This document shows, in pieces, positions 1 through 64,000 of a stretch of 64,000 bases of DNA. The DNA lies in NCBI GenBank assembly GCA_964489625.1, contig CAZAZM010000011.1, positions 189 to 64,188 of the forward strand. The letters are read 5' to 3'. The position numbers and the translations under genes are program-made. Source of the stretch: an uncultured Flavobacteriaceae bacterium (GTDB lineage Bacteria > Bacteroidota > Bacteroidia > Flavobacteriales > Flavobacteriaceae). The stretch's first letter is position 1; the number at the start of each line of letters is the position of its first letter. The notes beneath the pieces were generated by a model. That model saw only the letters and a list, made by a program, of their open reading frames with translations. It was not told the origin of the DNA and did no database searches.

Positions 1-346
1 TCTGGATCTCCCGGATGAGCAGGGCCAGCGAAAGTATCAACAGGACCAGGGCAACGCCAAACACCCATACGGCAACCAGGTGCTGCTCGATGTAGATCAG
101 GAACATGGTGAGCACGCAGAGCAAGAGGCTGGATATCCCGAAGATCTGCATGGACCGGGTCAGGTACAGCCTTTTGCGGAGGTTGACGATCTGGCGCATC
201 AGGGACTCATCTTTCTCCTTCAGGTACTTCTCCTTGAGATTGCGAACCACCGAGGCATAGGCCAGGAATCGGTTCGTATAGGCCAGCATGATCAGGGAGA
301 TCGCGGAGAAAAGAAGCGCAGGCGTGGTGAGGGTAAGTTGTTCCAT
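1..346 (-). CDS. DUF2721-family membrane protein (runs off the window start)
   Basis: Not in the ORF track. My translation from ATG 346 is MEQLTLTTPALLFSAISLIMLAYTNRFLAYASVVRNL...LYLTRSMQIFGISSLLLCV, the typical DUF2721 N-terminus with hydrophobic helices. Confidence 0.85.
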   Translation of the reverse strand, partial: MEQLTLTTPALLFSAISLIMLAYTNRFLAYASVVRNLKEKYLKEKDESLMRQIVNLRKRLYLTRSMQIFGISSLLLCVLTMFLIYIEQHLVAVWVFGVALVLLILSLALLIREIQ

Positions 347-350
347 GTCT

Positions 351-358
351 CAAATTTA
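351..358 (-). promoter_or_regulatory. Bacteroidota -7 promoter box TAAATTTG, 4 nt upstream of the DUF2721 ATG
   Basis: Exact TAnnTTTG match on the minus strand. Confidence 0.6.
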
Positions 359-405
359 CGTGAATTTCCTTTTTTTGGTATATTTAGCCATCAACTATTC
401 AGCCC

Positions 406-1167
406 GTGATCAAATTCTTTCGAAAAGAACGCCAGAAAATGGCGGATGAGAACCAACTTCTCAAGTACAGTCGCTATGCAATCGGCGAGATCGTCCTGGT
501 CGTTATCGGAATACTTATCGCCCTGCAGATCAACAACTGGAACGAAGATCGGCTCGCAAGAATCGAAGAGAAAAGAATTCTCTCCAATCTCCACCAGGAA
601 TTCGAGAAGAACAAGATCCTTCTGGACACCTGTATTTCCAAGAACCAAAAAGCGCTCGGCAGCATGAAGGAGATCATGGATCTCATTGCCAAGGGAGATT
701 CGCAGGGAACACCTGACGATCCGGAGAATTCAAAACTCGACCGGTTGTTGTTTCACAGCTTCGAGCACCTGAACTACTTTCCTTCCCAGCATTCCCTGAA
801 CGAGCTCATACAGTCAGGAAAGATGCAGTACCTGAGGAATGATCGGTTGAAATCCCTGCTGTACCAATGGTCTAGCGCTTTGGACACTTCCCTGGAAGGA
901 TTCAACGGGGTCGATCTAAAAGTGGAGCAGGACATCCTGCCCTATCTGACTCGGAATTACCCCCTGAAGGATATGGACCGCTTCGGCCCGCTTGCCTGGA
1001 AGGAAGGCTCGACCCTTGAATCCGACAAGACCCTGATCCTGAGAGAACTGGAATTTGAAAACCTGATCGATGACAATCTTTACCGGTTGAATGACTTTCT
1101 CTTTTCACTTTCGGAGCTGAGGGTCCTTATCGAAGAGATCCTCACCGAATCTTCCAAATACGAATGA
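406..1167 (+). CDS. DUF6090-family protein (N-terminal TM helix)
   Basis: MIKFFRK...YAIGEIVLVVIGILIALQINNWNE is the characteristic flavobacterial DUF6090 N-terminus; GTG start. Confidence 0.85.
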   Translation: MIKFFRKERQKMADENQLLKYSRYAIGEIVLVVIGILIALQINNWNEDRLARIEEKRILSNLHQEFEKNKILLDTCISKNQKALGSMKEIMDLIAKGDSQGTPDDPENSKLDRLLFHSFEHLNYFPSQHSLNELIQSGKMQYLRNDRLKSLLYQWSSALDTSLEGFNGVDLKVEQDILPYLTRNYPLKDMDRFGPLAWKEGSTLESDKTLILRELEFENLIDDNLYRLNDFLFSLSELRVLIEEILTESSKYE

Positions 1168-2309
1168 CCGGGATGACAGAGCTCAACCACCCCATATACG
1201 TCCTGGCCGTGCTTTGCCTGATGGTCATCCTCTCGGTTTACGCGGGAAATACGCGTTGGGGCAAGAAATTCGGGGCGGCGTTGCTCGTGATCGTCTTCAC
1301 GGCGGTCGTGGCGAACCTGGGCCTGATCCCCTCCGCTTCCAACTCCATCCCATTGTACGAGGGCATATTCGAATACCTGGCACCCCTTTCCATCTTCTAC
1401 CTGCTCCTGGGAGTGAACCTGAAAAGCCTGAAAAGGGCCGGTGCGCCCATGATCATCCTGTTTGTACTGGGTTCCCTGTCGACGGCCCTGGGCGTACTGG
1501 CTGCCTGGAACCTGGTCTCTCCGCAGCAGGCACTGGGTGAGGATGCCCGGGTAATAGCAGGCATGCTCGCAGGAACCTATACCGGGGGAAGCGCAAATTT
1601 CAATGCCGTGGCCCTCGAATACGACATGCAGGAGAAGGGAGTGCTTTACGCCGGCACCATTGCCGTTGATAACGTGGTCACCACGCTCTGGATCGTAATA
1701 ACCCTGGCGATTCCGGCCGTCATGAGCAGGTTGTGGAAAGGAAGAAAAGTTGCTCAGGACACGCTCGAAGCCCACATTCCGGAGAACGAGAGCATTGACT
1801 TTCTTTCCCTGATCTGGCTTGCTTTTTTTGGGGTGGCCGCCTTCTTCCTTTCGGAGGCCATCAACAGGTTGGCCCCCCAGATCCCGTCAATACTGATCCT
1901 TTCAACCCTGGGTGTGATACTGGCCCAGTTCTCCTTCGTGGCAAAACTGAAGGGCAGTCATTTCCTCGGACTCTACCTGGTCTACCTGTTCCTGGCAGTG
2001 ATCGGGGCCTATTGTGAAGTTGCCGCGGTGATCGAGCTGAGCTCGGTTGGAACGACCCTGCTCGCCTTTGCCTCGCTGAGCGTGCTGGTCCATGGATTGC
2101 TGATCATCGGCTTGGGAAGCCTGCTGTTCCGCGATTGGGAAATGATCGCCATCGCGAGCCAGGCAAATGTGGGAGGAGGCACCACCGCCATGGCATTGGC
2201 GGAGACCTTCAAAAGAAATGAGCTGATATTGCCGGCCATCCTGGTCGGATCTCTGGGCACGGCGCTCGGAACCTATATCGGGTTTTCGGTGGTTTACCTG
2301 CTGGGTTAG
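1164..2309 (+). CDS. DUF819-family multi-pass membrane protein
   Basis: 381 aa with about 11 hydrophobic segments; GTYTGGSANFNAV and ASQANVGGGTTAMALA motifs; ATGA overlap with the upstream gene. Confidence 0.85.
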   Translation: MTGMTELNHPIYVLAVLCLMVILSVYAGNTRWGKKFGAALLVIVFTAVVANLGLIPSASNSIPLYEGIFEYLAPLSIFYLLLGVNLKSLKRAGAPMIILFVLGSLSTALGVLAAWNLVSPQQALGEDARVIAGMLAGTYTGGSANFNAVALEYDMQEKGVLYAGTIAVDNVVTTLWIVITLAIPAVMSRLWKGRKVAQDTLEAHIPENESIDFLSLIWLAFFGVAAFFLSEAINRLAPQIPSILILSTLGVILAQFSFVAKLKGSHFLGLYLVYLFLAVIGAYCEVAAVIELSSVGTTLLAFASLSVLVHGLLIIGLGSLLFRDWEMIAIASQANVGGGTTAMALAETFKRNELILPAILVGSLGTALGTYIGFSVVYLLG

Positions 2310-2620
2310 GGCATTCGGCGCTTGATCATGTTCTCGAGCTCCTCGATCCTGTCGAGCAGTTGCATGGTCAGGGCCGCCCCGGAAATATTGAGCTCCAGGT
2401 CCCTTCTCAGGCGCTGGACCTTCTGAACCCTCCACAGGGTCTCCCGTGAGAATCTCCAACGCTTTTCCCTGACCTTAAGGGGCTCGATGATGCCTTCGTA
2501 GACAAGCTCGGCGATCTCCCCTTCCGGGATCATGCATCGCTCGCTGAGCTGTACCATGCTTATGGGACCCTCTTCTTCCAACAGGATTCCCTCGTAGACT
2601 TTGACGATCTTTCTTTTCAT
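2306..2620 (-). CDS. cbpM: Chaperone modulator CbpM (MerR-like)
   Basis: 104 aa, RLRRDLELNISGAALTMQLLDRIEEL; directly downstream of cbpA. Confidence 0.85.
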   Translation of the reverse strand: MKRKIVKVYEGILLEEEGPISMVQLSERCMIPEGEIAELVYEGIIEPLKVREKRWRFSRETLWRVQKVQRLRRDLELNISGAALTMQLLDRIEELENMIKRRMP

Positions 2621-2624
2621 CGGT

Positions 2625-3596
2625 TTATAGTTTAAAATTGGCCCTTGGATCGAAGTTCAAAGTCTTCATATCCTCATAGATCTTCTTTGCTCTCTCACTG
2701 TCGCCCGGTGGAAGGACCACGTTGAGCACCACGTACAGGTCTCCGGGCACCTTGGATGGAATGCCCTTTCCCTTCAGTCGCAGCTTCTTGCCGCTTGCGG
2801 AGCCCTTGGGCACCTTGAGCTTTATGTTGCCTTCCGGGGTGGGCACAGATATGGATTCGCCCAGTGCCGCCTCCCAGGGAGCGATTGGCACATTGACATA
2901 GACATCCCCACCCTCCACGTGATAGTTCTTTCCAGACAGGTATTCGATTGTGATGTACAGGTCCCCCGGTTTGCCGCCATTGATCCCCGGCCCTCCTTTC
3001 CCGGCCAGGCGGATCCTCTTGCCGTTCTGCACTCCCTTGGGAATCTTGACGTTCAGGGTGACCGGCGCGTACCTCATGGCTCCCGTGGGATCCAGGGTCG
3101 GGGATTCAAAGGATATCTGCCGCGTGGCCCCTTTGTATGCGTCCTCCAGCGGGATCGCAATGCTGGCGTTCATGTCCTGACCCTTGCGGCTGACGGCCTG
3201 TCTCCGCTGCTGAAAGCCGCTTCCGGCCCGCCTGCTTCCGAACAGGTTTTCAAAGAAGTCGCTGTATTCTCCGCCCAGGTCGCCAAAATCGAAGCCCCCG
3301 GCTCCAAAATCCTGCCCGCCGGTGGGTTCATACCTCCTGTAGTACTGCTTTTGCTGCGCCTGCTGCTCCTTTCCGGCCTTCCAATCGGCTCCGAACTCGT
3401 CATAGGCCTTTCTCTTCTCCGGATCCTTGAGCACCTCGTAGGCCTCCGCGACCTCCTTGAAGTTCTTTTCCGCGTCAGCAGCCTTGTTGACGTCGGGATG
3501 ATACTTCCTCGCGAGCTTCCTGTACTCCTTCTTGATCTGCCCCTCGGAAGCGTCTTTGGGCACTCCCAGAATCTTGTAGTAATCCTTGAATTCCAC
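2625..3596 (-). CDS. cbpA: Curved-DNA-binding DnaJ-class co-chaperone CbpA
   Basis: J-domain with HPD (KYHPDVNK), G/F-rich region, DnaJ C-terminal domain, no Zn finger; GTG start. Confidence 0.9.
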
Positions 3597-3646
3597 TATT
3601 CCTGTTTTTCGGATGGTTTCTTCCCTTTTCTATGGGACCGGTCCCT

Positions 3647-3654
3647 CAAATTTA
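3647..3654 (-). promoter_or_regulatory. -7 promoter box TAAATTTG for cbpA-cbpM
   Basis: Exact TAnnTTTG about 50 nt upstream of the start. Confidence 0.55.
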
Positions 3655-3700
3655 CGAACTAATCTATAGAAATTCACGTTTCGGTTCATATAAGGGCTCA

Positions 3701-4579
3701 TTATTCGCCCTTCAGCAGCTCGATGTATTCATCCAGATTGGCCTTCACCTCAGGCTCCAGGTCGGGCTCGCGGATGTCCGAGTACCCGGAAAGCACCTCG
3801 TATAGGGTGCGGGTGACCATATACCGCGCCGTGGCCTTGTCATCCGCGGGGATTACGTACCAGGGGGCATGAGGCTTCGAGGTTTGGTTGATGGCCTCTT
3901 CATAGCACTCCTGGTATTTGGGCCATAGGGCTCGCTCTTCCAGGTCGCCCGGTGAGAACTTCCAGTGCTTGTTGTCCTTCTCAAGTCGCCTGAGCAACCT
4001 GTTCTTCTGCTCCTCCTTGGATAGATGAAGGAAGAATTTGAAGACGATCGTGCCGTTCTGGCTCAGATGCCTCTCAAAGCTCCTGATCTGCTCAAAGCGC
4101 TGCTCCCAAAACGCGGGGCCAATGTCCTCGACCCGTTCAATGCCCGGCAGGTTCTCTCCGAGTATGTACTCAGGGTGCACCCGGGTCACCAGCACATTCT
4201 CGTAATGGGTACGGTTGAACACGGAGAATTTCCCCCTTTCCGGCAGGGCCAGGTAATGCCTCCAGAGGTAATCGTGGTTCCGCTCGAGCTCCGTGGGCAC
4301 CTTGAAGCTGTGAACCACCACTCCTCTTGAGTTGAAATCCTTGAAGACCTCCCGGATCAGGCTGTCCTTGCCGGAGGTGTCCATGCCCTGCAAACAGACC
4401 AGGACCCCATATTTGCCATGGGCGTATTGAGTGTCCTGCAACTTGCCAAGCTTCCTGCGGACCTTTTTCATTGCGTCCTTTATGCTTTCCTCGTCCGCTT
4501 CCATGTCGAAACGGGTAGCTCTGCGAGAGAGGCTGACAGGGGCTTTTACCTTGAAATCGTCGGGGTGAAAATCTTTCAT
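3701..4579 (-). CDS. ppk2: Polyphosphate kinase 2 family, class III-like (NMP/NDP-phosphorylating)
   Basis: Walker A QGMDTSGKD, FNRTHYENVLV (Glu-type class III signature), PWYVIPADDK. Confidence 0.9.
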   Translation of the reverse strand: MKDFHPDDFKVKAPVSLSRRATRFDMEADEESIKDAMKKVRRKLGKLQDTQYAHGKYGVLVCLQGMDTSGKDSLIREVFKDFNSRGVVVHSFKVPTELERNHDYLWRHYLALPERGKFSVFNRTHYENVLVTRVHPEYILGENLPGIERVEDIGPAFWEQRFEQIRSFERHLSQNGTIVFKFFLHLSKEEQKNRLLRRLEKDNKHWKFSPGDLEERALWPKYQECYEEAINQTSKPHAPWYVIPADDKATARYMVTRTLYEVLSGYSDIREPDLEPEVKANLDEYIELLKGE

Positions 4580-4748
4580 GAGGGATAAGTTGATTGATGC
4601 TGTGAAAAGATAACAAGAATCCGGCAGTTTTCAAACAGGCAGGATCGTGGAGCATGCCCAAATTGCTCGTGGCAAATCCAATTCCGAAACCGAGAAAAAT
4701 AATTGTTGCAAAAGGAATCCACGTGTATCAACATATTCAAAAACAAAT

Positions 4749-4756
4749 TAACTTTG
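4749..4756 (+). promoter_or_regulatory. -7 promoter box TAACTTTG for the ppk2-led operon
   Basis: Exact TAnnTTTG, 23 nt before ATG 4780. Confidence 0.6.
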
Positions 4757-4779
4757 ATATTTAATGTATTAAAAAAACT

Positions 4780-5523
4780 ATGTCACTTTATCCGCTGGAA
4801 CACGACCAGGTATACCTCAATCTGCAGACCGAGCTGGTCTGGCTGCAACAGCATATCAAGGAGACGAATCAAAGGCTCATCATTCTGTTCGAAGGACGCG
4901 ACACTGCAGGCAAGGGAGGAGCCATCATGAGGTTCATTCGCTTCCTCAACCCGCGGCTGTTCAAGGTCGTGGCTCTGTCAAAGCCGACGGAAAAGGAGGC
5001 CGGGCAGTGGTATTTTCAAAGATACGTCGAACACCTTCCGGGGCCGGGAGAGATGGCTTTCTTCGACAGGAGCTGGTACAACCGGGCCGTGGTGGAACCC
5101 GTCATGGGATTCTGCACGCAGGAACAATACGACCTCTTCATGGAACAGGTGCTTCTTTTCGAGGACATGCTGGTCAAGGACGGGATCCTGCTCTTCAAGT
5201 TCTGGTTCTCCATCGATGCCGAGGAGCAGAAGAAGAGACTGGATGAGCGAGTTCACAATCCCTTGAAGCAATGGAAGATGAGCAGCGTGGACGTACAGGC
5301 ACAGTCGAAATGGGAGGATTTCACCAAATTCAAGAACGCGATGTTCGAGAAGACCTCCACCCAAAAATCACCCTGGGTGGTGATCAAGGGAAATGACAGG
5401 GAGCTTGCCCGGAAGGAGGCGATCAGGTATGTCGTCCACAACGTCAGCTATGAAAAGAAAGGGAAAACGGGCGAGCGGCTGACCCCTTCGGACGAGATTA
5501 TTTCGGTATACAAAAACGGTTAG
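4780..5523 (+). CDS. ppk2: Polyphosphate kinase 2, class I-like
   Basis: EGRDTAGKGG, FDRSWYNRAVVEPVMGFC, QWKMSSVD. Confidence 0.9.
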   Translation: MSLYPLEHDQVYLNLQTELVWLQQHIKETNQRLIILFEGRDTAGKGGAIMRFIRFLNPRLFKVVALSKPTEKEAGQWYFQRYVEHLPGPGEMAFFDRSWYNRAVVEPVMGFCTQEQYDLFMEQVLLFEDMLVKDGILLFKFWFSIDAEEQKKRLDERVHNPLKQWKMSSVDVQAQSKWEDFTKFKNAMFEKTSTQKSPWVVIKGNDRELARKEAIRYVVHNVSYEKKGKTGERLTPSDEIISVYKNG

Positions 5524-5527
5524 AAAA

Positions 5528-6589
5528 ATGGATCTGAAAGACGGTGTAAAAACATCCGAAAACAAAGTGTCGTCGGAGGCGATGAAACTGAGCGAATTCG
5601 TCAAGGACAAAAAGAACTCCCTGATTGACCGGCTCGAGAGCTTTGAGGACATCATCAACCTGGAAGTGGGTGACACCGGTCTCAACCGGGCCAAGGGGCT
5701 TGAGCGCGAATTCAACATAAGACAGCTTTACCTGAAATACGAGGGTGACAATCCCACGGGAACCCAAAAGGACCGCATCGCCTTTGCCCAGGTCTATGAT
5801 GCCCTCAGAAGACGCTTCAAGATCATTGTCGTGGCGACCTGCGGAAATTATGGGGTGGCCGTGGCGCTGGCTGCCAACCTGGCCGGGCTCAAGTGCAAGA
5901 TCTTCATACCCAGCTCCTATCACACCGAGCGCGTCCGTGAGATGGAGTCTCTGGGGGCGGAGATCATTCGCCTGCCGGGAACCTATGAGGACGTGGTGAC
6001 GGCCAGCAGCGAACTGTGTGAAAAGCACAGGTGGTACGATGCCAATGCCGGGGGCGCCAACACTCCCCTTCAGATATCGACCTACTCCCAGATCGCCAGC
6101 GAGATCTTCGAAGACCTGGGCGATGCCCCCAAATACTGCGCAGTGCCCGTTTCAAACGGCACTTTGCTCGCCGGGGTTTTCAGGGGTTTCGTGAGCCTCT
6201 ACAAAAGAGGAAAGACCTCTCGCATCCCGAAAATGGTGGCTGCCTCCTCTACCCGCAAGAACCCCATCATCCAGTCCTTCAAGCAGGGACTGGACTATTG
6301 CAGGGACCTCAGCCCGGAAGTGATCCGTGAGACGCGCCTGAACGAACCCCTGATCAACTGGCACAGCTTTGACGGGGAGGAGGCATTGTATGCCCTGCGG
6401 GAGTCCAATGGAGAGGCCTTCAACGTCAGCGACAGCAAACTTAAGGAAATGACCAGCATCCTGTCGAAAAAGGAAGGCTTGCGCATCCTTCCCGCTTCCA
6501 CGGCGGGGCTGATCGCCCTGCTCGAGCTCAACGGGACCCGGGACTTTGAACCCGATCGGTATGTGGCCATATTAACAGCAAAAAATTGA
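5528..6589 (+). CDS. Fold-type II PLP-dependent enzyme (threonine synthase-like, substrate unknown)
   Basis: LKYEGDNPTGTQKDR (PLP Lys), ATCGNYG, VPVSNGT, PASTAGL. Confidence 0.85.
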   Translation: MDLKDGVKTSENKVSSEAMKLSEFVKDKKNSLIDRLESFEDIINLEVGDTGLNRAKGLEREFNIRQLYLKYEGDNPTGTQKDRIAFAQVYDALRRRFKIIVVATCGNYGVAVALAANLAGLKCKIFIPSSYHTERVREMESLGAEIIRLPGTYEDVVTASSELCEKHRWYDANAGGANTPLQISTYSQIASEIFEDLGDAPKYCAVPVSNGTLLAGVFRGFVSLYKRGKTSRIPKMVAASSTRKNPIIQSFKQGLDYCRDLSPEVIRETRLNEPLINWHSFDGEEALYALRESNGEAFNVSDSKLKEMTSILSKKEGLRILPASTAGLIALLELNGTRDFEPDRYVAILTAKN

Positions 6590-6593
6590 ATTG

Positions 6594-7670
6594 ATGAAAA
6601 AAAACTCTATTGACGGGAAAGCCATAGTCTATTGCGAAGGAGCTTTCAACACACCCAATGGAAAAACAGCCCATGGGCTCGTCCGGTTCACAGAGAGATA
6701 CGAGATCGTAGGGGTCCTCGACAGGAACTACGCCGGCCATGACGCCGGGGAGGTGCTCGACGGCAAGCCCAATGGGGTGATGATCTACAAGAGCCTCGAA
6801 TCCGCGGAGAAAAAACTGCTCGAGAAGGGAATCGTCCCCAGGACCATGGTCATAGGCCTTGCCCCCGATGGCGGCAGGTTGCCGGCCTCGGCCAGGGGAA
6901 CGATCAAAAAGGCCCTGGAAATGGGCTGGAACGTGGACAGCGGCCTGCACGATTTCCTGACCAATGACGAGTCACTTGTCAGGCTGGCCCGGGAGAACCA
7001 GTGCACGATCAGGGACATCCGAAAGACCCCGGACAGGGACAAGCTCCACTTTTTCACCGGGGATATCGAGCGGGTCAAATGCCTAAAGCTCGCCGTACTG
7101 GGCACGGACTCCGCCATCGGCAAGCGAACAACGGCCTGGATACTGGTCCATGCCCTCCGGGAAGCCGGCTACAAGGCCGAAATGGTGGGTACGGGGCAGA
7201 CCGCCTGGATGCAGGGAGCCAAATACAGCATGATCATGGACAGCTGCATCAATGACTTCGTTTCGGGAGAGATCGAGCATGCCGTAGTGAGCGCCTATGA
7301 TAACGAGCATCCGGACGTTATCGTGATCGAAGGACAGGGAAGCCTCATGAACCCGGCCTATCCGGGTGGTTTCGAGATCCTGGCCGCAGGGCGCCCGGAC
7401 TACGTCATCCTGCAGCACGCGCCCAAGCGACTGGAATACGACGGGTTCCCCGGGTATCCCCTGCATCCGCTGAAGGAGCAGATACAGGCCATAGAGATCA
7501 TTTCGAGTAAGAAGGTGATCGCAGTGACGGTCAACCACGAGAACATGGAGGAACATGAGATCCCGGAGGCCTGCAAAAAGATCACGGAAGAGACCGGGCT
7601 TCCGGCCTTCGACGTGCTGGCGGACGGAGCCGGTGAACTGGTCCAACACTTAAAAGACAAGATGAAATGA
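6594..7670 (+). CDS. DUF1611-family protein (DgcN-like N-acetyltransferase candidate)
   Basis: GKTAHGLVR, GTDSAIGKRTT P-loop-like motif, IEGQGSL; ATG 6594 (track uses TTG 6591). Confidence 0.85.
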   Translation: MKKNSIDGKAIVYCEGAFNTPNGKTAHGLVRFTERYEIVGVLDRNYAGHDAGEVLDGKPNGVMIYKSLESAEKKLLEKGIVPRTMVIGLAPDGGRLPASARGTIKKALEMGWNVDSGLHDFLTNDESLVRLARENQCTIRDIRKTPDRDKLHFFTGDIERVKCLKLAVLGTDSAIGKRTTAWILVHALREAGYKAEMVGTGQTAWMQGAKYSMIMDSCINDFVSGEIEHAVVSAYDNEHPDVIVIEGQGSLMNPAYPGGFEILAAGRPDYVILQHAPKRLEYDGFPGYPLHPLKEQIQAIEIISSKKVIAVTVNHENMEEHEIPEACKKITEETGLPAFDVLADGAGELVQHLKDKMK

Positions 7671-9211
7671 GCCGCATACGCGACCTGGTCGTATTCGAGA
7701 AGCTGAAGGTTCACAAGGTCCTGGTAGAACCCAAAAGGGTTCGGGCCACCTATTCCGTGTATTCGGGAAATGGGAGCATTGAAAGCCGGGAGCTGATCTA
7801 CAGCTACAACGAACGATATTTCGACCCTGGAGACTGGGAGGATGTCAACCTCGCTTCCATGATGCTTGCCCAGGTGGCGCTGAATTACGGCCTGTTCTTT
7901 GAGACGATCGAATTCGACGGGGTGTATGACGAAGCCGACCAATCCTTTCTCAGGAGCATGATCGAGAATACCTCCCGGGAGATCCTGGTCAACAAGATCC
8001 TGAACCCCACCGAGTTCCTCAAGCCTCCCTACAATGAGACCCAGACAGAGACCATGGAGAGATACACCGCTGCAAAGCTGGTTTTCCTGAACTCGGATCA
8101 CGAGAATCTCAAGAGGAAAGAAGGCTCGCCAAAGCCGGACCTTGACAAATATGCCATCCTGAGCAGTGGCGGCAAGGACAGCCTTTTGACCTACGGCCTG
8201 GTCTCCGAGATCGGGGAAGCGCATCCCGTTTTCATCAACGAGTCGGGTAGGCACTGGTTCTCCGCAGTAAACGCTCACGCCTACTTCAAGGAGCACGAGC
8301 CCAATACGGCCAAGCCCTGGTGCAACAGCGACCGGATCTTCAACTGGATGGCCAAGCAGATGCCCTTTATCAGGGAGAATTTTCAGCAGATCCGGGCAGA
8401 CGTCTACCCGATTCGTCTCTGGACGGTCGCGGTATTCCTGTTCGGCGTATTGCCCATAGCGAGGAAACGCGGGATCGGCAATGTCCTGATCGGGGACGAG
8501 TACGATACGACCATTAAGGGAAACTTCCAGGGAATATCGCATTATCATGCCCTGTACGATCAGAGCAAGTACTTTGACAACGCCATGACCCGCTACTATC
8601 GAAAAAAAGGCTGGGGCATTTACCAATACTCGATACTCAGGAGCCTGTCAGAGCTGCTCATCCTCAAAATACTGGTCCGGCGTTACCCGGAGCTCCAGGC
8701 CCAGCAGGTCTCCTGCCATGCGGCGCACGAGAAGGACGGAAGGATGCTTCCCTGCGGTAACTGCGAGAAATGCAGGAGGATCATCGGCATGCTGAAGGCC
8801 CTGGATGAGGACCCCCAACGCTGCGGTTACACCCCGGAACAGGTGAACAAAGGGCTTGCTGCCCTGTCGAACAAGGGGGTCAAGCAATTGGGAACGGACG
8901 CGGCGCACCTTTACCATTTGCTCCTTTCCAAGGGCCTGATCCCTGAGAACGAGCATACGAAAAGATTGGCCAGGGAGCACGCCTACATTGAAAGACTGCG
9001 CTTCGATTCTGAGAGAAGCCTCATAGCGGACCTTCCCGTCCACGTCCGAAAACCCCTGTTTAAGATCCTGGGGGAGAGCACGGAAGGGGCCGTTCTTCTC
9101 AAAGAGAGGAAATGGGTGGACCTGAACATCGACGAGGAGTTCATGAGCAGCCCTCACTTCCTGTCCCTCAAAGAAGCACCTGTACAGGACCAGCCGAAGG
9201 ATCAGACCTGA
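7667..9211 (+). CDS. PP-loop adenine-nucleotide alpha-hydrolase with a Cys cluster (MurL/QueC-like), function unknown
   Basis: LSSGGKDSLL, YSILRSLSELLI, SCH...PCGNCEKC; ATGA overlap with DUF1611. Confidence 0.75.
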   Translation: MSRIRDLVVFEKLKVHKVLVEPKRVRATYSVYSGNGSIESRELIYSYNERYFDPGDWEDVNLASMMLAQVALNYGLFFETIEFDGVYDEADQSFLRSMIENTSREILVNKILNPTEFLKPPYNETQTETMERYTAAKLVFLNSDHENLKRKEGSPKPDLDKYAILSSGGKDSLLTYGLVSEIGEAHPVFINESGRHWFSAVNAHAYFKEHEPNTAKPWCNSDRIFNWMAKQMPFIRENFQQIRADVYPIRLWTVAVFLFGVLPIARKRGIGNVLIGDEYDTTIKGNFQGISHYHALYDQSKYFDNAMTRYYRKKGWGIYQYSILRSLSELLILKILVRRYPELQAQQVSCHAAHEKDGRMLPCGNCEKCRRIIGMLKALDEDPQRCGYTPEQVNKGLAALSNKGVKQLGTDAAHLYHLLLSKGLIPENEHTKRLAREHAYIERLRFDSERSLIADLPVHVRKPLFKILGESTEGAVLLKERKWVDLNIDEEFMSSPHFLSLKEAPVQDQPKDQT

Positions 9212-9266
9212 AATAACAACAGAAAAACAAACCCGGAGTTTTCACTCACTCCAGAAACAGAACATC

Positions 9267-10067
9267 ATGACGCATCACACAAAAAAATCGAGTTTCCTCT
9301 GGGAGCACATGACCTGGCCGGAAATAGAAGAATATCTAAAGAAAGTAGACACCGTCCTGCTCCCCTGCGGGGCCATTGAACAGCACGGGCCTCACCTTCC
9401 CGTCGACGTGGACTTCTTTGACGCCCGCTACATGGCCTACAAGGTGGCCGAGGCCTGCGAGGAACCCAGGCCTCTGGTATTGCCTACGGTCCCTTTTGGC
9501 GTTTCCTACCACCACGACGACTTCAAGGGAACCCTGAGCGTCACCAACGACGCCCTGTCCAAGTTCATCTATGACATCGGGATGAGCCTGGCGAAGAACG
9601 GGGTGAGAAAGATCATCATACTGAACGGGCACGGGGACAACGCCCCCACCCTGAGCTACGCGGCCCAGATGATCAACCGGGACGCCAAGATCTTCGTCTG
9701 CGTCGACACCGGGGAGACCAGTGACATCGACCTGTACAGGCTGATCGACACCCCGAACGACATTCACGCCGGTGAGATCGAGACCAGCACTACCCTTGCC
9801 CTGCGTCCGGACATGGTGCAGATGGACAAGGCAGTGAACGAGACCCTGAAATTCGGCAGCAAGTTCCTGGACTATGACAATGAGCGCAGCGTCAACTGGT
9901 ACGTGCACACCCACAAGATCTCGGAGAGCGGGGTCATGGGCGACGCGACCAAGGCCACCGCTGAAAAAGGCCGGAAGATGTGGGACCTGATGATCGAGCA
10001 CATGGTCCACTTCGTGGAGTCGATCAAGAACACCCCCATGGAAGAGATCTATCAAAAACGGTACTGA
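9267..10067 (+). CDS. Creatininase-family amidohydrolase
   Basis: GAIEQHGPHLPVDVD, NGHGDN, HAGEIETS metal and catalytic motifs. Confidence 0.9.
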   Translation: MTHHTKKSSFLWEHMTWPEIEEYLKKVDTVLLPCGAIEQHGPHLPVDVDFFDARYMAYKVAEACEEPRPLVLPTVPFGVSYHHDDFKGTLSVTNDALSKFIYDIGMSLAKNGVRKIIILNGHGDNAPTLSYAAQMINRDAKIFVCVDTGETSDIDLYRLIDTPNDIHAGEIETSTTLALRPDMVQMDKAVNETLKFGSKFLDYDNERSVNWYVHTHKISESGVMGDATKATAEKGRKMWDLMIEHMVHFVESIKNTPMEEIYQKRY

Positions 10068-11119
10068 TGAAGATCACCAAAGCCTCATACGAACGACTCG
10101 ACCTCAAGCTTCAGACCCCCTACACCATTGCCTACGAGACGGTATCAAGCGCCACCAACTTCATCCTGCGCCTGGAAACCGACAGCGGGCATACCGGCTT
10201 CGGCTGTTCGGCCCCGGACCCCCTCCTCACCGGATTGAACGAGCAGCAGGCCGAGCAGGTGATATCCGGCAAGGTGTTGCCCTTTCTGGAAGGCAGGGAT
10301 CCCTTTCAGTACGTTCGAATCCTGGAGGAACTCAAACAGGTGATCGGAAGCAGCCGCTCTGTGCTGGCCATGGCCGACATGGCTCTGCTCGACCTGGTCT
10401 CCAAGAAAGCCGGGGTCCCATTGTACAAGTACCTGGGCGGGTACAGGGATAGCATAGCCACCAGCATCACCATAGGGATCCTGCCCCTGTCAGACACCCT
10501 GGCGGAGGCCAGGGAGCACGTGAAAAAGGGTTTTTTCATACTCAAGCTGAAAGGAGGCATTTCCGTGGAGGAAGACATTGAAAAATTGATCCGGCTCAGG
10601 GAAGAGTTCCCGAAGGTCATCTTGCGCTTCGACGGCAACCAGGGCTACAGCCAGGAAGATTCCCTTGCCTTTGTCAGCGGCACCCAGCAAGTGGGCATAG
10701 AGATCTTCGAGCAGCCCACACGAACCGACGAAGAGAGCAAGCTGGGTTGGGTAACTCAGAAGGTTGACATTCCCGTAATGGCGGACGAGAGTCTCAAAAC
10801 CCTTTCCGACACTTTCCGACTCGCCCGCCACGAAAGAATAGACATGATCAACATCAAGCTCATGAAGGTGGGAGGCATCATGGAGGCCCTGCACATCAAT
10901 TCGGTGGCGAAATCGGCCGAACTGGAGGCCATGGTCGGCTGCATCGACGAATGCGGACTGGGCATTTCAGCCGGGTTGCATTTTGCACTTAGCAGACCTA
11001 ACATTGAGTACGCCGACCTGGACGGTCACCTGGAAATGGAAAACGACCCCTTCACCGACCTCTTCGATCTGAAGAATGGAATCCTGTACCCCAGGGAGGT
11101 GCCCGGCCTGGGTATTTAG
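10067..11119 (+). CDS. Enolase-superfamily L-Ala-D/L-Glu epimerase / DgcA-like racemase
   Basis: KLK, RFDGNQG, FEQP, MADES, NIKLMKVGG, YADLDG (DxD). Real start ATG 10067 overlaps the upstream stop (TGATG); the track extends it spuriously to 9980. Confidence 0.9.
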   Translation: MKITKASYERLDLKLQTPYTIAYETVSSATNFILRLETDSGHTGFGCSAPDPLLTGLNEQQAEQVISGKVLPFLEGRDPFQYVRILEELKQVIGSSRSVLAMADMALLDLVSKKAGVPLYKYLGGYRDSIATSITIGILPLSDTLAEAREHVKKGFFILKLKGGISVEEDIEKLIRLREEFPKVILRFDGNQGYSQEDSLAFVSGTQQVGIEIFEQPTRTDEESKLGWVTQKVDIPVMADESLKTLSDTFRLARHERIDMINIKLMKVGGIMEALHINSVAKSAELEAMVGCIDECGLGISAGLHFALSRPNIEYADLDGHLEMENDPFTDLFDLKNGILYPREVPGLGI

Positions 11120-11129
11120 ATTAAATTGG

Positions 11130-11137
11130 TATATTTA
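11130..11137 (+). promoter_or_regulatory. Possible -7 box TATATTTA for corA-mscS
   Basis: One-mismatch TAnnTTTG in the 56-nt gap. Confidence 0.35.
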
Positions 11138-11175
11138 AAGTGTAACATGCTAAATGCGCCAATAAATCAATCGGG

Positions 11176-12270
11176 ATGTCTATAAAAGCCAAGATGTCGT
11201 TAAAAAGACGGTTCAAACGATCCAGCCGGTCAAAAAAGAAAGGATTGGCTCCGGGATCAGTCGTCTATATAGGCTTAAAGGGAGACAATGACCTCAAGAT
11301 CGACCTGGTAAGATACAATCAGGACAGCTATGAAGAAGCTTCTTTCAATTCGGTAGAACCTTACGAAACGGTACTGGACCCCTCACATGTGAACTGGCTC
11401 ACCTGGAACGGTCTCAACCGGGTTCAGGAGATCGAATCCGTCGGTCATCAAATGGGAATCTCCGTCCTGGACATAGAGGACATCGTCAACACGGCCCAGC
11501 GACCGGCGCTGCACGTGTCCGATCATTACCTGGTGCTGATCATGAAGATGTTGAGTTTCGACAATGAGCTCCTGCTTGGCAGGGAACACATCAGCTTCGT
11601 GTTGTTCAAAGGCTCACTCCTTGTTTTTCACGAGAGCGAGCAGGACGAATTCCCTACTGTTAAAAAACGTATGCAGTCGAAGACCGGGCGCATTCGCAGC
11701 CGTGGTGCCGACTACCTGCTCTTCGCCCTCATGGACTCCATCGTGGACAACTACTTCCACCTGATGGAAACCATGGCCGACAAGGTGGAAGCCCTGGAAG
11801 ACAAGATCTTCGAAGGAAAGGAAAGTGACGATGTGACCAATGAGATCCAGATCCTGAAAAAGGAGATTCTCAGAATACGCCGGGCCATTAACCCCCTTTC
11901 AGAGATCACGAGCCGTTTGGACAGAATGAGCAATGATCTGCTCAGCCAGGAAACCCGGGAGTTCATGAAAGACCTGCACGAGCACGTGGCCCAGGTGGTG
12001 GAATCGGTGGAAATGAACCGTGAGATGATCTGGGGTCTCATGGACATGCACATGTCCCTGATGAGCAACAAGATGAACGAGGTTATGAAAGTGCTAACCA
12101 TCATTTCGACCATCTTCATCCCCCTGTCCTTCATCGCGGGCGTATACGGGATGAACTTCGAGTACATGCCAGAGCTCAAATACCACAACGCCTATTTCAT
12201 CCTGCTTGGAGTGATGGTGCTGGTCATCCTGGGCATGCTTTACTATTTCAAGAGAAAGAAATGGCTATAA
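11176..12270 (+). CDS. corA: Magnesium/cobalt transporter CorA
   Basis: KKGLAPGSVVYIG N-terminus; two C-terminal TM helices with the YGMNF signature. Confidence 0.92.
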   Translation: MSIKAKMSLKRRFKRSSRSKKKGLAPGSVVYIGLKGDNDLKIDLVRYNQDSYEEASFNSVEPYETVLDPSHVNWLTWNGLNRVQEIESVGHQMGISVLDIEDIVNTAQRPALHVSDHYLVLIMKMLSFDNELLLGREHISFVLFKGSLLVFHESEQDEFPTVKKRMQSKTGRIRSRGADYLLFALMDSIVDNYFHLMETMADKVEALEDKIFEGKESDDVTNEIQILKKEILRIRRAINPLSEITSRLDRMSNDLLSQETREFMKDLHEHVAQVVESVEMNREMIWGLMDMHMSLMSNKMNEVMKVLTIISTIFIPLSFIAGVYGMNFEYMPELKYHNAYFILLGVMVLVILGMLYYFKRKKWL

Positions 12271-12271
12271 T

Positions 12272-12772
12272 ATGACAACGGAAACCCAAATAATCCTGAC
12301 TGCGGCTCTTTTTGGCGCCATGCTCGCCATGATGTACCTCACCCGGCTGTCCTTGAGGAAATTCACCCTTCTCAGGTCGATCGACGTCAACCGGAGAAAG
12401 GTCATTTTGAACCTGATCTACTTCTCGATCTATATCCTGACCTTTATCCTTTTGGGAATCATCTGGGGCGTGAACATGAACCAGCTGACCCTTTTCGTGT
12501 CTTCGGTGCTTGCCGTTCTCGGGGTTGGGTTCTTCGCCCAGTGGTCCATTCTGTCGAACCTGACCTCCAGCGTTATACTGTTCTTCAACCATCCCGTTCG
12601 GATCGGTGACCGGATCAGGATACTTGACAAGGACTTTGACCTTACCGGGGAGGTTACCGACATCTCGGGATTCTTCTTTTTCATGACCACGGACAAGGGG
12701 GAGCACATCACCCTGCCCAACAACCTGGTGATGCAGAAGGGCATTGAGCTGATCAAGGCCAAGGAGGAATGA
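12272..12772 (+). CDS. Short MscS-family mechanosensitive channel
   Basis: LSNLTSSVILFFNHPVRIGDRI, then the beta domain; lacks the distal C-terminal alpha/beta domain (166 aa). Confidence 0.85.
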   Translation: MTTETQIILTAALFGAMLAMMYLTRLSLRKFTLLRSIDVNRRKVILNLIYFSIYILTFILLGIIWGVNMNQLTLFVSSVLAVLGVGFFAQWSILSNLTSSVILFFNHPVRIGDRIRILDKDFDLTGEVTDISGFFFFMTTDKGEHITLPNNLVMQKGIELIKAKEE

Positions 12773-13546
12773 TCACTTCACCTCGACCTCTGCCCCGCAA
12801 TTGGGGCAGGTGCAGGTCCTCTTCTTTTTCTGGATCTTCTCGACAAATGCGGAGCTGATGATCCCCGTAGGAAGCGCCACGATACCAACCCCGATCAGTG
12901 CAATGGCCCCGCTCAGGATCTTTCCCATGGCAGTTACCGGGTAGACGTCCCCATAGCCCACGGTTGTCAGGGTGGCCACCGCCCACCAGAAGGAATGGCC
13001 GATGCTGGCGAACTTGTCGGGCTGAACCTCTCCCTCGATATAGTACATGAGCGTCGAGGCCAGGACCAGCATGATGAAGGCTATGAACAGGGTTATGCCC
13101 AGCTCGGAACGGGTTTCCCTCAGCACGCTGCTGATCGTTTTCATGGACTTGGAGTACCTGCCCAGCTTGAAGATCCGGACCAGCCTGGTGATCCTGAGAA
13201 TCCGGACGACCCTGAGGTCAAACGGAAAGATCAGGGGCAGGTAAAAGGGTAGTATGGCGATCAGGTCGATCAGCCCGAAGGTGGAAAAGAAGAAGCCCAC
13301 CCTCTTGCGGAAGGAGCCCCCGGGATAGCGCTCATCCAGGTCAGAGGTCCAGAGTCGAAGCAGGTATTCAATGGTGAATACCACCACCGAGAAGAGCTCG
13401 AAAGCGTCCAGGAACCAGGTGTTCATCTCCCTTACCTCCTTGTAGGAACCGATTATCAGCGAGACCACGTTCAGAATGATCAGCCCGTAGATGAACCGGA
13501 TGAAACCGGGGTTGTGCTCAATGAAGTCGTAGATTCTTTTTTTCAT
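12773..13546 (-). CDS. Voltage-gated K+ channel-like ion transporter (6TM)
   Basis: Arg-rich S4 LRVVRILRITRLVRIFKLGR, filter TLTTVGYGD, C-terminal CTCPNCG. Confidence 0.9.
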   Translation of the reverse strand: MKKRIYDFIEHNPGFIRFIYGLIILNVVSLIIGSYKEVREMNTWFLDAFELFSVVVFTIEYLLRLWTSDLDERYPGGSFRKRVGFFFSTFGLIDLIAILPFYLPLIFPFDLRVVRILRITRLVRIFKLGRYSKSMKTISSVLRETRSELGITLFIAFIMLVLASTLMYYIEGEVQPDKFASIGHSFWWAVATLTTVGYGDVYPVTAMGKILSGAIALIGVGIVALPTGIISSAFVEKIQKKKRTCTCPNCGAEVEVK

Positions 13547-13589
13547 GGGATTCGTCGATTAGAAGCCCCGTAAAAATAAAGAAAAGAAT

Positions 13590-13620
13590 AAAAAAACCTG
13601 ATAGAAAGCTCTATCAGGTT
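13590..13620 (-). terminator. Intrinsic terminator (10-bp stem plus U7)
   Basis: Minus strand AACCTGATAG-AGCTTT-CTATCAGGTT followed by a T-run. Confidence 0.7.
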
Positions 13621-13661
13621 CGGTCAGTTTCAAAACTTTCCCCCGAGTATTTTGAAACACA
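13590..13661 (-). ncRNA. Candidate two-hairpin small RNA or attenuator leader
   Basis: Perfect TAACTTTG box at 13665-13672 (minus), hairpin GTTTCAAAA..TTTTGAAAC (13627-13658), then a terminator; no credible ORF. Confidence 0.4.
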
Positions 13662-13797
13662 TGCCAAAGTTAAACAAAATATATTTTGTGAAAAAGACAC
13701 AATGAAAAAAAATAAGAATTTTTTCGCTTCATTTTTGAAACGGACAGAATCCGTATCTTTACAAAGCACTCGCAATGAGTCAAAAGGATCGTGAATC

Positions 13798-14730
13798 ATG
13801 AAGAAATACCACAACCTGGGGGAGCTACTCGTCGATTACCGAAAGGAGAACGATCTTTCCCAGTCCGACTTTGCGGCTCAGATGAACGTGGACGTTAGAA
13901 CGGTTCAGCGCTGGGAAAAAGACGAGACGCTGGTCAAACCGGAAAAGGAAAAGGAGCTTGCGGATGATACCCTCCTGCCCTATCAGCTGATCCGGAACCT
14001 CAACGCGGCTACCCCAATTCCAACATTCTATGACTTCAGGATCCGGAAATACTCGCTGACCCGCCTCAACAACGAATTGCCGGATGCGGATTGGTTCAAG
14101 GAGAGGATCGATGAGCTCTCGAACAGAACGCGGTACATAGATCCTGACAAGGACATAGAGATCCTGCGCAGGGACCTCAGGACGCAGAAAATGGGAGAGA
14201 CCCCGCTGAGGCTGGACCTTTTGAAAAGGGCCCAGGAGCTGCTCCCTGAGCTGAACCTGATCATCATGGATCGGTTCAACAATTATTCGGGTCACAGCAT
14301 TTTCTTCCCGATCAGCTCACTTTGCCACAGGAAACTGGTGCGTCGTGAAATGCGGCCGGACCAGATCCGGGCGGAGGACCTGGTGAATTACCGAAACCGG
14401 GAGCGACCGGTTTTCCTGAACTATGACATCACGGCGGACTCCAATGACAACATCTTCTTCCTGGCCCACCAGATCCTGAAGTTCTTCGTCGAACTGCCGA
14501 CAGATGATTACGTATTCTGCAGTTTCACCTCGAGATACGACTCTTACAGGCTCAACAATCAGATGCAACTGGATTTGGTCTGGGAGGACGAGGCGGAGAA
14601 AGATGCCCTGGGACTGGAATACCATCCCAGGTTCTATGAAGGGAACCTCAACTCCTATCTGTCAGACCTGAGGGATCAGGGTTACGATTCTTTTACCCGT
14701 TACAACAACCAGGGCTTCGGGCAGCTTTAG
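13798..14730 (+). CDS. XRE-family HTH transcriptional regulator with an unrecognised C-terminal domain
   Basis: LSQSDFAAQMNVDVRTVQRWEK HTH at the N-terminus; about 240 aa unassigned; TATCTTTA box at 13754-13761. Confidence 0.8.
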   Translation: MKKYHNLGELLVDYRKENDLSQSDFAAQMNVDVRTVQRWEKDETLVKPEKEKELADDTLLPYQLIRNLNAATPIPTFYDFRIRKYSLTRLNNELPDADWFKERIDELSNRTRYIDPDKDIEILRRDLRTQKMGETPLRLDLLKRAQELLPELNLIIMDRFNNYSGHSIFFPISSLCHRKLVRREMRPDQIRAEDLVNYRNRERPVFLNYDITADSNDNIFFLAHQILKFFVELPTDDYVFCSFTSRYDSYRLNNQMQLDLVWEDEAEKDALGLEYHPRFYEGNLNSYLSDLRDQGYDSFTRYNNQGFGQL

Positions 14731-14744
14731 ATCACAAGGCAGCC

Positions 14745-15857
14745 TCAGGACATAACTTTTTTCAGGGCATTGCCGAAGAGCTCCATCTCCTGCATGGTGC
14801 CAGTGCTGATGCGGCACCAGTCCAGCATCGGAGGAAATGGCCTTCCCACGAGCACGTTCTCTTTCAACATGTCCTCCATGAGTTCCTGTATGGGTCGTCC
14901 CGTTTTGAAGAAAACGAAATTGGTATGCGAGGGAATGTACTCGAGTCCCATGTCACCCAGGGTCTTGTACAGGTATTGTTTGGCCTCGGCATTTTTGGCA
15001 ATGCTGAATTTGTAGAATTCATCATCCTCGAGCGCTCCCTGCGCCCCGGCAATGGCCAGCACGTTGGTGTTTGCCATCACGGCGGACTTCAAACGACTCG
15101 CTATGTCAGGCCGCGCGATGAGGTAGCCCACCCTGAGCCCGGCAAGCCCGTACACTTTTGAGAAGGTTTTGGAAACGATCACGTTCCTGCCTTCTTTCAC
15201 AAACTCCACCATGGAGGGGTAGTCGGGTTCCGTGATGAAATCGTAATAGGCCTCATCACTGAAAATCACCGCCTGCTTGTCATGAGAGCTGATGAAGTCC
15301 CTGAGGGAGTCCTTGTCGAGCAGGGTCCCGGTCGGGTTGTTCGGGTTGCAGATGAAGATCAACCTCGTCCTGCTGGTCACGCGGCGCGACATGGCTTCCA
15401 GGTCATGCTCCATCCGGTCATTGACCCTGACCCTGTGCACATAGGCTCCAAAGGTCTCTGCATAGGTCAGCAGGGACTGAAAGGTGGGGTCCGCAGCAAT
15501 GATCTCTCCCCCGTCCATTCCGTAGAGCAGCCCGGTGGCCTTGAGCCCTTCCGTGGAACCGCCCGTGATCACCACATGATCTTTGGTCACGCCTTCTTTC
15601 TCTGCGATCTTCTCTACGAGGCCCGAAAGCACCCTGAAGGGATATCTGCAAGCCAGGTCGAAATTGTCCGTGAGCACCTTCTGCATATTGACTGACGGAC
15701 TGAAGGGATTCTCGTTCGCGTTGAGCTGTATGGGTCCGGCTGTGGGAAGAGGCCTGGTTTTCACCTCTTTGGCAACGGCATCAAGCCCTCCTAAAAAAAT
15801 AAAGCCGCTCGACAGTCCGGCGGTTTTTAGCCAATTTCTTCGATCCAGGGTTCTCAT
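14745..15857 (-). CDS. HisC-like class I/II PLP aminotransferase with a twin-arginine signal peptide
   Basis: MRTLDRRNWLKTAG Tat motif; LNANENP, CNPNNPTG, DEAY, SKTFSKVYGLAGLRVGY. Confidence 0.85.
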   Translation of the reverse strand: MRTLDRRNWLKTAGLSSGFIFLGGLDAVAKEVKTRPLPTAGPIQLNANENPFSPSVNMQKVLTDNFDLACRYPFRVLSGLVEKIAEKEGVTKDHVVITGGSTEGLKATGLLYGMDGGEIIAADPTFQSLLTYAETFGAYVHRVRVNDRMEHDLEAMSRRVTSRTRLIFICNPNNPTGTLLDKDSLRDFISSHDKQAVIFSDEAYYDFITEPDYPSMVEFVKEGRNVIVSKTFSKVYGLAGLRVGYLIARPDIASRLKSAVMANTNVLAIAGAQGALEDDEFYKFSIAKNAEAKQYLYKTLGDMGLEYIPSHTNFVFFKTGRPIQELMEDMLKENVLVGRPFPPMLDWCRISTGTMQEMELFGNALKKVMS

Positions 15858-15895
15858 AAGGTCAAGTGTTTGATTTGTTCCGAACTAAATGTACG

Positions 15896-15927
15896 AAAAA
15901 AAATGCCAGCGCCGGAGCGCTGGCATT
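15896..15927 (-). terminator. Intrinsic terminator (perfect 11-bp stem, U8)
   Basis: AATGCCAGCGC-cgga-GCGCTGGCATT at 15902-15927 with an A-run at 15896-15903. Confidence 0.75.
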
Positions 15928-16053
15928 CGAAACAAAACTTGTACTAATTTAAAAATAAATTAGAAGATACGTTCCAAAAGTCCAAAGCATATGTTACCTG
16001 GTCGTGTAGTCAACATTAAGTTTTGGTAAAAATTCCCGCCTCCGTCCTGCCGT

Positions 16054-16185
16054 TCACCTGACCACGGTAAGTTGCCTGAACTCCTCTCCCACGTTGATCT
16101 TTTCCGCCGTAAGGTCCATCAACAGGTGTATCCAGTCCGGGTTCTCCACCAGTTCCTTTTCGATGTAGATCATCATGGGATCCAT
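16054..16185 (-). CDS. Small hypothetical protein (43 aa), below the track cut-off
   Basis: My translation is MDPMMIYIEKELVENPDWIHLLMDLTAEKINVGEEFRQLTVVR; C/G-ending codons as in neighbouring genes; terminator downstream. Confidence 0.5.
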   Translation of the reverse strand: MDPMMIYIEKELVENPDWIHLLMDLTAEKINVGEEFRQLTVVR

Positions 16186-16309
16186 AGTGAATGATTTTCT
16201 TTGACATCAAAGTAAAGCTATTGTCTGCGATGTGACAATGACCCCGGTCAAGAACTTGATTGACCACGATCATATGCTTTGAATAATTCTTCCAATGGCG
16301 TACATTTAG

Positions 16310-20483
<4,174 letters not shown>

Positions 20484-20498
20484 ACTTAACGCATTTGT

Positions 20499-21041
20499 TT
20501 ATTCATAATCTGCAGCCATAGGATCGAACACGCCCGAAAACTCCGAGTCGAAGGCCTCGAGCACCCTGAGGTTCACAGAGTTCCTCTTGATAAGCCCGTC
20601 CGGGCGCAGCAGGTACTTCTCCAGGGAGCCCCTGGAGTCGGGCTGCCTCATCCCGTTCCAATAGATCTTCTCTTCAAAGTCCGGGAAAGTGATCTGCTGT
20701 AGTCTCACCCGGTAGCTGTCCGAAAAGAAGTCCACCACCAGGAAGGCCCTGTACTCATGCTGTGCGTATTCGGGCAGATTGTAGCCTGGAAGCCTAGAGG
20801 CACCAGTGATTGCAGAGGTCCCAAATTTCAAGATGTCCAGCTCTGCCGTGAATTCATTCGATTTCAGCATCCTGTCCAGCTCTTCCTTGTCCTCCAGGGG
20901 ATAGTGCTTCTGCCAGACCAGCTTGTGACCCATCACATACCAGTTCCCGATCGAGTCCGTCGGTGAAACCTGGGCAAACGACTCAAGGCTGAGCAGGATC
21001 ACAAGGCATGTCAGAAATCGGTTCACAAATGAGTTTCTCAT
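20499..21041 (-). CDS. Secreted hypothetical protein
   Basis: Signal-peptide-like [15 protein letters not shown]; ATGA overlap with the ferredoxin stop; coding-type codon use. Confidence 0.7.
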
Positions 21042-21388
21042 TCCCGATGCATGAATCTTTGCTTGGCCATCAATTCCTCTTCCGTCTCAACATGATCGTC
21101 GTCCGGTACGCAACAGTCAACCGGGCAGACGGCAGCGCATTGCGGTTCGTCGTGAAACCCCTTGCACTCCGTGCATTTGTCCGGAACGATGAAGTAATAC
21201 TCATCGCTTACGGGCTCCTGCTCCTGGTCTGCATCGACAGAGTGCCCGTTGGGAAGAACAACCTGGCCGCTCAGGTCGGTGCCGTCGGCGTACTTCCACT
21301 CCTCTGCAGCCTCATAGATCGCCGTATTCGGACATTCGGGCTCGCAGGCCCCACAATTGATACATTCGTCTGTTATGATAATAGCCAT
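21038..21388 (-). CDS. 2[4Fe-4S] ferredoxin (YfhL-like, Bacteroidota insert type)
   Basis: [12 protein letters not shown] and [22 protein letters not shown]. Confidence 0.92.
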
Positions 21389-21399
21389 TGGATTTTTAC

Positions 21400-21419
21400 T
21401 AAATTTGCGATCAAATATA
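21400..21419. promoter_or_regulatory. Interlocked -7 boxes: TAAATTTG (+, 21400-21407) and TATATTTG (-, 21412-21419)
   Basis: Two exact TAnnTTTG matches in the 60-nt gap between divergent genes. Confidence 0.6.
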
Positions 21420-21448
21420 AGCTTTCCACCTAAACTTTCCTATGCGGC

Positions 21449-22507
21449 ATGACCCTTGAACAACGTATAACGGCCTTTTCAAAACTAGGAGAATTTCTGG
21501 CCCAGTTCACCCCTTCTGGACCTGTGATCGACAAGGGAAATCAGATGAACGAGATTTTTCTGGACCCCTTTCGCATCCAGGTGAAAAGAGCCTTTGAAAG
21601 CAATGGCTGGTTTACGGAAGAAAATGTTTATACGGCTTTTACGGAATGGTCTAAATTGCTCAATGAAAATACGTTGAACACTTGGGCCTCAAGTTATAAT
21701 TTAAATACCGACAGGTCACTTGTGATTGGGGTTGTGATGGCCGGGAACATACCCCTGGTCGGTTTTCACGACTTCGTCTCGGTGTTGATCTCGGGCCATT
21801 CCATCCAGGTGAAGCAGTCCTCCTCGGACGCCTTCTTCCTCCCCCTGATCGCGAGGTTCCTGGAGCATGTGGAACCCGGCTTCAAAGGCCGGATACGTTT
21901 CACGGATGAGCGCCTGTCCGGATTCGATGCCGTGATCGCGACGGGAAGCAACAATACGGCGAGGCACTTCGAATACTATTTCGGGAAGGTCCCCAACATC
22001 ATCCGAAGGAACAGGAATTCCGTAGCGGTGCTCACCGGTGCCGAGACCCCCCGGGAACTCGAGCTCCTCGGGGAAGACATGTTCAGGTATTTCGGGCTGG
22101 GATGCAGGAGCGTCTCCAAGCTATTCGTCCCAAGGGATTACGATTTTGACCTGCTCTTTGGCGCGATCTATCCCTATGGCGACCTGATCAATTATGAAAA
22201 GTACAGGAACAATTACGATTACAACAAGGCGGTCTACCTCATGAGCCAGTTCAAATTGCTGGAAAACGGCTTCGTGATGCTCAAGGAGGATTCCAGCTAT
22301 GCCTCCCCCATTGCAACGATCTTCTACGAGCACTATCCGGACCGGGAAGGCCTCCTCAGCCGACTGGACGCCGACAGGGACCTGATCCAATGCGTCGTGG
22401 CCAGGGATTTTGAAAGGGAGCACGTACGCTTTGGGGAAACGCAAAAACCCGCTCTCTGGGATTATGCCGACGGCATAGACACCCTTGAGTTCCTATCTGA
22501 ATTATAA
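21449..22507 (+). CDS. Acyl-CoA reductase (LuxC-like)
   Basis: MAGNIPLVGFHD, ATGSNNTARHF, YFGLGCRSVSK; conserved partner of the ferredoxin in Bacteroidota. Confidence 0.85.
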   Translation: MTLEQRITAFSKLGEFLAQFTPSGPVIDKGNQMNEIFLDPFRIQVKRAFESNGWFTEENVYTAFTEWSKLLNENTLNTWASSYNLNTDRSLVIGVVMAGNIPLVGFHDFVSVLISGHSIQVKQSSSDAFFLPLIARFLEHVEPGFKGRIRFTDERLSGFDAVIATGSNNTARHFEYYFGKVPNIIRRNRNSVAVLTGAETPRELELLGEDMFRYFGLGCRSVSKLFVPRDYDFDLLFGAIYPYGDLINYEKYRNNYDYNKAVYLMSQFKLLENGFVMLKEDSSYASPIATIFYEHYPDREGLLSRLDADRDLIQCVVARDFEREHVRFGETQKPALWDYADGIDTLEFLSEL

Positions 22508-22516
22508 TGATTCCGG

Positions 22517-23206
22517 CTATTCGAAATTCGTTTCGAGCTGAATGTAGTCCAGCAGCTCCCTCTTTACGGATTCCTCTTTGAATTTCCCACCGTACTCGGC
22601 TGTAACCGTACTGCTGGCGATGTCACCCACTCCGCGGGAATTCACGCAAAGGTGCTTCGCGTCAATGATGCAGGCCACGTCTTCGGTTCCCAGCGCCTTC
22701 TGGAGCGCCTGTACGATCTGCATGTTGAGCCGTTCCTGCACCTGCGGGCGCTTGGCGTAGTACTCGACGATCCGGTTCATCTTGGACAGCCCGATCACCT
22801 TGCCGTTGGAGATATAGGCAACGTGAGCCCGCCCGACTATGGGCAGCAGGTGATGCTCGCAGGTGGAATAGAGCGTAATGTTCTTTTCAACCAGCATCTC
22901 CCCGTATTTGTAGCTGTTCTTGAAGGTGGACAGTTTGGGCTTTCTCTGCGGATTCAGACCGCCGAATATCTCCTGGACGAACATCTTGGCCACGCGCAGG
23001 GGGGTGCCGCTCAGGCTGTCATCGCTCAGATCCATGCCCAGGGTGTGAAGAATATGGGCCACGTCCTTCTCAATGGCCTGTATCTTCTCCTTTTCCGTCA
23101 GGTCGAAAGCGTCCTCCCGCATAGGGTTCTGCGCGGAGCTTGAAATGTGGTTATCCCCCATTTCATCTATGGTTTCGTTCAGTTTCCCGTCCTGTCCTTC
23201 AAACAT
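22517..23206 (-). CDS. folE: GTP cyclohydrolase I
   Basis: STCEHHLLP, GLSKMNRIV, RPQVQERL, HLCVNSRG; TATTTTTG box at 23227-23234. Confidence 0.95.
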   Translation of the reverse strand: MFEGQDGKLNETIDEMGDNHISSSAQNPMREDAFDLTEKEKIQAIEKDVAHILHTLGMDLSDDSLSGTPLRVAKMFVQEIFGGLNPQRKPKLSTFKNSYKYGEMLVEKNITLYSTCEHHLLPIVGRAHVAYISNGKVIGLSKMNRIVEYYAKRPQVQERLNMQIVQALQKALGTEDVACIIDAKHLCVNSRGVGDIASSTVTAEYGGKFKEESVKRELLDYIQLETNFE

Positions 23207-23259
23207 CTTCGAAAGGTTTTAGTCTGCAAAAATACAACATTGGGTCCAAATTACGACCC

Positions 23260-24624
23260 TCATCCCCGTATTAGTCGCTTTAATTCCTCCTGATTACAGG
23301 ACACCTGCTCCCCCGAGCCCATGTCCTTTAAGGTAAACCTTCCCTCCTCGATCTCCTTGGCGCCGGCCAGCACCACGTAGGGAATCTCTCTCCTGTCGGC
23401 GTACGCCATTTGCTTCTTCATTTTCGCGGCGTCCGGATACAGCTCTGAACGTATGCCCTGGTCCCTGAGCGACTGTATGGCCTTAAGGGCATACCGGGCC
23501 TCCTCTTCACCGAAATTGGCGAACAGGGCCCTGGGGCCTTTCACCACGTCCTCTCCGAAAAGTCCAAGCTCCTCGAGCACCAGGTAGATGCGGTCGAGTC
23601 CGAAGGAGATCCCGACGCCGCTGGTGCCTTTTAGCCCAAAGATCCCCGTCAGGTCATCGTATCTTCCCCCACCTCCTATGGAGCCGATGCTCACCTTGTC
23701 GGTCTGCACCTCGAAGATGGCGCCGGTATAGTAGTTCAATCCCCTTGCGAGGGTGAGGTCCAGTTCGAGCTGGGCTGACTTGAGCCCCAGCTCCTCTATG
23801 TTCCTGACCACGAACCTGAGCTCCTCCACGCCCCTAGAGCCTTCTTCAGACCCGGCGAGCAGGGTTTGCAGTGAGTCGAGCTTCTCCAGGTTGCCCCCCT
23901 TTAGCTCGAAGACGGGATCCAAACGCGACAGGGCCTCATCGGGAATTCCCTTGGCTCTCATCTCATTGAGAACGCCCTCCTGCCCCACCTTGTCAAGCTT
24001 GTCCAGTGCAACGGTGAAATCCACCAGTTTGTCAGCCGCCCCGATCAGCTCCGCGATCCCGGCCAGGATCTTCCTGTTGTTGATCTTTATCCGCACTCCC
24101 TCCAGTTTCAGTCGGGTGAAGACCGCGTCGTAAAGGCAGGCGAACTCCACCTCCTGCCAAAGGCTGTCGCTTCCCACGACATCCGCATCGCACTGGTAGA
24201 ACTCCCTGAACCTTCCTTTCTGTGGGCGGTCTGCCCTCCATACGGGCTGGATCTGGTAGCGCTTGAAAGGGAAGACCAGTTCGTTCTGGTGCTGCACGAC
24301 GTAGCGTGCAAAGGGTACGGTCAGGTCATAGCGAAGCGCCTTTTCACTGATCTTCGGCGTGATCTTGTTCAGGTCCCTCTGCTCAAGGCTCTGATCCGAT
24401 ACCTTTTGGAGGAAGTCACCTGAGTTAAGGATCTTGAATATCAGCCTGTCTCCCTCCTCCCCGTATTTTCCCATCAGGGTGCTCGAATTCTCAAAGGAAG
24501 GCGTCTCAATGGGCTCAAAGCCATAGAGCTCGAAGATCTCTCTTACGGTTTCAAAAATATATCTTCTCTTGGCGATCTCCGCAGAGGAGAAGTCTCTGGT
24601 TCCTTTTGGAATGCTGGGTTTCAT
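23260..24624 (-). CDS. hisS: Histidyl-tRNA synthetase
   Basis: [52 protein letters not shown]; start set at ATG 24624. Confidence 0.97.
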
Positions 24625-24777
24625 TGTGCTTGATTCGATTTTTCTCATGCGGCTTCAGGCATTTTGCCCGGGCCGGAAGCAAATATCCGAAATTAATTCC
24701 TTTTGCCCTTCCCGGGAGGCAGCATAAGGTTTCATTTTCATTTTTTCTAGGCAAATTTCTGTTATATTGCATCCACT

Positions 24778-26193
24778 ATGAAGGGAATCTTCCATTTGCT
24801 CATTTTGCTCCTTGTCCTCCCTGTCTGTGCACAACGCCAGGAGGGAATGATGACGAATATGGTCCTTTCGGAACCGGGAAAGATGCTGCAGGAGTATCTC
24901 CAGATTCCCTCGGAGAGCGGCAAGGAGTCGGAGGCGGGATCCTATCTGAAGGAGATCTGCCGAAGCAGGGGACTTCATGTCACGGACATGGGTCGGCAGG
25001 ACGGGCAATACAATTTCATGGCCTCCCTCTTTCCCCTGGAGTCCAACAAGCCCAACATCATTCTGCTCAACCACCTCGACGTGGTGCCCGAGAGCGATTA
25101 CAATGCCTTCGGCCCCTATTCGGGAGTCGTGGAGAACGGCAATCTTTACGGGAGGGGAGCCATTGACAACAAAGGGGCTGCCATCATGCAGCTGGCTGCC
25201 CTGCTGAGGATCCGGGAACGGGAGAACTACCAGGACAGCGAATACAACATCAGCGTCCTTTCCGTCTCTTGCGAGGAGACTCAATGTGACGGAGGAATAA
25301 ACTACGTGCTGGAGAATTATTGGAACGAGCTCAATGCGGCGGTCGTGATCGGAGAAGGACCCACCGAGATCACGGAGCTGCTGGAGGGCGAGTTTCCGCA
25401 GCCGATCTTCGGCATCTCCCTGGCGCACAAGAGAGCCTACTGGTTGGAACTGGAGCTGGAGATCGAGACAGTGGGACACGGATCCGTAACGCCAAACACC
25501 TACGCCAACAAAGAGCTGGTAGCTGCCCTCGAGAACCTGACCCGCAAAAAGCAAAAAGCCATCTTCAACGATGTGAACACGAGATTCCTCAAGGAAATGG
25601 CTCAGTACAGGACGGGGGCCCAGCGACTTGCCCTGAAGCACCCCAGGCTCTTCAAGGCCTTGCTGGTGCCTCAGTTGAGAAAGTCACCCGAGCTGTTCTC
25701 GATCTTCTCGAACACCGTGACCCTGACCAACCTGAGCTCAAACAGCCAGGCCCTGAATACGAACTCCAGCATCGCAACGGCAGGTTTAGACTGCCGTCTT
25801 TTACCGGAAACGGATGAGATCGCCTTTGCGGAAGAGATCAGGAAGCGCCTGAAGAACGACAAAATACGGATTCGAGTGGTCAAGTCCACTCCCAGGAACA
25901 AACCCAGCCCGGCCAGTAGCCTTTTCCACAAGAACCTCAGGGAGGCGATAGTGGAGAACTATCCCCAGGCGACCACGATGAACCTGCTGATGCCCAACAT
26001 CAATGACATGGGCTATTTCAGGGCCAAGGGCGTTCCGTCATACGGAAGCATTCCGATCAACCTGAGCAGGATACAGGCAAAGAGCATACATGGAGACGAC
26101 GAATACATTTCCCTGAAATCCCTGGACGAAGGGACCAACGTGTTCTACATATTCCTCAAGAAAATGATCTATTACCGCACGGATGCAAAATAA
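24778..26193 (+). CDS. M20/M25/M40 metallo-hydrolase with a signal peptide
   Basis: LLNHLDVVP, YGRGAIDNKG, CEET, GEG, IHGDDE metal ligands. Confidence 0.88.
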   Translation: MKGIFHLLILLLVLPVCAQRQEGMMTNMVLSEPGKMLQEYLQIPSESGKESEAGSYLKEICRSRGLHVTDMGRQDGQYNFMASLFPLESNKPNIILLNHLDVVPESDYNAFGPYSGVVENGNLYGRGAIDNKGAAIMQLAALLRIRERENYQDSEYNISVLSVSCEETQCDGGINYVLENYWNELNAAVVIGEGPTEITELLEGEFPQPIFGISLAHKRAYWLELELEIETVGHGSVTPNTYANKELVAALENLTRKKQKAIFNDVNTRFLKEMAQYRTGAQRLALKHPRLFKALLVPQLRKSPELFSIFSNTVTLTNLSSNSQALNTNSSIATAGLDCRLLPETDEIAFAEEIRKRLKNDKIRIRVVKSTPRNKPSPASSLFHKNLREAIVENYPQATTMNLLMPNINDMGYFRAKGVPSYGSIPINLSRIQAKSIHGDDEYISLKSLDEGTNVFYIFLKKMIYYRTDAK

Positions 26194-26195
26194 AA

Positions 26196-26220
26196 AGGGC
26201 GCTCATGTGAATGGCGCCCT
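26196..26220. terminator. Hairpin between convergent M20 and yidC
   Basis: AGGGCGC-t-CAT-gtga-ATG-GCGCCCT with an A-run on the left. Confidence 0.5.
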
Positions 26221-26228
26221 AAGTGTTA

Positions 26229-28148
26229 TTATTTGATCTTCCGCTGTCTCTCCTGCTGCTCCTGGGCTTGCTTCATCGCCTCGTCAAGACGCTGCCTGAA
26301 GGCGCTCTTCTTCTTTTCCGGGCGCTTCTTGTTCTCCTGGATCTGGGCATGGATCTTGTCTTCATCGATGATGAAGTGCTTGATGACCAGCATGATCGCA
26401 ATGGTCAGCAAGTTGGACACGAAATAGTACAAACTGAGGCTGCTCGCATAGCTGTTGAAGAAGAACATCATCATGATTGGCGAGAACCACATCATCATCT
26501 TCATCATCTTCTGCATGTCGGGCATGCCTTCCTGCTGGGGCTGCTGCATGTTCATCTGCTGGCTCTGCGTCATCTGCATGTAGAAGAAGATCGCAACGGA
26601 GGCTAGTATGGGAAAAAGGCTCACGTGGTCCCCGTAAAAGGGGATCTTGAAGGGAAGCTTCAACACCTCGTCATAGGCCGAAAGGTCATCAGCCCATAGG
26701 AATCCGTGCTGTCGTATGTCGATATTGGCCGGGAAGAAACGGAACAGCGCGAAGAAGACCGGCATCTGGATCAGGGCCGGGACGCATCCCGAAAGTGGAT
26801 TCACTCCCGCCTTTCGCTGCAGCGCCATGGTCTCCTGTTGCCTTTTCATCGCATTCTCCTTGCCCGGGAATTTCTCGTTGATCTCCACCATCTCCGGTCT
26901 CAGCACCTTCATTTTGGCGCTGGAGAGATAGGACTTGTAAACCACCGGGGACATTATGATCCGAACGACGATGGTCATCAGGATGATCACGATCCCGTAA
27001 TTGCCGATCAGGGAGCTTAGCACGCTGAATACCGGGATGAACACGAACTTGTTGATCCACCTGAAGATTCCCCATCCCAGGCTGACGATCCTGTCGAGCT
27101 GCCTTCCCTCGTACTGGCTGAGCACGGCATAGTCCACCGGGCCGTAATACATGTTCATGCTGTAGTCGAGCGCACCGTTTTTCGCCTGCAGCGGGATGGC
27201 AGCCGTGTACAGCTTGGTGTATACCGTGTCGATGTCCTCGTCCTTCACCAGGTTGACAGACTTCAGGTTGGCAGATTCAAAGGGCTCGTCGGTCAGCAGC
27301 ACCGAGGTGAAGAACTGCTGCTTGAACGCGATCCATTCCACCTGGCGGGCCTCCTCCTCGTCTTCATCACTCATGGCGTTCATGTATTCGAACTCCCCGT
27401 CCTGCAGGTACCTGAGGTCGGTGTACTGGTTCTCGTACTTGATGCTCTTCTCCGTTCGAAAGCTTCTGACCCTCCAGTTCAGGTCAATGGCCTCTGAGGT
27501 GTTGATCGCAGCGTCCATTCCTTGTGACCTCAGGGCGAAATCGAGCATATAGTCATCGGGTTTAAGCTCATAGCGGTATTCCAGGTACCTGTCTGCGGCA
27601 ACCTTTAGCTTCATCGAGAGCACCTGGTTGTCCCCGTTCTGGGTCAGCTCAGGCTCAAAATAAAGGTCCTTGGTCTGCAGGTTCCTGTTGTCCTGAGTGG
27701 CGAAGGAAATATTGAACAGTGCGTTCTGATCCCTGATGACGTACAGGGGTTTCTGGTCGAAGGTCTTGTAATTCTTCAGCAGCACCTCGCTGATCTGACC
27801 TCCCTTGTTCGAGACCTTGATCCGGACCAGTTCATTCTCCAGGACCGTCTCAGCGTCTGATGCCGAAGGAAGCATGGAACTGTAGGCGAACACTCCCAGC
27901 CGGTTGCGGGCATCTGCCATTGAGGTTGAGTCGGCACTCCCCGCCAGAGGGTTTTGCACCGGGGCCACTGCAGCATCCGGCACCTCGGCATCGGCTTTCG
28001 CGTTCCGCACAGAGTCTGCCACCTGCTCCATCTTCTGGCTCTCCAACTGCTCGGGCGTGGGCTGGTTCATGTAAAAGTACCAGATCATGATCGCTCCAAG
28101 CAGCACAAAACCGATCAGGGAATTGAGGTCAAATTTATTTTCTTCCAT
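26229..28148 (-). CDS. yidC: Membrane protein insertase YidC
   Basis: MEENKFDLNSLIGF start (ATG 28148), GWGIF, NYGIVII, GCVPALIQMPVFFALFRFFP; TACATTTG box at 28179-28186. Confidence 0.95.
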   Translation of the reverse strand: MEENKFDLNSLIGFVLLGAIMIWYFYMNQPTPEQLESQKMEQVADSVRNAKADAEVPDAAVAPVQNPLAGSADSTSMADARNRLGVFAYSSMLPSASDAETVLENELVRIKVSNKGGQISEVLLKNYKTFDQKPLYVIRDQNALFNISFATQDNRNLQTKDLYFEPELTQNGDNQVLSMKLKVAADRYLEYRYELKPDDYMLDFALRSQGMDAAINTSEAIDLNWRVRSFRTEKSIKYENQYTDLRYLQDGEFEYMNAMSDEDEEEARQVEWIAFKQQFFTSVLLTDEPFESANLKSVNLVKDEDIDTVYTKLYTAAIPLQAKNGALDYSMNMYYGPVDYAVLSQYEGRQLDRIVSLGWGIFRWINKFVFIPVFSVLSSLIGNYGIVIILMTIVVRIIMSPVVYKSYLSSAKMKVLRPEMVEINEKFPGKENAMKRQQETMALQRKAGVNPLSGCVPALIQMPVFFALFRFFPANIDIRQHGFLWADDLSAYDEVLKLPFKIPFYGDHVSLFPILASVAIFFYMQMTQSQQMNMQQPQQEGMPDMQKMMKMMMWFSPIMMMFFFNSYASSLSLYYFVSNLLTIAIMLVIKHFIIDEDKIHAQIQENKKRPEKKKSAFRQRLDEAMKQAQEQQERQRKIK

Positions 28149-28233
28149 GGTTTGTTCCGACTTTTTGAAAAGATGCGGCAAATGTACTAAAAACAAGGTA
28201 TTATTTCCTCAAGAAAAGGACAAAATGCGTCTG

Positions 28234-28887
28234 TCAGCTACGCTCTAGCCTGTCCCTGAAAACGAACATGAGCACGATGGGGATGGCCAGGACGATCACA
28301 ATAAGCCTGTTGTTCATCAGTACATTGGGATACAGCAGTATGGTCAGGAGGAAGCCTCCTATGGCTCCTCCCAGGTGGGCGCTGTGCCCTATGTTCCCCC
28401 ATTGCTTTTTCATCCCGAACATGGAATAGAGCAGGTATCCGACCCCGAAGACATATGCGGGTATGGGTATGGGAATGAAGAAGAGATACAGGTTCATGCC
28501 CGGGTTCAGCATGATGGCCGAGTACACCACGCCCATCACGGCTCCGGAGGCTCCCACGGCACTGTAGTAAGGCTCCTTCTTGTGAAAGTTCAGCGCGAAA
28601 AGGTTTCCCGCCAACAGGGAACCGAAGTAGATCGCCAGAAACCTCGGGGTGCCGATGTAACGCATCACAGGGTCGGCGAAGAAGTACAGTGTGAGCATGT
28701 TGAAGAACAGGTGGGAGGCATCTACGTGCAAAAAACCCGAAGTGAGCATGCGGATCTTCTCCCCCTTTACCACCGGTCCGATCTGAAATTTGTACTTCTC
28801 GAAAAACCACCGGTCCTTGAATCCCTTGTACGAGACCACGATATTGGCAATAATGATCAATAGAACGGTTGTGTCCATGAACTCCAT
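28234..28887 (-). CDS. Rhomboid-family intramembrane serine protease
   Basis: HLFFNM, GASGAV catalytic Ser, AHLGG catalytic His. Confidence 0.92.
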   Translation of the reverse strand: MEFMDTTVLLIIIANIVVSYKGFKDRWFFEKYKFQIGPVVKGEKIRMLTSGFLHVDASHLFFNMLTLYFFADPVMRYIGTPRFLAIYFGSLLAGNLFALNFHKKEPYYSAVGASGAVMGVVYSAIMLNPGMNLYLFFIPIPIPAYVFGVGYLLYSMFGMKKQWGNIGHSAHLGGAIGGFLLTILLYPNVLMNNRLIVIVLAIPIVLMFVFRDRLERS

Positions 28888-29040
28888 AAAATCCGAATTT
28901 GGCCCCTGCAGTGCAGGGTGTCTGAATACTTCTCAGGGCTACGAATTTATTAATTCTCGATGACAAAGTTGAGCCCGGGCCGGACATTTATGACTTCCAA
29001 TAGAAATATTAATCCGATATTTGCCCCATAATGCTCCTGC

Positions 29041-29925
29041 ATGCAATTGATCGTCTACATACTGACCTTTCCGCTGCTTTGGCTCTTCTCCATGCTGCCC
29101 ATGCGGGTGCTGTTCCTGCTCTCCGACCTGGTCTATTACATCCTCTATTACCTGGTTCGCTACCGGAGAAAGGTGGTCCGTCAGAATTTGAGGCTCTCCT
29201 TTCCGGACAAGTCGGAGGAAGAGCTGAAGCGCATAGAGAAAAAGACCTTCCGGCACTTCGTGGACGTCTTCTTCGAGATGATCAAGTCTTTCACGATCAG
29301 TGAGAAGGAGATCTCGAGAAGGCTTTCGATAACGAACCCGGAACTGCTCGACCCCTATTATGACAAGGGGCAGAGCGTGATCTTCCTTTCCGGGCATTAC
29401 GCCAATTGGGAATGGGTTTCCTTCATCGTGGAGAAAAGCCTGAACTACCACATGAGCGTGGTATATAAAAAGCTGAAGAACAAATACTTCGATCGCCTGA
29501 TGAAAAAGACCCGGAACAAATTCGGGGTCCGTTTCGTGGAGACCAAGGAATTCTATCCGGAGATCCTGAGGAACAAGAAGGAAGGGATCATCCAGGCCTA
29601 TGGCTTCCTTGCCGACCAGTCACCCAAGCTGAAGATGGCCAAGTACTGGGACACTTTCATGGACATTGAGGTCCCGGTGGTCATTGGCCCGGAGACCATA
29701 GCCAGGAAGATGAACTACCCGGTGTTCTATTTCCAGACCGAACAGGTCCGCAGGGGAGTATACCGATCCACCTTCCTGCTTTTGGAGGACGAGCCGGCCA
29801 AAGCCGAGCTCTACTCGACCACGAAAAGATACCTGAACGCCCTGGAAGACCAGATCAGGAAGCAGCCTGAATTCTATTTCTGGACCCACAAGCGCTTCAA
29901 GCACATGGGCAAAAAGTCACAGTAG
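29041..29925 (+). CDS. LpxL/HtrB-like lipid A / lysophospholipid acyltransferase
   Basis: N-terminal TM, GHYANWEW, ADQSP, FWTHKRFK. Confidence 0.88.
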   Translation: MQLIVYILTFPLLWLFSMLPMRVLFLLSDLVYYILYYLVRYRRKVVRQNLRLSFPDKSEEELKRIEKKTFRHFVDVFFEMIKSFTISEKEISRRLSITNPELLDPYYDKGQSVIFLSGHYANWEWVSFIVEKSLNYHMSVVYKKLKNKYFDRLMKKTRNKFGVRFVETKEFYPEILRNKKEGIIQAYGFLADQSPKLKMAKYWDTFMDIEVPVVIGPETIARKMNYPVFYFQTEQVRRGVYRSTFLLLEDEPAKAELYSTTKRYLNALEDQIRKQPEFYFWTHKRFKHMGKKSQ

Positions 29926-31392
29926 ATCTCCAAACCAGTCCTTGACCAGCTTGTGCTCTGCAGGAGTAAAGGTCTTGTGCGTGAACTCCCCGGTGTGGGG
30001 ATTGTAGTCATAGTCCTCTGACCATTGCTCGAAATTGGCAGCCAGAGACCTAATGCTTTCGCAGATGTATTCCACCTCCTGGTCAGTGGTCGTGGGGTGG
30101 ATGGACATCCTGATCCATCCCGGTCGCTCAATGTCGCAGCCCTGGTCGATCTTGTCGATCATCTCCCTGGACTGCTGCTGGTCAACGTGAAGCAGGAAAT
30201 GCCCGTAGGTACCTGCGCAGGAGCATCCTCCCCGCGTCTGTATTCCAAAGCGATCGTTGAGGAGCTTCACTCCCAAATTGTAGTGCAGCTTGTCAATGTA
30301 AAACGAGAATATCCCCAGTCGGTTGCTGTGCTGGCCGGCAAGCAGGGTCAGATTCTCTATGCCCTGGAGTCGCTCAAAGACGACCTTTACGATCTCTTCC
30401 TCGCGCCTGTGGATGTTCTCCACGCCCATCTTCTCCTTCAGGCGGATGGCCAGTGCGATCCGTATCGTCTGCAGGAAACCGGGGGTTCCTCCGTCTTCCC
30501 GGGTCTCTATGTCATCCAGGTACCTGTGCTCTCCCCAGGGGTTGGTCCAGTTCACCGTTCCCCCTCCCGGGTTGTCCGGTATCATGTTGTGATAAAGCGA
30601 CTTGTTGAAGATAAGAACGCCGGAAGTCCCGGGTCCTCCCAAAAACTTATGCGGTGAGAAAAAGATAGCGTCCAGGCATTCGAGCTTGTCCTTCGGGTTC
30701 ATGTCTATGGACACATAGGGCGCCGAGCAGGCGAAATCGACAAAGCAGTAGCCCCCGTGCTCGTGCATGATCCGTGCGATCCTGTGGTAGTCGGTCTGCA
30801 GTCCGGTCACATTGGAACAGCCCGTAACCGAAGCGATCTTCATGCTCTTGTGCTCGTATTTCCTCAGCAGCCCGGGCAGGCTGTCATAATCCACCAGGCC
30901 CTCCTCGTCACAGGGGATGATCTCCACATCCGCGATCGTCTCCAGCCAGGAGGTCTGGTTCGAGTGGTGCTCCATGTGGGTTATGAAAACCACTGGCTTC
31001 TTGTCTTCGGGTATGTGGTCCCTGAGCTCCTTCAGGTTCTCGGAGACCTTGATGCCCAAAATGCGCTGGAACTTGTTGACCACCCCGGTCATCCCGGTGC
31101 CTTCCGTGATCAGGGCGCAATCCGGACCTGCATTCACATGCTTCTTGATGATCTCCCTTGCCTGGTGATAGGCCAGGGTCATTGCAGAGCCTGAGAAGGT
31201 GGTCTCGGTATGGGTGTTGGCCACAAAAGGGCCGAATTCGTTCAGCATCTTTTCCTCGATCGGACGGTACAGTCTTCCGCTGGCCGTCCAGTCGGCATAG
31301 ATCATCTTCTTCCTCCCATACGGGGTTTCAAAGTATTCGTCGATTCCGATGATGTCCTTTCTGAACCGGTTGAAGTATTCCTCTAAGCTCAT
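29917..31392 (-). CDS. Class V PLP aminotransferase / cysteine-desulfurase-like protein
   Basis: YADWTASGR, EHHSNQTSW, FSPHKFLGGPG, RGGCSCAGTYGH; start set at MSLEEYF. Confidence 0.9.
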   Translation of the reverse strand: MSLEEYFNRFRKDIIGIDEYFETPYGRKKMIYADWTASGRLYRPIEEKMLNEFGPFVANTHTETTFSGSAMTLAYHQAREIIKKHVNAGPDCALITEGTGMTGVVNKFQRILGIKVSENLKELRDHIPEDKKPVVFITHMEHHSNQTSWLETIADVEIIPCDEEGLVDYDSLPGLLRKYEHKSMKIASVTGCSNVTGLQTDYHRIARIMHEHGGYCFVDFACSAPYVSIDMNPKDKLECLDAIFFSPHKFLGGPGTSGVLIFNKSLYHNMIPDNPGGGTVNWTNPWGEHRYLDDIETREDGGTPGFLQTIRIALAIRLKEKMGVENIHRREEEIVKVVFERLQGIENLTLLAGQHSNRLGIFSFYIDKLHYNLGVKLLNDRFGIQTRGGCSCAGTYGHFLLHVDQQQSREMIDKIDQGCDIERPGWIRMSIHPTTTDQEVEYICESIRSLAANFEQWSEDYDYNPHTGEFTHKTFTPAEHKLVKDWFGDLL

Positions 31393-31406
31393 AATCTCTC
31401 CCGGGA

Positions 31407-32798
31407 TCAAAGTCCCGCAATCTCCTTTATTTCAGTGATCACCCGCCTTGCCAGCTCGTCAGCTCCCTCCTGCGTGCCGCTCTCCGTGTAGATCCTTATG
31501 ATGGGTTCGGTGTTGGATTTTCTCAGGTGGACCCATTCGCTCTCAAAATCGATCTTAACCCCATCGATGGTGCTGATCTCCTCCCCTTTGTATCTGTCCG
31601 CCATTTGCACCAGTATTCGATCCACGTCAATGGCCGGGGTCAGCTCGATCTTGTTCTTGCTCATGAAATAGGCCGGATAGCTGTCCCGAAGGGCCTTGCA
31701 GCTGACTTTATTCCGGGCCAGGTGTGTCAGGAAGAGGGCGACACCCACTAGGGCGTCCCTGCCGTAGTGCGATTCGGGATAGATGATCCCTCCGTTGCCC
31801 TCGCCGCCGATGACGACCTTGTTCTTCTTCATCAGCTCGACCACGTTCACCTCTCCCACGGCACTGGCCTCATAGGAGCCTCCGTGCTTTCGGGTGACAT
31901 CCCTCAGGGCCCTCGAAGAGGACAGGTTCGACACCGTGTCTCCCGGCGTTCTGGACAGCACGTAATCGGCGCAGGCCACCAGGGTGTATTCCTCCCCGAA
32001 CATGCTGCCGTCCTCATTGACGATAGCCAGTCGGTCCACGTCGGGATCCACTACTATGCCCAGGTCTGCCCTTTCGCTCACCACCAGCTTCGAGATCTCG
32101 GTCAGATGCGCGGGCAGGGGTTCCGGATTGTGCGGAAAGTCCCCGTTTGGATCGCAATAGAGTTTGACGCACTCAACGCCCAGGGCATCGAGCAGCCTGG
32201 GGATCGCCAGGCCTCCGGTGGAATTCACTGCGTCGACCACCACCTTGAAGCCGGCTTCCCGGATCGCCGCCACATCGACCAGCTTCAGTTTCAGCACCTC
32301 GGCGATGTGCCTGTCTATACCGTCGCTCTTCTTGATGTAGGTGCCCAGGTCATCCACCTCTGCATAAAGATATTCATCGGCAGCCGCCAGCTCCAGTATC
32401 CTGTTTCCATCTTTTGCATTGAGGAACTCGCCCCGCTCGTTCAAAAGCTTCAATGCATTCCATTGCCTGGGGTTGTGCGAGGCCGTGACGATCACTCCGC
32501 CATCGGCTCCTTCCAGGGCAACCAGTACTTCGACCGTAGGGGTCGTCGATAGTCCAAAGTCGATCACATCGATCCCCAAACCAACCAGCGTATTCGCTAC
32601 CAGGCTGCTGATCATCTTGCCCGATATCCTGGCGTCCCTGCCGATCACCACACGGCACTTCTTGCCTTTTTGATTTCGCTCCAAAAGCCAGGCCCCATAG
32701 GCCGAGGCAAAACGGACCGCGTCCAGCGGCGTGAGGTTGTCATGTACGGCACCTCCTATGGTGCCGCGTATTCCCGAAATGGATTTGATCAAGGTCAT
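31407..32798 (-). CDS. glmM: Phosphoglucosamine mutase (alpha-D-phosphohexomutase)
   Basis: MTLIKSISGIRGTIG start (ATG 32798), TASHNP, DPDVDRL, GGEGNGG; TATATTTG box at 32820-32827. Confidence 0.9.
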   Translation of the reverse strand: MTLIKSISGIRGTIGGAVHDNLTPLDAVRFASAYGAWLLERNQKGKKCRVVIGRDARISGKMISSLVANTLVGLGIDVIDFGLSTTPTVEVLVALEGADGGVIVTASHNPRQWNALKLLNERGEFLNAKDGNRILELAAADEYLYAEVDDLGTYIKKSDGIDRHIAEVLKLKLVDVAAIREAGFKVVVDAVNSTGGLAIPRLLDALGVECVKLYCDPNGDFPHNPEPLPAHLTEISKLVVSERADLGIVVDPDVDRLAIVNEDGSMFGEEYTLVACADYVLSRTPGDTVSNLSSSRALRDVTRKHGGSYEASAVGEVNVVELMKKNKVVIGGEGNGGIIYPESHYGRDALVGVALFLTHLARNKVSCKALRDSYPAYFMSKNKIELTPAIDVDRILVQMADRYKGEEISTIDGVKIDFESEWVHLRKSNTEPIIRIYTESGTQEGADELARRVITEIKEIAGL

Positions 32799-32916
32799 CT
32801 GCTTGGCTTTTGGCTTGTACAAATATACCCTTTCGAAAAAAACAAGGCAATAAAAAAACCGTCCAAATTTTGAGGTTTCAAAAGATGAACGGTTCTTGTA
32901 TTCAATGGGAGATCGA

Positions 32917-35211
32917 CTATTTGCCGCTCTCCATCTTCTTCTTGAGGTCTGCCAGATCGCTGATGTCACCCAGGGTGGTCTTTTCAGCGGCCTCAGCCTG
33001 CTTGTTCACGGCTTTGATGTTTCTCTTTTCCTGAGCTCTGAACACGGCCGAGTGTGAAACCACCAGCCTCCTGTATTCCTTGTTGAACTCCAGGACCTTG
33101 AATTCTGCCGTCTCTCCCTTGGCGAGTTTTGACCTGTCCTCTTTTTCCATGTGTCTTCCGGGAACAAAGGCCTCAACCCCGTCGGCAAAGCTGACGATGG
33201 CTCCTTTGTCGGTGACCTCCTTGATGGTTCCGGTGTGAACCGAATCGATCGTGTAGGTCTCCTCGTGCTTGTCCCAGGGGTTCTCGGTGGTCTGCTTGTG
33301 ACCCAGGTTGAGCTTGCGGCCTTCCACGTCGAGTTCGAGAACTTCAACTTCCAGCTTGTCGCCCACCTTCACGAAATCAGAAGGATGCTTGATCTTCTTC
33401 GTCCATGAGAGGTCAGAGATGTAAACCAGTCCGTCGATTCCTTCCTCCAGTTCGACGAAGACGCCGAAGTTGGTGTAGTTTCGAACGGTTCCCGTGTGCT
33501 TGGAGCCCACCGGGTATTTGCTTGTGATGTCGGTCCATGGGTCCGGCTGCAGTTGCTTGATGCCCAGAGACATCTTGCGCTCATCGCGGTCCAGGGTAAG
33601 GATCACAGCCTCTACCTCGTCTCCGACTTTCACGAAGTCCTGGGCAGATCTCAGGTGCGTCGACCAGGACATCTCAGAAACGTGGATCAGGCCTTCAACG
33701 CCTTCGCTCACTTCAATGAATGCTCCATAGTCGGCAATGATCGCAACCCTTCCTTTCACCTTGTCCCCTACTTTGAGTTCAGGATCCAGTGCTTCCCAGG
33801 GGTGCTTGCTCAATTGCTTCAGACCAAGCTGAATTCTTGTCTTCTCATCGTCGAAGTCGAGAATCACCACGTTCAGCTTCTGGTCGAGCTCAACGATCTC
33901 GCTCGGGTGGTTGATCCTGCTCCATGAGAGGTCAGTGATATGAACAAGTCCGTCCACGCCACCCAGGTCAACAAACACTCCGTAGGAAGTGATGTTCTTG
34001 ACAACTCCTTCGAGCACCTGGCCTTTCTCAAGCTGGCTGATGATCTCTTTCTTCTGCTCGGCAAGGTCTGCTTCGATGAGCGCCTTGTGCGATACGACGA
34101 TGTTCTTGAATTCCTGGTTGATCTTCACCACCTTGAACTCCATGTTCTTGTCTACGTACTGATCGTAATCCCTGATGGGTTTTACGTCGATCTGGGATCC
34201 TGGCAGGAAGGCCTCAATGCCGAACACATCCACGATCATACCTCCCTTGGTCCTGCACTTGACATAACCCGTTACGATCTCCTGGTTGTCGTGCGCCTTG
34301 TTCACGCGCTCCCAGGCCTTGATCACACGCGCCTTTCTGTGCGAAAGCACCAGCTGTCCCGTGCTGTCTTCAAGCTTGTCAACCTTTACCTCAACGGTAT
34401 CACCTACTTTGAGGTTCGGGTTGTACCTGAATTCGTTCAGGGAGATGACTCCCTCCGATTTGGAATTGATGTCGATGATGGCCTCGCGATCGGTGATCCT
34501 GACCACGGTCCCTTCAATGACCTGACGCTCCTCTACAAAGCCGATGGTGTTCTCCAGCGCCTCGTCGAATTCTTTCAGCTTATCCTCCTCTACGGCCTCA
34601 ATGCCCTCTTCGTACTTGTCCCAGTCGAAATCCTTCAAAAAGGTCTCAGGGTCTACTTTTTTCTCTTCTTTTTCAACGGCAGGCGCCTCAGGGGCCTTCG
34701 TTTCAGCCGCCGGTGCTTCAGCAACCGGCTTCTCAACCACTTTTTCTTCTACCACTTTCTCTTTTTTGGGTTTGCTTTCTTCCTTTTTGGCTTCGGCCTT
34801 CTCTTCTTTGGCCTCGGCCTTCACTTGCTTTTCTTCGGTCTCATTTTCCTCTTCCGCCTCAGCTTCATCAGCCACATCGTATACCGACTCCGCACCCAGC
34901 TCCTTCACCAGGAGATAATAGAACAGGGCCCTGTACTTCCTTCTGTTTCCGGAACCCAGGATGTCAACGACCTTCTGAATGGCCTCATCCAGCTTTTCGC
35001 TGTCCTCTTGTCCGAGTTTCTTGATCAGGAAGTTCTTTTTGATGGTCTCCAACTCTGCTTTGTTGGAGGAGGACACCAGTTCGGCGTCGTCTTTGTAGAT
35101 GGATGGCCCAAGTCCTTTGGCCACGAGTTTGAAAAGATCCGCGTCGATCGATATACCGAGCTTTTCAGCCTCTTCAGTATACTGATCTATTTTTTCTTGT
35201 AATTTAGACAT
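32917..35211 (-). CDS. rpsA: 30S ribosomal protein S1 with an N-terminal DUF2853-like domain
   Basis: Six S1 repeats (e.g. GVFVDLGGVDGLVHITDLSW) preceded by an E/K/A linker and a 112-aa domain KGLGPSIY...KNFLIKKLG...RRKYRALFYYLL; no internal stop. Confidence 0.95.
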   Translation of the reverse strand: MSKLQEKIDQYTEEAEKLGISIDADLFKLVAKGLGPSIYKDDAELVSSSNKAELETIKKNFLIKKLGQEDSEKLDEAIQKVVDILGSGNRRKYRALFYYLLVKELGAESVYDVADEAEAEEENETEEKQVKAEAKEEKAEAKKEESKPKKEKVVEEKVVEKPVAEAPAAETKAPEAPAVEKEEKKVDPETFLKDFDWDKYEEGIEAVEEDKLKEFDEALENTIGFVEERQVIEGTVVRITDREAIIDINSKSEGVISLNEFRYNPNLKVGDTVEVKVDKLEDSTGQLVLSHRKARVIKAWERVNKAHDNQEIVTGYVKCRTKGGMIVDVFGIEAFLPGSQIDVKPIRDYDQYVDKNMEFKVVKINQEFKNIVVSHKALIEADLAEQKKEIISQLEKGQVLEGVVKNITSYGVFVDLGGVDGLVHITDLSWSRINHPSEIVELDQKLNVVILDFDDEKTRIQLGLKQLSKHPWEALDPELKVGDKVKGRVAIIADYGAFIEVSEGVEGLIHVSEMSWSTHLRSAQDFVKVGDEVEAVILTLDRDERKMSLGIKQLQPDPWTDITSKYPVGSKHTGTVRNYTNFGVFVELEEGIDGLVYISDLSWTKKIKHPSDFVKVGDKLEVEVLELDVEGRKLNLGHKQTTENPWDKHEETYTIDSVHTGTIKEVTDKGAIVSFADGVEAFVPGRHMEKEDRSKLAKGETAEFKVLEFNKEYRRLVVSHSAVFRAQEKRNIKAVNKQAEAAEKTTLGDISDLADLKKKMESGK

Positions 35212-35229
35212 GTGTCTTCTTACTTTGTA

Positions 35230-35272
35230 TCCTGTTGTTTTGCAGATTATTAAACGATCAAAAGCAACAAGA
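35230..35272 (-). promoter_or_regulatory. Structured rpsA 5' leader hairpin
   Basis: TCTTGTTG-C-TTTTG...CAAAA-CAACAGGA inside a ~115-nt leader after TATATTTG (35330-35337). Confidence 0.45.
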
Positions 35273-35414
35273 GGGTTTAAACTTTGATTTCCCTGCCTTT
35301 TTCAAATCTGATTTCGTTCAAAAGGCGTGCAAATATACGAACTAATTCTTCATTCGGCAAAAGAAAATTTGCAGAAAAACAAAAAGTGTGGCGCGATGAG
35401 GATCAATCCGGGGA

Positions 35415-36368
35415 TCAGAGCAGGGTCCTTATGATGTCGGTTTCTGAGATTCCCTCGGCCTCGGCCTTGTAATTCCTCACGATCCTGTGATGGAGGATTC
35501 CATAGGCCACCGACTTCACATCTTCGATGTCAGGCGAGAACTTTCCGCGGATCGCAGCGTAGGCCTTGGCCGCGAGGACGAGGTTCTGCGAGGCCCTGGG
35601 ACCGGCGCCCCAGTCGAGGTAGTTGTTGACCAGATCCGGCGAATCCTTTCTTCCCGGCCGGGTCTTGGAAGCCAGGCGCACGGCATACTCGACCACGTTG
35701 TCCGCGATGGGTATGCGCCTGATCAAATGCTGGTATCCCAAGATGTCTTCCGCGCTGAACACGGGGTTCACTTTCTCCTCCTCGTCATTGGTCGTGTTCT
35801 TGGCCACGAAGACCTCCTCTTCAAAGCTGGGATAGTCAAGGTAGATGGAGAACATGAATCGATCGAGCTGGGCCTCGGGCAATGGATAGGTTCCTTCCTG
35901 CTCGATCGGGTTCTGGGTAGCCAAAACGAAAAAGGGCAGGTCCAGGTCGAAATGATGACCCGCGACCGTCACCGACTTTTCCTGCATGGCCTCCAGGAGG
36001 GCCGCCTGTGTCTTGGGTGGCGTTCGGTTGATCTCGTCCGCCAGGATGATGTTTGCGAAGATGGGGCCTTTGATGAACTTGAAACGCCTGTTCTCATCCA
36101 GGATCTCGCTTCCGAGTATGTCAGAAGGCATGAGATCGGGTGTGAACTGGATGCGTTTGAAATCCAGGCCCAGGGCCCTGGCCACGGTGTTGACCAGCAA
36201 GGTCTTGGCAAGACCGGGAACCCCTATCAGAAGGGAGTGTCCCCCGCAAAGCACGGAAAGCAGCACATGGTCCACGGCGTTCTGCTGGCCCACGATCACC
36301 TTTCCGATCTCCTCCTTGAGGCGCTTGTAGTTCTCGACAAGCTGCTTTATCAACTCTACGTCAGACAT
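35415..36368 (-). CDS. MoxR-family AAA+ ATPase
   Basis: [48 protein letters not shown]. Confidence 0.95.
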
Positions 36369-36371
36369 GGG

Positions 36372-37733
36372 TTAATCGTTTTTTCTGCTCCAGTCGCTTT
36401 TGAAGTCACAGCTGAGATAGGCGTCGTTGATCTTGACATAGGTATCCTTGATCTTCTCGTTTGACCACTTCTCAATGGACTCGGTCTTTTTCTTCTGCAG
36501 GGCCAGGTCCATGATCTTCTCATAGTCTTTGCCCAGGTCAGCCACGTGAGATTCGGTCTTGCTCTTGAGCAGCAGGATCTTGAACATCTTCGTGCCCTGT
36601 CTGGTCTCATCCAGGAAAACGGGGCTGAGCTCCCCTTCCTTCAGGCTGCTCACCTTGGAATAGAGCTCCGGGTCCATCCGGGTCAGCTCGAAATGGGTGT
36701 CGCCGCTCACCGGGTTCATCAGGACCCCTTTGTTCAAGCGAGTATCCTTGTCCTGGGAATATTTGAGTACCGCTTCCTCGAAGCTGATCTCCATCTTCAG
36801 GATCTCCTCCCTGTATTTGGTAAGCGAGTCCCTGACCTTCTCCACGGCCTCTTCATCCGCCCTGGGCTGCATCAATATATGGTATACGTCGCGCTGCTTG
36901 CCCCTGATCGCCTCGACCATCAGGATGTGGTAGCCGAACTCGGACTTGAAAGGCTCCGAGATCTGCCCTTCCTCCAGGCTGAATGCCGCCTCCTTGAACT
37001 CCTTTACAAAGGGGCTGTTCCTTTCGATGGAATAGAACCCGTTGTTCTGGGTCACGCCCGGATCATCCGAATAGAGGATGGCCTTCATCTTGAAGCTGGC
37101 TCCCTCCTCGACTTCCTTCTTGATCTCCTTCAGGCGCTCGAGGGTCTTCTCTATTTCCGCCTCGGTGGGCTCAATGTTCAGAACGATCTGGGACAATTCG
37201 ATCTCTGCCCCGATCTCCGGCAGGTTGCCTTCTTCCTTGAGACTGTTGAAATACCTCTTGACCTCTTCGGGAGTGATGTCGATGTCGGAGGTCAGCTCCT
37301 GTTGCATCTTCTGGATCAGCAAGCCTTCCTTCTCAACCCTGTAGAGCTCATCCCGGAGGTCCTTCATGTTGTCAAAGCCGTAAAGCTCCAGCATCTTCTC
37401 CGGAGACCCGAGCTGTTGGGTAAAATAATCCGTCTTGCGCTGCACCTGCTGCTGGATCTCCCCTTCATTGACCACGATGCTGTCAATCACCGCGTGATGG
37501 GCAAGCAACTTTCTGTTCATGATCTGCTCGAGCATCTCGCAGTCGCTGATCTCGATCTGTCCTCCACTCTGCTGTATCAATTCCTGCTTGAAGGCGTCGA
37601 TCTCCGAATTCAGTACGATATTGTCCCCCACCACGGTGGCGACTCCGTCTACCTTGATCTTTTCCTGTGCATAGATACTCATTCCGCTAAGCAGGAATGC
37701 AAAGGCTAATCTCCTCATGCTAATAGGCTTCAA
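36372..37733 (-). CDS. surA: SurA-like periplasmic peptidyl-prolyl isomerase
   Basis: Signal peptide, SurA N-domain (VVGDNIVLNSE), two parvulin domains (YSDDPG, SEFGYHIL); start TTG 37733 or ATG 37718. Confidence 0.8.
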   Translation of the reverse strand: MKPISMRRLAFAFLLSGMSIYAQEKIKVDGVATVVGDNIVLNSEIDAFKQELIQQSGGQIEISDCEMLEQIMNRKLLAHHAVIDSIVVNEGEIQQQVQRKTDYFTQQLGSPEKMLELYGFDNMKDLRDELYRVEKEGLLIQKMQQELTSDIDITPEEVKRYFNSLKEEGNLPEIGAEIELSQIVLNIEPTEAEIEKTLERLKEIKKEVEEGASFKMKAILYSDDPGVTQNNGFYSIERNSPFVKEFKEAAFSLEEGQISEPFKSEFGYHILMVEAIRGKQRDVYHILMQPRADEEAVEKVRDSLTKYREEILKMEISFEEAVLKYSQDKDTRLNKGVLMNPVSGDTHFELTRMDPELYSKVSSLKEGELSPVFLDETRQGTKMFKILLLKSKTESHVADLGKDYEKIMDLALQKKKTESIEKWSNEKIKDTYVKINDAYLSCDFKSDWSRKND

Positions 37734-38553
37734 ATTGTTTGTTGTTTATGGCATCGATCACCAGGTTCTTTTCAATGTCGTTCATGAGTTCCAGTCTCCT
37801 GTTGTGAAGGATCATCTGCCTGATGGTTGGGATGACGTAGCTTTTGGGAGCGACATCGTTTCGACGCAAAACATCCTTAATCGCCACCAAATATACTCCT
37901 AAACTGTCTTCTTTACGAAAAAACTGGTCCTTTTTTAGATTTTCTTCCTCCTTGAGCCAGGGAAGGCGGGACTCCGCCTGGGCCATGCTGACCCACATGC
38001 TGTCATTGAGGGACAGGGCAAAGAACTCCAGCCGGCGCTCTGCCAGGCTCTCGTTGTCCTCCTCCTTGCCGGATCTGAACATTTTTTCCACCTCCTTGCG
38101 GTCATTGAGATCCGCGGAGAAGTGGATCAGCTTGAGCTGGAGCAGGTCCTCATTGAGGCGATAGACATTCTTGTTGTCCTCGTAATAGCGGTCCAGGTCA
38201 GCCTCCGTGACCACGGTGTCCAGATCCTGCTGCAGCAGGGCCCTTTTGTAGCGATCGATCAAAAGCTCCCTTCGGTAGTCCTCCACAAGGGTCTGGATCT
38301 CTTCATCCTGGCTAGCCACGTTGATCAGGGCTTTCTCATAGAGCAACTCCCGGGTCGCCCAGGAATTGATGTAGTTGTTCCTGAACAATATGCTGTCTTC
38401 GGCCGTCTGGTTGGCCGGCATGACCTTTGCCAGGTCCTCTTCGTAAAGGTATCTGTCCCTTACCCGTGCCACGGCGCCTTCCGCCTGCTCGTTCTTCGAG
38501 CAGGAAACCAGGCCCAGCATGCCCAGTGCGATTATACAGAGCATCTTTTTCAT
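37720..38553 (-). CDS. Lipoprotein of the PPIase/SurA cluster
   Basis: MKKMLCIIALGMLGLVSC lipobox; VARVRDRYLY; ATGA overlap with the upstream gene (the track start is over-extended). Confidence 0.8.
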   Translation of the reverse strand: MKKMLCIIALGMLGLVSCSKNEQAEGAVARVRDRYLYEEDLAKVMPANQTAEDSILFRNNYINSWATRELLYEKALINVASQDEEIQTLVEDYRRELLIDRYKRALLQQDLDTVVTEADLDRYYEDNKNVYRLNEDLLQLKLIHFSADLNDRKEVEKMFRSGKEEDNESLAERRLEFFALSLNDSMWVSMAQAESRLPWLKEEENLKKDQFFRKEDSLGVYLVAIKDVLRRNDVAPKSYVIPTIRQMILHNRRLELMNDIEKNLVIDAINNKQFEAY

Positions 38554-40439
38554 TCTTCCAGCTTTGCCTTTAGATTCCTGTAATTCCTCTTGTTGACCTT
38601 GACCGAATAGGTATCCCTCAGTTGCGCCACCCATTGCTTTTCAAGGTGGTTCTGGTAGTCATTCAGCACTTCCCCCCTGGCCTCCTTCAATTCCTTGCGC
38701 GTCTCAGGATAGATCCGTTCCACCTTCAGAATCGTGAACTGATTCTCTCCCTCAGCGTAAATGTCGGACACCCCTTCAGTGAATTCGAAGCCCGAGGGAA
38801 GCTTGCTGCTTCCCTGCTCAAGCCTGGCCTCACTGAACAGGACGTGAATGGTCGGGCCCTCGTTCAGGTGCTCCTTTATGAACTCCTGTCCTTTTCCATC
38901 CAGGAGCATGCGCCTGACCTGCTCGGCCTTCTCCTTTTGAGTGCAGCTTCCGATGAGCACGTCTGCGCGCGTCTTCCACATATAGTCATCCCGGTGCTCC
39001 CGGAAGAAGTTCTCCAGTTCCAGGGAGTCCTTTTCCGATCGGTCCCATATCTTTTTCTGCAAAAGCTCAAACAGCAGAAGCCCGTCCCTGTACTCTGTAA
39101 AGGTCGCGGCGAACTCGGGATTGGTCTCCTCCAGGTGATCCTTGTAATAGTCAATAATCTTTTCGCTTTTGAAATCGTCGTAGAGCTGGCCCTTGGTCCT
39201 GTCTTTCTTGCCTCTCGAGTACTGATAGAATGAATCCGCGGAATAAACCCTGTCCTCGACGCGAAGGATCGTGTCGGGCAGGCCCGCGAAATCTTCTGCA
39301 CTCTTCCTTGAATTGAGCAGCGACATGTTGACGATCAGCTTATAATCGGCTCCGACCTTCTCCGCCAGGGAGCGTTCCACATATCCCGCACGGCTGCCGT
39401 TCTTCACCCTGACCTCCAGTCGAGGCTTCAGCTCCTCGTAGGAAGGGACCGGGTATTTCTTGTCAAGCCTGAGCAAATGCCAGCCATATTGGGTGCTGAA
39501 CGGCCGGCTGATATCTCCCTCGTTCTGAAGGGAAAAGGCCTGTTCCTCGAATTCCCCGATCATCCTGCCCGTACCGAACTTCGGAAGCCTGCCCCCCTTC
39601 TTTGAAGAACCCAGATCATCCGAATGCTCCTGCGCGATCTTGGCGAAATCGTCACCCTGTTGCAGGGAATGGTAAATTTCTTCTATCTTTTCTTCGGCCC
39701 GTCCGGGATGGACCGAATCCTTTTTGACCATGATGTGAGAGACCTCCACTTCACCCGGCGATTTCCTTTTATCGTTGACCTTCACCAGGTGGTAGCCGAA
39801 TTGTGTCCTGAAGGGTTCGGAAACCTCGCCCACAGGGGTCTCGTAGGCTGCATTCTCAAAAGCGTAGACCATCGCAAAAGCGCTGAAATAGCCCAGGTTT
39901 CCTCCATTCTGTGCTGCCGAGGGGTCTTCCGAATACTGCCTTGCAACCTCCGTGAAATCCTCACCTTCCATTATCTTTCCCCTTGCTTCCAAAATCCTGT
40001 CATGGGCTTTTAGCGTATCCTCAGGAGAGGCATTGGGCTCCAAACGGACAAGGATATGGCTGGCATTGACCTCGTAAAGGGTCCTGTCGTAGGCTTGCCG
40101 GGTCAGCACGTCCAGGGCTTCCGGATTCTGCAGGTAGGGCTGGATCAATTGCTCCCTGTATTTGGCCAGGTCCTGCCTGTAGCTTGAGGAGGTGTCGAGT
40201 TGCTGGTCCCTGGCCTGCCTGAGCTTGAGCTTGAAATCCAGGAACAAGTCGAAATAATCATCGAATCCCTTGCCTTCCTCTTCAACGACGATCTCCCGGT
40301 TCTTCTCATAGACCCGCATGAACTCAGAGGTATAAACCTCCTCTCCGTCTATGGTGAAGAGAAGCTCCCTGTCCTGCTGGGCAAGGGCTTTTGCCGTCGA
40401 TAAGATCAGGATCAGCAAACAAAGAACTCCGGTTCTCAT
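38550..40439 (-). CDS. Multi-parvulin peptidyl-prolyl isomerase
   Basis: ASHILVR, YSEDPSA..NGGNLGYF, TQFGYHLVK, HSDD..SSKKGG; start set at MRTGVLCLL; TATTTTTG box at 40469-40476. Confidence 0.85.
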   Translation of the reverse strand: MRTGVLCLLILILSTAKALAQQDRELLFTIDGEEVYTSEFMRVYEKNREIVVEEEGKGFDDYFDLFLDFKLKLRQARDQQLDTSSSYRQDLAKYREQLIQPYLQNPEALDVLTRQAYDRTLYEVNASHILVRLEPNASPEDTLKAHDRILEARGKIMEGEDFTEVARQYSEDPSAAQNGGNLGYFSAFAMVYAFENAAYETPVGEVSEPFRTQFGYHLVKVNDKRKSPGEVEVSHIMVKKDSVHPGRAEEKIEEIYHSLQQGDDFAKIAQEHSDDLGSSKKGGRLPKFGTGRMIGEFEEQAFSLQNEGDISRPFSTQYGWHLLRLDKKYPVPSYEELKPRLEVRVKNGSRAGYVERSLAEKVGADYKLIVNMSLLNSRKSAEDFAGLPDTILRVEDRVYSADSFYQYSRGKKDRTKGQLYDDFKSEKIIDYYKDHLEETNPEFAATFTEYRDGLLLFELLQKKIWDRSEKDSLELENFFREHRDDYMWKTRADVLIGSCTQKEKAEQVRRMLLDGKGQEFIKEHLNEGPTIHVLFSEARLEQGSSKLPSGFEFTEGVSDIYAEGENQFTILKVERIYPETRKELKEARGEVLNDYQNHLEKQWVAQLRDTYSVKVNKRNYRNLKAKLEE

Positions 40440-40508
40440 AACAAGGTCATTCCTCTTTTTCAAACGGTCAAAAATATTCCTATTTTTTTGATCATCCTGT
40501 TAATGTAA

Positions 40509-40790
40509 TCATAAAGAAATAACGCCGTCCACCTTCGCAACCTCCTTGTATTTTTCGATGATCTCCTCCGGGTCGTTCATCCTGACCAGGATGGTCAGGC
40601 TGGTGTATTTTCCGTTTTTGGACGGTTTGGAGTCGATCACCGCGCCGAGGTTGTCAAAGATGGCCTCTATGGTCTTGAATTTTTCATCATCGGTTGGGAT
40701 GATGAACTTGAACATGTATTTGGTAGGAAAACTGGTGGTTTCCAGGAGGCTTTGCTTCAGCTTTTCATAGAACTCTGACTCCTTGCTCAT
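40509..40790 (-). CDS. DUF493-family protein
   Basis: FPTKYMFKFIIP, SKNGKYTSLTI; start at MSKESEF. Confidence 0.85.
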   Translation of the reverse strand: MSKESEFYEKLKQSLLETTSFPTKYMFKFIIPTDDEKFKTIEAIFDNLGAVIDSKPSKNGKYTSLTILVRMNDPEEIIEKYKEVAKVDGVISL

Positions 40791-40881
40791 TGCACGCGAT
40801 TTACATTCAGAAGAGTACAAAGGTACAATTATTATTTTCTTATTTTTGGGTAAAGAATCATTAATCCTTTTCCCAAATCAA

Positions 40882-41418
40882 ATGCATCAGAAAGTAGTAA
40901 TCACGGGAGGTCCGGGAACAGGAAAGTCTACGGTGATCTCCTCCCTGGAGCAGCTTCAGTTCGCCTGCATGCCCGAAGTTTCCAGGAGCGTCACCCGCGA
41001 AGCCCAAAGAAGGGGGGTCGACCAGCTTTTTCTACATGAGCCCCTCCTCTTCAGTCAACTTTTGCTCGAAAGCAGGATCAATCAGTATGAGCAGGCGGAG
41101 GAATTGAACGACGAACTCGTGTTCTTCGACCGGGGGATCCCGGATGTGATGGGCTATCTCGATTACCTGGGCATGGATTACCCCGAGCTGTACCGGGCCA
41201 AAAGCTTGGAATTGAGATATTCCAGGGTATTCATGATGCCACCCTGGGAAAAGATTTACCAAACGGACAACGAACGATACGAGAGCTTCGAGCAGTCGCT
41301 GCGCATTTATGAGGAATTGAAAAAGGCCTACACCAGCCTCGGCTATGAATTCGACATCATCCCTGAGGCCTCGGTGGACAACAGAGTGGAATTTATCCTG
41401 AACCGACTTGGAATCTAA
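40882..41418 (+). CDS. AAA_28/NadR-like P-loop ATPase
   Basis: VITGGPGTGKST, FFDRGIPD, YQTDNERYE; real start ATG 40882. Confidence 0.85.
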   Translation: MHQKVVITGGPGTGKSTVISSLEQLQFACMPEVSRSVTREAQRRGVDQLFLHEPLLFSQLLLESRINQYEQAEELNDELVFFDRGIPDVMGYLDYLGMDYPELYRAKSLELRYSRVFMMPPWEKIYQTDNERYESFEQSLRIYEELKKAYTSLGYEFDIIPEASVDNRVEFILNRLGI

Positions 41419-43321
41419 TTTGCAGAGAGCACTTGACTGCCTGAGGTCAGTATGGGGCTACCCCGATTTCAGGCCCAGGCAGGCAGAGATCATCCTCGAG
41501 CTCATGCAAGGCAGGGATGTGCTCGCCGTTTTGCCGACCGGGGGCGGCAAATCCCTGTGCTACCAGGTCCCTGCCCTGATCTCGGAGGGGCTTTGCCTGG
41601 TGGTGAGCCCGCTGATCGCACTGATGGAGGACCAGGTCAAAGGCCTGGAGGAACGAGGCGTCAGGGCGATGCAGCTGGGAGGCGGAATGAGTCGGAACGA
41701 GACCATCAAAGCCTTTGACAACCTCCTCTACGGGAATTACAAACTGCTCTACCTCTCCCCGGAAAAGCTTCAGTCGGAACTGGTGCAGGAAAAGCTCAGG
41801 CAGCTGCCCTTGAGCCTGATCGCCATAGACGAAGCTCACTGCATCTCTCAGTGGGGCCATGACTTCCGGCCCTCCTACCTGAAGCTGGGGCTCCTCGGAG
41901 AGCTCTTCCCCGGAACGCCCAGGATCGCCCTCACCGCAACGGCGACAAAAAGGGTTGAGAACGACATCATCGTTCAGCTGGGGCTTCAAAATGCGGTAAG
42001 GTTCAGGGATTCATTCTTCCGCAAGAACCTGAGCATCGGATTGGTCAGAACGGAGAATCCCATGGGAAAGGTATTGCAGATCCTGCAAAAGAAGACAGAA
42101 CCCGCCATCGTATACACCGGTACCCGAAAGGAGACCATCGTCTATGCCGACTACCTGAAGAGACGGGGTATCGACGCCGCCTTCTACCACGGGGGAATGG
42201 ACCGGGAGGAGAGAAGCCTCGCCCTGGAGGGCTGGATGGAAGAGGCCCCCAGGGTCATGGTTGCGACCAATGCCTTCGGAATGGGCATAGACAAGCAAAA
42301 CGTCAGGTGCGTGGTCCATTGCCAGGTCCCGCTCAGCCTGGAAGCCTATGTTCAGGAGATCGGCAGGGCAGGGAGAGACCTGCAGCCTTCCTTTGCCTAC
42401 ATGCTTTACAATGAAAGCAGCATACAGGAAGCCATGGACCTTGTCAGCCGGTCGCTTGCCGATCCCGGATTCTGCAAAAAGGTCTACACGAAATTGAACG
42501 ACTATCAGCAGATCGCCCGAGGAGAGCTCCGTGAAGCTCCCATCTCACTTGACCTGGCTGAATTTTCCAGCCTCTATGACCTGCCCCTGCCGAAGACCTT
42601 TTCCGCCCTGGGTCACCTGGAACGAGAGAGCGTCCTGGTCCTGAACCTGAATCCGAAGGCATTCTCAAGGGTAAGGGTCACTGCAGGGCCAGGCGGCCCG
42701 GGGTCCGGGACCGGGGGAAAGGGCAAGGAGAACAGGGTATTGCAGAGCCTGCTGCGGAACTACGGGGGAATACACGAGCAAAAGGTGCAGGTTCAGGAGT
42801 CACTCATCGCCGCAACGACCAACCTGAGCAGGAAGGAAGTGACCGAATGCCTGCAAAACCTGGATAAAGACGGAATCCTGGTCTACGAAAGATCGGAGGG
42901 CCTTTCAGAACTTCGCTTCCTCGTCCCCAGGGAGGACGACTACGTCCACCGATCCACGGCCAAAAGCATAGAGGCCCGAAACAAGGTCAGGCTGCTTCAT
43001 CTGAAATCCATGCTGGCCTACTGTGCCAATGACCGGATTTGCAGGAACCGGCAACTGATAGCCTATTTTGGTGAAGAGGAGATCGAGGACTGTGGCATGT
43101 GCGACGTGTGCAGATCCAGGAAGCGCGAAGGGGAATGGAAGGGCTATGAGTTCGCAGCCGCGCAGGTGAGGACTCTTTTGGAGGAAAGGCCGCTTGATTT
43201 TTCCCAATTGATGGACGAAATGCAGATAGCCGAGGAACGCCTTGCAAAAACCCTGGATCTGATGCTGGAAAAACAATGGATACGACTAAATTTGCAGGAC
43301 CAATTCGAGCTGAGCAGATGA
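41408..43321 (+). CDS. RecQ-family helicase (second paralogue, no HRDC)
   Basis: PTGGGKS, DEAHCISQWGHDFRPSY, QEIGRAGRD, C-terminal CRN...CGMCDVC. Confidence 0.92.
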   Translation: MESNLQRALDCLRSVWGYPDFRPRQAEIILELMQGRDVLAVLPTGGGKSLCYQVPALISEGLCLVVSPLIALMEDQVKGLEERGVRAMQLGGGMSRNETIKAFDNLLYGNYKLLYLSPEKLQSELVQEKLRQLPLSLIAIDEAHCISQWGHDFRPSYLKLGLLGELFPGTPRIALTATATKRVENDIIVQLGLQNAVRFRDSFFRKNLSIGLVRTENPMGKVLQILQKKTEPAIVYTGTRKETIVYADYLKRRGIDAAFYHGGMDREERSLALEGWMEEAPRVMVATNAFGMGIDKQNVRCVVHCQVPLSLEAYVQEIGRAGRDLQPSFAYMLYNESSIQEAMDLVSRSLADPGFCKKVYTKLNDYQQIARGELREAPISLDLAEFSSLYDLPLPKTFSALGHLERESVLVLNLNPKAFSRVRVTAGPGGPGSGTGGKGKENRVLQSLLRNYGGIHEQKVQVQESLIAATTNLSRKEVTECLQNLDKDGILVYERSEGLSELRFLVPREDDYVHRSTAKSIEARNKVRLLHLKSMLAYCANDRICRNRQLIAYFGEEEIEDCGMCDVCRSRKREGEWKGYEFAAAQVRTLLEERPLDFSQLMDEMQIAEERLAKTLDLMLEKQWIRLNLQDQFELSR

Positions 43322-44265
43322 ACAAGGATCTAAGAATAGTCTTCATGGGAACCCCGGATTTCGCGGTTGCCTCCCTCCGCGCCCTGATCGAGGGCGGATA
43401 TGATGTCGTCGCCGTGCTGACGGCCCCTGACAGACCCGCAGGAAGGGGAAGAAAGCTAAGGTTTTCCGCTGTCAAGGAGTACGCGCTTCAAATGGGGCTT
43501 ACCCTGCTGCAGCCCACCAACCTGAAAGACCCTGACTTTCTGGCCGAGCTCAAAGCCCTTGAGGCTGACCTGCAGATCGTTGTGGCCTTCAGAATGCTGC
43601 CCAAGGCCGTGTGGAGTATGCCCAGGCTGGGCACCTTCAACCTGCACGCCTCCCTCCTTCCCGAATACCGGGGAGCGGCACCCATCAACTGGGCGATCAT
43701 CAACGGCGAGACCCGGACGGGAGTGACCACCTTCTTCATCAACCAGGACATTGACACCGGAGCCATTATCTTGCAGAAAGAAGTGCCCGTCTCGATCACG
43801 GAGTCCGCCGGGGAGCTGCACGACAGGCTAATGACCCTGGGCAGCCAGCTCGTGGTCGAAACGGTGGAACATATTGAGAAAGGAGACTATGAGCTCAGGG
43901 AGCAGCCGGAACTCGAACTCAAGCCTGCTCCCAAGCTGAACAAGGAAAACTGCAGGATCGACTGGGGCAAGCCCATCAAGAAGATCTATGACCACATCCG
44001 GGGCCTGAGCCCCTACCCCTCCGCCTGGACCCTATTGGAGCAGGATGACAAACAGGTGGAATGCAAGATCTATGGGTCGGGAATGATCACGGAGAAACAT
44101 GCACTGGAGCCGGGAAGCATCCGGGCCGACAAAAAGGAGATCAGGGTGGCGGCGCCAGGTGGCTTCCTTAAAATTGAGGTACTGCAGCTCTCGGGAAAGC
44201 GCAAAATGGATGCCGCAAGCTTTCTCAACGGATTCCAATTCAAAGAGGGAGACAGATTCATCTGA
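43318..44265 (+). CDS. fmt: Methionyl-tRNA formyltransferase
   Basis: VFMGTPDFA, FNLHASLLPEYRGAAPINWAI, RGLSPYP; ATG 43318. Confidence 0.95.
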   Translation: MNKDLRIVFMGTPDFAVASLRALIEGGYDVVAVLTAPDRPAGRGRKLRFSAVKEYALQMGLTLLQPTNLKDPDFLAELKALEADLQIVVAFRMLPKAVWSMPRLGTFNLHASLLPEYRGAAPINWAIINGETRTGVTTFFINQDIDTGAIILQKEVPVSITESAGELHDRLMTLGSQLVVETVEHIEKGDYELREQPELELKPAPKLNKENCRIDWGKPIKKIYDHIRGLSPYPSAWTLLEQDDKQVECKIYGSGMITEKHALEPGSIRADKKEIRVAAPGGFLKIEVLQLSGKRKMDAASFLNGFQFKEGDRFI

Positions 44266-44279
44266 GCCCTTTAAATTAA

Positions 44280-44345
44280 GGGTTTAGCGAGGGTTTACAG
44301 TCTTTTTCCAGGGGTTTATCAACAAATTGAATCGAATTATTAACA
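44280..44345 (+). repeat. Phased short direct repeats upstream of HU: GGGTTTA x3 and TTATYAACA x2
   Basis: GGGTTTA at 44280, 44291 and 44312; TTATCAACA at 44316 and TTATTAACA at 44337. Confidence 0.5.
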
Positions 44346-44393
44346 ATATGAGCCATTTTATTGGCCAAAACTTGCGCAAACCCCTATAAAATC

Positions 44394-44401
44394 TATATTT
44401 G
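44394..44401 (+). promoter_or_regulatory. -7 promoter box TATATTTG for HU
   Basis: Exact TAnnTTTG 56 nt upstream of the ATG. Confidence 0.6.
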
Positions 44402-44457
44402 TTGTGCTATTGGAAGGCAAAAAAAATGAATATTTAACCAATTTAAACTTTTAGATT

Positions 44458-44730
44458 ATGAACAAATCAGATTTAATCGAAGCAATGGCGACCAACGCTG
44501 GAATCTCCAAAGCTGCTGCAGGAAAAGCCTTAGACGCTATGATGAAGAGCATCACTGGTGAATTGATGACAGGAGGAAGAGTGTCATTGGTAGGTTTTGG
44601 ATCTTTCGCAGTTTCTTCGAGAGCTGCCAGGGACGGAAGAAACCCACAAACAGGAGCTACAATAAAAATACCTGCCAGAAAAGTGATCAAATTCAAAGCA
44701 GGATCTGAACTTAAAGACGCTGTGAACTAA
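44458..44730 (+). CDS. hup: DNA-binding protein HU
   Basis: [35 protein letters not shown]. Confidence 0.97.
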
Positions 44731-44752
44731 TCCGGTTCGCTGTCAAAACAAC

Positions 44753-44783
44753 AAAAAGCCCTCTTTTTCAAGAGGGTTTTTTT
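44753..44783 (+). terminator. Intrinsic terminator after HU
   Basis: AAAAAGCCCTCT-ttttca-AGAGGGTTTTTTT. Confidence 0.75.
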
Positions 44784-44824
44784 ATTTCGTTATTTTTTGT
44801 ACATTTAGTTCCAACCAATTTATT

Positions 44825-45382
44825 ATGACAACGTTAAAGCCTGAAAAAGGAAAATTGCTGATCGCTGAGCCCTCGATTTTGAGCGATAGCTCCTTCAATC
44901 GATCGGTGGTGTTCCTTACCGAGCACAACGATAAGGGATCGGTGGGCTTTATCATGAACAAGCCCTCTCCCTACACCATAGGAGACCTCATTCCCGAGAT
45001 CGAATCCGACCTCAAAGTGTATTTCGGCGGGCCCGTCTCGGAAGACAACCTCTACTTCATTCACAAGGTGCCCGAGTTGATTCCCGACAGCATAGAGATC
45101 GGAAATGGAATCTATTGGGGAGGAAATTTCGAAACCATACAGGAGCTTCTCAAGGAGGAAATTCTCTCCAAGCATGACATACGTTTCTTTCTGGGCTACT
45201 CGGGATGGAGTGAACAACAACTGGAGGAGGAACTCTCAACCACTTCCTGGCTGATCGTTGAGAACAAGTTCAAGAACCTGTTCCGGATCAATCACCTCAA
45301 CTTTTGGAAGAATGAGTTGCTCAAATTCGGCGGGATCTACAAATTGTGGGCAAACGCACCCAAGGACCCCAACCTGAACTGA
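44825..45382 (+). CDS. yqgE: YqgE/AlgH-family protein
   Basis: LLIAEP, FNRSVV, FGGPV, FFLGYSGW..QQLEEE. Confidence 0.92.
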   Translation: MTTLKPEKGKLLIAEPSILSDSSFNRSVVFLTEHNDKGSVGFIMNKPSPYTIGDLIPEIESDLKVYFGGPVSEDNLYFIHKVPELIPDSIEIGNGIYWGGNFETIQELLKEEILSKHDIRFFLGYSGWSEQQLEEELSTTSWLIVENKFKNLFRINHLNFWKNELLKFGGIYKLWANAPKDPNLN

Positions 45383-45387
45383 ACCCC

Positions 45388-46221
45388 TTATCCGGAAATC
45401 TTCTTGTCGATAAGAAGGCCCTCTAGTCTTTTTGTGATCGCGGTATCGTAGTCCCTCTTCCTGTACCGGCTGACCGAACGGATCCAGTGAATGGAATTTG
45501 TCAGGAACACCTCGTCGGCCTTCAAAAGCTCAAAGGGGGAGATCGAAGTCTCTTCAAGCTCCAGCTCCGGATCCCGGCCAACCGCTTCAATTGCCTTCTT
45601 TCTCATGATCCCGTTGATGCATCCGCATTCAAGGGAAGGCGTAAGCACCCGTTGACCCTTGACCAGGAACAGGTTGGAATCGGTGGCCGACACCAGCTCC
45701 TTTCTTTCGTTGATCAGGACCGAGTTCTGATAGCCGTTCTCGCTCGCGAAGATGCCCGAAAGCACATTTGCCATCCTGTTGTTCGTCTTGATGGTCGACA
45801 AGAGCCCGGATGAAACATGAAAATCCTTGAACAGCTCTATTTCCAGATCTTCCTGAGGCTCCATCTCCATCCCGGAGACATGAATCACAAACCCGGATTG
45901 ATTGCTCTCCGGAAACAGTCCGCCTCCCCCCATCCGGTAGAAACTAACCCTTGCCACGGCGTCCCCTGAAACTCCGCTCGCCTCGAAGGTCCTTTTGATC
46001 TCACGGTCATAGGCCTCAAGCGTGAAGTCGGAAGGGATCTTCATGCGCATCATTCTCATGGAAGACATGAGCCTGAAGTAGTGATCTTCCAGGAACTGGA
46101 TCTCGCCCCGGGACAGTCTCACAACGTCGTACACCCCGTCTCCCAGGGTGAAAGCCCTGTTTTGATACAGGGGCATTTCACCGTTTTCCTCAACCAAAGA
46201 GCCATTGTGGTTAATGATCAT
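45388..46221 (-). CDS. Class IV PLP aminotransferase (PabC/IlvE-like)
   Basis: NRAFTLGDGVYD, LSTIKTNN, GCINGIMR, EVFLTNS. Confidence 0.85.
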   Translation of the reverse strand: MIINHNGSLVEENGEMPLYQNRAFTLGDGVYDVVRLSRGEIQFLEDHYFRLMSSMRMMRMKIPSDFTLEAYDREIKRTFEASGVSGDAVARVSFYRMGGGGLFPESNQSGFVIHVSGMEMEPQEDLEIELFKDFHVSSGLLSTIKTNNRMANVLSGIFASENGYQNSVLINERKELVSATDSNLFLVKGQRVLTPSLECGCINGIMRKKAIEAVGRDPELELEETSISPFELLKADEVFLTNSIHWIRSVSRYRKRDYDTAITKRLEGLLIDKKISG

Positions 46222-46302
46222 GCTCTCTCTTTTTTGCATTAAAAAAGCCCTGATAACAAGGCTTGAGTCATAAATTCGAAAATGTCGTCGTCTGAGGATC
46301 GA

Positions 46303-46686
46303 TCAGCCGCCGATCACATGCTTGAGCTCCGCGATCTGATTCTCCCAGAACATCTTGGATTCTTCTACCTCGTCCTCATCCGCAAAATCCACCACCAGCA
46401 GGGAAACATCCTTGGTCAGGTCATCCACCTCGATCCTGAATTCGAAGAAGGTGTCCTCATCATCGTCCTCTTCCCATTTGAATCTCACAAACACGTCAGA
46501 CTTGTAGGCAATCCTCGCGGCAATCTCCTCCGTGTCGTTCCAGATGAAGGTGTAGTTCTTGCCCCTGGAGTTCACATTGTCGGCGAACCACTCACCCAGG
46601 GAATCCGGGGTGGAGAGGTATTGGAACAGGAAATTTGGAGAGGCATGGATTGGAAATTCCAAATCAATTCTGACTTTACCTGGCAT
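46303..46686 (-). CDS. START-like domain protein
   Basis: FQYLSTPDSLGEWFADNVNSRG, VRFKWEED, LLVVDFA. Confidence 0.85.
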   Translation of the reverse strand: MPGKVRIDLEFPIHASPNFLFQYLSTPDSLGEWFADNVNSRGKNYTFIWNDTEEIAARIAYKSDVFVRFKWEEDDDEDTFFEFRIEVDDLTKDVSLLVVDFADEDEVEESKMFWENQIAELKHVIGG

Positions 46687-46797
46687 TGATGATTTTTTTA
46701 GACGGAGGCAATATATATAATTTAATCAATAATAGGAAAAAAAATATTTTTGTTCAAATATTTGAAGCCGTATAGTTGCTGAAAATAAATTTGTTTT

Positions 46798-46805
46798 TAT
46801 ATTTG
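46798..46805 (+). promoter_or_regulatory. -7 promoter box TATATTTG for tRNA-Met
   Basis: Exact match 47 nt upstream of the tRNA. Confidence 0.6.
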
Positions 46806-46852
46806 CGAACCCAAAATTGAGAGATGGTTTCACCCATTTTTCAAAAGGTTTC

Positions 46853-46926
46853 GGCGAGGTAGCTCAGATGGTTAGAGCGTCGGATTCATAACCCGGAGGT
46901 CGGCAGTTCGATCCTGCTCCTCGCTA
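46853..46926 (+). tRNA. tRNA-Met (CAT), elongator type; CCA not encoded
   Basis: Cloverleaf GGCGAGG/CCTCGCT, D-arm GCTC..GAGC, loop TTCATAA, T-arm GGCAG-TTCGATC-CTGCT; lacks the C1:A72 mismatch and three G-C anticodon pairs of the initiator. Confidence 0.92.
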
Positions 46927-46932
46927 CAGTTC

Positions 46933-46968
46933 AGAACCCCTGGTCCCATGCGATCGGGGGTTTTTCTT
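46933..46968 (+). terminator. Terminator after the tRNA (possibly bidirectional)
   Basis: AACCCCTGGTC-ccatgc-GATCGGGGGTT followed by a T-run. Confidence 0.65.
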
Positions 46969-46989
46969 TGGACTGCTTCCCCCATTCTG

Positions 46990-47436
46990 TCAACCCAGTT
47001 CTTTGAACATCTTGTAATGGGTTCCGATCTGCGGCAGCTCGAAGGCATCTCCCGATACTTCAAAGCCCATTTTCCTGTAGAATTCGAGGGCCACGACCCG
47101 CGCGTTGCACCATAGGAGACCGGCTCCCCGCTGCCTGAGACGGCTCTCTGCGGCTGTGAGCAGCTCGCGCCCGTAGCCCCTGCCCTGGTGAGCGGCTGCC
47201 GTGGCCATGCCGCGCAGCTGATACTGCTCAGTGCCCGAGTCGTTCAGATCCGATTTCATGAAGCTGGCCACGCTGACCAGCCTTTCGTCCAGAAAGAGCC
47301 CCAGGTGCATCGTCTCGGGCTCCTGGTCCCCCTGCATCTTCCAACTGAGCGTGACGTTCTTCCTCAACTCTTCCCTTCGCAAGGGATAGGTCTCTTCCGC
47401 ACTGATCTCCCTGACTGTTCTCATTCCTGTTGCCAT
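46990..47436 (-). CDS. GNAT-family N-acetyltransferase
   Basis: QLRGMAT...HQGRGYG, LLWCNAR..ALEFYRKMGF; start ATG 47436 or 47424. Confidence 0.9.
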   Translation of the reverse strand: MATGMRTVREISAEETYPLRREELRKNVTLSWKMQGDQEPETMHLGLFLDERLVSVASFMKSDLNDSGTEQYQLRGMATAAAHQGRGYGRELLTAAESRLRQRGAGLLWCNARVVALEFYRKMGFEVSGDAFELPQIGTHYKMFKELG

Positions 47437-47446
47437 GACCCGTGCT

Positions 47447-48604
47447 CTAGCTCTTGTGCCCCTTTTTGCTCCCTGCATACATCTCGTATTTCACGAACCT
47501 GCATTCCAACTTCCCATTGAACACCTTCACCTTGCGCGAGGACCTCAATCCGACGCTTTTTACCCCTTTTTCGAAGTCCGAGGTGATGATCCATGCCGTG
47601 GTCTGCGGATAGTTCTTCTTGAGGCTGTCCCCGATCTGCCCGTAGAATTCCTCCACGTCAATGTTCAGGCGCTCTCCGTAGGGAGGGTTGAACAATACAA
47701 GTGCATCTCCCTCGACCGGCTTGGGCTCCCGGAAGAAGTTCTTTCTCTCCAGGCGGATGAACTCCTGCAGGGAGGCATTTCGTATGTTTTCCTCAGCCTT
47801 CCTGATCGCAGAGGGGGCCTTGTCGAACCCGATGATCTCATGACTGGCGTTACGCACCCTTTTCAGCAGGGACCCGTGTATGAGACCGAACAGCTCCGCA
47901 TCGTAATCCTTCCACTTCTCGAAACCGAATTCCCTTCGGTGGATTCCCGCGGGAATGTTGCAGGCGATCATGGCCGCTTCCACGAGTATGGTTCCGCTCC
48001 CGCACATGGGATCGATGAAATGAACCGAACCGCTGTACCCGGTCATGAGGATCAAACCGGCGGCAAGCACCTCGTTGATGGGAGCGATGTTGGTTTCTGA
48101 CCTGTAGCCTCTCTTGTGCAGGGATTCCCCCGAGCTGTCCAGAGAGACCACGCATTCGTTCTCGTGGATGTGTATGTGGAACAGCACGTCGGGATGCCTG
48201 AGATCGACATTGGGCCGTTTGTGCATCTTAGTCCTGAAATAGTCCACGATGGCATCTTTGGTCCTCAGGGTCACATAGTGCGAGTGCTTGAAAATGCTCC
48301 CCACGACCGTGGAACTGACTGCCAGGGTACCGGAAACGTCCAGGAACCTGTCCCAGGGCAGCTGATTCAGCCTCCTGTAAAGCTCCTCTTCGTTGTCAGC
48401 CCTGAACTCGAAGACGGGAACCAGGATCCTCAGGGCCGTTCGCAGGGAAAGGTTGGCCTTGTACATGAAACCCTTGTCTCCCACGAAGCTGACGCTCCTC
48501 ACCCCTTCCTTTACATTTTGGGCTCCGAGGTCCCTAAGCTCCTTGGCCAGTATCGCCTCAAAGCCAAAGAAGCATTTGGCCAGCATGTTGTAATTCCCTT
48601 CCAT
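47447..48604 (-). CDS. THUMP-domain class I SAM RNA methyltransferase (RlmL N-like)
   Basis: LDSSGESLHKRGYR, APINEVLAAG, DPMCGSGT, FNPPYGERL; ATG 48604. Confidence 0.92.
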   Translation of the reverse strand: MEGNYNMLAKCFFGFEAILAKELRDLGAQNVKEGVRSVSFVGDKGFMYKANLSLRTALRILVPVFEFRADNEEELYRRLNQLPWDRFLDVSGTLAVSSTVVGSIFKHSHYVTLRTKDAIVDYFRTKMHKRPNVDLRHPDVLFHIHIHENECVVSLDSSGESLHKRGYRSETNIAPINEVLAAGLILMTGYSGSVHFIDPMCGSGTILVEAAMIACNIPAGIHRREFGFEKWKDYDAELFGLIHGSLLKRVRNASHEIIGFDKAPSAIRKAEENIRNASLQEFIRLERKNFFREPKPVEGDALVLFNPPYGERLNIDVEEFYGQIGDSLKKNYPQTTAWIITSDFEKGVKSVGLRSSRKVKVFNGKLECRFVKYEMYAGSKKGHKS

Positions 48605-48671
48605 GTGGCAAAAATAAAGCAAAGACGGAAGCTGTTCCCATAATTTTATATTTTTGTTTGATTTTAATTCG

Positions 48672-49400
48672 ATGAAGCAAAAGTCAGAATGGTTCCAGGA
48701 CTGGTTCAACACCTCCTACTATCATCTTCTCTATGACTACAGGGATGAGAGTGAGGCAGAATTCTTCATGGGTAACCTGCTTGAATTTCTCGACCTGGAC
48801 CGGGATAAGACCCTCCTGGACCTTCCCTGCGGAAGGGGCCGACACGCCTTGTTTTTGAATTCCAAGGGTTACAAGGTGGTGGGTGCCGACATTTCCGAGA
48901 ACAGCATTGCCCATGCAAAACACTTTGAAAATCAAAGGCTTCGCTTTATGATCCACGACATGCGCGACCCTCTTCCGGCCCAATATGCCGCGATCTTCAA
49001 CCTGTTCACCAGCATAGGGTATTTCGAGCACGAAGAGACCAATGCCCGGGTTTTGAGGAATTTCAAGGAAGGGCTGGAGGAAAACGGGACCCTGGTGATC
49101 GATTTTCTCAACCTGGCCAGGGTACGCGAGGAACTGGTACCGCATCAGAGGATCGTCAAGGAGGGGATCGAATACGACATAGAAAAGCGGATCACCGAGC
49201 GATTCATCATCAAGGACATCCGGGTAAGGGACGGGGAAGACCTCTATGACTTCCAGGAAAAGGTACAGGCCCTGGACCTGGCCAAGTTTGAAAAATATTC
49301 CAAGGCGGCAGGGCTGAGGATCGACAGGATCTTCGGTGACTACAAGCTGAACCCTTACGTGGAAAACGAATCCGAGAGGCTAATACTCGTCATGAAATGA
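48672..49400 (+). CDS. Class I SAM-dependent methyltransferase
   Basis: WFNTSYYHLLY, LDLPCGRGRH, FNLFTSIGYF. Confidence 0.88.
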   Translation: MKQKSEWFQDWFNTSYYHLLYDYRDESEAEFFMGNLLEFLDLDRDKTLLDLPCGRGRHALFLNSKGYKVVGADISENSIAHAKHFENQRLRFMIHDMRDPLPAQYAAIFNLFTSIGYFEHEETNARVLRNFKEGLEENGTLVIDFLNLARVREELVPHQRIVKEGIEYDIEKRITERFIIKDIRVRDGEDLYDFQEKVQALDLAKFEKYSKAAGLRIDRIFGDYKLNPYVENESERLILVMK

Positions 49401-50071
49401 GCTACCTGGCCCTGATTCTTCCGGTGATGCTGGGCTATGCCCTGGTACGATGGGTGCAGCCCAATTCCAAGGCGCTGCAGCTCTTCCTTTCTTTCAGCGG
49501 GGCCTACCTGCTGTCCATGACGGTGCTTCACCTGATCCCCGAGGTGTTCGTCGGCGGAAGTTCACAAACCGGGCTTTTCATCCTGCTGGGAATCGCCCTG
49601 CAAACCGGGCTGGAATACCTTTCCAAAGGGGCCGAGCACGGGCATTTGCACTCACATGACTTTCAGCAGAGAATCCCCTGGCTCCTGTTGATCAGCCTGG
49701 GAGTCCATGCATTTTTGGAGGGAATGCCCCTGGGCCTGGAGGAGAACAGGCAGCTGCTCCTTGCGATTATCATACACAAACTGCCGGTGGCCGTGATCCT
49801 GGCCTCCTTTCTCAATCGTTCCTCCCTTTCGGCGAACGCGTCACTGTTGATCATGATACTCTTCTCGCTGATGAGCCCCCTGGGAAGCTGGGTCACAGAA
49901 AACTGGGAAGGGATTCAGGCCTACAGGCAGCAGATAACTGCCCTGGTCATCGGGGTGTTCCTGCACATCTCCAATGCCATCCTGTTCGAAAGCTCCGAAA
50001 ATCACAAATTCAACCTGCAGAAGTTCGTCGCGATCCTGATCGGGTTCGGCATCGCTTACCTGAGCCTGTAA
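49397..50071 (+). CDS. ZIP-family metal transporter
   Basis: EHGHLH loop, HAFLEG, HKLPVA, FLHIS. Confidence 0.9.
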   Translation: MSYLALILPVMLGYALVRWVQPNSKALQLFLSFSGAYLLSMTVLHLIPEVFVGGSSQTGLFILLGIALQTGLEYLSKGAEHGHLHSHDFQQRIPWLLLISLGVHAFLEGMPLGLEENRQLLLAIIIHKLPVAVILASFLNRSSLSANASLLIMILFSLMSPLGSWVTENWEGIQAYRQQITALVIGVFLHISNAILFESSENHKFNLQKFVAILIGFGIAYLSL

Positions 50072-50075
50072 AACT

Positions 50076-50897
50076 CTAATAGACCTCCGGCACGAAGGTC
50101 TGGTTGGTGAAGGGCGTGCGTATGTAGGCCCGGTCCTCTCGCCTGGGAGGCAATTCGATCTTCTCGCGCTCCACCTCCTTGTAATCGATCATGCTGAGCA
50201 GGTGGTGGATGCAATTGAGCCTCGCCCTCTTCTTGTTGTCGGCGGGAACCACGTACCAGGGGGACTGCTTGGTGTCGGTGTATTTGAACATCTCGTCCTT
50301 GGCCCGGCTGTACTCGATCCAGTGTTCCCGGGATTTGAGGTCCATGGGACTGATCTTCCAGGTCTTGGTCGGGTCCTCGATACGGTCGCGAAACCTCCTC
50401 TCCTGCTCTTCATCGGAGACCGAAAACCAATATTTGAGAAGGATGATCCCGGATCGGATGAGCATGCGCTCGAATTCGGGACAGGAGCGCATGAACTCAT
50501 TGTATTCCTCGGGCGTGCAGAATCCCATCACGTACTCCACTCCTGCCCGGTTGTACCAGCTGCGATCAAAGAGCACCATCTCGCCTGCGCTCGGCAGGTG
50601 AGGCACGTATCTCTGGAAATACCATTGGCTCTTCTCCCGGCTGGAAGGAGTTCCCAGGGCGACGATCTTGCAGACCCTGGGATTCATGCTCTGGGAGATC
50701 CGCTTGATCACACCACCCTTGCCGGCAGCATCCCTGCCCTCGAAGATGACCACGACCTTCAGGCCCTTGTGCTTGATCCACTCCTGGAGCTTGACCAGTT
50801 CGACCTGTAACCTCTCCAATTCTTTTTCATAGAAAGCATTGCTGATTTTTTTTGTGTCTCTTTTCTCCGGTTCTACATTCCTGGATGTTTCCTCCAT
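50076..50897 (-). CDS. ppk2: Polyphosphate kinase 2, class I-like (third PPK2 in the window)
   Basis: EGRDAAGKGG, FDRSWYNRAGVEYVMGFC, WKISPMD. Confidence 0.95.
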   Translation of the reverse strand: MEETSRNVEPEKRDTKKISNAFYEKELERLQVELVKLQEWIKHKGLKVVVIFEGRDAAGKGGVIKRISQSMNPRVCKIVALGTPSSREKSQWYFQRYVPHLPSAGEMVLFDRSWYNRAGVEYVMGFCTPEEYNEFMRSCPEFERMLIRSGIILLKYWFSVSDEEQERRFRDRIEDPTKTWKISPMDLKSREHWIEYSRAKDEMFKYTDTKQSPWYVVPADNKKRARLNCIHHLLSMIDYKEVEREKIELPPRREDRAYIRTPFTNQTFVPEVY

Positions 50898-50946
50898 GTA
50901 TTACATTTATGAATTATACAAATATGACTAGGCTCCTTTTTCATTC

Positions 50947-53145
50947 TCAATTCGCAACTTCGCTGATGAACTTGATGCGCATGATCCTGAGCTCCTCGTC
51001 GTCATAATCCCCATCGAATTCGTCCAGGGCCAACTGTATCCTGTCGCTCTCCGCCTCCATGAAATACTCCATGATCTCCTCCTGCTGCTCCTCGTCGAGC
51101 ATCTCGTCGATGCAATAGTCTATGTTGATCTTGGTCCCGGAATAGACGATCTGCTCCATTGCCTTGACCAGCTCCTCCATCTCGAGGCCTTTGGAATTGG
51201 CGATGTCGACAAGGGGTATCTTCTTGTCGGTGTTCTGTATGATATAGAGCTTCAGACCCGAATTGACCCCCGTGCCCTTGACGATCAGGTCATCCGGCCG
51301 CGTGATGTCGTTGTCCTCCACGTACCTTGCGATCAGCTCCACGAACTCCTTTCCGAATTTCTTCGCCTTGCCTTCCCCCACGCCGTGCACATTGGACATC
51401 TCCTGCAGGTTGGTTGGGTATTTCAGGGTCATGTCCTCCAGGGAAGGATCCTGGAACACCACAAAGGGAGGCACCCCGTTCTCCTTCGCCACTTTCTTGC
51501 GCAGCTCCTTGAGCATTTTCATCAGCTGCTCGTCCACAACGGCCCCGGTTCCCTTGGCGCTGCTCACGATGCCCTGATCCGATTCCTCCTCGTAAACGTG
51601 ATCCTCGGTCATCATGAAGGATCCGGGATTCTTCAGGAAGTCCTTTCCCTCGCGGGTCAGCTTCAGCACCCCGTACTGCTCGATCTCCTTCTTCAGCAGA
51701 CCGGCCACGATCACCTGTCGTATCAGCGCCATCCAGTGCTTGTCGTCCTTTTCCTTCCCTATGCCGAAAAATGGCTCCTGGTGGGTCTTGTGGGAAATGA
51801 GCAGGGCATTTTCCTTCCCGATCAGGGTGTTTATGATCTCTTTTGAGCGATATTCCTCCTTGGTGTCCTTGACCACCTTGAGCAGGGTTTTCACTTCTTG
51901 CCCGGCTTCCTTTCTCTTCTTCGGGTTCCTGACATTGTCGTCCATGTCGGCCCCCTCACCGTTCACCTCGTCAAACTCCTCCCCGAAATAGTGGAGCAGG
52001 AACTTGCGGCGTGACATGGAGGTCTCGGCATAGGCGACTACCTCCTGGAGGAGCGCATTGCCGATCTCCTGCTCGGCAACCGGCTTGCCCGCGAGGAACT
52101 TCTCAAGCTTCTCGATGTCCTTGTAGGAATAATAGGCCAGGCAATGTCCTTCTCCCCCGTCCCTTCCGGCGCGACCCGTTTCCTGGTAATAGCTCTCCAG
52201 GCTCTTGGGAATGTCGTGATGGATCACGAACCGGACGTCGGGCTTGTCTATTCCCATGCCGAAGGCGATGGTGGCCACAACCACGTCCACGTCTTCCATC
52301 AGGAACATGTCCTGGTGTCTCGCGCGGGTCTTGGCGTCAAGCCCCGCGTGATAGGGTATGGCCTTGATGTCGTTAACCTGGAGCAGCTGTGCTATGTCTT
52401 CGACCTTCTTCCTGCTCAGGCAATAGATGATGCCGGATTTTCCCTTGTGGTTGTTGATGAAACGGATGATGTCCTTTTCGACGTCCTTGGTCTTGGGCCT
52501 CACCTCATAAAAGAGGTTGGGCCGGTTGAAGGAGGCCTTGAAGGTCTTGGCCTTCGGAATGCCCAGGTTCTTCAAAATGTCATCCTGGACCTTGGAGGTG
52601 GCCGTGGCCGTCAGCCCGATGATCGGGAATTTCCCTATCCTTTTGATGATGCTGCGCAGGTTCCTGTACTCGGGCCTGAAGTCGTGGCCCCATTCCGAGA
52701 TGCAATGGGCCTCGTCAATCGCCACGAAGGAGATCTTCTGGCGTTTGAGGAAATCTATGTTCTCTTCCTTGGTCAAAGATTCCGGCGCCACGTAAAGCAG
52801 CTTTGTGATCCCGTTCTCGATGTCGCTCTTGACCCTGGCCACCTCGCCCTTGTTCAGGGATGAGTTCAGGACATGGGCCACTCCTTCTTCTTCTGTGGTG
52901 CTGCGGATGGCATCCACCTGGTTCTTCATCAGAGCGATCAGGGGAGAGACCACGATGGCCGTGCCCTCCAGGATCAAGGCGGGCAGCTGGTAGATCAGGG
53001 ATTTTCCACCACCCGTGGGCATCACCACAAAAATATCATTCCCCTCGACCAGACTCTCGATAGCATCCTGCTGCAATCCTTTAAACTTACTGAATCCGAA
53101 ATATTTCTTCAAATATTTCTGCAAGTCAATTTTTGCCACTTTCAT
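50947..53145 (-). CDS. recQ: DNA helicase RecQ with an HRDC domain
   Basis: PTGGGKS, DEAHCISEWGHDFRPEY, QETGRAGRDG, HRDC VPPFVVFQD. Confidence 0.95.
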   Translation of the reverse strand: MKVAKIDLQKYLKKYFGFSKFKGLQQDAIESLVEGNDIFVVMPTGGGKSLIYQLPALILEGTAIVVSPLIALMKNQVDAIRSTTEEEGVAHVLNSSLNKGEVARVKSDIENGITKLLYVAPESLTKEENIDFLKRQKISFVAIDEAHCISEWGHDFRPEYRNLRSIIKRIGKFPIIGLTATATSKVQDDILKNLGIPKAKTFKASFNRPNLFYEVRPKTKDVEKDIIRFINNHKGKSGIIYCLSRKKVEDIAQLLQVNDIKAIPYHAGLDAKTRARHQDMFLMEDVDVVVATIAFGMGIDKPDVRFVIHHDIPKSLESYYQETGRAGRDGGEGHCLAYYSYKDIEKLEKFLAGKPVAEQEIGNALLQEVVAYAETSMSRRKFLLHYFGEEFDEVNGEGADMDDNVRNPKKRKEAGQEVKTLLKVVKDTKEEYRSKEIINTLIGKENALLISHKTHQEPFFGIGKEKDDKHWMALIRQVIVAGLLKKEIEQYGVLKLTREGKDFLKNPGSFMMTEDHVYEEESDQGIVSSAKGTGAVVDEQLMKMLKELRKKVAKENGVPPFVVFQDPSLEDMTLKYPTNLQEMSNVHGVGEGKAKKFGKEFVELIARYVEDNDITRPDDLIVKGTGVNSGLKLYIIQNTDKKIPLVDIANSKGLEMEELVKAMEQIVYSGTKINIDYCIDEMLDEEQQEEIMEYFMEAESDRIQLALDEFDGDYDDEELRIMRIKFISEVAN

Positions 53146-53316
53146 CCTCTTTTTACCTATTTTTGAATATTTTTGCAGTTCAAAATTTGCAAGTCGTCAT
53201 CAAATAAACTGAAGTAAAGCATCTTAGCGAAGATTCGGAAAAAGACCATGCCTTCAATGCATAGTATAAATATAAAATAATTTTTTGATAAAAATTTGCC
53301 AAAAATCACAGGAGAT

Positions 53317-54282
53317 TTGACCCAGAGGAAAAATATAATTGAAACGGCCAAAGAGACCATCCTGACCGAAGCGGAGGCCATCAGGAAAATGGCCGACCTG
53401 GTGAATTCGGATTTTGAGAATGCGGTAAACGCGATCCTCAGCTCCGATGGGAGGGTCATCGTCACGGGGATCGGCAAAAGCGCAAACATTGCGACCAAGA
53501 TCGTCGCAACCATGAATTCGACGGGAACCCCGGCGGTATTCATGCATGCCGCAGATGCCATCCACGGCGACCTGGGAAACATCCAAAGCTCTGATGTGGT
53601 GATCTGCATTTCCAAGAGCGGCAATACCCCTGAGATCAAGGTGCTGGTGCCTCTCATCAAGAATTCCGGAAACCCGATCATCGCGATCACGGGCAATCCC
53701 GATTCGTTCCTGGGCCGGAACGCCGACTACGTGCTCAACTCCTATGTGGAAAAGGAGGCCTGCCCGAACAATCTCGCCCCCACCACGAGCACCACGGCAC
53801 AGCTGGTCATGGGAGACGCCCTCGCCGTCTGCCTGCTGAGCATGAAGGAATTCACAAGCCGCGATTTTGCCAAATACCACCCGGGTGGAACCCTGGGAAA
53901 GAAACTCTACCTCAGGGTAAGCGATCTGGTCTCGAACAACGAGGTTCCCAAAGTCGGGCCCGATGCGCCCATCAAGGATGTGATCGTGGAGATATCGAAG
54001 AAAAGGCTGGGGACCACGGCGGTGGTCGATGGAAACAGGCTGGTGGGCATAGTGACCGATGGGGACATCCGGAGAATGCTGGAGACCCAAACGGACATCA
54101 AATCACTCAGGGCCTCGGACATCATGAGCAAGAACCCGATACAGGTGGATGCCGACACGATGGCGGTTGAGGCGCTCGACATCATGGAGGAGAAGAACAT
54201 CACGCAGATCCTGGTGACAGACATGGGCAAATACGTGGGCGTCGTCCACTTTCACGACCTGCTTAAAGAAGGAATCATCTAA
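53317..54282 (+). CDS. kdsD: Arabinose-5-phosphate isomerase (KdsD/KpsF/GutQ; SIS plus CBS)
   Basis: GIGKSANIA, AIHGDLG, SKSGNTPE, HPGGTLGKK; TTG start at 53317 or 53296. Confidence 0.92.
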   Translation: MTQRKNIIETAKETILTEAEAIRKMADLVNSDFENAVNAILSSDGRVIVTGIGKSANIATKIVATMNSTGTPAVFMHAADAIHGDLGNIQSSDVVICISKSGNTPEIKVLVPLIKNSGNPIIAITGNPDSFLGRNADYVLNSYVEKEACPNNLAPTTSTTAQLVMGDALAVCLLSMKEFTSRDFAKYHPGGTLGKKLYLRVSDLVSNNEVPKVGPDAPIKDVIVEISKKRLGTTAVVDGNRLVGIVTDGDIRRMLETQTDIKSLRASDIMSKNPIQVDADTMAVEALDIMEEKNITQILVTDMGKYVGVVHFHDLLKEGII

Positions 54283-54297
54283 AGCCTTTCCCAAACT

Positions 54298-55125
54298 ATG
54301 AGCGACAAGAACGCAGACATGTCATTTCTGGGACATCTGGAGGTGTTGAGGTGGACGCTGATCCGATCCTCGCTGGCCATCGTGGCCTTCGGGATGGTGG
54401 CCTTTGTCATGAAAGACTTCATCTTCAACCAGATCCTTCTGGCTCCCAAGGACCCCTCTTTCTTCACCTATCGCTTTCTCTGCTCGGTTTCGCAGAGCCT
54501 GGGCACGGACGGCCTGTGCATCGACGAGATCCCTTTCATCGTTCAGAGCCGGACCATGGCGGGGCAGTTTTCGGCCCACATCTGGACCTCAATAGCCTTT
54601 GGCTTCATCCTGGCCTTCCCCTACATCATCTATGAGGTGTGGAAGTTCATCAAGCCCGCCCTTTACGACAATGAGAAGAAGCACGCCAAGAGCTTCATAA
54701 TAATCACCTCCTTCCTGTTCTTCCTGGGCATCTTGTTCGGATACTACGTGATCACCCCACTTTCGATCAACTTTTTGGGGAGCTATCGCGTGGCAGACGA
54801 GGTGAAGAACAACTTTGATCTGAGCTCCTACACGGGCCTGCTCAAAGCCTCCTGCCTTTCGTCCGGATTCATCTTCGAGCTTCCGATCATCATCTACTTC
54901 CTGACCAAAATGGGACTCGTGACGCCGGAGTTTTTGAAGGAATACAGGAAATACGCCCTGGTGCTGGTCCTCATCCTGGCGGCGGTGATCACTCCACCGG
55001 ACATCATCAGCCAGATCATCGTGGCCATCCCCATGGTCATCCTCTACGAGGTCAGCATAAAAATCTCTAAATTTATCATCAAAAAGCAGGAGAAGGAACA
55101 GGCCTCCACTGCAGTTCGCAAATAG
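54298..55125 (+). CDS. tatC: Twin-arginine translocase TatC
   Basis: [26 protein letters not shown]. Confidence 0.95.
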
Positions 55126-55141
55126 AAAACCGGCCCAGACT

Positions 55142-55888
55142 ATGATATTACGCGCAGAGAACATCATGAAAATGTACGGCAGCAGAACCGTAGTCAAGAG
55201 CATTTCCCTGCAGGTCGAGCAGGGCCAGATCATCGGGCTGCTGGGGCCGAACGGAGCTGGAAAGACGACTTCCTTCTACATGATCGTTGGAATGATCAAG
55301 CCCAACGAGGGACGGATATTCCTGGATGACATGGAGATCACCAAGGATTCCATGTACAAGAGAGCTCAAAAAGGGATCGGTTATCTCGCCCAGGAGGCCT
55401 CCGTTTTCAGAAAGCTGTCGGTGGAGGACAACATCATGTCCATCCTTCAGTTCACCGAGCTCAGCAAGGACGAGCAGAAGCAAAAGCTCGAGGACCTGAT
55501 CGAGGAGTTCAGCCTCGGGCACGTTAGGAAGAACCGGGGGGACCTGCTGTCGGGCGGAGAGCGCCGTAGGACGGAAATCGCCCGCGCACTGGCCTCAGAC
55601 CCCAAATTCATCCTGCTGGACGAGCCCTTCGCGGGAGTCGACCCCATCGCGGTAGAAGACATACAGAGCATCGTGGCCCATCTCAAGGACCGCAACATCG
55701 GGATTCTGATCACGGACCACGACGTGCAGGCCACTTTGGCCATCACCGACAAGACCTACCTCATGTTCGAGGGAGGCATCCTGAAGGAAGGCACGCCCAA
55801 GGAGCTTGCAGACGACGAGCTCGTGCGCAAGGTATATCTTGGCGAGTCCTTCGAGCTCAAGGAGCGAAAGAAAAAGCTCAACATCTGA
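55142..55888 (+). CDS. lptB: LPS export ABC ATPase LptB
   Basis: [39 protein letters not shown]. Confidence 0.95.
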
Positions 55889-55899
55889 ATTGTCTGTAT

Positions 55900-55930
55900 A
55901 AAAAAACCCTGCCACAGTGAAGTGGCAGGG
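55900..55930 (-). terminator. Terminator between convergent lptB and the hypothetical gene
   Basis: CCCTGCCAC-agtgaa-GTGGCAGGG with an A-run on the left. Confidence 0.65.
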
Positions 55931-55989
55931 CATACATACAAACAAATCTGAAAAATTTATTACTAAATCTTTCCAGATGACTTCAAGCT

Positions 55990-56310
55990 TTAATGTTCAC
56001 CTGTTTCTATTCCCATGATCTTGCCTTTCTCACTGATCAGAAGATAGTGAGACCAGTTCCCCTTCTCTACGCGGAACTTATAGACATTCACATCGTTTTT
56101 TCTCACGTACGTGACTTCGTTTGCGATCTTGTAATTCGAGTAGTCCCTCAGGGATTCCTTCACGCGCACCGGGGTCTTCTCCTTGGTGGTCTTGAAAACT
56201 TCCTTTTGGACTTCCTCTTTGTCCTCCTTCTTCCTGTCCTGCGCCTGCACTCCCTGAAGGGTGAGGGCGCTGAACAAAAGCAGGGCGAAAAATATTCGTA
56301 ACTCTTTCAT
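55990..56310 (-). CDS. Small secreted protein (possibly PepSY/BLIP-like)
   Basis: Signal peptide ending VQAQ; TPVRVKESL...VYKFRVEKG...LLISEKG pattern. Confidence 0.65.
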   Translation of the reverse strand: MKELRIFFALLLFSALTLQGVQAQDRKKEDKEEVQKEVFKTTKEKTPVRVKESLRDYSNYKIANEVTYVRKNDVNVYKFRVEKGNWSHYLLISEKGKIMGIETGEH

Positions 56311-56484
56311 GGCTGATTGTGTTGTTAGTTAAACGTTGATCTGATCAGGGGAGCGCGGTCTGCTGACTGTTGCTCATCCAAATGTTGAAAAACTCAAGAT
56401 AACGAACAACATCAATAACAAGATTATCTTTATCTTTTCCATAGCGAAATCTTTTATTCTCTTTTTCATTCAGCGTTTTGGAGA

Positions 56485-57423
56485 CTACCATCGCGGGCTT
56501 CCTCTTCTCGATTCGAAATCGTATCCCAGCGTGAGCATGTGAGTCCCTCCATGATTTAACTCATTTGCTTCATTAATATTGTATGAAAATGCATATCCGA
56601 CGTAAAAATCCTTCTTTTTTAGCCCTAAAAGCGGGGTTATGGCCAGTGGCTCAAAGCTCTGATCATTGATGAACCGGGTGCTGAATCCCGCCCAGTAATA
56701 GCCGTCCTCCGTGATCTTCTTTCCCTTGACGTTGATGTCGGTGATCGATCTCTGATCGCTCTCGAAGTACTTGAAGTACAGCGAAGGCTCCAATTCCCAG
56801 ACACCTTCCTCGAACTCGAAGGTGTATCCCGTGTAGATATAATAGTTCCTCAGCTTCTTCGGTTCCGACTCGTCGAACACCTTCAGGCTCTTGTTCAGGA
56901 TGTTGGCAGCGTTGAAGCTGAAAAAGAAGCGCTGGATCTTGTACATGACGGCCGCGTCGAAGTTGTGATTCGAAGACGAGATGTTGGATCCCAGCAGGGG
57001 ATCGTTGTTCGGGTCGTCGAAGTCTGAGAAATCGATCCTGAACTGGGTGAATTTGTAGGACAGGCCGAATGACAGGTACTGCTCGTTGCTGCTCTTCAGG
57101 GTCAGGTGATGGGCAAAGGAAAGCTGCCCCCCGATCTGCGAGGTGTTCCCGTTCTTGTCCAGGTAGAACACTCCGCCAATCCCCGAACGCTCAAGTATAT
57201 GGGCGTCATAGGACAGGGTTTGCGTATTCGGGGCGTTCTTGAGACCCACCCACTGAAAGGCGCTGGTCAGTCGCAAACGGTTCATTTCGGAATCCCCTGC
57301 ATAGGCCGGCGAGATCAGGAAAGGATTCTCAACCAGGTACTGCGTGTAGGGCGTGAGTTTGAACTCCTGGGCATAGCCCAGACCCGTTGCCAGAAATATG
57401 AGTATTACTATGATTCGTTTCAT
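56485..57423 (-). CDS. PorP/SprF-family T9SS outer-membrane beta-barrel
   Basis: YTQYLVENPFLISPAYAG, QWVGL..APNTQTLS, GTHMLTLGY; directly after a type-B CTD gene. Confidence 0.9.
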   Translation of the reverse strand: MKRIIVILIFLATGLGYAQEFKLTPYTQYLVENPFLISPAYAGDSEMNRLRLTSAFQWVGLKNAPNTQTLSYDAHILERSGIGGVFYLDKNGNTSQIGGQLSFAHHLTLKSSNEQYLSFGLSYKFTQFRIDFSDFDDPNNDPLLGSNISSSNHNFDAAVMYKIQRFFFSFNAANILNKSLKVFDESEPKKLRNYYIYTGYTFEFEEGVWELEPSLYFKYFESDQRSITDINVKGKKITEDGYYWAGFSTRFINDQSFEPLAITPLLGLKKKDFYVGYAFSYNINEANELNHGGTHMLTLGYDFESRRGSPRW

Positions 57424-57431
57424 AACGCTTT

Positions 57432-60400
57432 CTATCTAACTAAGCTAAAATTCCCTTTAAACACCCTGTTGTCCGATCTCTCGTTGAGACTGATCACGTA
57501 CCAGTAGTCTCCACTCGGCAGCGGGCTTCCCTTGTAGTATCCGTCCCAGCTGTGGGTATTGCCCTCGTAGCTGGCCAGCAGGCGCTGGTACCTGTCGAAG
57601 ATCTTGACCGAGATGCTCGGATAGATCTCTATGTTGATCGGATACCAGGTATCATTGATTCCATCTCCCTGGGGGGTGAAGAAATCCGGAATTTCAATGT
57701 CGAGGAACTCCAGGAAGAAAGTTTGCTCAAGGACGCAGCCTCTCTGGTCCCTGACCGCGAAGACATAGTCCCGCGTCTCTCTCGAGTTCCTCAGATTGAG
57801 CACATTGTTGAGTCCGAAATCGTCATTCGAATCCAGGCTGTACTCGTAGTCGGGGTTGCCACCTGAAGCAACCACGGTGTATTCGTTGATGCCGGTCTCC
57901 ACCAGCTCGAAGCTGATCGGCTCGTATCTTTCCACGGTCACTTCCACCGGGTCGTCACCGCATCCGAATTCCTTGTGCCTCACGGTCACCGTGTGCTTTC
58001 CGGCGCTCACGTCCTCGAAGATCCCCGAGTCCTGGCTGATGTTGCCATCCAGGATATAGGTCACCTCGTTCTCATAGATCGGGTCCACGCTCGCGATGAT
58101 CATATTGTTGGCTCCCTCGCAGGAGAAATCAGTGGTCGCGGTGAGGTCAAGCTCGATGAGCTGCTCAACCTTCAGGGTCTCCTGCATCACGCAGGAGTGG
58201 AATTCGTTTTCCTTTTTGATGTAGAGCTCGTAGCTGCCCACTTCCAGGCCGCCGAATTCAGGGCTGTTCTTGTAGGTGTTTCCATCCAGGCTGTAGCTGA
58301 TCTTGTACCCCTGGTCATTCGACACGCTTATATTGATCCTGCCGTCCGAGTCTCCCACGCAGATCACGTCCTCCTGGGCAACCTCGTACTCGATCTCCTT
58401 GTCCAGCCCCATGGGCACTTCAGCCGTGGCCGTGCAGCCATTGGCATCCCTGACGATCACCTCGTACACTTTCTCGATATTGGCCGTGAAATCGGTCTCG
58501 GACTGGTAGCTCTGCCCGTTGTCGATGCTGTACTCGTAAGGAGCGACACCGCCAGTGGCAGAAGCCCTTATCCCTCCGCTCAACACCTCTCCGTTGCACA
58601 TTGCCGCATTGTAGAGTTTGCTCGCGCTGATCTGCAGCAGGGTCGGCTCGGCGATCGAGAACTCGGATACGTCGAAGCATCCGTCGGCGTTGATCGATTT
58701 GACCGTGTAATTTCCGATATCCAGATTGGAGAAGACGTGCTCGGATGAGGTCTTGGTGACCGAGTTCAACATGCTCGATCCGCGGTAAAGCTCAAAAGTA
58801 TAGGAGCTGGAATCTTCGTTGATCTTGACGTTGACGCTTCCGTTGCTGTCCTTGCACAGTGCGTCTGCCGGGGTCACGGTCACGTCGAGCCCAAGCACGG
58901 TTACCACCCTCGTGGTCTCTGTACATCCGGTCCTTCTTTGCGTCGCGGTGTATACTCCCGCACCGGTTACGGTGATCTCCTTGGTGTTTCCGATCACATT
59001 GCCCGCCTCATCGGTCCAGATATAGGTGTCATAGCCATCGTCTCCCTCAAAGGTCAGGCTGTTGTTGCAGAAGAACAGCTCGCTGTCAAAGGAGCAGGAG
59101 CTCGTGTCGACAAAAAGGTCCATGGAGCCCACGCTTCCCAGTCCGCAGCCATTGATCCCGTTGAGACCCGGCTGTCCGGATACGTTCTGCCCGGAGGTTT
59201 CCCCGTCATAGTAAGAGCTGATGCTGTTCTCCAGCAGGTTGGTACAGGCGTCCGAATAGTCAAAGCACTGGTCAGAGGCCGTAACCTGGTACCTGATGGA
59301 ATGGCTTGTTGAGAGAACCCGTCGCTCCACGAGATCGTCGGCGATCTCGAACCTGAGCTCCCGGCTTGCCGAATTATAGGTATAGCTCACACCCGCCGGC
59401 ACTTCGATGGAACCCTCGTCCAGGGTGACATTGATGGGCAGGGTATTGAGTATATAGGTGTTCTGAGCGTTGTCCGTACCGATGTTCTGGAAGTCGATGT
59501 TGTACCAGACGGTGGATCCCAGGGGCACCGGAGACTGGTGGGTGATCTGGTTGCCCGAAGTGTCCTCCACGCTGGTGATCACTTGCAGGTTGGGCTCTAT
59601 GATGTTGATCGAGAAGGTATTGAGGAAGGTGTAGATCCAGTCTCCCCCAACGTCGTTGGTGACCCTTACCGTGGCACCGGTCTCCCCGTTCCCTATAAGA
59701 TTGTTCCCGGGATTCAGATCCGTCAGATTCAAAAGTTTTTGATCCCAACCCAAAGTGTTGGTACTATTGAGGTTACGATCAGTCACCTGAGATCCGTCTT
59801 TAGTTATCTTACTGTTGAAGAAGTTGTTTGCTTCGTTCTCTGCATCATACAAGGGCGTGAAGCCTGCATTGCCATCGGCCTTGAAGAGCAGCTGGTCTCC
59901 GTACCAGCCCAGGTCCCCTTCCAGCGCTGCGACCCCTACCCGGCCTTCCACAGGTCCTGAAGGAGGAGTCGTGAACCCCGAATAGTTGAAGTCCACCTGG
60001 TTGTTGGGCGCATCCCGGACGGCAGAGAAACCATCAAAGGTCGAGATGTATTTGCGCGTCTCATTCGGATCCTCATACACGATGACAAGGGACCAGCCCG
60101 CTGAGCTGTTGGCACCTTCGGAGGAACTGATGTTCGCGACGAAATAGTCGCCCGAGATATTGTTGTTGGTCGCTACTATCGAAGTAACGTCCTTATAGTA
60201 AATGAGATCTATGGTCAGGTCAGCCGTGATGTCCTGGTAGGGTTTCCCCGGGATCTTGAACTTGATATTCTCGGGTTCCAGGTTGGCAGGAGCCGAAACG
60301 GCACCCCAGTAAAGTCCGGCATATACGATACGGTTACAGGCATCGGTAGTAAAACGTGCGCTGCTGGAATTGAAGGTGCTGGCATTGTTGTCAATATCAA

Positions 60401-60623
60401 CGAAAACCATGTCGATGAAGTTATTCTGCGTATCCCCGTTATAGGGCGTGTCAGGGCTGTCTCCCAAAATCGAGTTTCCGATGATGGTCAGGTCTCCGTT
60501 GATCCCCTGGGTCTCAAACCGCTGAACGAAAGGCGTAGTGGTCTGTGCCTGGGCAAAAAATGCAACGAAAAGAAATGCAAATGCTAGATACTTTAAGAAT
60601 TTGGGTTGATGATCTGTTTTCAT
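57432..60623 (-). CDS. T9SS type-B cargo (SprB-like repeats, gliding-motility C-terminal domain)
   Basis: Signal peptide; Ig/SprB-like repeats (GGVAPYEYS, GGNPDYEYS); CTD IPDFFTPQGDGINDTW...IFDRY...WDG...LPSGDYWY...FSLVR. Confidence 0.92.
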   Translation of the reverse strand: MKTDHQPKFLKYLAFAFLFVAFFAQAQTTTPFVQRFETQGINGDLTIIGNSILGDSPDTPYNGDTQNNFIDMVFVDIDNNASTFNSSSARFTTDACNRIVYAGLYWGAVSAPANLEPENIKFKIPGKPYQDITADLTIDLIYYKDVTSIVATNNNISGDYFVANISSSEGANSSAGWSLVIVYEDPNETRKYISTFDGFSAVRDAPNNQVDFNYSGFTTPPSGPVEGRVGVAALEGDLGWYGDQLLFKADGNAGFTPLYDAENEANNFFNSKITKDGSQVTDRNLNSTNTLGWDQKLLNLTDLNPGNNLIGNGETGATVRVTNDVGGDWIYTFLNTFSINIIEPNLQVITSVEDTSGNQITHQSPVPLGSTVWYNIDFQNIGTDNAQNTYILNTLPINVTLDEGSIEVPAGVSYTYNSASRELRFEIADDLVERRVLSTSHSIRYQVTASDQCFDYSDACTNLLENSISSYYDGETSGQNVSGQPGLNGINGCGLGSVGSMDLFVDTSSCSFDSELFFCNNSLTFEGDDGYDTYIWTDEAGNVIGNTKEITVTGAGVYTATQRRTGCTETTRVVTVLGLDVTVTPADALCKDSNGSVNVKINEDSSSYTFELYRGSSMLNSVTKTSSEHVFSNLDIGNYTVKSINADGCFDVSEFSIAEPTLLQISASKLYNAAMCNGEVLSGGIRASATGGVAPYEYSIDNGQSYQSETDFTANIEKVYEVIVRDANGCTATAEVPMGLDKEIEYEVAQEDVICVGDSDGRINISVSNDQGYKISYSLDGNTYKNSPEFGGLEVGSYELYIKKENEFHSCVMQETLKVEQLIELDLTATTDFSCEGANNMIIASVDPIYENEVTYILDGNISQDSGIFEDVSAGKHTVTVRHKEFGCGDDPVEVTVERYEPISFELVETGINEYTVVASGGNPDYEYSLDSNDDFGLNNVLNLRNSRETRDYVFAVRDQRGCVLEQTFFLEFLDIEIPDFFTPQGDGINDTWYPINIEIYPSISVKIFDRYQRLLASYEGNTHSWDGYYKGSPLPSGDYWYVISLNERSDNRVFKGNFSLVR

Positions 60624-61026
60624 GGCAATTATTTAATTAAACGAAAACGTTAAGTAAATAATGACAAAACAGGGAGAAGATTTATATCATTACGTATAAC
60701 ACTCCAATAACACGATTATCGCCAAAAAATTGTGTGACGGCCATTTTTTTTGGGTAAAATGCAGGGCTTTAGATCCCTGTTCCAAAGTCTTTGACAATTA
60801 ACGATTTGAATTGGACATGGATTCAGTCAGCCTCATTCCCTTCCTTTGAGCATCTTATCTGAGTCCCTCCAACGCATCTGCAAAAATGCCTTTTGGCAGC
60901 CGCAAATGAATATGGCCTTCGGCCTGAGGAAAAGATGGAAAACCATGAATGCAACTGGAGAAAAAGTCTTAAATTTGATAAGGGTCATCGGACCCTTTGA
61001 AGTATAAACCCCTAAACTCTTTTTTC

Positions 61027-61578
61027 ATGAAAAGCAATTCTTTAAACAGACTGCCGGTGGTCCTCCTGGTGATGGCGATGCTGGCTTCTTTTGGCGTGAG
61101 CGCCCAGATCGGTGGTTGGAAGGCCGACCTAATAGAAGATTCCGAAAAAGCCCTGGCTGAAATGATCAAGGACCAGCCCAAACTGCAGTCTTTCAAGGAC
61201 AAATCCTACGGGTATGCCGTATTCCCCAAGGTGACCAAAGGAGCCTTTGGCGTGGGAGGCGCCGGAGGTAAAGGAATCGTGTACAAGAACCACGTGCCTA
61301 CCGGAGAGTCGACTCTGTCTCAGGTCACGGTCGGCTTCCAGGCAGGAGGCCAGCAATACAAGGAAGTGATCTTCTTTGAAAATGCAAAGGCCTATGAAAA
61401 GTTCACCAACAAAAAAGTGAAATTCGACGGTCAGGCCTCAGCTGTGGCGATTACCGAAGGTGGCTCCGTGGATGTGGCCTTCAAGGACGGGATGGCGGTG
61501 TTCACTCATACCAGCGGCGGACTCATGTTCGAAGCATCCATTGGAGGACAGCATTTCTCGTTCAAACCGAAGAAGTAG
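61027..61578 (+). CDS. YSC84/SYLF-domain secreted protein
   Basis: YAVFPKVTKGAFGVGG..GKG, GFQAGGQ, GGLMFEASIGGQ; ATG 61027; TAAATTTG box at 60970-60977. Confidence 0.88.
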   Translation: MKSNSLNRLPVVLLVMAMLASFGVSAQIGGWKADLIEDSEKALAEMIKDQPKLQSFKDKSYGYAVFPKVTKGAFGVGGAGGKGIVYKNHVPTGESTLSQVTVGFQAGGQQYKEVIFFENAKAYEKFTNKKVKFDGQASAVAITEGGSVDVAFKDGMAVFTHTSGGLMFEASIGGQHFSFKPKK

Positions 61579-61640
61579 GGAATCCGGCGCATAGCCAACC
61601 CGACAACATTAGGAATGACATAGGCGTTCCGAATGAATCC

Positions 61641-61678
61641 AAACTCAGGACTGAACCCTTTCAGCTCCTGAGTTTTTT
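61641..61678 (+). terminator. Terminator after the YSC84 gene
   Basis: AAACTCAGGA-CTGAA..TTCAG-C-TCCTGAGTTT followed by a T-run. Confidence 0.7.
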
Positions 61679-62416
61679 GTTTTGAATCACGGAAAGGAGC
61701 ACGTAAAACAGAATGATCAGGGGTACCGCGGCGATCCTGAAAATTCCGAGCAGGGCCGCTGACAACAAAAGGAAGACGTACCTGAACTCGTTGCCCTTCC
61801 ATCCATAATCCTTGAATTTCAGGGAGAAAAGGGGCAGGTTGGCGTTCAGAAGGAAGGAACCCAGCAAGGTGAGGCCTGTCAGAAAATAGATGTTCCGGAT
61901 CCAGGGAACCATGAAGCTATCCTCCTGGTACAGCAGGATCAGGGGCAGTGAAACCACCAGTAAGGACATGGCGGGCGTGGGTAAACCGATGAAGGAGCTG
62001 GTCTGTCTTTCGTCTATGTTGAAATTCGCCAGCCTGTAGGCCGAAGCCAGGGGGATCAAAAGCCCGAGGAAGGGAATGAAGTAATAGAAGGTTTCCTCAA
62101 AGGAGCTCCAGCTTCCCGTCTCGCAGCTCAGTTCCATGAACCAACGGCCCCTCGAGGCGTGAAGGAGCATCTGGAACATGACGATTCCCGGAACCACCCC
62201 GGAGGTCACCATGTCTGCCAGGGAGTCCAGTTGTTTGCCCAGTTCACCCTCAACCTTGAGCTTGCGAGCGAAGAACCCGTCGAAGAAATCAAAGAATATT
62301 CCAAGGAATGCCAGTCCCGCCGCCTCTGCCAGACGATCAGAGGCCGCCATCAGGATCGCCAGCAGGCCCGAGAGCAGGTTCAACAGGGTGAAGAGGTTGG
62401 GAATGTGCTTTTTCAT
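61661..62416 (-). CDS. CDP-alcohol phosphatidyltransferase (PssA-like)
   Basis: MKKHIPNLFTLLNL start (ATG 62416), DFFDG..AR, GKQLDSLADMV, RLANFN. Confidence 0.9.
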   Translation of the reverse strand: MKKHIPNLFTLLNLLSGLLAILMAASDRLAEAAGLAFLGIFFDFFDGFFARKLKVEGELGKQLDSLADMVTSGVVPGIVMFQMLLHASRGRWFMELSCETGSWSSFEETFYYFIPFLGLLIPLASAYRLANFNIDERQTSSFIGLPTPAMSLLVVSLPLILLYQEDSFMVPWIRNIYFLTGLTLLGSFLLNANLPLFSLKFKDYGWKGNEFRYVFLLLSAALLGIFRIAAVPLIILFYVLLSVIQNKKLRS

Positions 62417-62584
62417 CTGATCCGGATAATGCCTTGAATCGGTCTTTTGCAAGACAACAGGTAAAAATAGTAAATTAAGGCCTATGTCCAATTCTTAATT
62501 ACTGTGTTAATAACTATTCGGGGCTGTTTTTTATTTCTAGACCGTATTTGTTACATTAGCAACGCTACATAATCCAAAAACTTC

Positions 62585-64000
62585 ATGTCAGGCCAAACTT
62601 CATACACGGAAGAGAATATTCGTTCGCTCGATTGGAAGGAGCACATCCGCATGAGACCCGGCATGTACATTGGAAAACTGGGTGACGGATCGGCGCATGA
62701 CGACGGCATCTACATCCTGATCAAGGAAGTTCTGGACAATTCCATCGACGAGTACGTCATGGGAGCGGGAAAGACCATAGAAGTCTCGGTCAGGAACAAC
62801 CAGGTGACCATACGCGATTACGGCCGGGGCATACCCCTGGGCAAGGTCGTGGACGTGGTGTCCAAGATGAACACCGGGGGCAAGTACGATTCCAAGGCCT
62901 TCAAGAAATCGGTCGGGCTGAACGGAGTCGGGACCAAGGCGGTGAATGCCCTCTCCTCCTCCTTCAAGGTGCAGTCCGTGCGGGACAACAAGATGAAGGT
63001 GGCCGAATTCGAGCAGGGCAACCTGGTGAATGACCCTCCGGCGGAGGAATCGACCAACCGGAAAGGGACCAAAGTGACCTTCGTACCGGACACGGGAATC
63101 TTCCCCCACTACAAGTTCAGGAACGAGTACATCGAGAAGATGGTCAAGAACTACGTCTACCTCAACACGGGGCTGACCATCATCTTCAACGGGCAGAAAT
63201 ACAAGTCGGAGAACGGCTTGAAGGACCTGCTCGACGAGAACATCTCCGAGGAGGCCAAGCTCTTCCCCATCGTCCACCTTATGGGCGACGACATAGAGAT
63301 CGCGCTGACCTTCAGCAAGCACCAGTACAGCGAGGAATACCACTCCTTTGTCAACGGGCAGAACACGACCCAGGGAGGAACCCACCAGAATGCCTTCCGG
63401 GAGGCCCTTGTCAAGACCATCCGGGAATTCTTCGGCAAGAACTACGACGCCTCGGACGTCAGGAAATCCATCGTGGCGGCGATCAGCATCAAGGTCATGG
63501 AGCCCGTGTTCGAAAGCCAGACCAAGACCAAGCTGGGATCCACCGAGATGGGTGGCGACCTGCCGACGGTGCGGACCTTTGTCAATGACTTCGTGAAGAC
63601 GAGGCTCGACAACTACCTGCACCGCAATCCGGAGACCGCCGAGAAGATCCAGCGAAAGATCATGCAGGCGGAAAAGGAGCGCAAGGAACTGTCGGGCATC
63701 CGAAAGATCGCCCGCGAGCGTGCTAAAAAGGCAAGTCTGCACAACAAGAAGCTCAGGGACTGCAGGATCCACCTCAACGACATGAAGGCCAATGACCGGC
63801 TGGACAGCACCCTGTTCATAACGGAGGGAGACTCTGCGAGCGGATCGATCACGAAATCTCGCAACGTGAACACGCAGGCCGTCTTCAGCCTCAAGGGAAA
63901 ACCGCTCAACTCCTACGGCCTGAGCAAGAAGATCGTCTACGAGAACGAGGAGTTCAACCTGCTCCAGGCAGCGCTCAACATCGAAGACGGGATAGAGAAC
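62585..64000 (+). CDS. parE: DNA topoisomerase IV subunit B (runs off the window end)
   Basis: Not in the track. My translation is [35 protein letters not shown]...EVLDNSIDE...[10 protein letters not shown]...GLNGVG...[11 protein letters not shown] (GHKL plus Toprim, Bacteroidota ParE type). Confidence 0.93.

Follow-up and report, generated by a model that had tools for sequence, protein, structure and literature searches.

A conserved five-enzyme cassette that may edit the stereochemistry of a non-glutamate amino acid by way of N-acyl intermediates

Results

The window, a 64,000-nucleotide stretch of contig CAZAZM010000011.1 from an uncultured Flavobacteriaceae bacterium, carries five genes on the plus strand (5528 to 11119) that encode, in this order, a ThrC-like PLP enzyme, a DUF1611 protein, a PP-loop enzyme, a creatininase-family hydrolase, and an epimerase-like member of the enolase superfamily. 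The stop codon of the preceding gene, encoding a polyphosphate kinase (PPK2; 4780 to 5523, plus strand; PF03976 at 2e−87), and the ATG of the PLP gene (PALP) at 5528 are 4 nt apart, as are the stop codon of the PLP gene and the ATG of the DUF1611 gene at 6594. The DUF1611 gene overlaps the gene of the 514-aa PP-loop enzyme as ATGA (7667 to 7670), a gap of 55 nt lies upstream of the creatininase gene, and the creatininase stop and epimerase start share one nucleotide in TGATG (10065 to 10069), as the original prediction had noted. The DUF1611, creatininase-family, and enolase genes on which it was built, with the motifs quoted for them, are indeed all present on the plus strand.

The original prediction saw here a DgcN/DgcA-like pair split by two extra enzymes in a variant particular to Bacteroidota. 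Both extra genes exist, although one of them encodes the PP-loop (SGGKDS) enzyme, which has no Pfam match. They do not interrupt a pair, however: a synteny survey recovered the five-gene order in 45 independent loci, with identities of 50 to 85%, and the cassette spans at least six phyla (Bacteroidota, Calditrichota, Desulfobacterota, SAR324, Acidobacteriota, and Marinimicrobia). It is a fixed and self-contained unit across phyla, and it appears to be a mobile, horizontally spread operon whose hosts are mostly marine. Of the other loci, only L031 has a PPK2 gene close to the cassette; PPK2 is probably cotranscribed with the cassette in this genome only and stands outside the conserved unit.

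A comparison of the surroundings across the 45 loci revealed no further conserved gene, and no transporter, catabolic regulator, or peptidase was found within the cassette itself. A minority of loci have recurring neighbors that encode channels (mechanosensitive or for K+ and Mg2+), Usp, or ECF sigma factors. In 7 to 8 loci, a GNAT plus CN_hydrolase gene adjoins the cassette. The epimerase is the least constant member and is absent from the cassettes of L013 and L039, with or without loss of DUF1611. The genes for the PLP enzyme, DUF1611, and the MurL-like PP-loop enzyme are kept together as a trio at 30 to 35% identity, without hydrolase or epimerase. Since murI, alr, dapF, and thrC are present elsewhere in the genome, the cassette replaces no housekeeping gene.

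The first gene (5528 to 6589, plus strand) encodes the ThrC-like fold-type-II PLP enzyme (PF00291 at 5e−58). The three-enzyme frame proposed earlier had omitted it and was too narrow, as the gene belongs to the unit and is syntenic in 38 loci. NF004996 (PRK06381) is the only model that it passes (400 bits; cutoff, 266), and this cutoff was reached by none of 14 control genomes. As a threonine synthase it scored 99.9 bits with TIGR00260 (thrC), below the cutoff of 167, and the canonical thrC is located elsewhere in the genome. In the alignment the PLP lysine is retained, the STGNT loop of ThrC is changed to TCGNYG, and an Arg of ThrC, which we take to be phosphate binding, aligns with Leu in a region where the alignment is uncertain. 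The enzyme is probably not a threonine synthase.

The second gene (ATG at 6594, or TTG at 6591, to 7670; plus strand) encodes the DUF1611 protein (PF07755 at 6e−67; PF17396 at 3e−23), with a Rossmann-like N domain and a P-loop C domain; the motifs GTDSAIGKRTT and EGQGSL were seen in its alignment. The DgcN model NF041892 matches residues 84 to 354 only (3.5e−48), and its 164.3 bits fall below the equivalog cutoff of 480; identity to annotated DgcN is 30 to 32% over residues 84 to 357. With plasmid-borne DUF1611 genes that are coupled to genes for Orr-like racemases, it shares 40 to 46% identity. In a midpoint-rooted tree of 12 sequences, the cassette DUF1611 clade (support, 100/99) is sister to this Orr-coupled (ornithine-racemase-like) clade, with DgcN on a separate long branch. 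By analogy, we infer that DUF1611 is an N-acyltransferase or ligase.

Elsewhere, DUF1611 is repeatedly partnered with stereo-inverting enzymes, namely, DgcA, a dipeptide epimerase plus D-aminoacylase, or an Orr-like racemase. Further pairs of DUF1611 with an enolase epimerase occur on pHV4 of H. volcanii and in the genomes of L013, L039, and L020 (G301 to G303), and the view that the two form a functional pair, as in dgcN-dgcA, therefore held. Other such pairs adjoin peptidases, D-aminoacylase-family genes, and peptide ABC transporters, which would be in line with a catabolic, D-to-L salvage of a basic D-amino acid or its dipeptide from peptidoglycan or marine peptides. The steps of DUF1611 and the epimerase would then follow the Dgc route, after which the hydrolase would set the L-amino acid free for degradation by the PLP enzyme. 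The coupling of the closest DUF1611 clade to Orr-like racemases and an epimerase pocket like that of a cationic dipeptide epimerase (see below) speak for such a salvage. However, the cassette never comes with a transporter or peptidase, the ATP-consuming MurL-like step is unexplained in catabolism, and the trio persists without hydrolase or epimerase, so that we consider salvage distinctly unlikely.

The third gene (7667 to 9211, plus strand) encodes the 514-aa enzyme (P0001), with an N-terminal domain of ~160 aa, an SGGKDS motif, and a conserved Cys cluster. No Pfam or NCBIfam model, PF06508 included, matched it at default thresholds. Residues S166 to S172 (SSGGKDS) and C350, C363, C366, and C369 are invariant, and the AlphaFold model (pLDDT, 89) was matched by Foldseek to QueC (2pg3 and 3bl5; probability, 1.00), QatC (9y02), and Cap9 (9nto). 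By motif and fold, the protein belongs to the PP-loop ATP pyrophosphatase superfamily and is QueC-like. These best Foldseek matches fall on its central domain and are PP-loop enzymes that adenylate 7-carboxy-7-deazaguanine and form amides. Like QueC, QatC, and Cap9, the protein has an SGGxDS PP-loop and, toward its C terminus, a Cys cluster, but identity to them is 12 to 17%, the extra N-terminal domain and C-terminal helices set it apart, and it lacks a queuosine or defense-system context.

A second, distant similarity leads to MurL, which requires ATP and Mg, releases AMP, and epimerizes the last residue of an acylated peptide in one direction only, from L to D (PMC5808125). The MurL model NF041275 gave weak matches in 15 of 19 family members (best, 3e−6), and 27 of 30 ESM Atlas matches of the 514-aa enzyme are MurL-family clusters; the unnamed MurL/QueC-like family comprises 378 cluster representatives at E values up to 0.001. 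As MurL itself, the enzyme scored 10.9 bits against an equivalog cutoff of 700. Both enzymes have about 450 to 510 aa, but the 514-aa enzyme is partnered with DUF1611, the PLP enzyme, and the creatininase-type hydrolase, and the genome has murI; no mur genes, including murD2, were found near its gene. By analogy, the 514-aa enzyme may adenylate its substrate and act as an epimerase or, because QueC-type enzymes such as QatC and Cap9 also form amides, as a ligase or amidotransferase instead.

The fourth gene (9267 to 10067, plus strand) encodes a creatininase-family binuclear-metal amidohydrolase, matched by PF02633 over its full length (1e−72; 244.6 bits; gathering score, 31.3). Its E-Q-H, D, G-H-G-D, and H..E-T-S segments align with those of P. 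putida creatininase that presumably hold the metal-binding and catalytic residues; with these residues kept, it is a credible amide hydrolase. It scored as neither a true creatininase (122.9 bits; TIGR04448 equivalog cutoff, 235) nor MftE (143.4 bits; TIGR03964 equivalog cutoff, 172), and in contrast to these it has no creatinine or mycofactocin context and is often fused to the MurL-like enzyme. Such fusions are found in P0102, P0123 (14 members), P0173, P0176, and L039 and recur even at 26 to 29% identity, also outside the cassette. The constant partner of the creatininase gene is thus the MurL-like enzyme and not the DUF1611/epimerase pair. The proposed role of the hydrolase as a deacylase survives in part: the residues for it are kept and, by analogy, it may be one, but the fusions tie its gene to the MurL/QueC-like enzyme.

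The fusions also bring a biosynthetic alternative into play, in which the cassette would make a small amide or dipeptide, for instance, an N-acylated amino-acid amide as a compatible solute. Here the amide would be formed by the QueC/MurL-like enzyme, as a ligase or an amidotransferase, with ammonia or an amine coming from the hydrolase fused to it, and the epimerase would set the D-center. PP-loop synthetases with glutaminase-type donors include NadE, GMP synthetase, and AsnB, which the hydrolase fusion resembles; the closest folds include the amide-forming QueC, QatC, and Cap9, and the cassette has neither a transporter nor a catabolic regulator. The channel, Usp, and ECF sigma genes, the GNAT plus CN_hydrolase gene, and the marine hosts would fit as well, although the channel and stress neighbors, confined to a minority of loci, could be there by chance. 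Against it stands the role of ammonia donor, for which we know of no case in the creatininase family, and on balance we regard amide formation as unlikely.

The last gene (ATG at 10067 to 11119, plus strand; MR_MLE_N and MR_MLE_C) encodes the dipeptide-epimerase-like enzyme of the MLE subgroup. The KxK lysines (K160 and K162), the second catalytic Lys (K264), the three metal ligands (D189, E215, and D240), the DxD motif (D317 and D319), and D294-E295 are invariant, D51 and D323 are nearly so, and the pocket is acid rich. The model (pLDDT, 88.8) has its best structural match in 3rit (TM, 0.95; 37% identity), the cationic dipeptide epimerase of Methylococcus capsulatus, solved with L-Arg-D-Lys, and compares with 1jpm at a TM of 0.93; over 3rit and YkfB (1jpm and 1tkk), TM values are 0.93 to 0.95 and identities 35 to 37%. 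All catalytic and metal residues and the DxD motif are shared with 3rit and YkfB, and 3rit also has the D-E motif that follows strand 7 (D294-E295). Judged by catalytic residues and modeled fold, the enzyme fits the dipeptide epimerase class, although it stays below every NCBIfam epimerase cutoff and its operon context is unlike that of 3rit and YkfB.

The 20s loop sets the cassette enzyme apart. The Arg found there in DgcA (I-S-R-G in annotated DgcA; the Pantoea and V. tritonius enzymes carry it), in 3rit, in YkfB, and in the second, YcjG/DgcA-like enolase of the genome is replaced by Tyr23-Glu24, a pair that is invariant in all 33 cassette epimerases covering these positions. Glu24 aligns with Arg24 of B. 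subtilis YkfB, which we take to be the glutamate-binding loop Arg. Since the loop Arg is replaced and the best structural match binds L-Arg-D-Lys, glutamate appears to be an unlikely substrate; a single residue of the loop, together with the closest solved structure, points to a substrate that probably has a cationic (basic) side chain. The enzyme also scored below the cutoffs for DgcA (126.3 bits, 1.4e−36; NF042940 cutoff, 400), a model to which the second enolase of the genome scores 223 bits, and for L-Ala-D/L-Glu epimerase (231 bits against 500 for NF041118; 83.5 against 343 for NF011708).

These data bear on the D-glutamate route that had been assigned to the cassette, in which DUF1611 would acetylate D-Glu, the enolase would racemize N-acetyl-D-Glu, and the creatininase homolog would deacetylate N-acetyl-L-Glu. 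The reactions of DgcN (EC 2.3.1.312) and DgcA (EC 5.1.1.25) are cited in PMC11747546. Like the cassette, that system has DUF1611 and an MLE-subgroup enolase in one operon, with KxK, metal ligands, and DxD, and in either system an inversion could plausibly follow an acylation. Homology to both proteins is evident from the E values with NF041892 and NF042940, and the metal site of the hydrolase is intact; DxD, which the original prediction had cited, has no discriminating value, since genuine DgcA carries it as well. The cassette proteins are not orthologs of DgcN and DgcA: both scores lie far under the equivalog cutoffs (164 of 480 and 126 of 400), identities are only 30 to 32% (DgcN) and 26 to 27% (DgcA), the tree groups the cassette DUF1611 with the Orr-coupled clade, and an acid-rich pocket with Glu in place of the loop Arg would repel N-acetyl-Glu. 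Furthermore, genuine dgcN and dgcA abut or overlap, with transporters beside them and no creatininase, whereas the cassette pair is 2.4 kb apart (7671 to 10066), with two conserved enzymes between and no adjacent transporter, and the invariably linked PLP and PP-loop enzymes would be left without a role. With a better DgcA/YcjG-like enolase elsewhere in the genome, we consider the D-glutamate route very improbable.

Discussion

In sum, our data point toward a conserved cassette in which an acylate-invert-deacylate scheme is still plausible, given the recurrent DUF1611/epimerase pairs and the intact residues of the hydrolase, but with a substrate other than glutamate. Our leading, though tentative, reading, drawn by analogy, is that the cassette works on an amino acid or dipeptide that is not glutamate and is probably basic, taking it through acylation, activation with ATP, inversion, and deacylation. 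The PLP enzyme would make or consume this amino acid, whose side chain is probably cationic, and DUF1611 would acylate its alpha-amino group, as with DgcN. At the expense of ATP, the MurL-like enzyme would then adenylate the N-acyl amino acid or dipeptide on its carboxylate, leading to inversion of the alpha-carbon, from L to D as in MurL, or else to amide formation. The enolase enzyme would equilibrate the N-acyl or dipeptidyl epimers, and the creatininase-type hydrolase would finally split the amide and free the product. The net result would be an ATP-driven stereochemical editing of an amino acid via N-acyl intermediates. Two stereo-inverting enzymes, the MurL-like protein and the enolase, look redundant in one pathway.

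It is imaginable that this editing runs one way, toward a D-configured, nonproteinogenic amino acid, probably a basic one, or toward an N-acyl or amide derivative of it, with a MurL-type epimerase and a creatininase-fold deacylase, spread horizontally among marine and sediment bacteria of many phyla and possibly serving in osmotic or envelope stress. This more specific version we hold to be rather doubtful. We know of no characterized precedent for the pairing of a MurL-type adenylating epimerase with a creatininase-fold deacylase, and a literature search found no paper on the five-enzyme cassette.

Marine organic matter contains a large pool of D-amino acids that is poorly understood, and the routes known to interconvert D and L forms are, to our knowledge, few: racemases, DgcN/DgcA, the N-succinyl amino acid racemase pathway, and MurL. 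The cassette gathers into one operon homologs of three such routes, a PLP enzyme, and a metallo-amidohydrolase. It also illustrates that domain content alone is no basis for transferring a Dgc-like annotation. Once the substrate is known, the name "threonine synthase" that PRK06381 gives to the PLP enzyme would be corrected, and a function would follow for the whole DUF1611 clade and for the unnamed MurL/QueC-like family.

Gene organization

The cassette lies on the forward strand and encodes a fold-type-II PLP enzyme of the PALP family (5528-6589), a DUF1611 protein (6594-7670, starting with ATG), the 514-aa protein P0001, which has no Pfam match (7667-9211), a creatininase-family protein (9267-10067) and an enolase-superfamily MR_MLE protein (10067-11119). 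Counting from the PPK2 gene upstream (4780-5523, forward strand) to the epimerase gene, the first two gaps measure 4 nt each, the third junction is an ATGA overlap, the fourth a gap of 55 nt and the fifth a TGATG overlap. The last of these is the coupling of the creatininase and epimerase genes named in the original prediction, and the motifs that it listed are likewise present, GTDSAIGKRTT and EGQGSL in the DUF1611 protein and KxK and DxD in the MR_MLE protein.

The PPK2 gene that ends directly before the cassette is one of two polyphosphate kinase genes in divergent orientation (the other at 3701-4579, reverse strand). AMP released by the adenylating enzyme of the cassette could be a substrate for recycling by PPK2; a PPK2 gene is found near the cassette in just one other locus (L031). 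A search for riboswitches or leader RNAs gave no Rfam match in window positions 1-14000 or in six related loci, and a scan for promoters and terminators gave a result no better than that of shuffled sequence.

The DUF1611 protein and the epimerase

The DUF1611 protein scored 164 bits against the DgcN model (cut-off, 480) and the enolase-superfamily protein 126 bits against the DgcA model (cut-off, 400). Plasmids of Pantoea and Vibrio tritonius carry gene pairs annotated as dgcN-dgcA; identity between their DgcN proteins and the cassette DUF1611 protein is 30 to 32% and confined to residues 84-357. A maximum-likelihood tree places DgcN on a remote branch; the sister group of the cassette clade is formed by DUF1611 proteins from Rhodobacterales and Vibrio plasmids, which are 40 to 46% identical to the cassette protein and whose genes are translationally coupled to those of ornithine-racemase-like PLP racemases. 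These overlapping gene pairs make up an uncharacterised two-gene module of marine plasmids, as in Aliiroseovarius (L065:7848-10219) and Vibrio lentus (L066:7869-10207). Plasmid pHV4 of Haloferax volcanii (L067:5968-9783) carries DUF1611, a dipeptide epimerase, a D-aminoacylase and a peptide ABC transporter together; its DUF1611 protein and epimerase also stay under the DgcN and DgcA cut-offs, indicating another distinct DUF1611/epimerase system.

The DxD motif does not separate dipeptide from N-acetyl substrates, since genuine DgcA keeps it. The discriminating feature is the 20s loop, which reads I-S-R in DgcA and in a second, YcjG/DgcA-like enolase of the window's own genome (G000) and contains R24 in YkfB of Bacillus subtilis, whereas the cassette epimerases have Y23-E24 in all 33 sequences covering these positions. 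R24 is said, in the 2004 work of Klenchin et al., to bind the Glu side chain. The cassette epimerases also have an invariant D294-E295, with D51 and D323 almost invariant. The predicted structure (pLDDT 88.8) fits best to 3rit (TM 0.95, 37% identity), the dipeptide epimerase of Methylococcus capsulatus solved with L-Arg-D-Lys, with which it shares the D-E motif. The exchange of the loop arginine for glutamate, the acidic residues and the fit to 3rit make glutamate an unlikely substrate; judged from sequence and model, a cationic substrate is our best guess. With both cut-offs missed, a DUF1611 protein far from DgcN and the loop arginine absent, the original prediction of a DgcN/DgcA variant acting on D-Glu, with the creatininase homolog as deacetylase, is highly improbable. 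A different proposal, and one that we consider doubtful, is that a basic D-amino acid is salvaged catabolically, from the D to the L form.

In G000, the second enolase gene and murI are located ~6 kb apart on one contig (C16:11959-12912 and C16:5051-5791, respectively). The enolase scores 223 bits against the DgcA model and looks like a likelier enzyme for peptidoglycan-dipeptide recycling.

The adenylating enzyme and its partners

The P0001 family has an invariant SSGGKDS PP-loop and an invariant cysteine cluster (C350/C363-G-x-C366-x-x-C369). A sequence search of the PDB with P0001 or its profile gave no meaningful match. The AlphaFold model (pLDDT 89) matches the QueC structures 2pg3 and 3bl5 as well as QatC and Cap9, which are QueC-like enzymes that form amides. 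Amide or compatible-solute biosynthesis is a reading of the cassette that we regard as unlikely, if slightly less so than D-to-L salvage. A distant relationship to MurL is indicated by 27 of the 30 nearest ESM Atlas clusters, which are of the MurL family, and by weak matches to the MurL model in 15 of 19 family members (best, 3e-6); P0001 itself reached 10.9 bits.

The hydrolase falls under the cut-offs for both creatininase and MftE. It aligns with the segments E-Q-H, D, H-x-(E/D) and H..E of Pseudomonas putida creatininase, which we take to be the metal-binding and catalytic residues of that enzyme, and is predicted from its sequence to be an active amidohydrolase. The PLP enzyme passed only NF004996 (PRK06381), a cut-off reached by none of 14 control genomes, and failed TIGR00260; its ThrC substrate loop is altered, and a canonical thrC is found elsewhere in G000. 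A role of the cassette as stand-in for a missing racemase or synthase was ruled out with murI, alr, dapF and thrC all in G000; given murI, alr and dapF, no housekeeping step is replaced.

Fusions of a MurL-like protein to a creatininase occur repeatedly (clusters P0102 and P0123, the latter with 14 members, and locus L039). Two further genomes, from the phylum to which the window belongs, have such a fusion in open frames of ~785 aa. Outside the cassette, too, these fusions are found, at just 26 to 29% identity (P0173 and P0176). A DUF1611/MurL-like fusion (P0125) was given little weight, being a singleton that could be due to a frameshift. Another singleton cluster, P0126 (825 aa), joins a class I methyltransferase domain to a MurL-like protein.

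Reduced sets exist as well. Relatives at 30 to 35% identity, one of them probably archaeal, combine PALP, DUF1611 and a MurL-like enzyme without hydrolase or epimerase. In the genome behind locus L013 the cassette consists of PALP, the MurL-like enzyme and the creatininase only, and the sole pair of a DUF1611 and an enolase gene in that genome lies elsewhere and is a different, paralogous one. Fusions and reduced sets together identify the enolase epimerase as the least constant member of the cassette and the MurL-like adenylating enzyme as the firm partner of the creatininase-type hydrolase.

Our tentative model, in which all roles are assigned by analogy, is a stereo-editing pathway with N-acyl intermediates. 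The PLP enzyme would make or consume an amino acid, which the DUF1611 protein would acylate; the MurL-like enzyme would adenylate the carboxylate for inversion or amide formation, the enolase enzyme would equilibrate the epimers, and the hydrolase would release the product.

Distribution and genomic context

Full-text literature searches found no published description of the cassette and none that pairs a creatininase with a dipeptide epimerase; matches to DUF1611 were unrelated. Scanning one genome per species gave 45 loci that encode a relative of P0001. Tblastn with the window's proteins revealed that the order PALP, DUF1611, PP-loop protein, creatininase, epimerase recurs wherever the contig permits, at 50 to 85% identity. 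In Muriicola (L004 and L006), the cassette is split by an ~8-kb insertion encoding a PPDK_N-domain protein, two beta-lactamase-family proteins and a TLC/MFS-HEAT transporter-like protein.

All-against-all clustering of 647 open reading frames from the compared loci returned only the five cassette families as conserved, and among 122 neighbor proteins there was no conserved transporter or regulator. The commonest neighbor families are all minor (GNAT plus CN_hydrolase, 7 of 122; ECF sigma, 5; MscS, 3; Usp, 3). The sole recurrent enzyme is a 509-aa fusion of GNAT and carbon-nitrogen hydrolase (L004:13425-14954), present at about 7 to 8 loci. An ECF-type sigma-70 gene, which may be a candidate regulator, stands directly upstream of the PLP gene and on the same strand at five loci from different genera (L005:6963-7586, L008:6534-7223, L010:7190-7780, L021:7205-7780 and L044:6651-7220). 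Downstream of the cassette, window positions 11176-13546 encode CorA (11176-12270, forward strand), a 166-aa MscS-like protein and an Ion_trans channel; MscS is near the cassette in four other loci (L010, L021, L031 and L041), and on the JGI contig with P0125 a TrkA-type K+ channel immediately follows the epimerase. These ion channels could be there by chance or hint at osmotic adaptation.

The hosts comprise Flavobacteriaceae, Saprospiraceae, Cytophagales, Calditrichota, Desulfobacterales, SAR324, Aminicenantes/Acidobacteriota and Marinimicrobia. In the phylum to which the window belongs, the cassette has a patchy distribution, with 4 of 301 sampled genomes (the window's own included), and in the window's family one of 22 other genomes has it. 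This patchiness and the high identity between phyla point to an accessory module that has spread horizontally.

Follow-up and report, generated by a model that had tools for sequence, protein, structure and literature searches.

A putative sister family of the peptide epimerase MurL in a conserved five-gene operon

Introduction

MurL, a peptide epimerase that consumes ATP, is unusual in its mechanism. It requires ATP and Mg, epimerises a C-terminal Glu from L to D in one direction only and forms AMP, with an acyl-adenylate as the probable intermediate (PMC5808125, PMC8788868). No other characterised enzyme of its family was found in the literature searched.

The stretch of DNA analysed here (64,000 nucleotides from an uncultured Flavobacteriaceae bacterium; hereafter, the window) contains a gene whose product was described, in an earlier note made from the sequence alone, as an orphan MurL-like adenylating protein encoded outside a mur cluster. 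This raises the question of what an enzyme of this kind would do away from peptidoglycan synthesis, and with which partners. We investigated the relationship of the protein to MurL and QueC, the conservation of its gene neighbourhood, and the roles compatible with both.

Results

Motifs and architecture of the MurL-like protein

The open reading frame is genuine, with more than 3000 homologues at E <= 1e-3, and identity among the top 120 of these was 63–99%. The motifs listed in the earlier note were all located at the positions and in the order given there (Table 1), and these five motifs, SSGGKDSLL (S166–L174) included, were invariant in a 26-sequence alignment of the family.

Table 1 Features of the operon, of the MurL-like protein and of the gene upstream, with coordinates in the window.
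Feature	Residues	Nucleotide positions	Strand	Evidence or remark
PPK2 polyphosphate kinase		4780..5523	+	TIGR03707 327 bits, cut-off 301.8; ends 5 nt before operon
Gene 1, fold-type II PLP enzyme, threonine-synthase-like	353 aa	5528..6589	+	Pfam PALP, E 5e-58
Gene 2, DUF1611 protein, DgcN-like	359 aa	6591..7670	+	Pfam DUF1611_N and DUF1611
MurL-like PP-loop ATP-pyrophosphatase, unnamed family	514 aa	7667..9211	+	ORF and translation
SSGGKDSLL, PP-loop motif	166-174	8162..8188	+	Predicted ATP pyrophosphate binding site
Family-specific insertion relative to MurL	191-258	8237..8440	+	NESGRHW, KPWCNSDR, RADxYPIRLWT
NVLIGDE	272-278	8480-8500	+	
GNVLIGDEYD (E278), GISHY (H292), YDQSKYFDN (Q299, K301)		8480..8581	+	Core motifs common with MurL, unaligned to QueC
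YSILRSLSELLI	321-332	8627..8662	+	Counterpart of MurL FSFLRPLYEIQI
SCH	349-351	8711-8719	+	
Four-cysteine site C350-x12-C363-x2-C366-x2-C369		8711..8773	+	QueC-type Zn pattern; putative metal site
CGNCEKC	363-369	8753-8773	+	11 residues past SCH
Gene 4, creatininase-family metal amidohydrolase	266 aa	9267..10067	+	Pfam Creatininase, E 1e-72
Gene 5, enolase-superfamily dipeptide epimerase-like	350 aa	10067..11119	+	Pfam MR_MLE_N and MR_MLE_C

The protein comprises an N-terminal alpha/beta domain (about residues 1–150), a PP-loop nucleotide-binding domain, a four-Cys knuckle and a C-terminal helical/beta domain (residues 380–500). Its AF2 model (pLDDT 85, pTM 0.86) positions SSGGKDS (residues 166–172) after a strand (158–166) and before a helix (170–182). 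In the model, the first strand of a Rossmann-like alpha/beta/alpha domain thus ends in an SGGxDS loop, which places the protein in the QueC-like branch of the PP-loop ATP pyrophosphatase superfamily. The loop pairs with GGGKDS of MurL. In a 22-sequence joint alignment of the MurL-like family, bridging sequences and MurL, S172 was invariant and G168 and G169 nearly so, and S322 within YSILRSLSELLI and all four cysteines of the knuckle were invariant throughout.

The protein differs from MurL in its C-terminal domain and in a conserved insertion of about 40–70 residues past the PP-loop (residues 191–258), which contains residues invariant in the family and corresponds to a gap in MurL in the joint alignment. 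Model confidence was low in parts of this insertion (pLDDT 52–57 in blocks 191–200 and 241–260); it may form a lid over the substrate or an interface with a partner.

Relationship to MurL

The proposal that the protein is closer to MurL than to QueC was borne out. The hhalign comparison aligned residues 80–379 with MurL 86–347 at 97.4% probability (E 1e-11, 250 columns) vs 3.5% for QueC, and the MurL HMM gave 25–40 bits on 26 of 26 MurL-like members, with values of at most 6.4 for shuffled controls and at most 1.5 for QueC. BLASTP against MurL P0276 gave an E value of 2e-8, identity to MurL being about 24–28% and confined to the core. A bridging sequence (P0226) matched the MurL-like protein at 1e-25 and the MurL model NF041275 at 7e-10.

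The MurL motifs cited in the earlier note (GGGKDS, YFSFLRPL.E, and SCN...WCGxCPKC) do occur in the genuine MurL proteins P0276 and P0277, and GGKDS, (N)E, H, Q.SK.F, S.LR.L.E, SC and CGxCxKC are common to MurL and the MurL-like protein. In the hhalign alignment, E278, H292, Q299 and K301 pair with MurL E242, H259, Q260 and K263, all of which are invariant in a 22-sequence MurL alignment, and R325 and E329 correspond to R290 and E294, likewise invariant in MurL. All these MurL residues have identical counterparts in the MurL-like family, as do S313, C314, C331, C334, K336 and C337, and the cysteine pattern of MurL is similar (C314-x16-C331-x2-C334-x2-C337). Domain order is also alike, with an N-terminal alpha/beta domain, PP-loop, four-Cys knuckle and helical C-terminal part, and the AF2 models of the two proteins have an identical order of secondary-structure elements. 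Judged by sequence, the protein represents a sister family of MurL on a QueC-like PP-loop fold.

Membership of the MurL family itself was not upheld by curated models. Since PF26298 and PF26299 are absent from the local Pfam copy, membership was judged through the NCBIfam MurL equivalog NF041275 and a precomputed Pfam column. The MurL-like protein matched no NCBIfam model at E <= 0.01, including NF041275, whereas P0276 and P0277 matched the latter at E 1e-68 to 1e-75 (231–254 bits), and even MurL proteins of CPR (Patescibacteria) reached 230–250 bits. PF26298/PF26299 occurred in 0 of 120 listed homologues, of which 119 had no entry in the Pfam column and P0101 had only PF02633, compared with 120 of 120 listed relatives of P0276.

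The location outside a mur cluster was confirmed: no mur gene is adjacent or was found among the 50 window ORFs scanned (covering most ORFs of >=200 aa), and no Mur ligase gene adjoined the MurL-like gene in 80 species. By contrast, a genuine MurL (P0276) lies in the dcw/mur cluster, in the order mraY, murL, a murD-like gene, ftsW and murG; the MurL-like gene lies beside PLP enzyme, DUF1611, creatininase and dipeptide epimerase genes. As it lacks a match to the curated MurL model and no mur gene was found among the window ORFs scanned, the protein is not a MurL orthologue, and its substrate must be different from that of MurL.

Conserved operon and gene fusions

The designation "orphan" did not survive and is misleading, because the gene is the middle one of a strongly conserved five-gene operon and is fused to two of its neighbours elsewhere. 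The operon is conserved across phyla. The colinear order PLP enzyme (ThrC-like), DUF1611, MurL-like, creatininase and dipeptide epimerase was present in 55 of 67 species with both flanks; the ThrC-like gene was colinear with the MurL-like gene in 60 of 72 species, and the creatininase gene followed it in 77 of 80. MurL-like members at just 30–35% identity still adjoin PALP and DUF1611 genes. Start and stop codons overlap at both neighbour junctions examined. The TGA of the DUF1611 gene overlaps the ATG of the MurL-like gene as ATGA, and the ATG of gene 5 shares 1 nt with the stop codon of the creatininase gene.

Five MurL-like/creatininase fusions (P0101, P0122, P0123, P0172, and P0175) and one DUF1611/MurL-like fusion (P0124) were identified, suggesting physical contact of the MurL-like enzyme with the DUF1611 protein and the amidohydrolase, its likely partner proteins. 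Some distant creatininase-fused members have degenerate PP-loops in the joint alignment; ATP use may therefore not be family-wide.

Among the neighbouring gene products, gene 1 scored 400 bits against NCBIfam NF004996 (cut-off 266), and its best PDB sequences were threonine synthases. The DUF1611 gene, whose probable start is the ATG at 6594, scored 164 bits against NCBIfam DgcN, under the cut-off of 480. The best NCBIfam match of the creatininase gene was the MftE peptidyl-dipeptidase at 143 bits, under the cut-off of 172, and the best PDB sequences for gene 5 were the dipeptide epimerases 3rit, 1jpm and 3jva (E 1e-57 to 1e-59).

When neighbour ORFs from 80 loci were clustered, no transporter or regulator proved to be conserved in addition to the five genes, and Rfam scans of the window and seven related loci revealed no riboswitch naming a ligand, so the context offers no pointer to the substrate from these sources. 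A promoter and terminator scan performed no better than on shuffled sequence.

The PPK2 gene may be co-transcribed with the operon in this genome. A functional link through AMP recycling was considered and dropped, as PPK2 adjoined the operon in 0 of 80 other loci. Elsewhere in the window, a class IV aminotransferase (45388-46239) was considered as a D-amino-acid transaminase and rejected, being more PabC-like and under all cut-offs. T9SS genes are also present in the window, in keeping with an origin in Bacteroidota.

Distribution and database standing

A search of 185,579 species genomes detected the MurL-like gene in at least 254, mostly of marine Bacteroidota, and cultured hosts of the family include Maribacter, Zeaxanthinibacter, Kordia, Aquimarina and Draconibacterium. 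A protein identical to the one analysed here was found solely on a metagenome contig of 2.7 kb. The protein and its family profile gave nothing significant in local Pfam, NCBIfam, PADLOC or PDB sequences, and the family currently has no Pfam or NCBIfam model. Members are currently annotated as "hypothetical" or, misleadingly, as 7-cyano-7-deazaguanine synthase, the latter label being applied to some homologues in UniRef. Literature searches returned nothing relevant on MurL-like families or on DUF1611, creatininase and dipeptide epimerase occurring together, and a 2026 review of the QueC family is silent on MurL, creatininase and DUF1611.

Discussion

Proposed function

On balance, we favour the reading that the MurL-like protein is an adenylating enzyme of the MurL sister family at the centre of a five-enzyme D/L editing module. 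Within a stereo-inversion pathway, its substrate would most likely be a dipeptide or N-acyl amino acid, which it would adenylate on a carboxylate. ATP would be bound by the SGGKDS loop, and a carboxylate would then be adenylated with release of PPi, the likeliest target being the C-terminal alpha-carboxylate of the dipeptide or N-acyl amino acid. The four cysteines of the knuckle would hold a structural metal, as in QueC. In our preferred reading, the adenylate would follow the MurL route, with inversion at C-alpha and then hydrolysis to AMP; alternatively, it could be attacked by an amine.

At the level of the module, the five enzymes most likely make or acylate an amino acid and invert the C-terminal residue at its stereocentre before cleaving the amide. 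Inversion by the enolase-type enzyme would be reversible and would become unidirectional through the ATP spent by the MurL-like enzyme, amounting to ATP-driven D/L editing of a dipeptide or N-acyl amino acid. The suggestion in the earlier note that the enzyme acts on the C-terminal residue of a peptide or acyl-amino acid other than the MurL substrate fits the neighbouring genes.

A more specific and rather speculative version is an undescribed ATP-driven deracemisation pathway in which the MurL-like enzyme would be complexed with the creatininase-type amidohydrolase and the DUF1611 protein. Ring closure of the adenylate, giving for instance an oxazolone or lactam, could then be followed by stereoselective opening by the hydrolase. 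If true, MurL chemistry would reach beyond peptidoglycan, and DUF1611 and this creatininase subgroup would gain their first pathway-level role in Bacteroidota.

Amide formation as the main alternative

One feature counts against an epimerase: the operon already has one, and a second seems redundant. This redundancy disappears if the MurL-like protein is instead an amide-forming ligase or cyclase, a possible reading that we consider the less probable. Ammonia, an amino acid or the amino group of the substrate itself would capture the acyl-adenylate, yielding an amide, a lactam, or a dipeptide or pseudopeptide. This product would be epimerised by the dipeptide epimerase, leaving its cleavage or opening to the creatininase-type (cyclic) amidohydrolase. 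Such chemistry has precedent in the fold neighbours QueC, Cap9 and probably QatC, which do, or are proposed to, adenylate a carboxylate and resolve the adenylate by a nitrogen nucleophile, not by epimerisation (PMC13279940). It is also consistent with the hydrolysis of cyclic and linear amides by creatininase-family enzymes (according to family names), with a Thorarchaeota homologue that adjoins a Ddl-like ATP-grasp ligase and a GNAT, and with a distant homologue (P0254) flanked by QueC and a TGT-like gene in a 7-deazaguanine cluster on a phage-like contig. However, sequence likeness to QueC is limited to the Cys knuckle, whereas the motifs common with the epimerase MurL span the whole catalytic core, and the operon contains no glutaminase or ammonia-donor gene.

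Relationship to QueC, QatC and Cap9

That the protein is a paralogue of QueC, or modifies proteins in the manner of QatC and Cap9, and acts in 7-deazaguanine metabolism or anti-phage defence appears improbable, although this would account for the structural matches, the UniRef synthase labels and the QueC-type Cys pattern. The structure search suggested in the earlier note did favour this group: the top Foldseek PDB neighbours were QatC (9y01_B/9y02_B), QueC (2pg3/3bl5) and Cap9 (9nto_B), all at probability 1.00, with further matches to TtuA, LarE and GMP synthetase, and TM-scores against the QueC, QatC and Cap9 structures of only 0.3–0.46 over full length. As a discriminator it failed, because the model of a genuine MurL yielded an identical top list, so the fold cannot separate MurL from QueC kinship; the PDB contains no MurL structure. 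The PP-loop ATPase fold and a C-x(n)-C-x2-C-x2-C site are indeed common to the MurL-like protein and QueC, QatC and Cap9; the cysteines of E. coli QueC are alike (C187-x8-C196-x2-C199-x2-C202), and QatC likewise has an additional N-terminal domain.

Sequence and context point away from this group. The hhalign match to QueC covered 16 columns of the CGxCxxC stretch only, PF06508 (QueC) did not match the protein even at E <= 10, and the MurL-like family HMM scored two QueC sequences at -2.3 to -1.3 bits. PADLOC defence models gave no match, and queD, queE, qatABD and CBASS genes were not found in the operon in 80 species, its neighbours being metabolic enzymes. A folE gene in the window lies 13 kb away on the opposite strand. 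A standard MurL is the least probable reading of all, for despite the homology detected by hhalign, the curated MurL models do not match, identity is restricted to the core, the gene is locked into a non-mur operon in at least 55 species, and its patchy, accessory-type distribution is ill-suited to an essential cell-wall enzyme.

Significance

A second large sister family beside MurL can now be recognised, which has over 3000 members and spans at least 254 species. Its confinement to a different operon, with fusions, indicates that MurL-type chemistry is probably used outside cell-wall synthesis. The operon would provide pathway context for this DUF1611 subgroup, this creatininase-family subgroup and the ThrC-like PLP enzyme. 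The cultured hosts, the five operon enzymes and the proposed substrate class together offer an experimental entry.

Comparison with known systems

The favoured D/L editing module resembles the DgcN/DgcA pair of D-glutamate catabolism, which consists of a DUF1611 N-acetyltransferase and an enolase-type N-acetyl-D-Glu racemase, in that the operon holds a DUF1611 protein together with an enolase-superfamily racemase/epimerase; in this comparison, the operon amidohydrolase could serve a deacylation step. The analogy is loose, because the DUF1611 and enolase-type genes score far under the DgcN and DgcA equivalog cut-offs (126 bits for gene 5 against DgcA, cut-off 400). To our knowledge, the DgcN/DgcA pair has no MurL-like, creatininase or PLP partner.

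Unlike DgcA, gene 5 is nearest to true dipeptide epimerases and retains their DxD motif, which, in work from the Gerlt laboratory, is reportedly for the dipeptide ammonium group. It matched B. subtilis YkfB (1jpm) at E 8e-58 and is 29% identical to E. coli YcjG, both of these being L-Ala-D/L-Glu epimerases of peptidoglycan-peptide recycling. In the alignment with YcjG, every catalytic residue is conserved, as is the DxD motif (LKxK, D189, E215, D240, the second catalytic Lys K264 and D317-L-D319 [ADLDG]), the Asp/Glu/Asp set presumably being metal ligands. In contrast to YcjG/YkfB recycling, the operon has no linked peptidase of the mpaA or ykfC type. The N-terminal loop also differs, reading IARGSRSEA in YcjG and IAYETVSSA in gene 5. 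Two Arg residues, one of which we take to bind the Glu side chain in YcjG, are thereby replaced, making a different dipeptide specificity likely for gene 5.

A five-gene operon with a MurL-like member

The MurL-like gene, which the earlier note had called an orphan, stands third in a closely spaced run of five same-strand genes, and an ATGA joins its start to the stop of the preceding gene. The conservation of this five-gene operon in other species contradicts the orphan status. As that note had stated, no mur gene is adjacent, and none turned up among the window ORFs scanned; the translated protein contains all the motifs cited there, in the same order. Rfam scanning of the window and seven related loci gave no riboswitch.

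Features of the window, motifs of the MurL-like protein and coordinates in the loci of relatives
Feature	Position	Strand	Remark
Gene 1, threonine-synthase-like PLP enzyme	5528-6589	+	
Gene 2, DUF1611 protein	6591-7670	+	akin to the D-Glu N-acetyltransferase DgcN, far under its cut-off
Gene 3, MurL-like gene	7667-9211	+	514-aa product
Gene 4, creatininase-family amidohydrolase	9267-10067	+	nearest model MftE peptidyl-dipeptidase, below cut-off
Gene 5, enolase-superfamily enzyme	10067-11119	+	
MurL-like protein, SSGGKDSLL	residues 166-174		
MurL-like protein, NVLIGDE	residues 272-278		
MurL-like protein, YSILRSLSELLI	residues 321-332		
MurL-like protein, SCH	residues 349-351		followed by 11 residues
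MurL-like protein, CGNCEKC	residues 363-369		
PPK2 polyphosphate kinase	3701-4579	-	
PPK2 polyphosphate kinase	4780-5523	+	
PPK2 polyphosphate kinase	50076-50897	-	
Ribosomal protein S1	32917-35211	-	six S1 domains and an N-terminally fused DUF2853 domain
RecQ-family helicase	41408-43321	+	
RecQ-family helicase	50947-53145	-	
Type IX secretion PorP/SprF gene and adjoining SprB-repeat protein	56485-60623	-	SprB-repeat protein of 1063 aa with CHU_C sorting domain
GNAT-fusion and block additions to the operon	L020 13424-14950; L028 1852-4752; L040 4755-6014; L009 3840-6659; L030 8856-9773		loci of relatives
P0274, Thorarchaeota homologue	L091 1837-3198		
P0254, distant homologue	L089 7001-8347, also L090		448 aa

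More than 3000 proteins match the MurL-like protein at E ≤ 1e-3, the best 120 of them with 63–99% identity over nearly the full length, and an alignment of 26 family members has about 150 invariant positions that include all the listed motifs. Judged from these sequences, the ORF is not due to chance. The family is compact, since 1.84 billion cluster representatives, searched exhaustively, gave 378 matches at E ≤ 1e-3. Among GTDB species, the best match to the protein reaches only ~71% identity.

The best PDB relatives of the gene 5 product are dipeptide epimerases. Both catalytic lysines of E. coli YcjG are retained in it, as are the DxD motif and the Asp/Glu/Asp positions, the last aligning with the YcjG metal ligands. 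The YcjG loop arginines are not kept, so a specificity for a substrate other than Glu is likely.

Relationship to MurL and QueC

The MurL-like protein and its family profile matched nothing in NCBIfam, PADLOC, a local Pfam copy or PDB sequences. The Pfam set searched did not contain the MurL domains PF26298 and PF26299 (MurL_epimerase_C and MurL_N), and a genuine MurL, P0276, likewise went unmatched there, although precomputed annotations list both domains for it; the empty Pfam results are thus uninformative on MurL membership. P0276 was retrieved together with P0277, which carries the same two domains, by a profile from two distant matches (P0226 and P0254). P0276 and P0277 match the NCBIfam MurL model NF041275 (E 3e-75 and 2e-68, respectively), and the gene order around P0276 is mraY, P0276, a murD-like gene, then ftsW and murG; by this match and these neighbours P0276 is a genuine MurL, located where one would be expected. 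The MurL motifs cited in the earlier note occur in P0276, where they read exactly GGGKDS, YFSFLRPLYE and SCN...WCGECPKC.

P0276 aligned with residues 85–376 of the MurL-like protein in BLASTP (E 2e-8, 24% identity), and hhalign aligned 22 diverse MurL proteins with the family at 97.4% probability (E 1e-11, 250 columns; residues 80–379 against MurL 86–347). By contrast, QueC aligned with the family at 3.5% over 16 columns, covering the Cys knuckle only, and with MurL at 1.7%. Twenty-six family members scored 25–40 bits with the MurL HMM, against at most 6.4 bits for 538 shuffled sequences and 1.5 bits for QueC, and the reverse search behaved in the same way. The MurL invariants E242, H259, Q260, K263, R290, E294, S313, C314, C331, C334, K336 and C337 all have identical partners in the family, and the bridging sequence P0226 matches both the MurL-like protein (1e-25) and NF041275 (7e-10). 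These profile comparisons, with the models described below, identify the protein as a genuine though distant MurL homologue whose sequence is far nearer to that of MurL than to that of QueC, as had been proposed. The UniRef name “7-cyano-7-deazaguanine synthase” on some family members (P0010 and P0011) is probably an over-annotation from the PP-loop and Cys knuckle, unsupported by the profile comparisons.

Orthology with MurL was ruled out because NF041275 failed to match the protein, its listed relatives lack PF26298 and PF26299 in the precomputed Pfam column, the family has a conserved insertion (~residues 191–258) that MurL lacks, and the C-terminal domains differ.

Predicted structure

The AlphaFold2 model of the MurL-like protein was confident (mean pLDDT 85, pTM 0.86). 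The top Foldseek matches in the PDB were QatC of the QatABCD defence system (9y01_B and 9y02_B), followed by QueC (2pg3 and 3bl5) and Cap9 (9nto_B), with TtuA, LarE and GMP synthetase lower; matches among viral structures were phage QueC proteins. On the basis of these top matches, the model places the protein in the QueC-like branch of the PP-loop ATP pyrophosphatases, and C350, C363, C366 and C369 form a QueC-type C-x(n)-C-x2-C-x2-C site. Like QatC, the protein carries an additional N-terminal domain.

Structure search had been suggested earlier as a way to separate MurL from QueC, and its top list indeed named QatC, QueC and Cap9 rather than MurL; however, the PDB contains no MurL structure, the MurL profile retrieving there only the PP-loop of TtuA and MnmA. 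We therefore modelled the genuine MurL P0276 (pLDDT 93) and searched it against the PDB, which gave the same top list (QatC, QueC, TtuA and Cap9). Between the N-terminus and the Cys knuckle, both models have the same order of secondary-structure elements, and both proteins share the QueC-like fold.

Conservation of the operon and natural fusions

One genome per GTDB species was scanned, which gave 254 species with a relative, and neighbourhoods of 10 kb on each side were compared for the best 80. The creatininase gene directly follows the MurL-like gene in 77/80 loci, and where the downstream DNA was long enough (72 loci), creatininase and epimerase genes both follow it in 67. Upstream DNA was likewise sufficient in 72 loci; in 60 of these the PLP and DUF1611 genes come directly before it, and in eight more they lie 9–10 kb upstream, beyond an inserted block. 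Both flanks were available for 67 loci, of which 55 have the complete colinear unit. Its hosts are mostly Flavobacteriaceae, Saprospiraceae, Marinilabiliales and Cytophagales, but also Desulfobacula, a Desulfatiglandaceae bacterium and a Melioribacteraceae bacterium, and the proteins of other species are 52–89% identical to the five in the window. Maribacter polysiphoniae and Zeaxanthinibacter enoshimensis are examples of cultured hosts. Beyond the five genes, no neighbour is conserved in the 80 loci, whether transporter or regulator. Relatives of only 30–35% identity still adjoin PLP and DUF1611 genes.

The link with the neighbours is strengthened by natural fusions of MurL-like proteins with creatininase (P0101, P0122 and P0123, with P0172 and P0175 at only 26–29% identity) and with DUF1611 (P0124). 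A fusion with a methyltransferase was found in a single protein, P0125. In alignment A7, P0172 and P0175 have degenerate PP-loops (VDGTRES and VSGSAES replacing SGGKDS) and P0211 has none, while the Cys knuckle is kept in all three; these proteins may be non-catalytic or bind nucleotide in another mode.

Some loci carry additions. A GNAT and carbon-nitrogen-hydrolase fusion directly follows the operon in 18/80 loci, as a lineage-specific feature of Flavobacteriaceae. The block inserted between the DUF1611 and MurL-like genes in eight Flavobacteriaceae loci encodes a PPDK_N protein of 966 aa, a HEAT-repeat protein and two that are beta-lactamase-like; Maribacter has this same block immediately upstream of the operon. 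The Thorarchaeota homologue P0274 adjoins a Ddl-like ATP-grasp ligase, a GNAT acetyltransferase and a PALP enzyme, an archaeal repeat of the theme of PLP enzyme, acylating or ligating enzyme and MurL-like enzyme. The gene for P0254, on a phage-like contig, is flanked by QueC on one side and a TGT/DpdA-like gene on the other. Upstream of it are QueD, FolE and a radical-SAM QueE-like gene, and downstream is a family B DNA polymerase; it looks like an uncharacterised part of a viral 7-deazaguanine DNA-modification cluster.

Proposed function

MurL epimerises a C-terminal Glu while converting ATP to AMP, and the route proposed for it runs through an acyl-adenylate formed at the alpha-carboxylate (PMC5808125, PMC8788868). 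In the QueC family, a carboxylate is adenylated and then transferred to a nitrogen nucleophile, and protein N-termini are substrates of such chemistry for Cap9 and probably QatC (PMC13279940). The analysis establishes MurL homology, a QueC-like PP-loop fold, an intact PP-loop and four-Cys site, a conserved operon and natural fusions. For the function, we lean slightly towards a carboxylate-adenylating enzyme that acts on a dipeptide or acyl-amino-acid within a five-enzyme module. It would adenylate a carboxylate on a small substrate derived from an amino acid. Given a dipeptide epimerase, an amide hydrolase and an acyl- or aminoacyl-transferase-like protein as partners, this substrate is most likely a dipeptide or an N-acyl amino acid, with activation at the alpha-carboxylate of the C-terminal residue. 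The amino acid concerned would be made or consumed by the PLP enzyme, and the amide would be cleaved by the creatininase-type enzyme.

That the protein is specifically an epimerase is less probable than this general assignment. The main rival is that it forms an amide or lactam instead of epimerising. We favour the MurL-like outcome, inversion at C-alpha followed by hydrolysis, because the residues common with MurL span the whole catalytic core; the protein would then contribute an ATP-driven one-way step beside a reversible enolase-type epimerase.

Other genes in the window

Of three PPK2 genes, one stops 5 nt short of the operon's first gene and a second is divergent from that gene. Recycling of AMP or NDP for a putatively AMP-forming MurL-like enzyme is a tempting link, but PPK2 was linked to the operon in 0/80 loci of other species, so the two upstream PPK2 genes lie outside the conserved unit. 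Two RecQ-family helicase genes lie within 10 kb, one without RQC and HRDC domains. Otherwise the window holds common chromosomal genes, along with type IX secretion genes of a kind typical for Bacteroidota, and the PorP/SprF and CHU_C genes indicate a Bacteroidota-type genome.

Comparison with known systems

A literature search, which covered few subscription journals, found no publication describing the family or the operon. MurL is the closest characterised family, QatC, QueC and Cap9 are the closest solved structures, and the DgcN/DgcA D-glutamate route is the nearest analogue at the operon level; each differs from the present system in defined ways. We rate as new both the family, a sister of MurL, and its pathway context, and the fold and chemistry class as already known.
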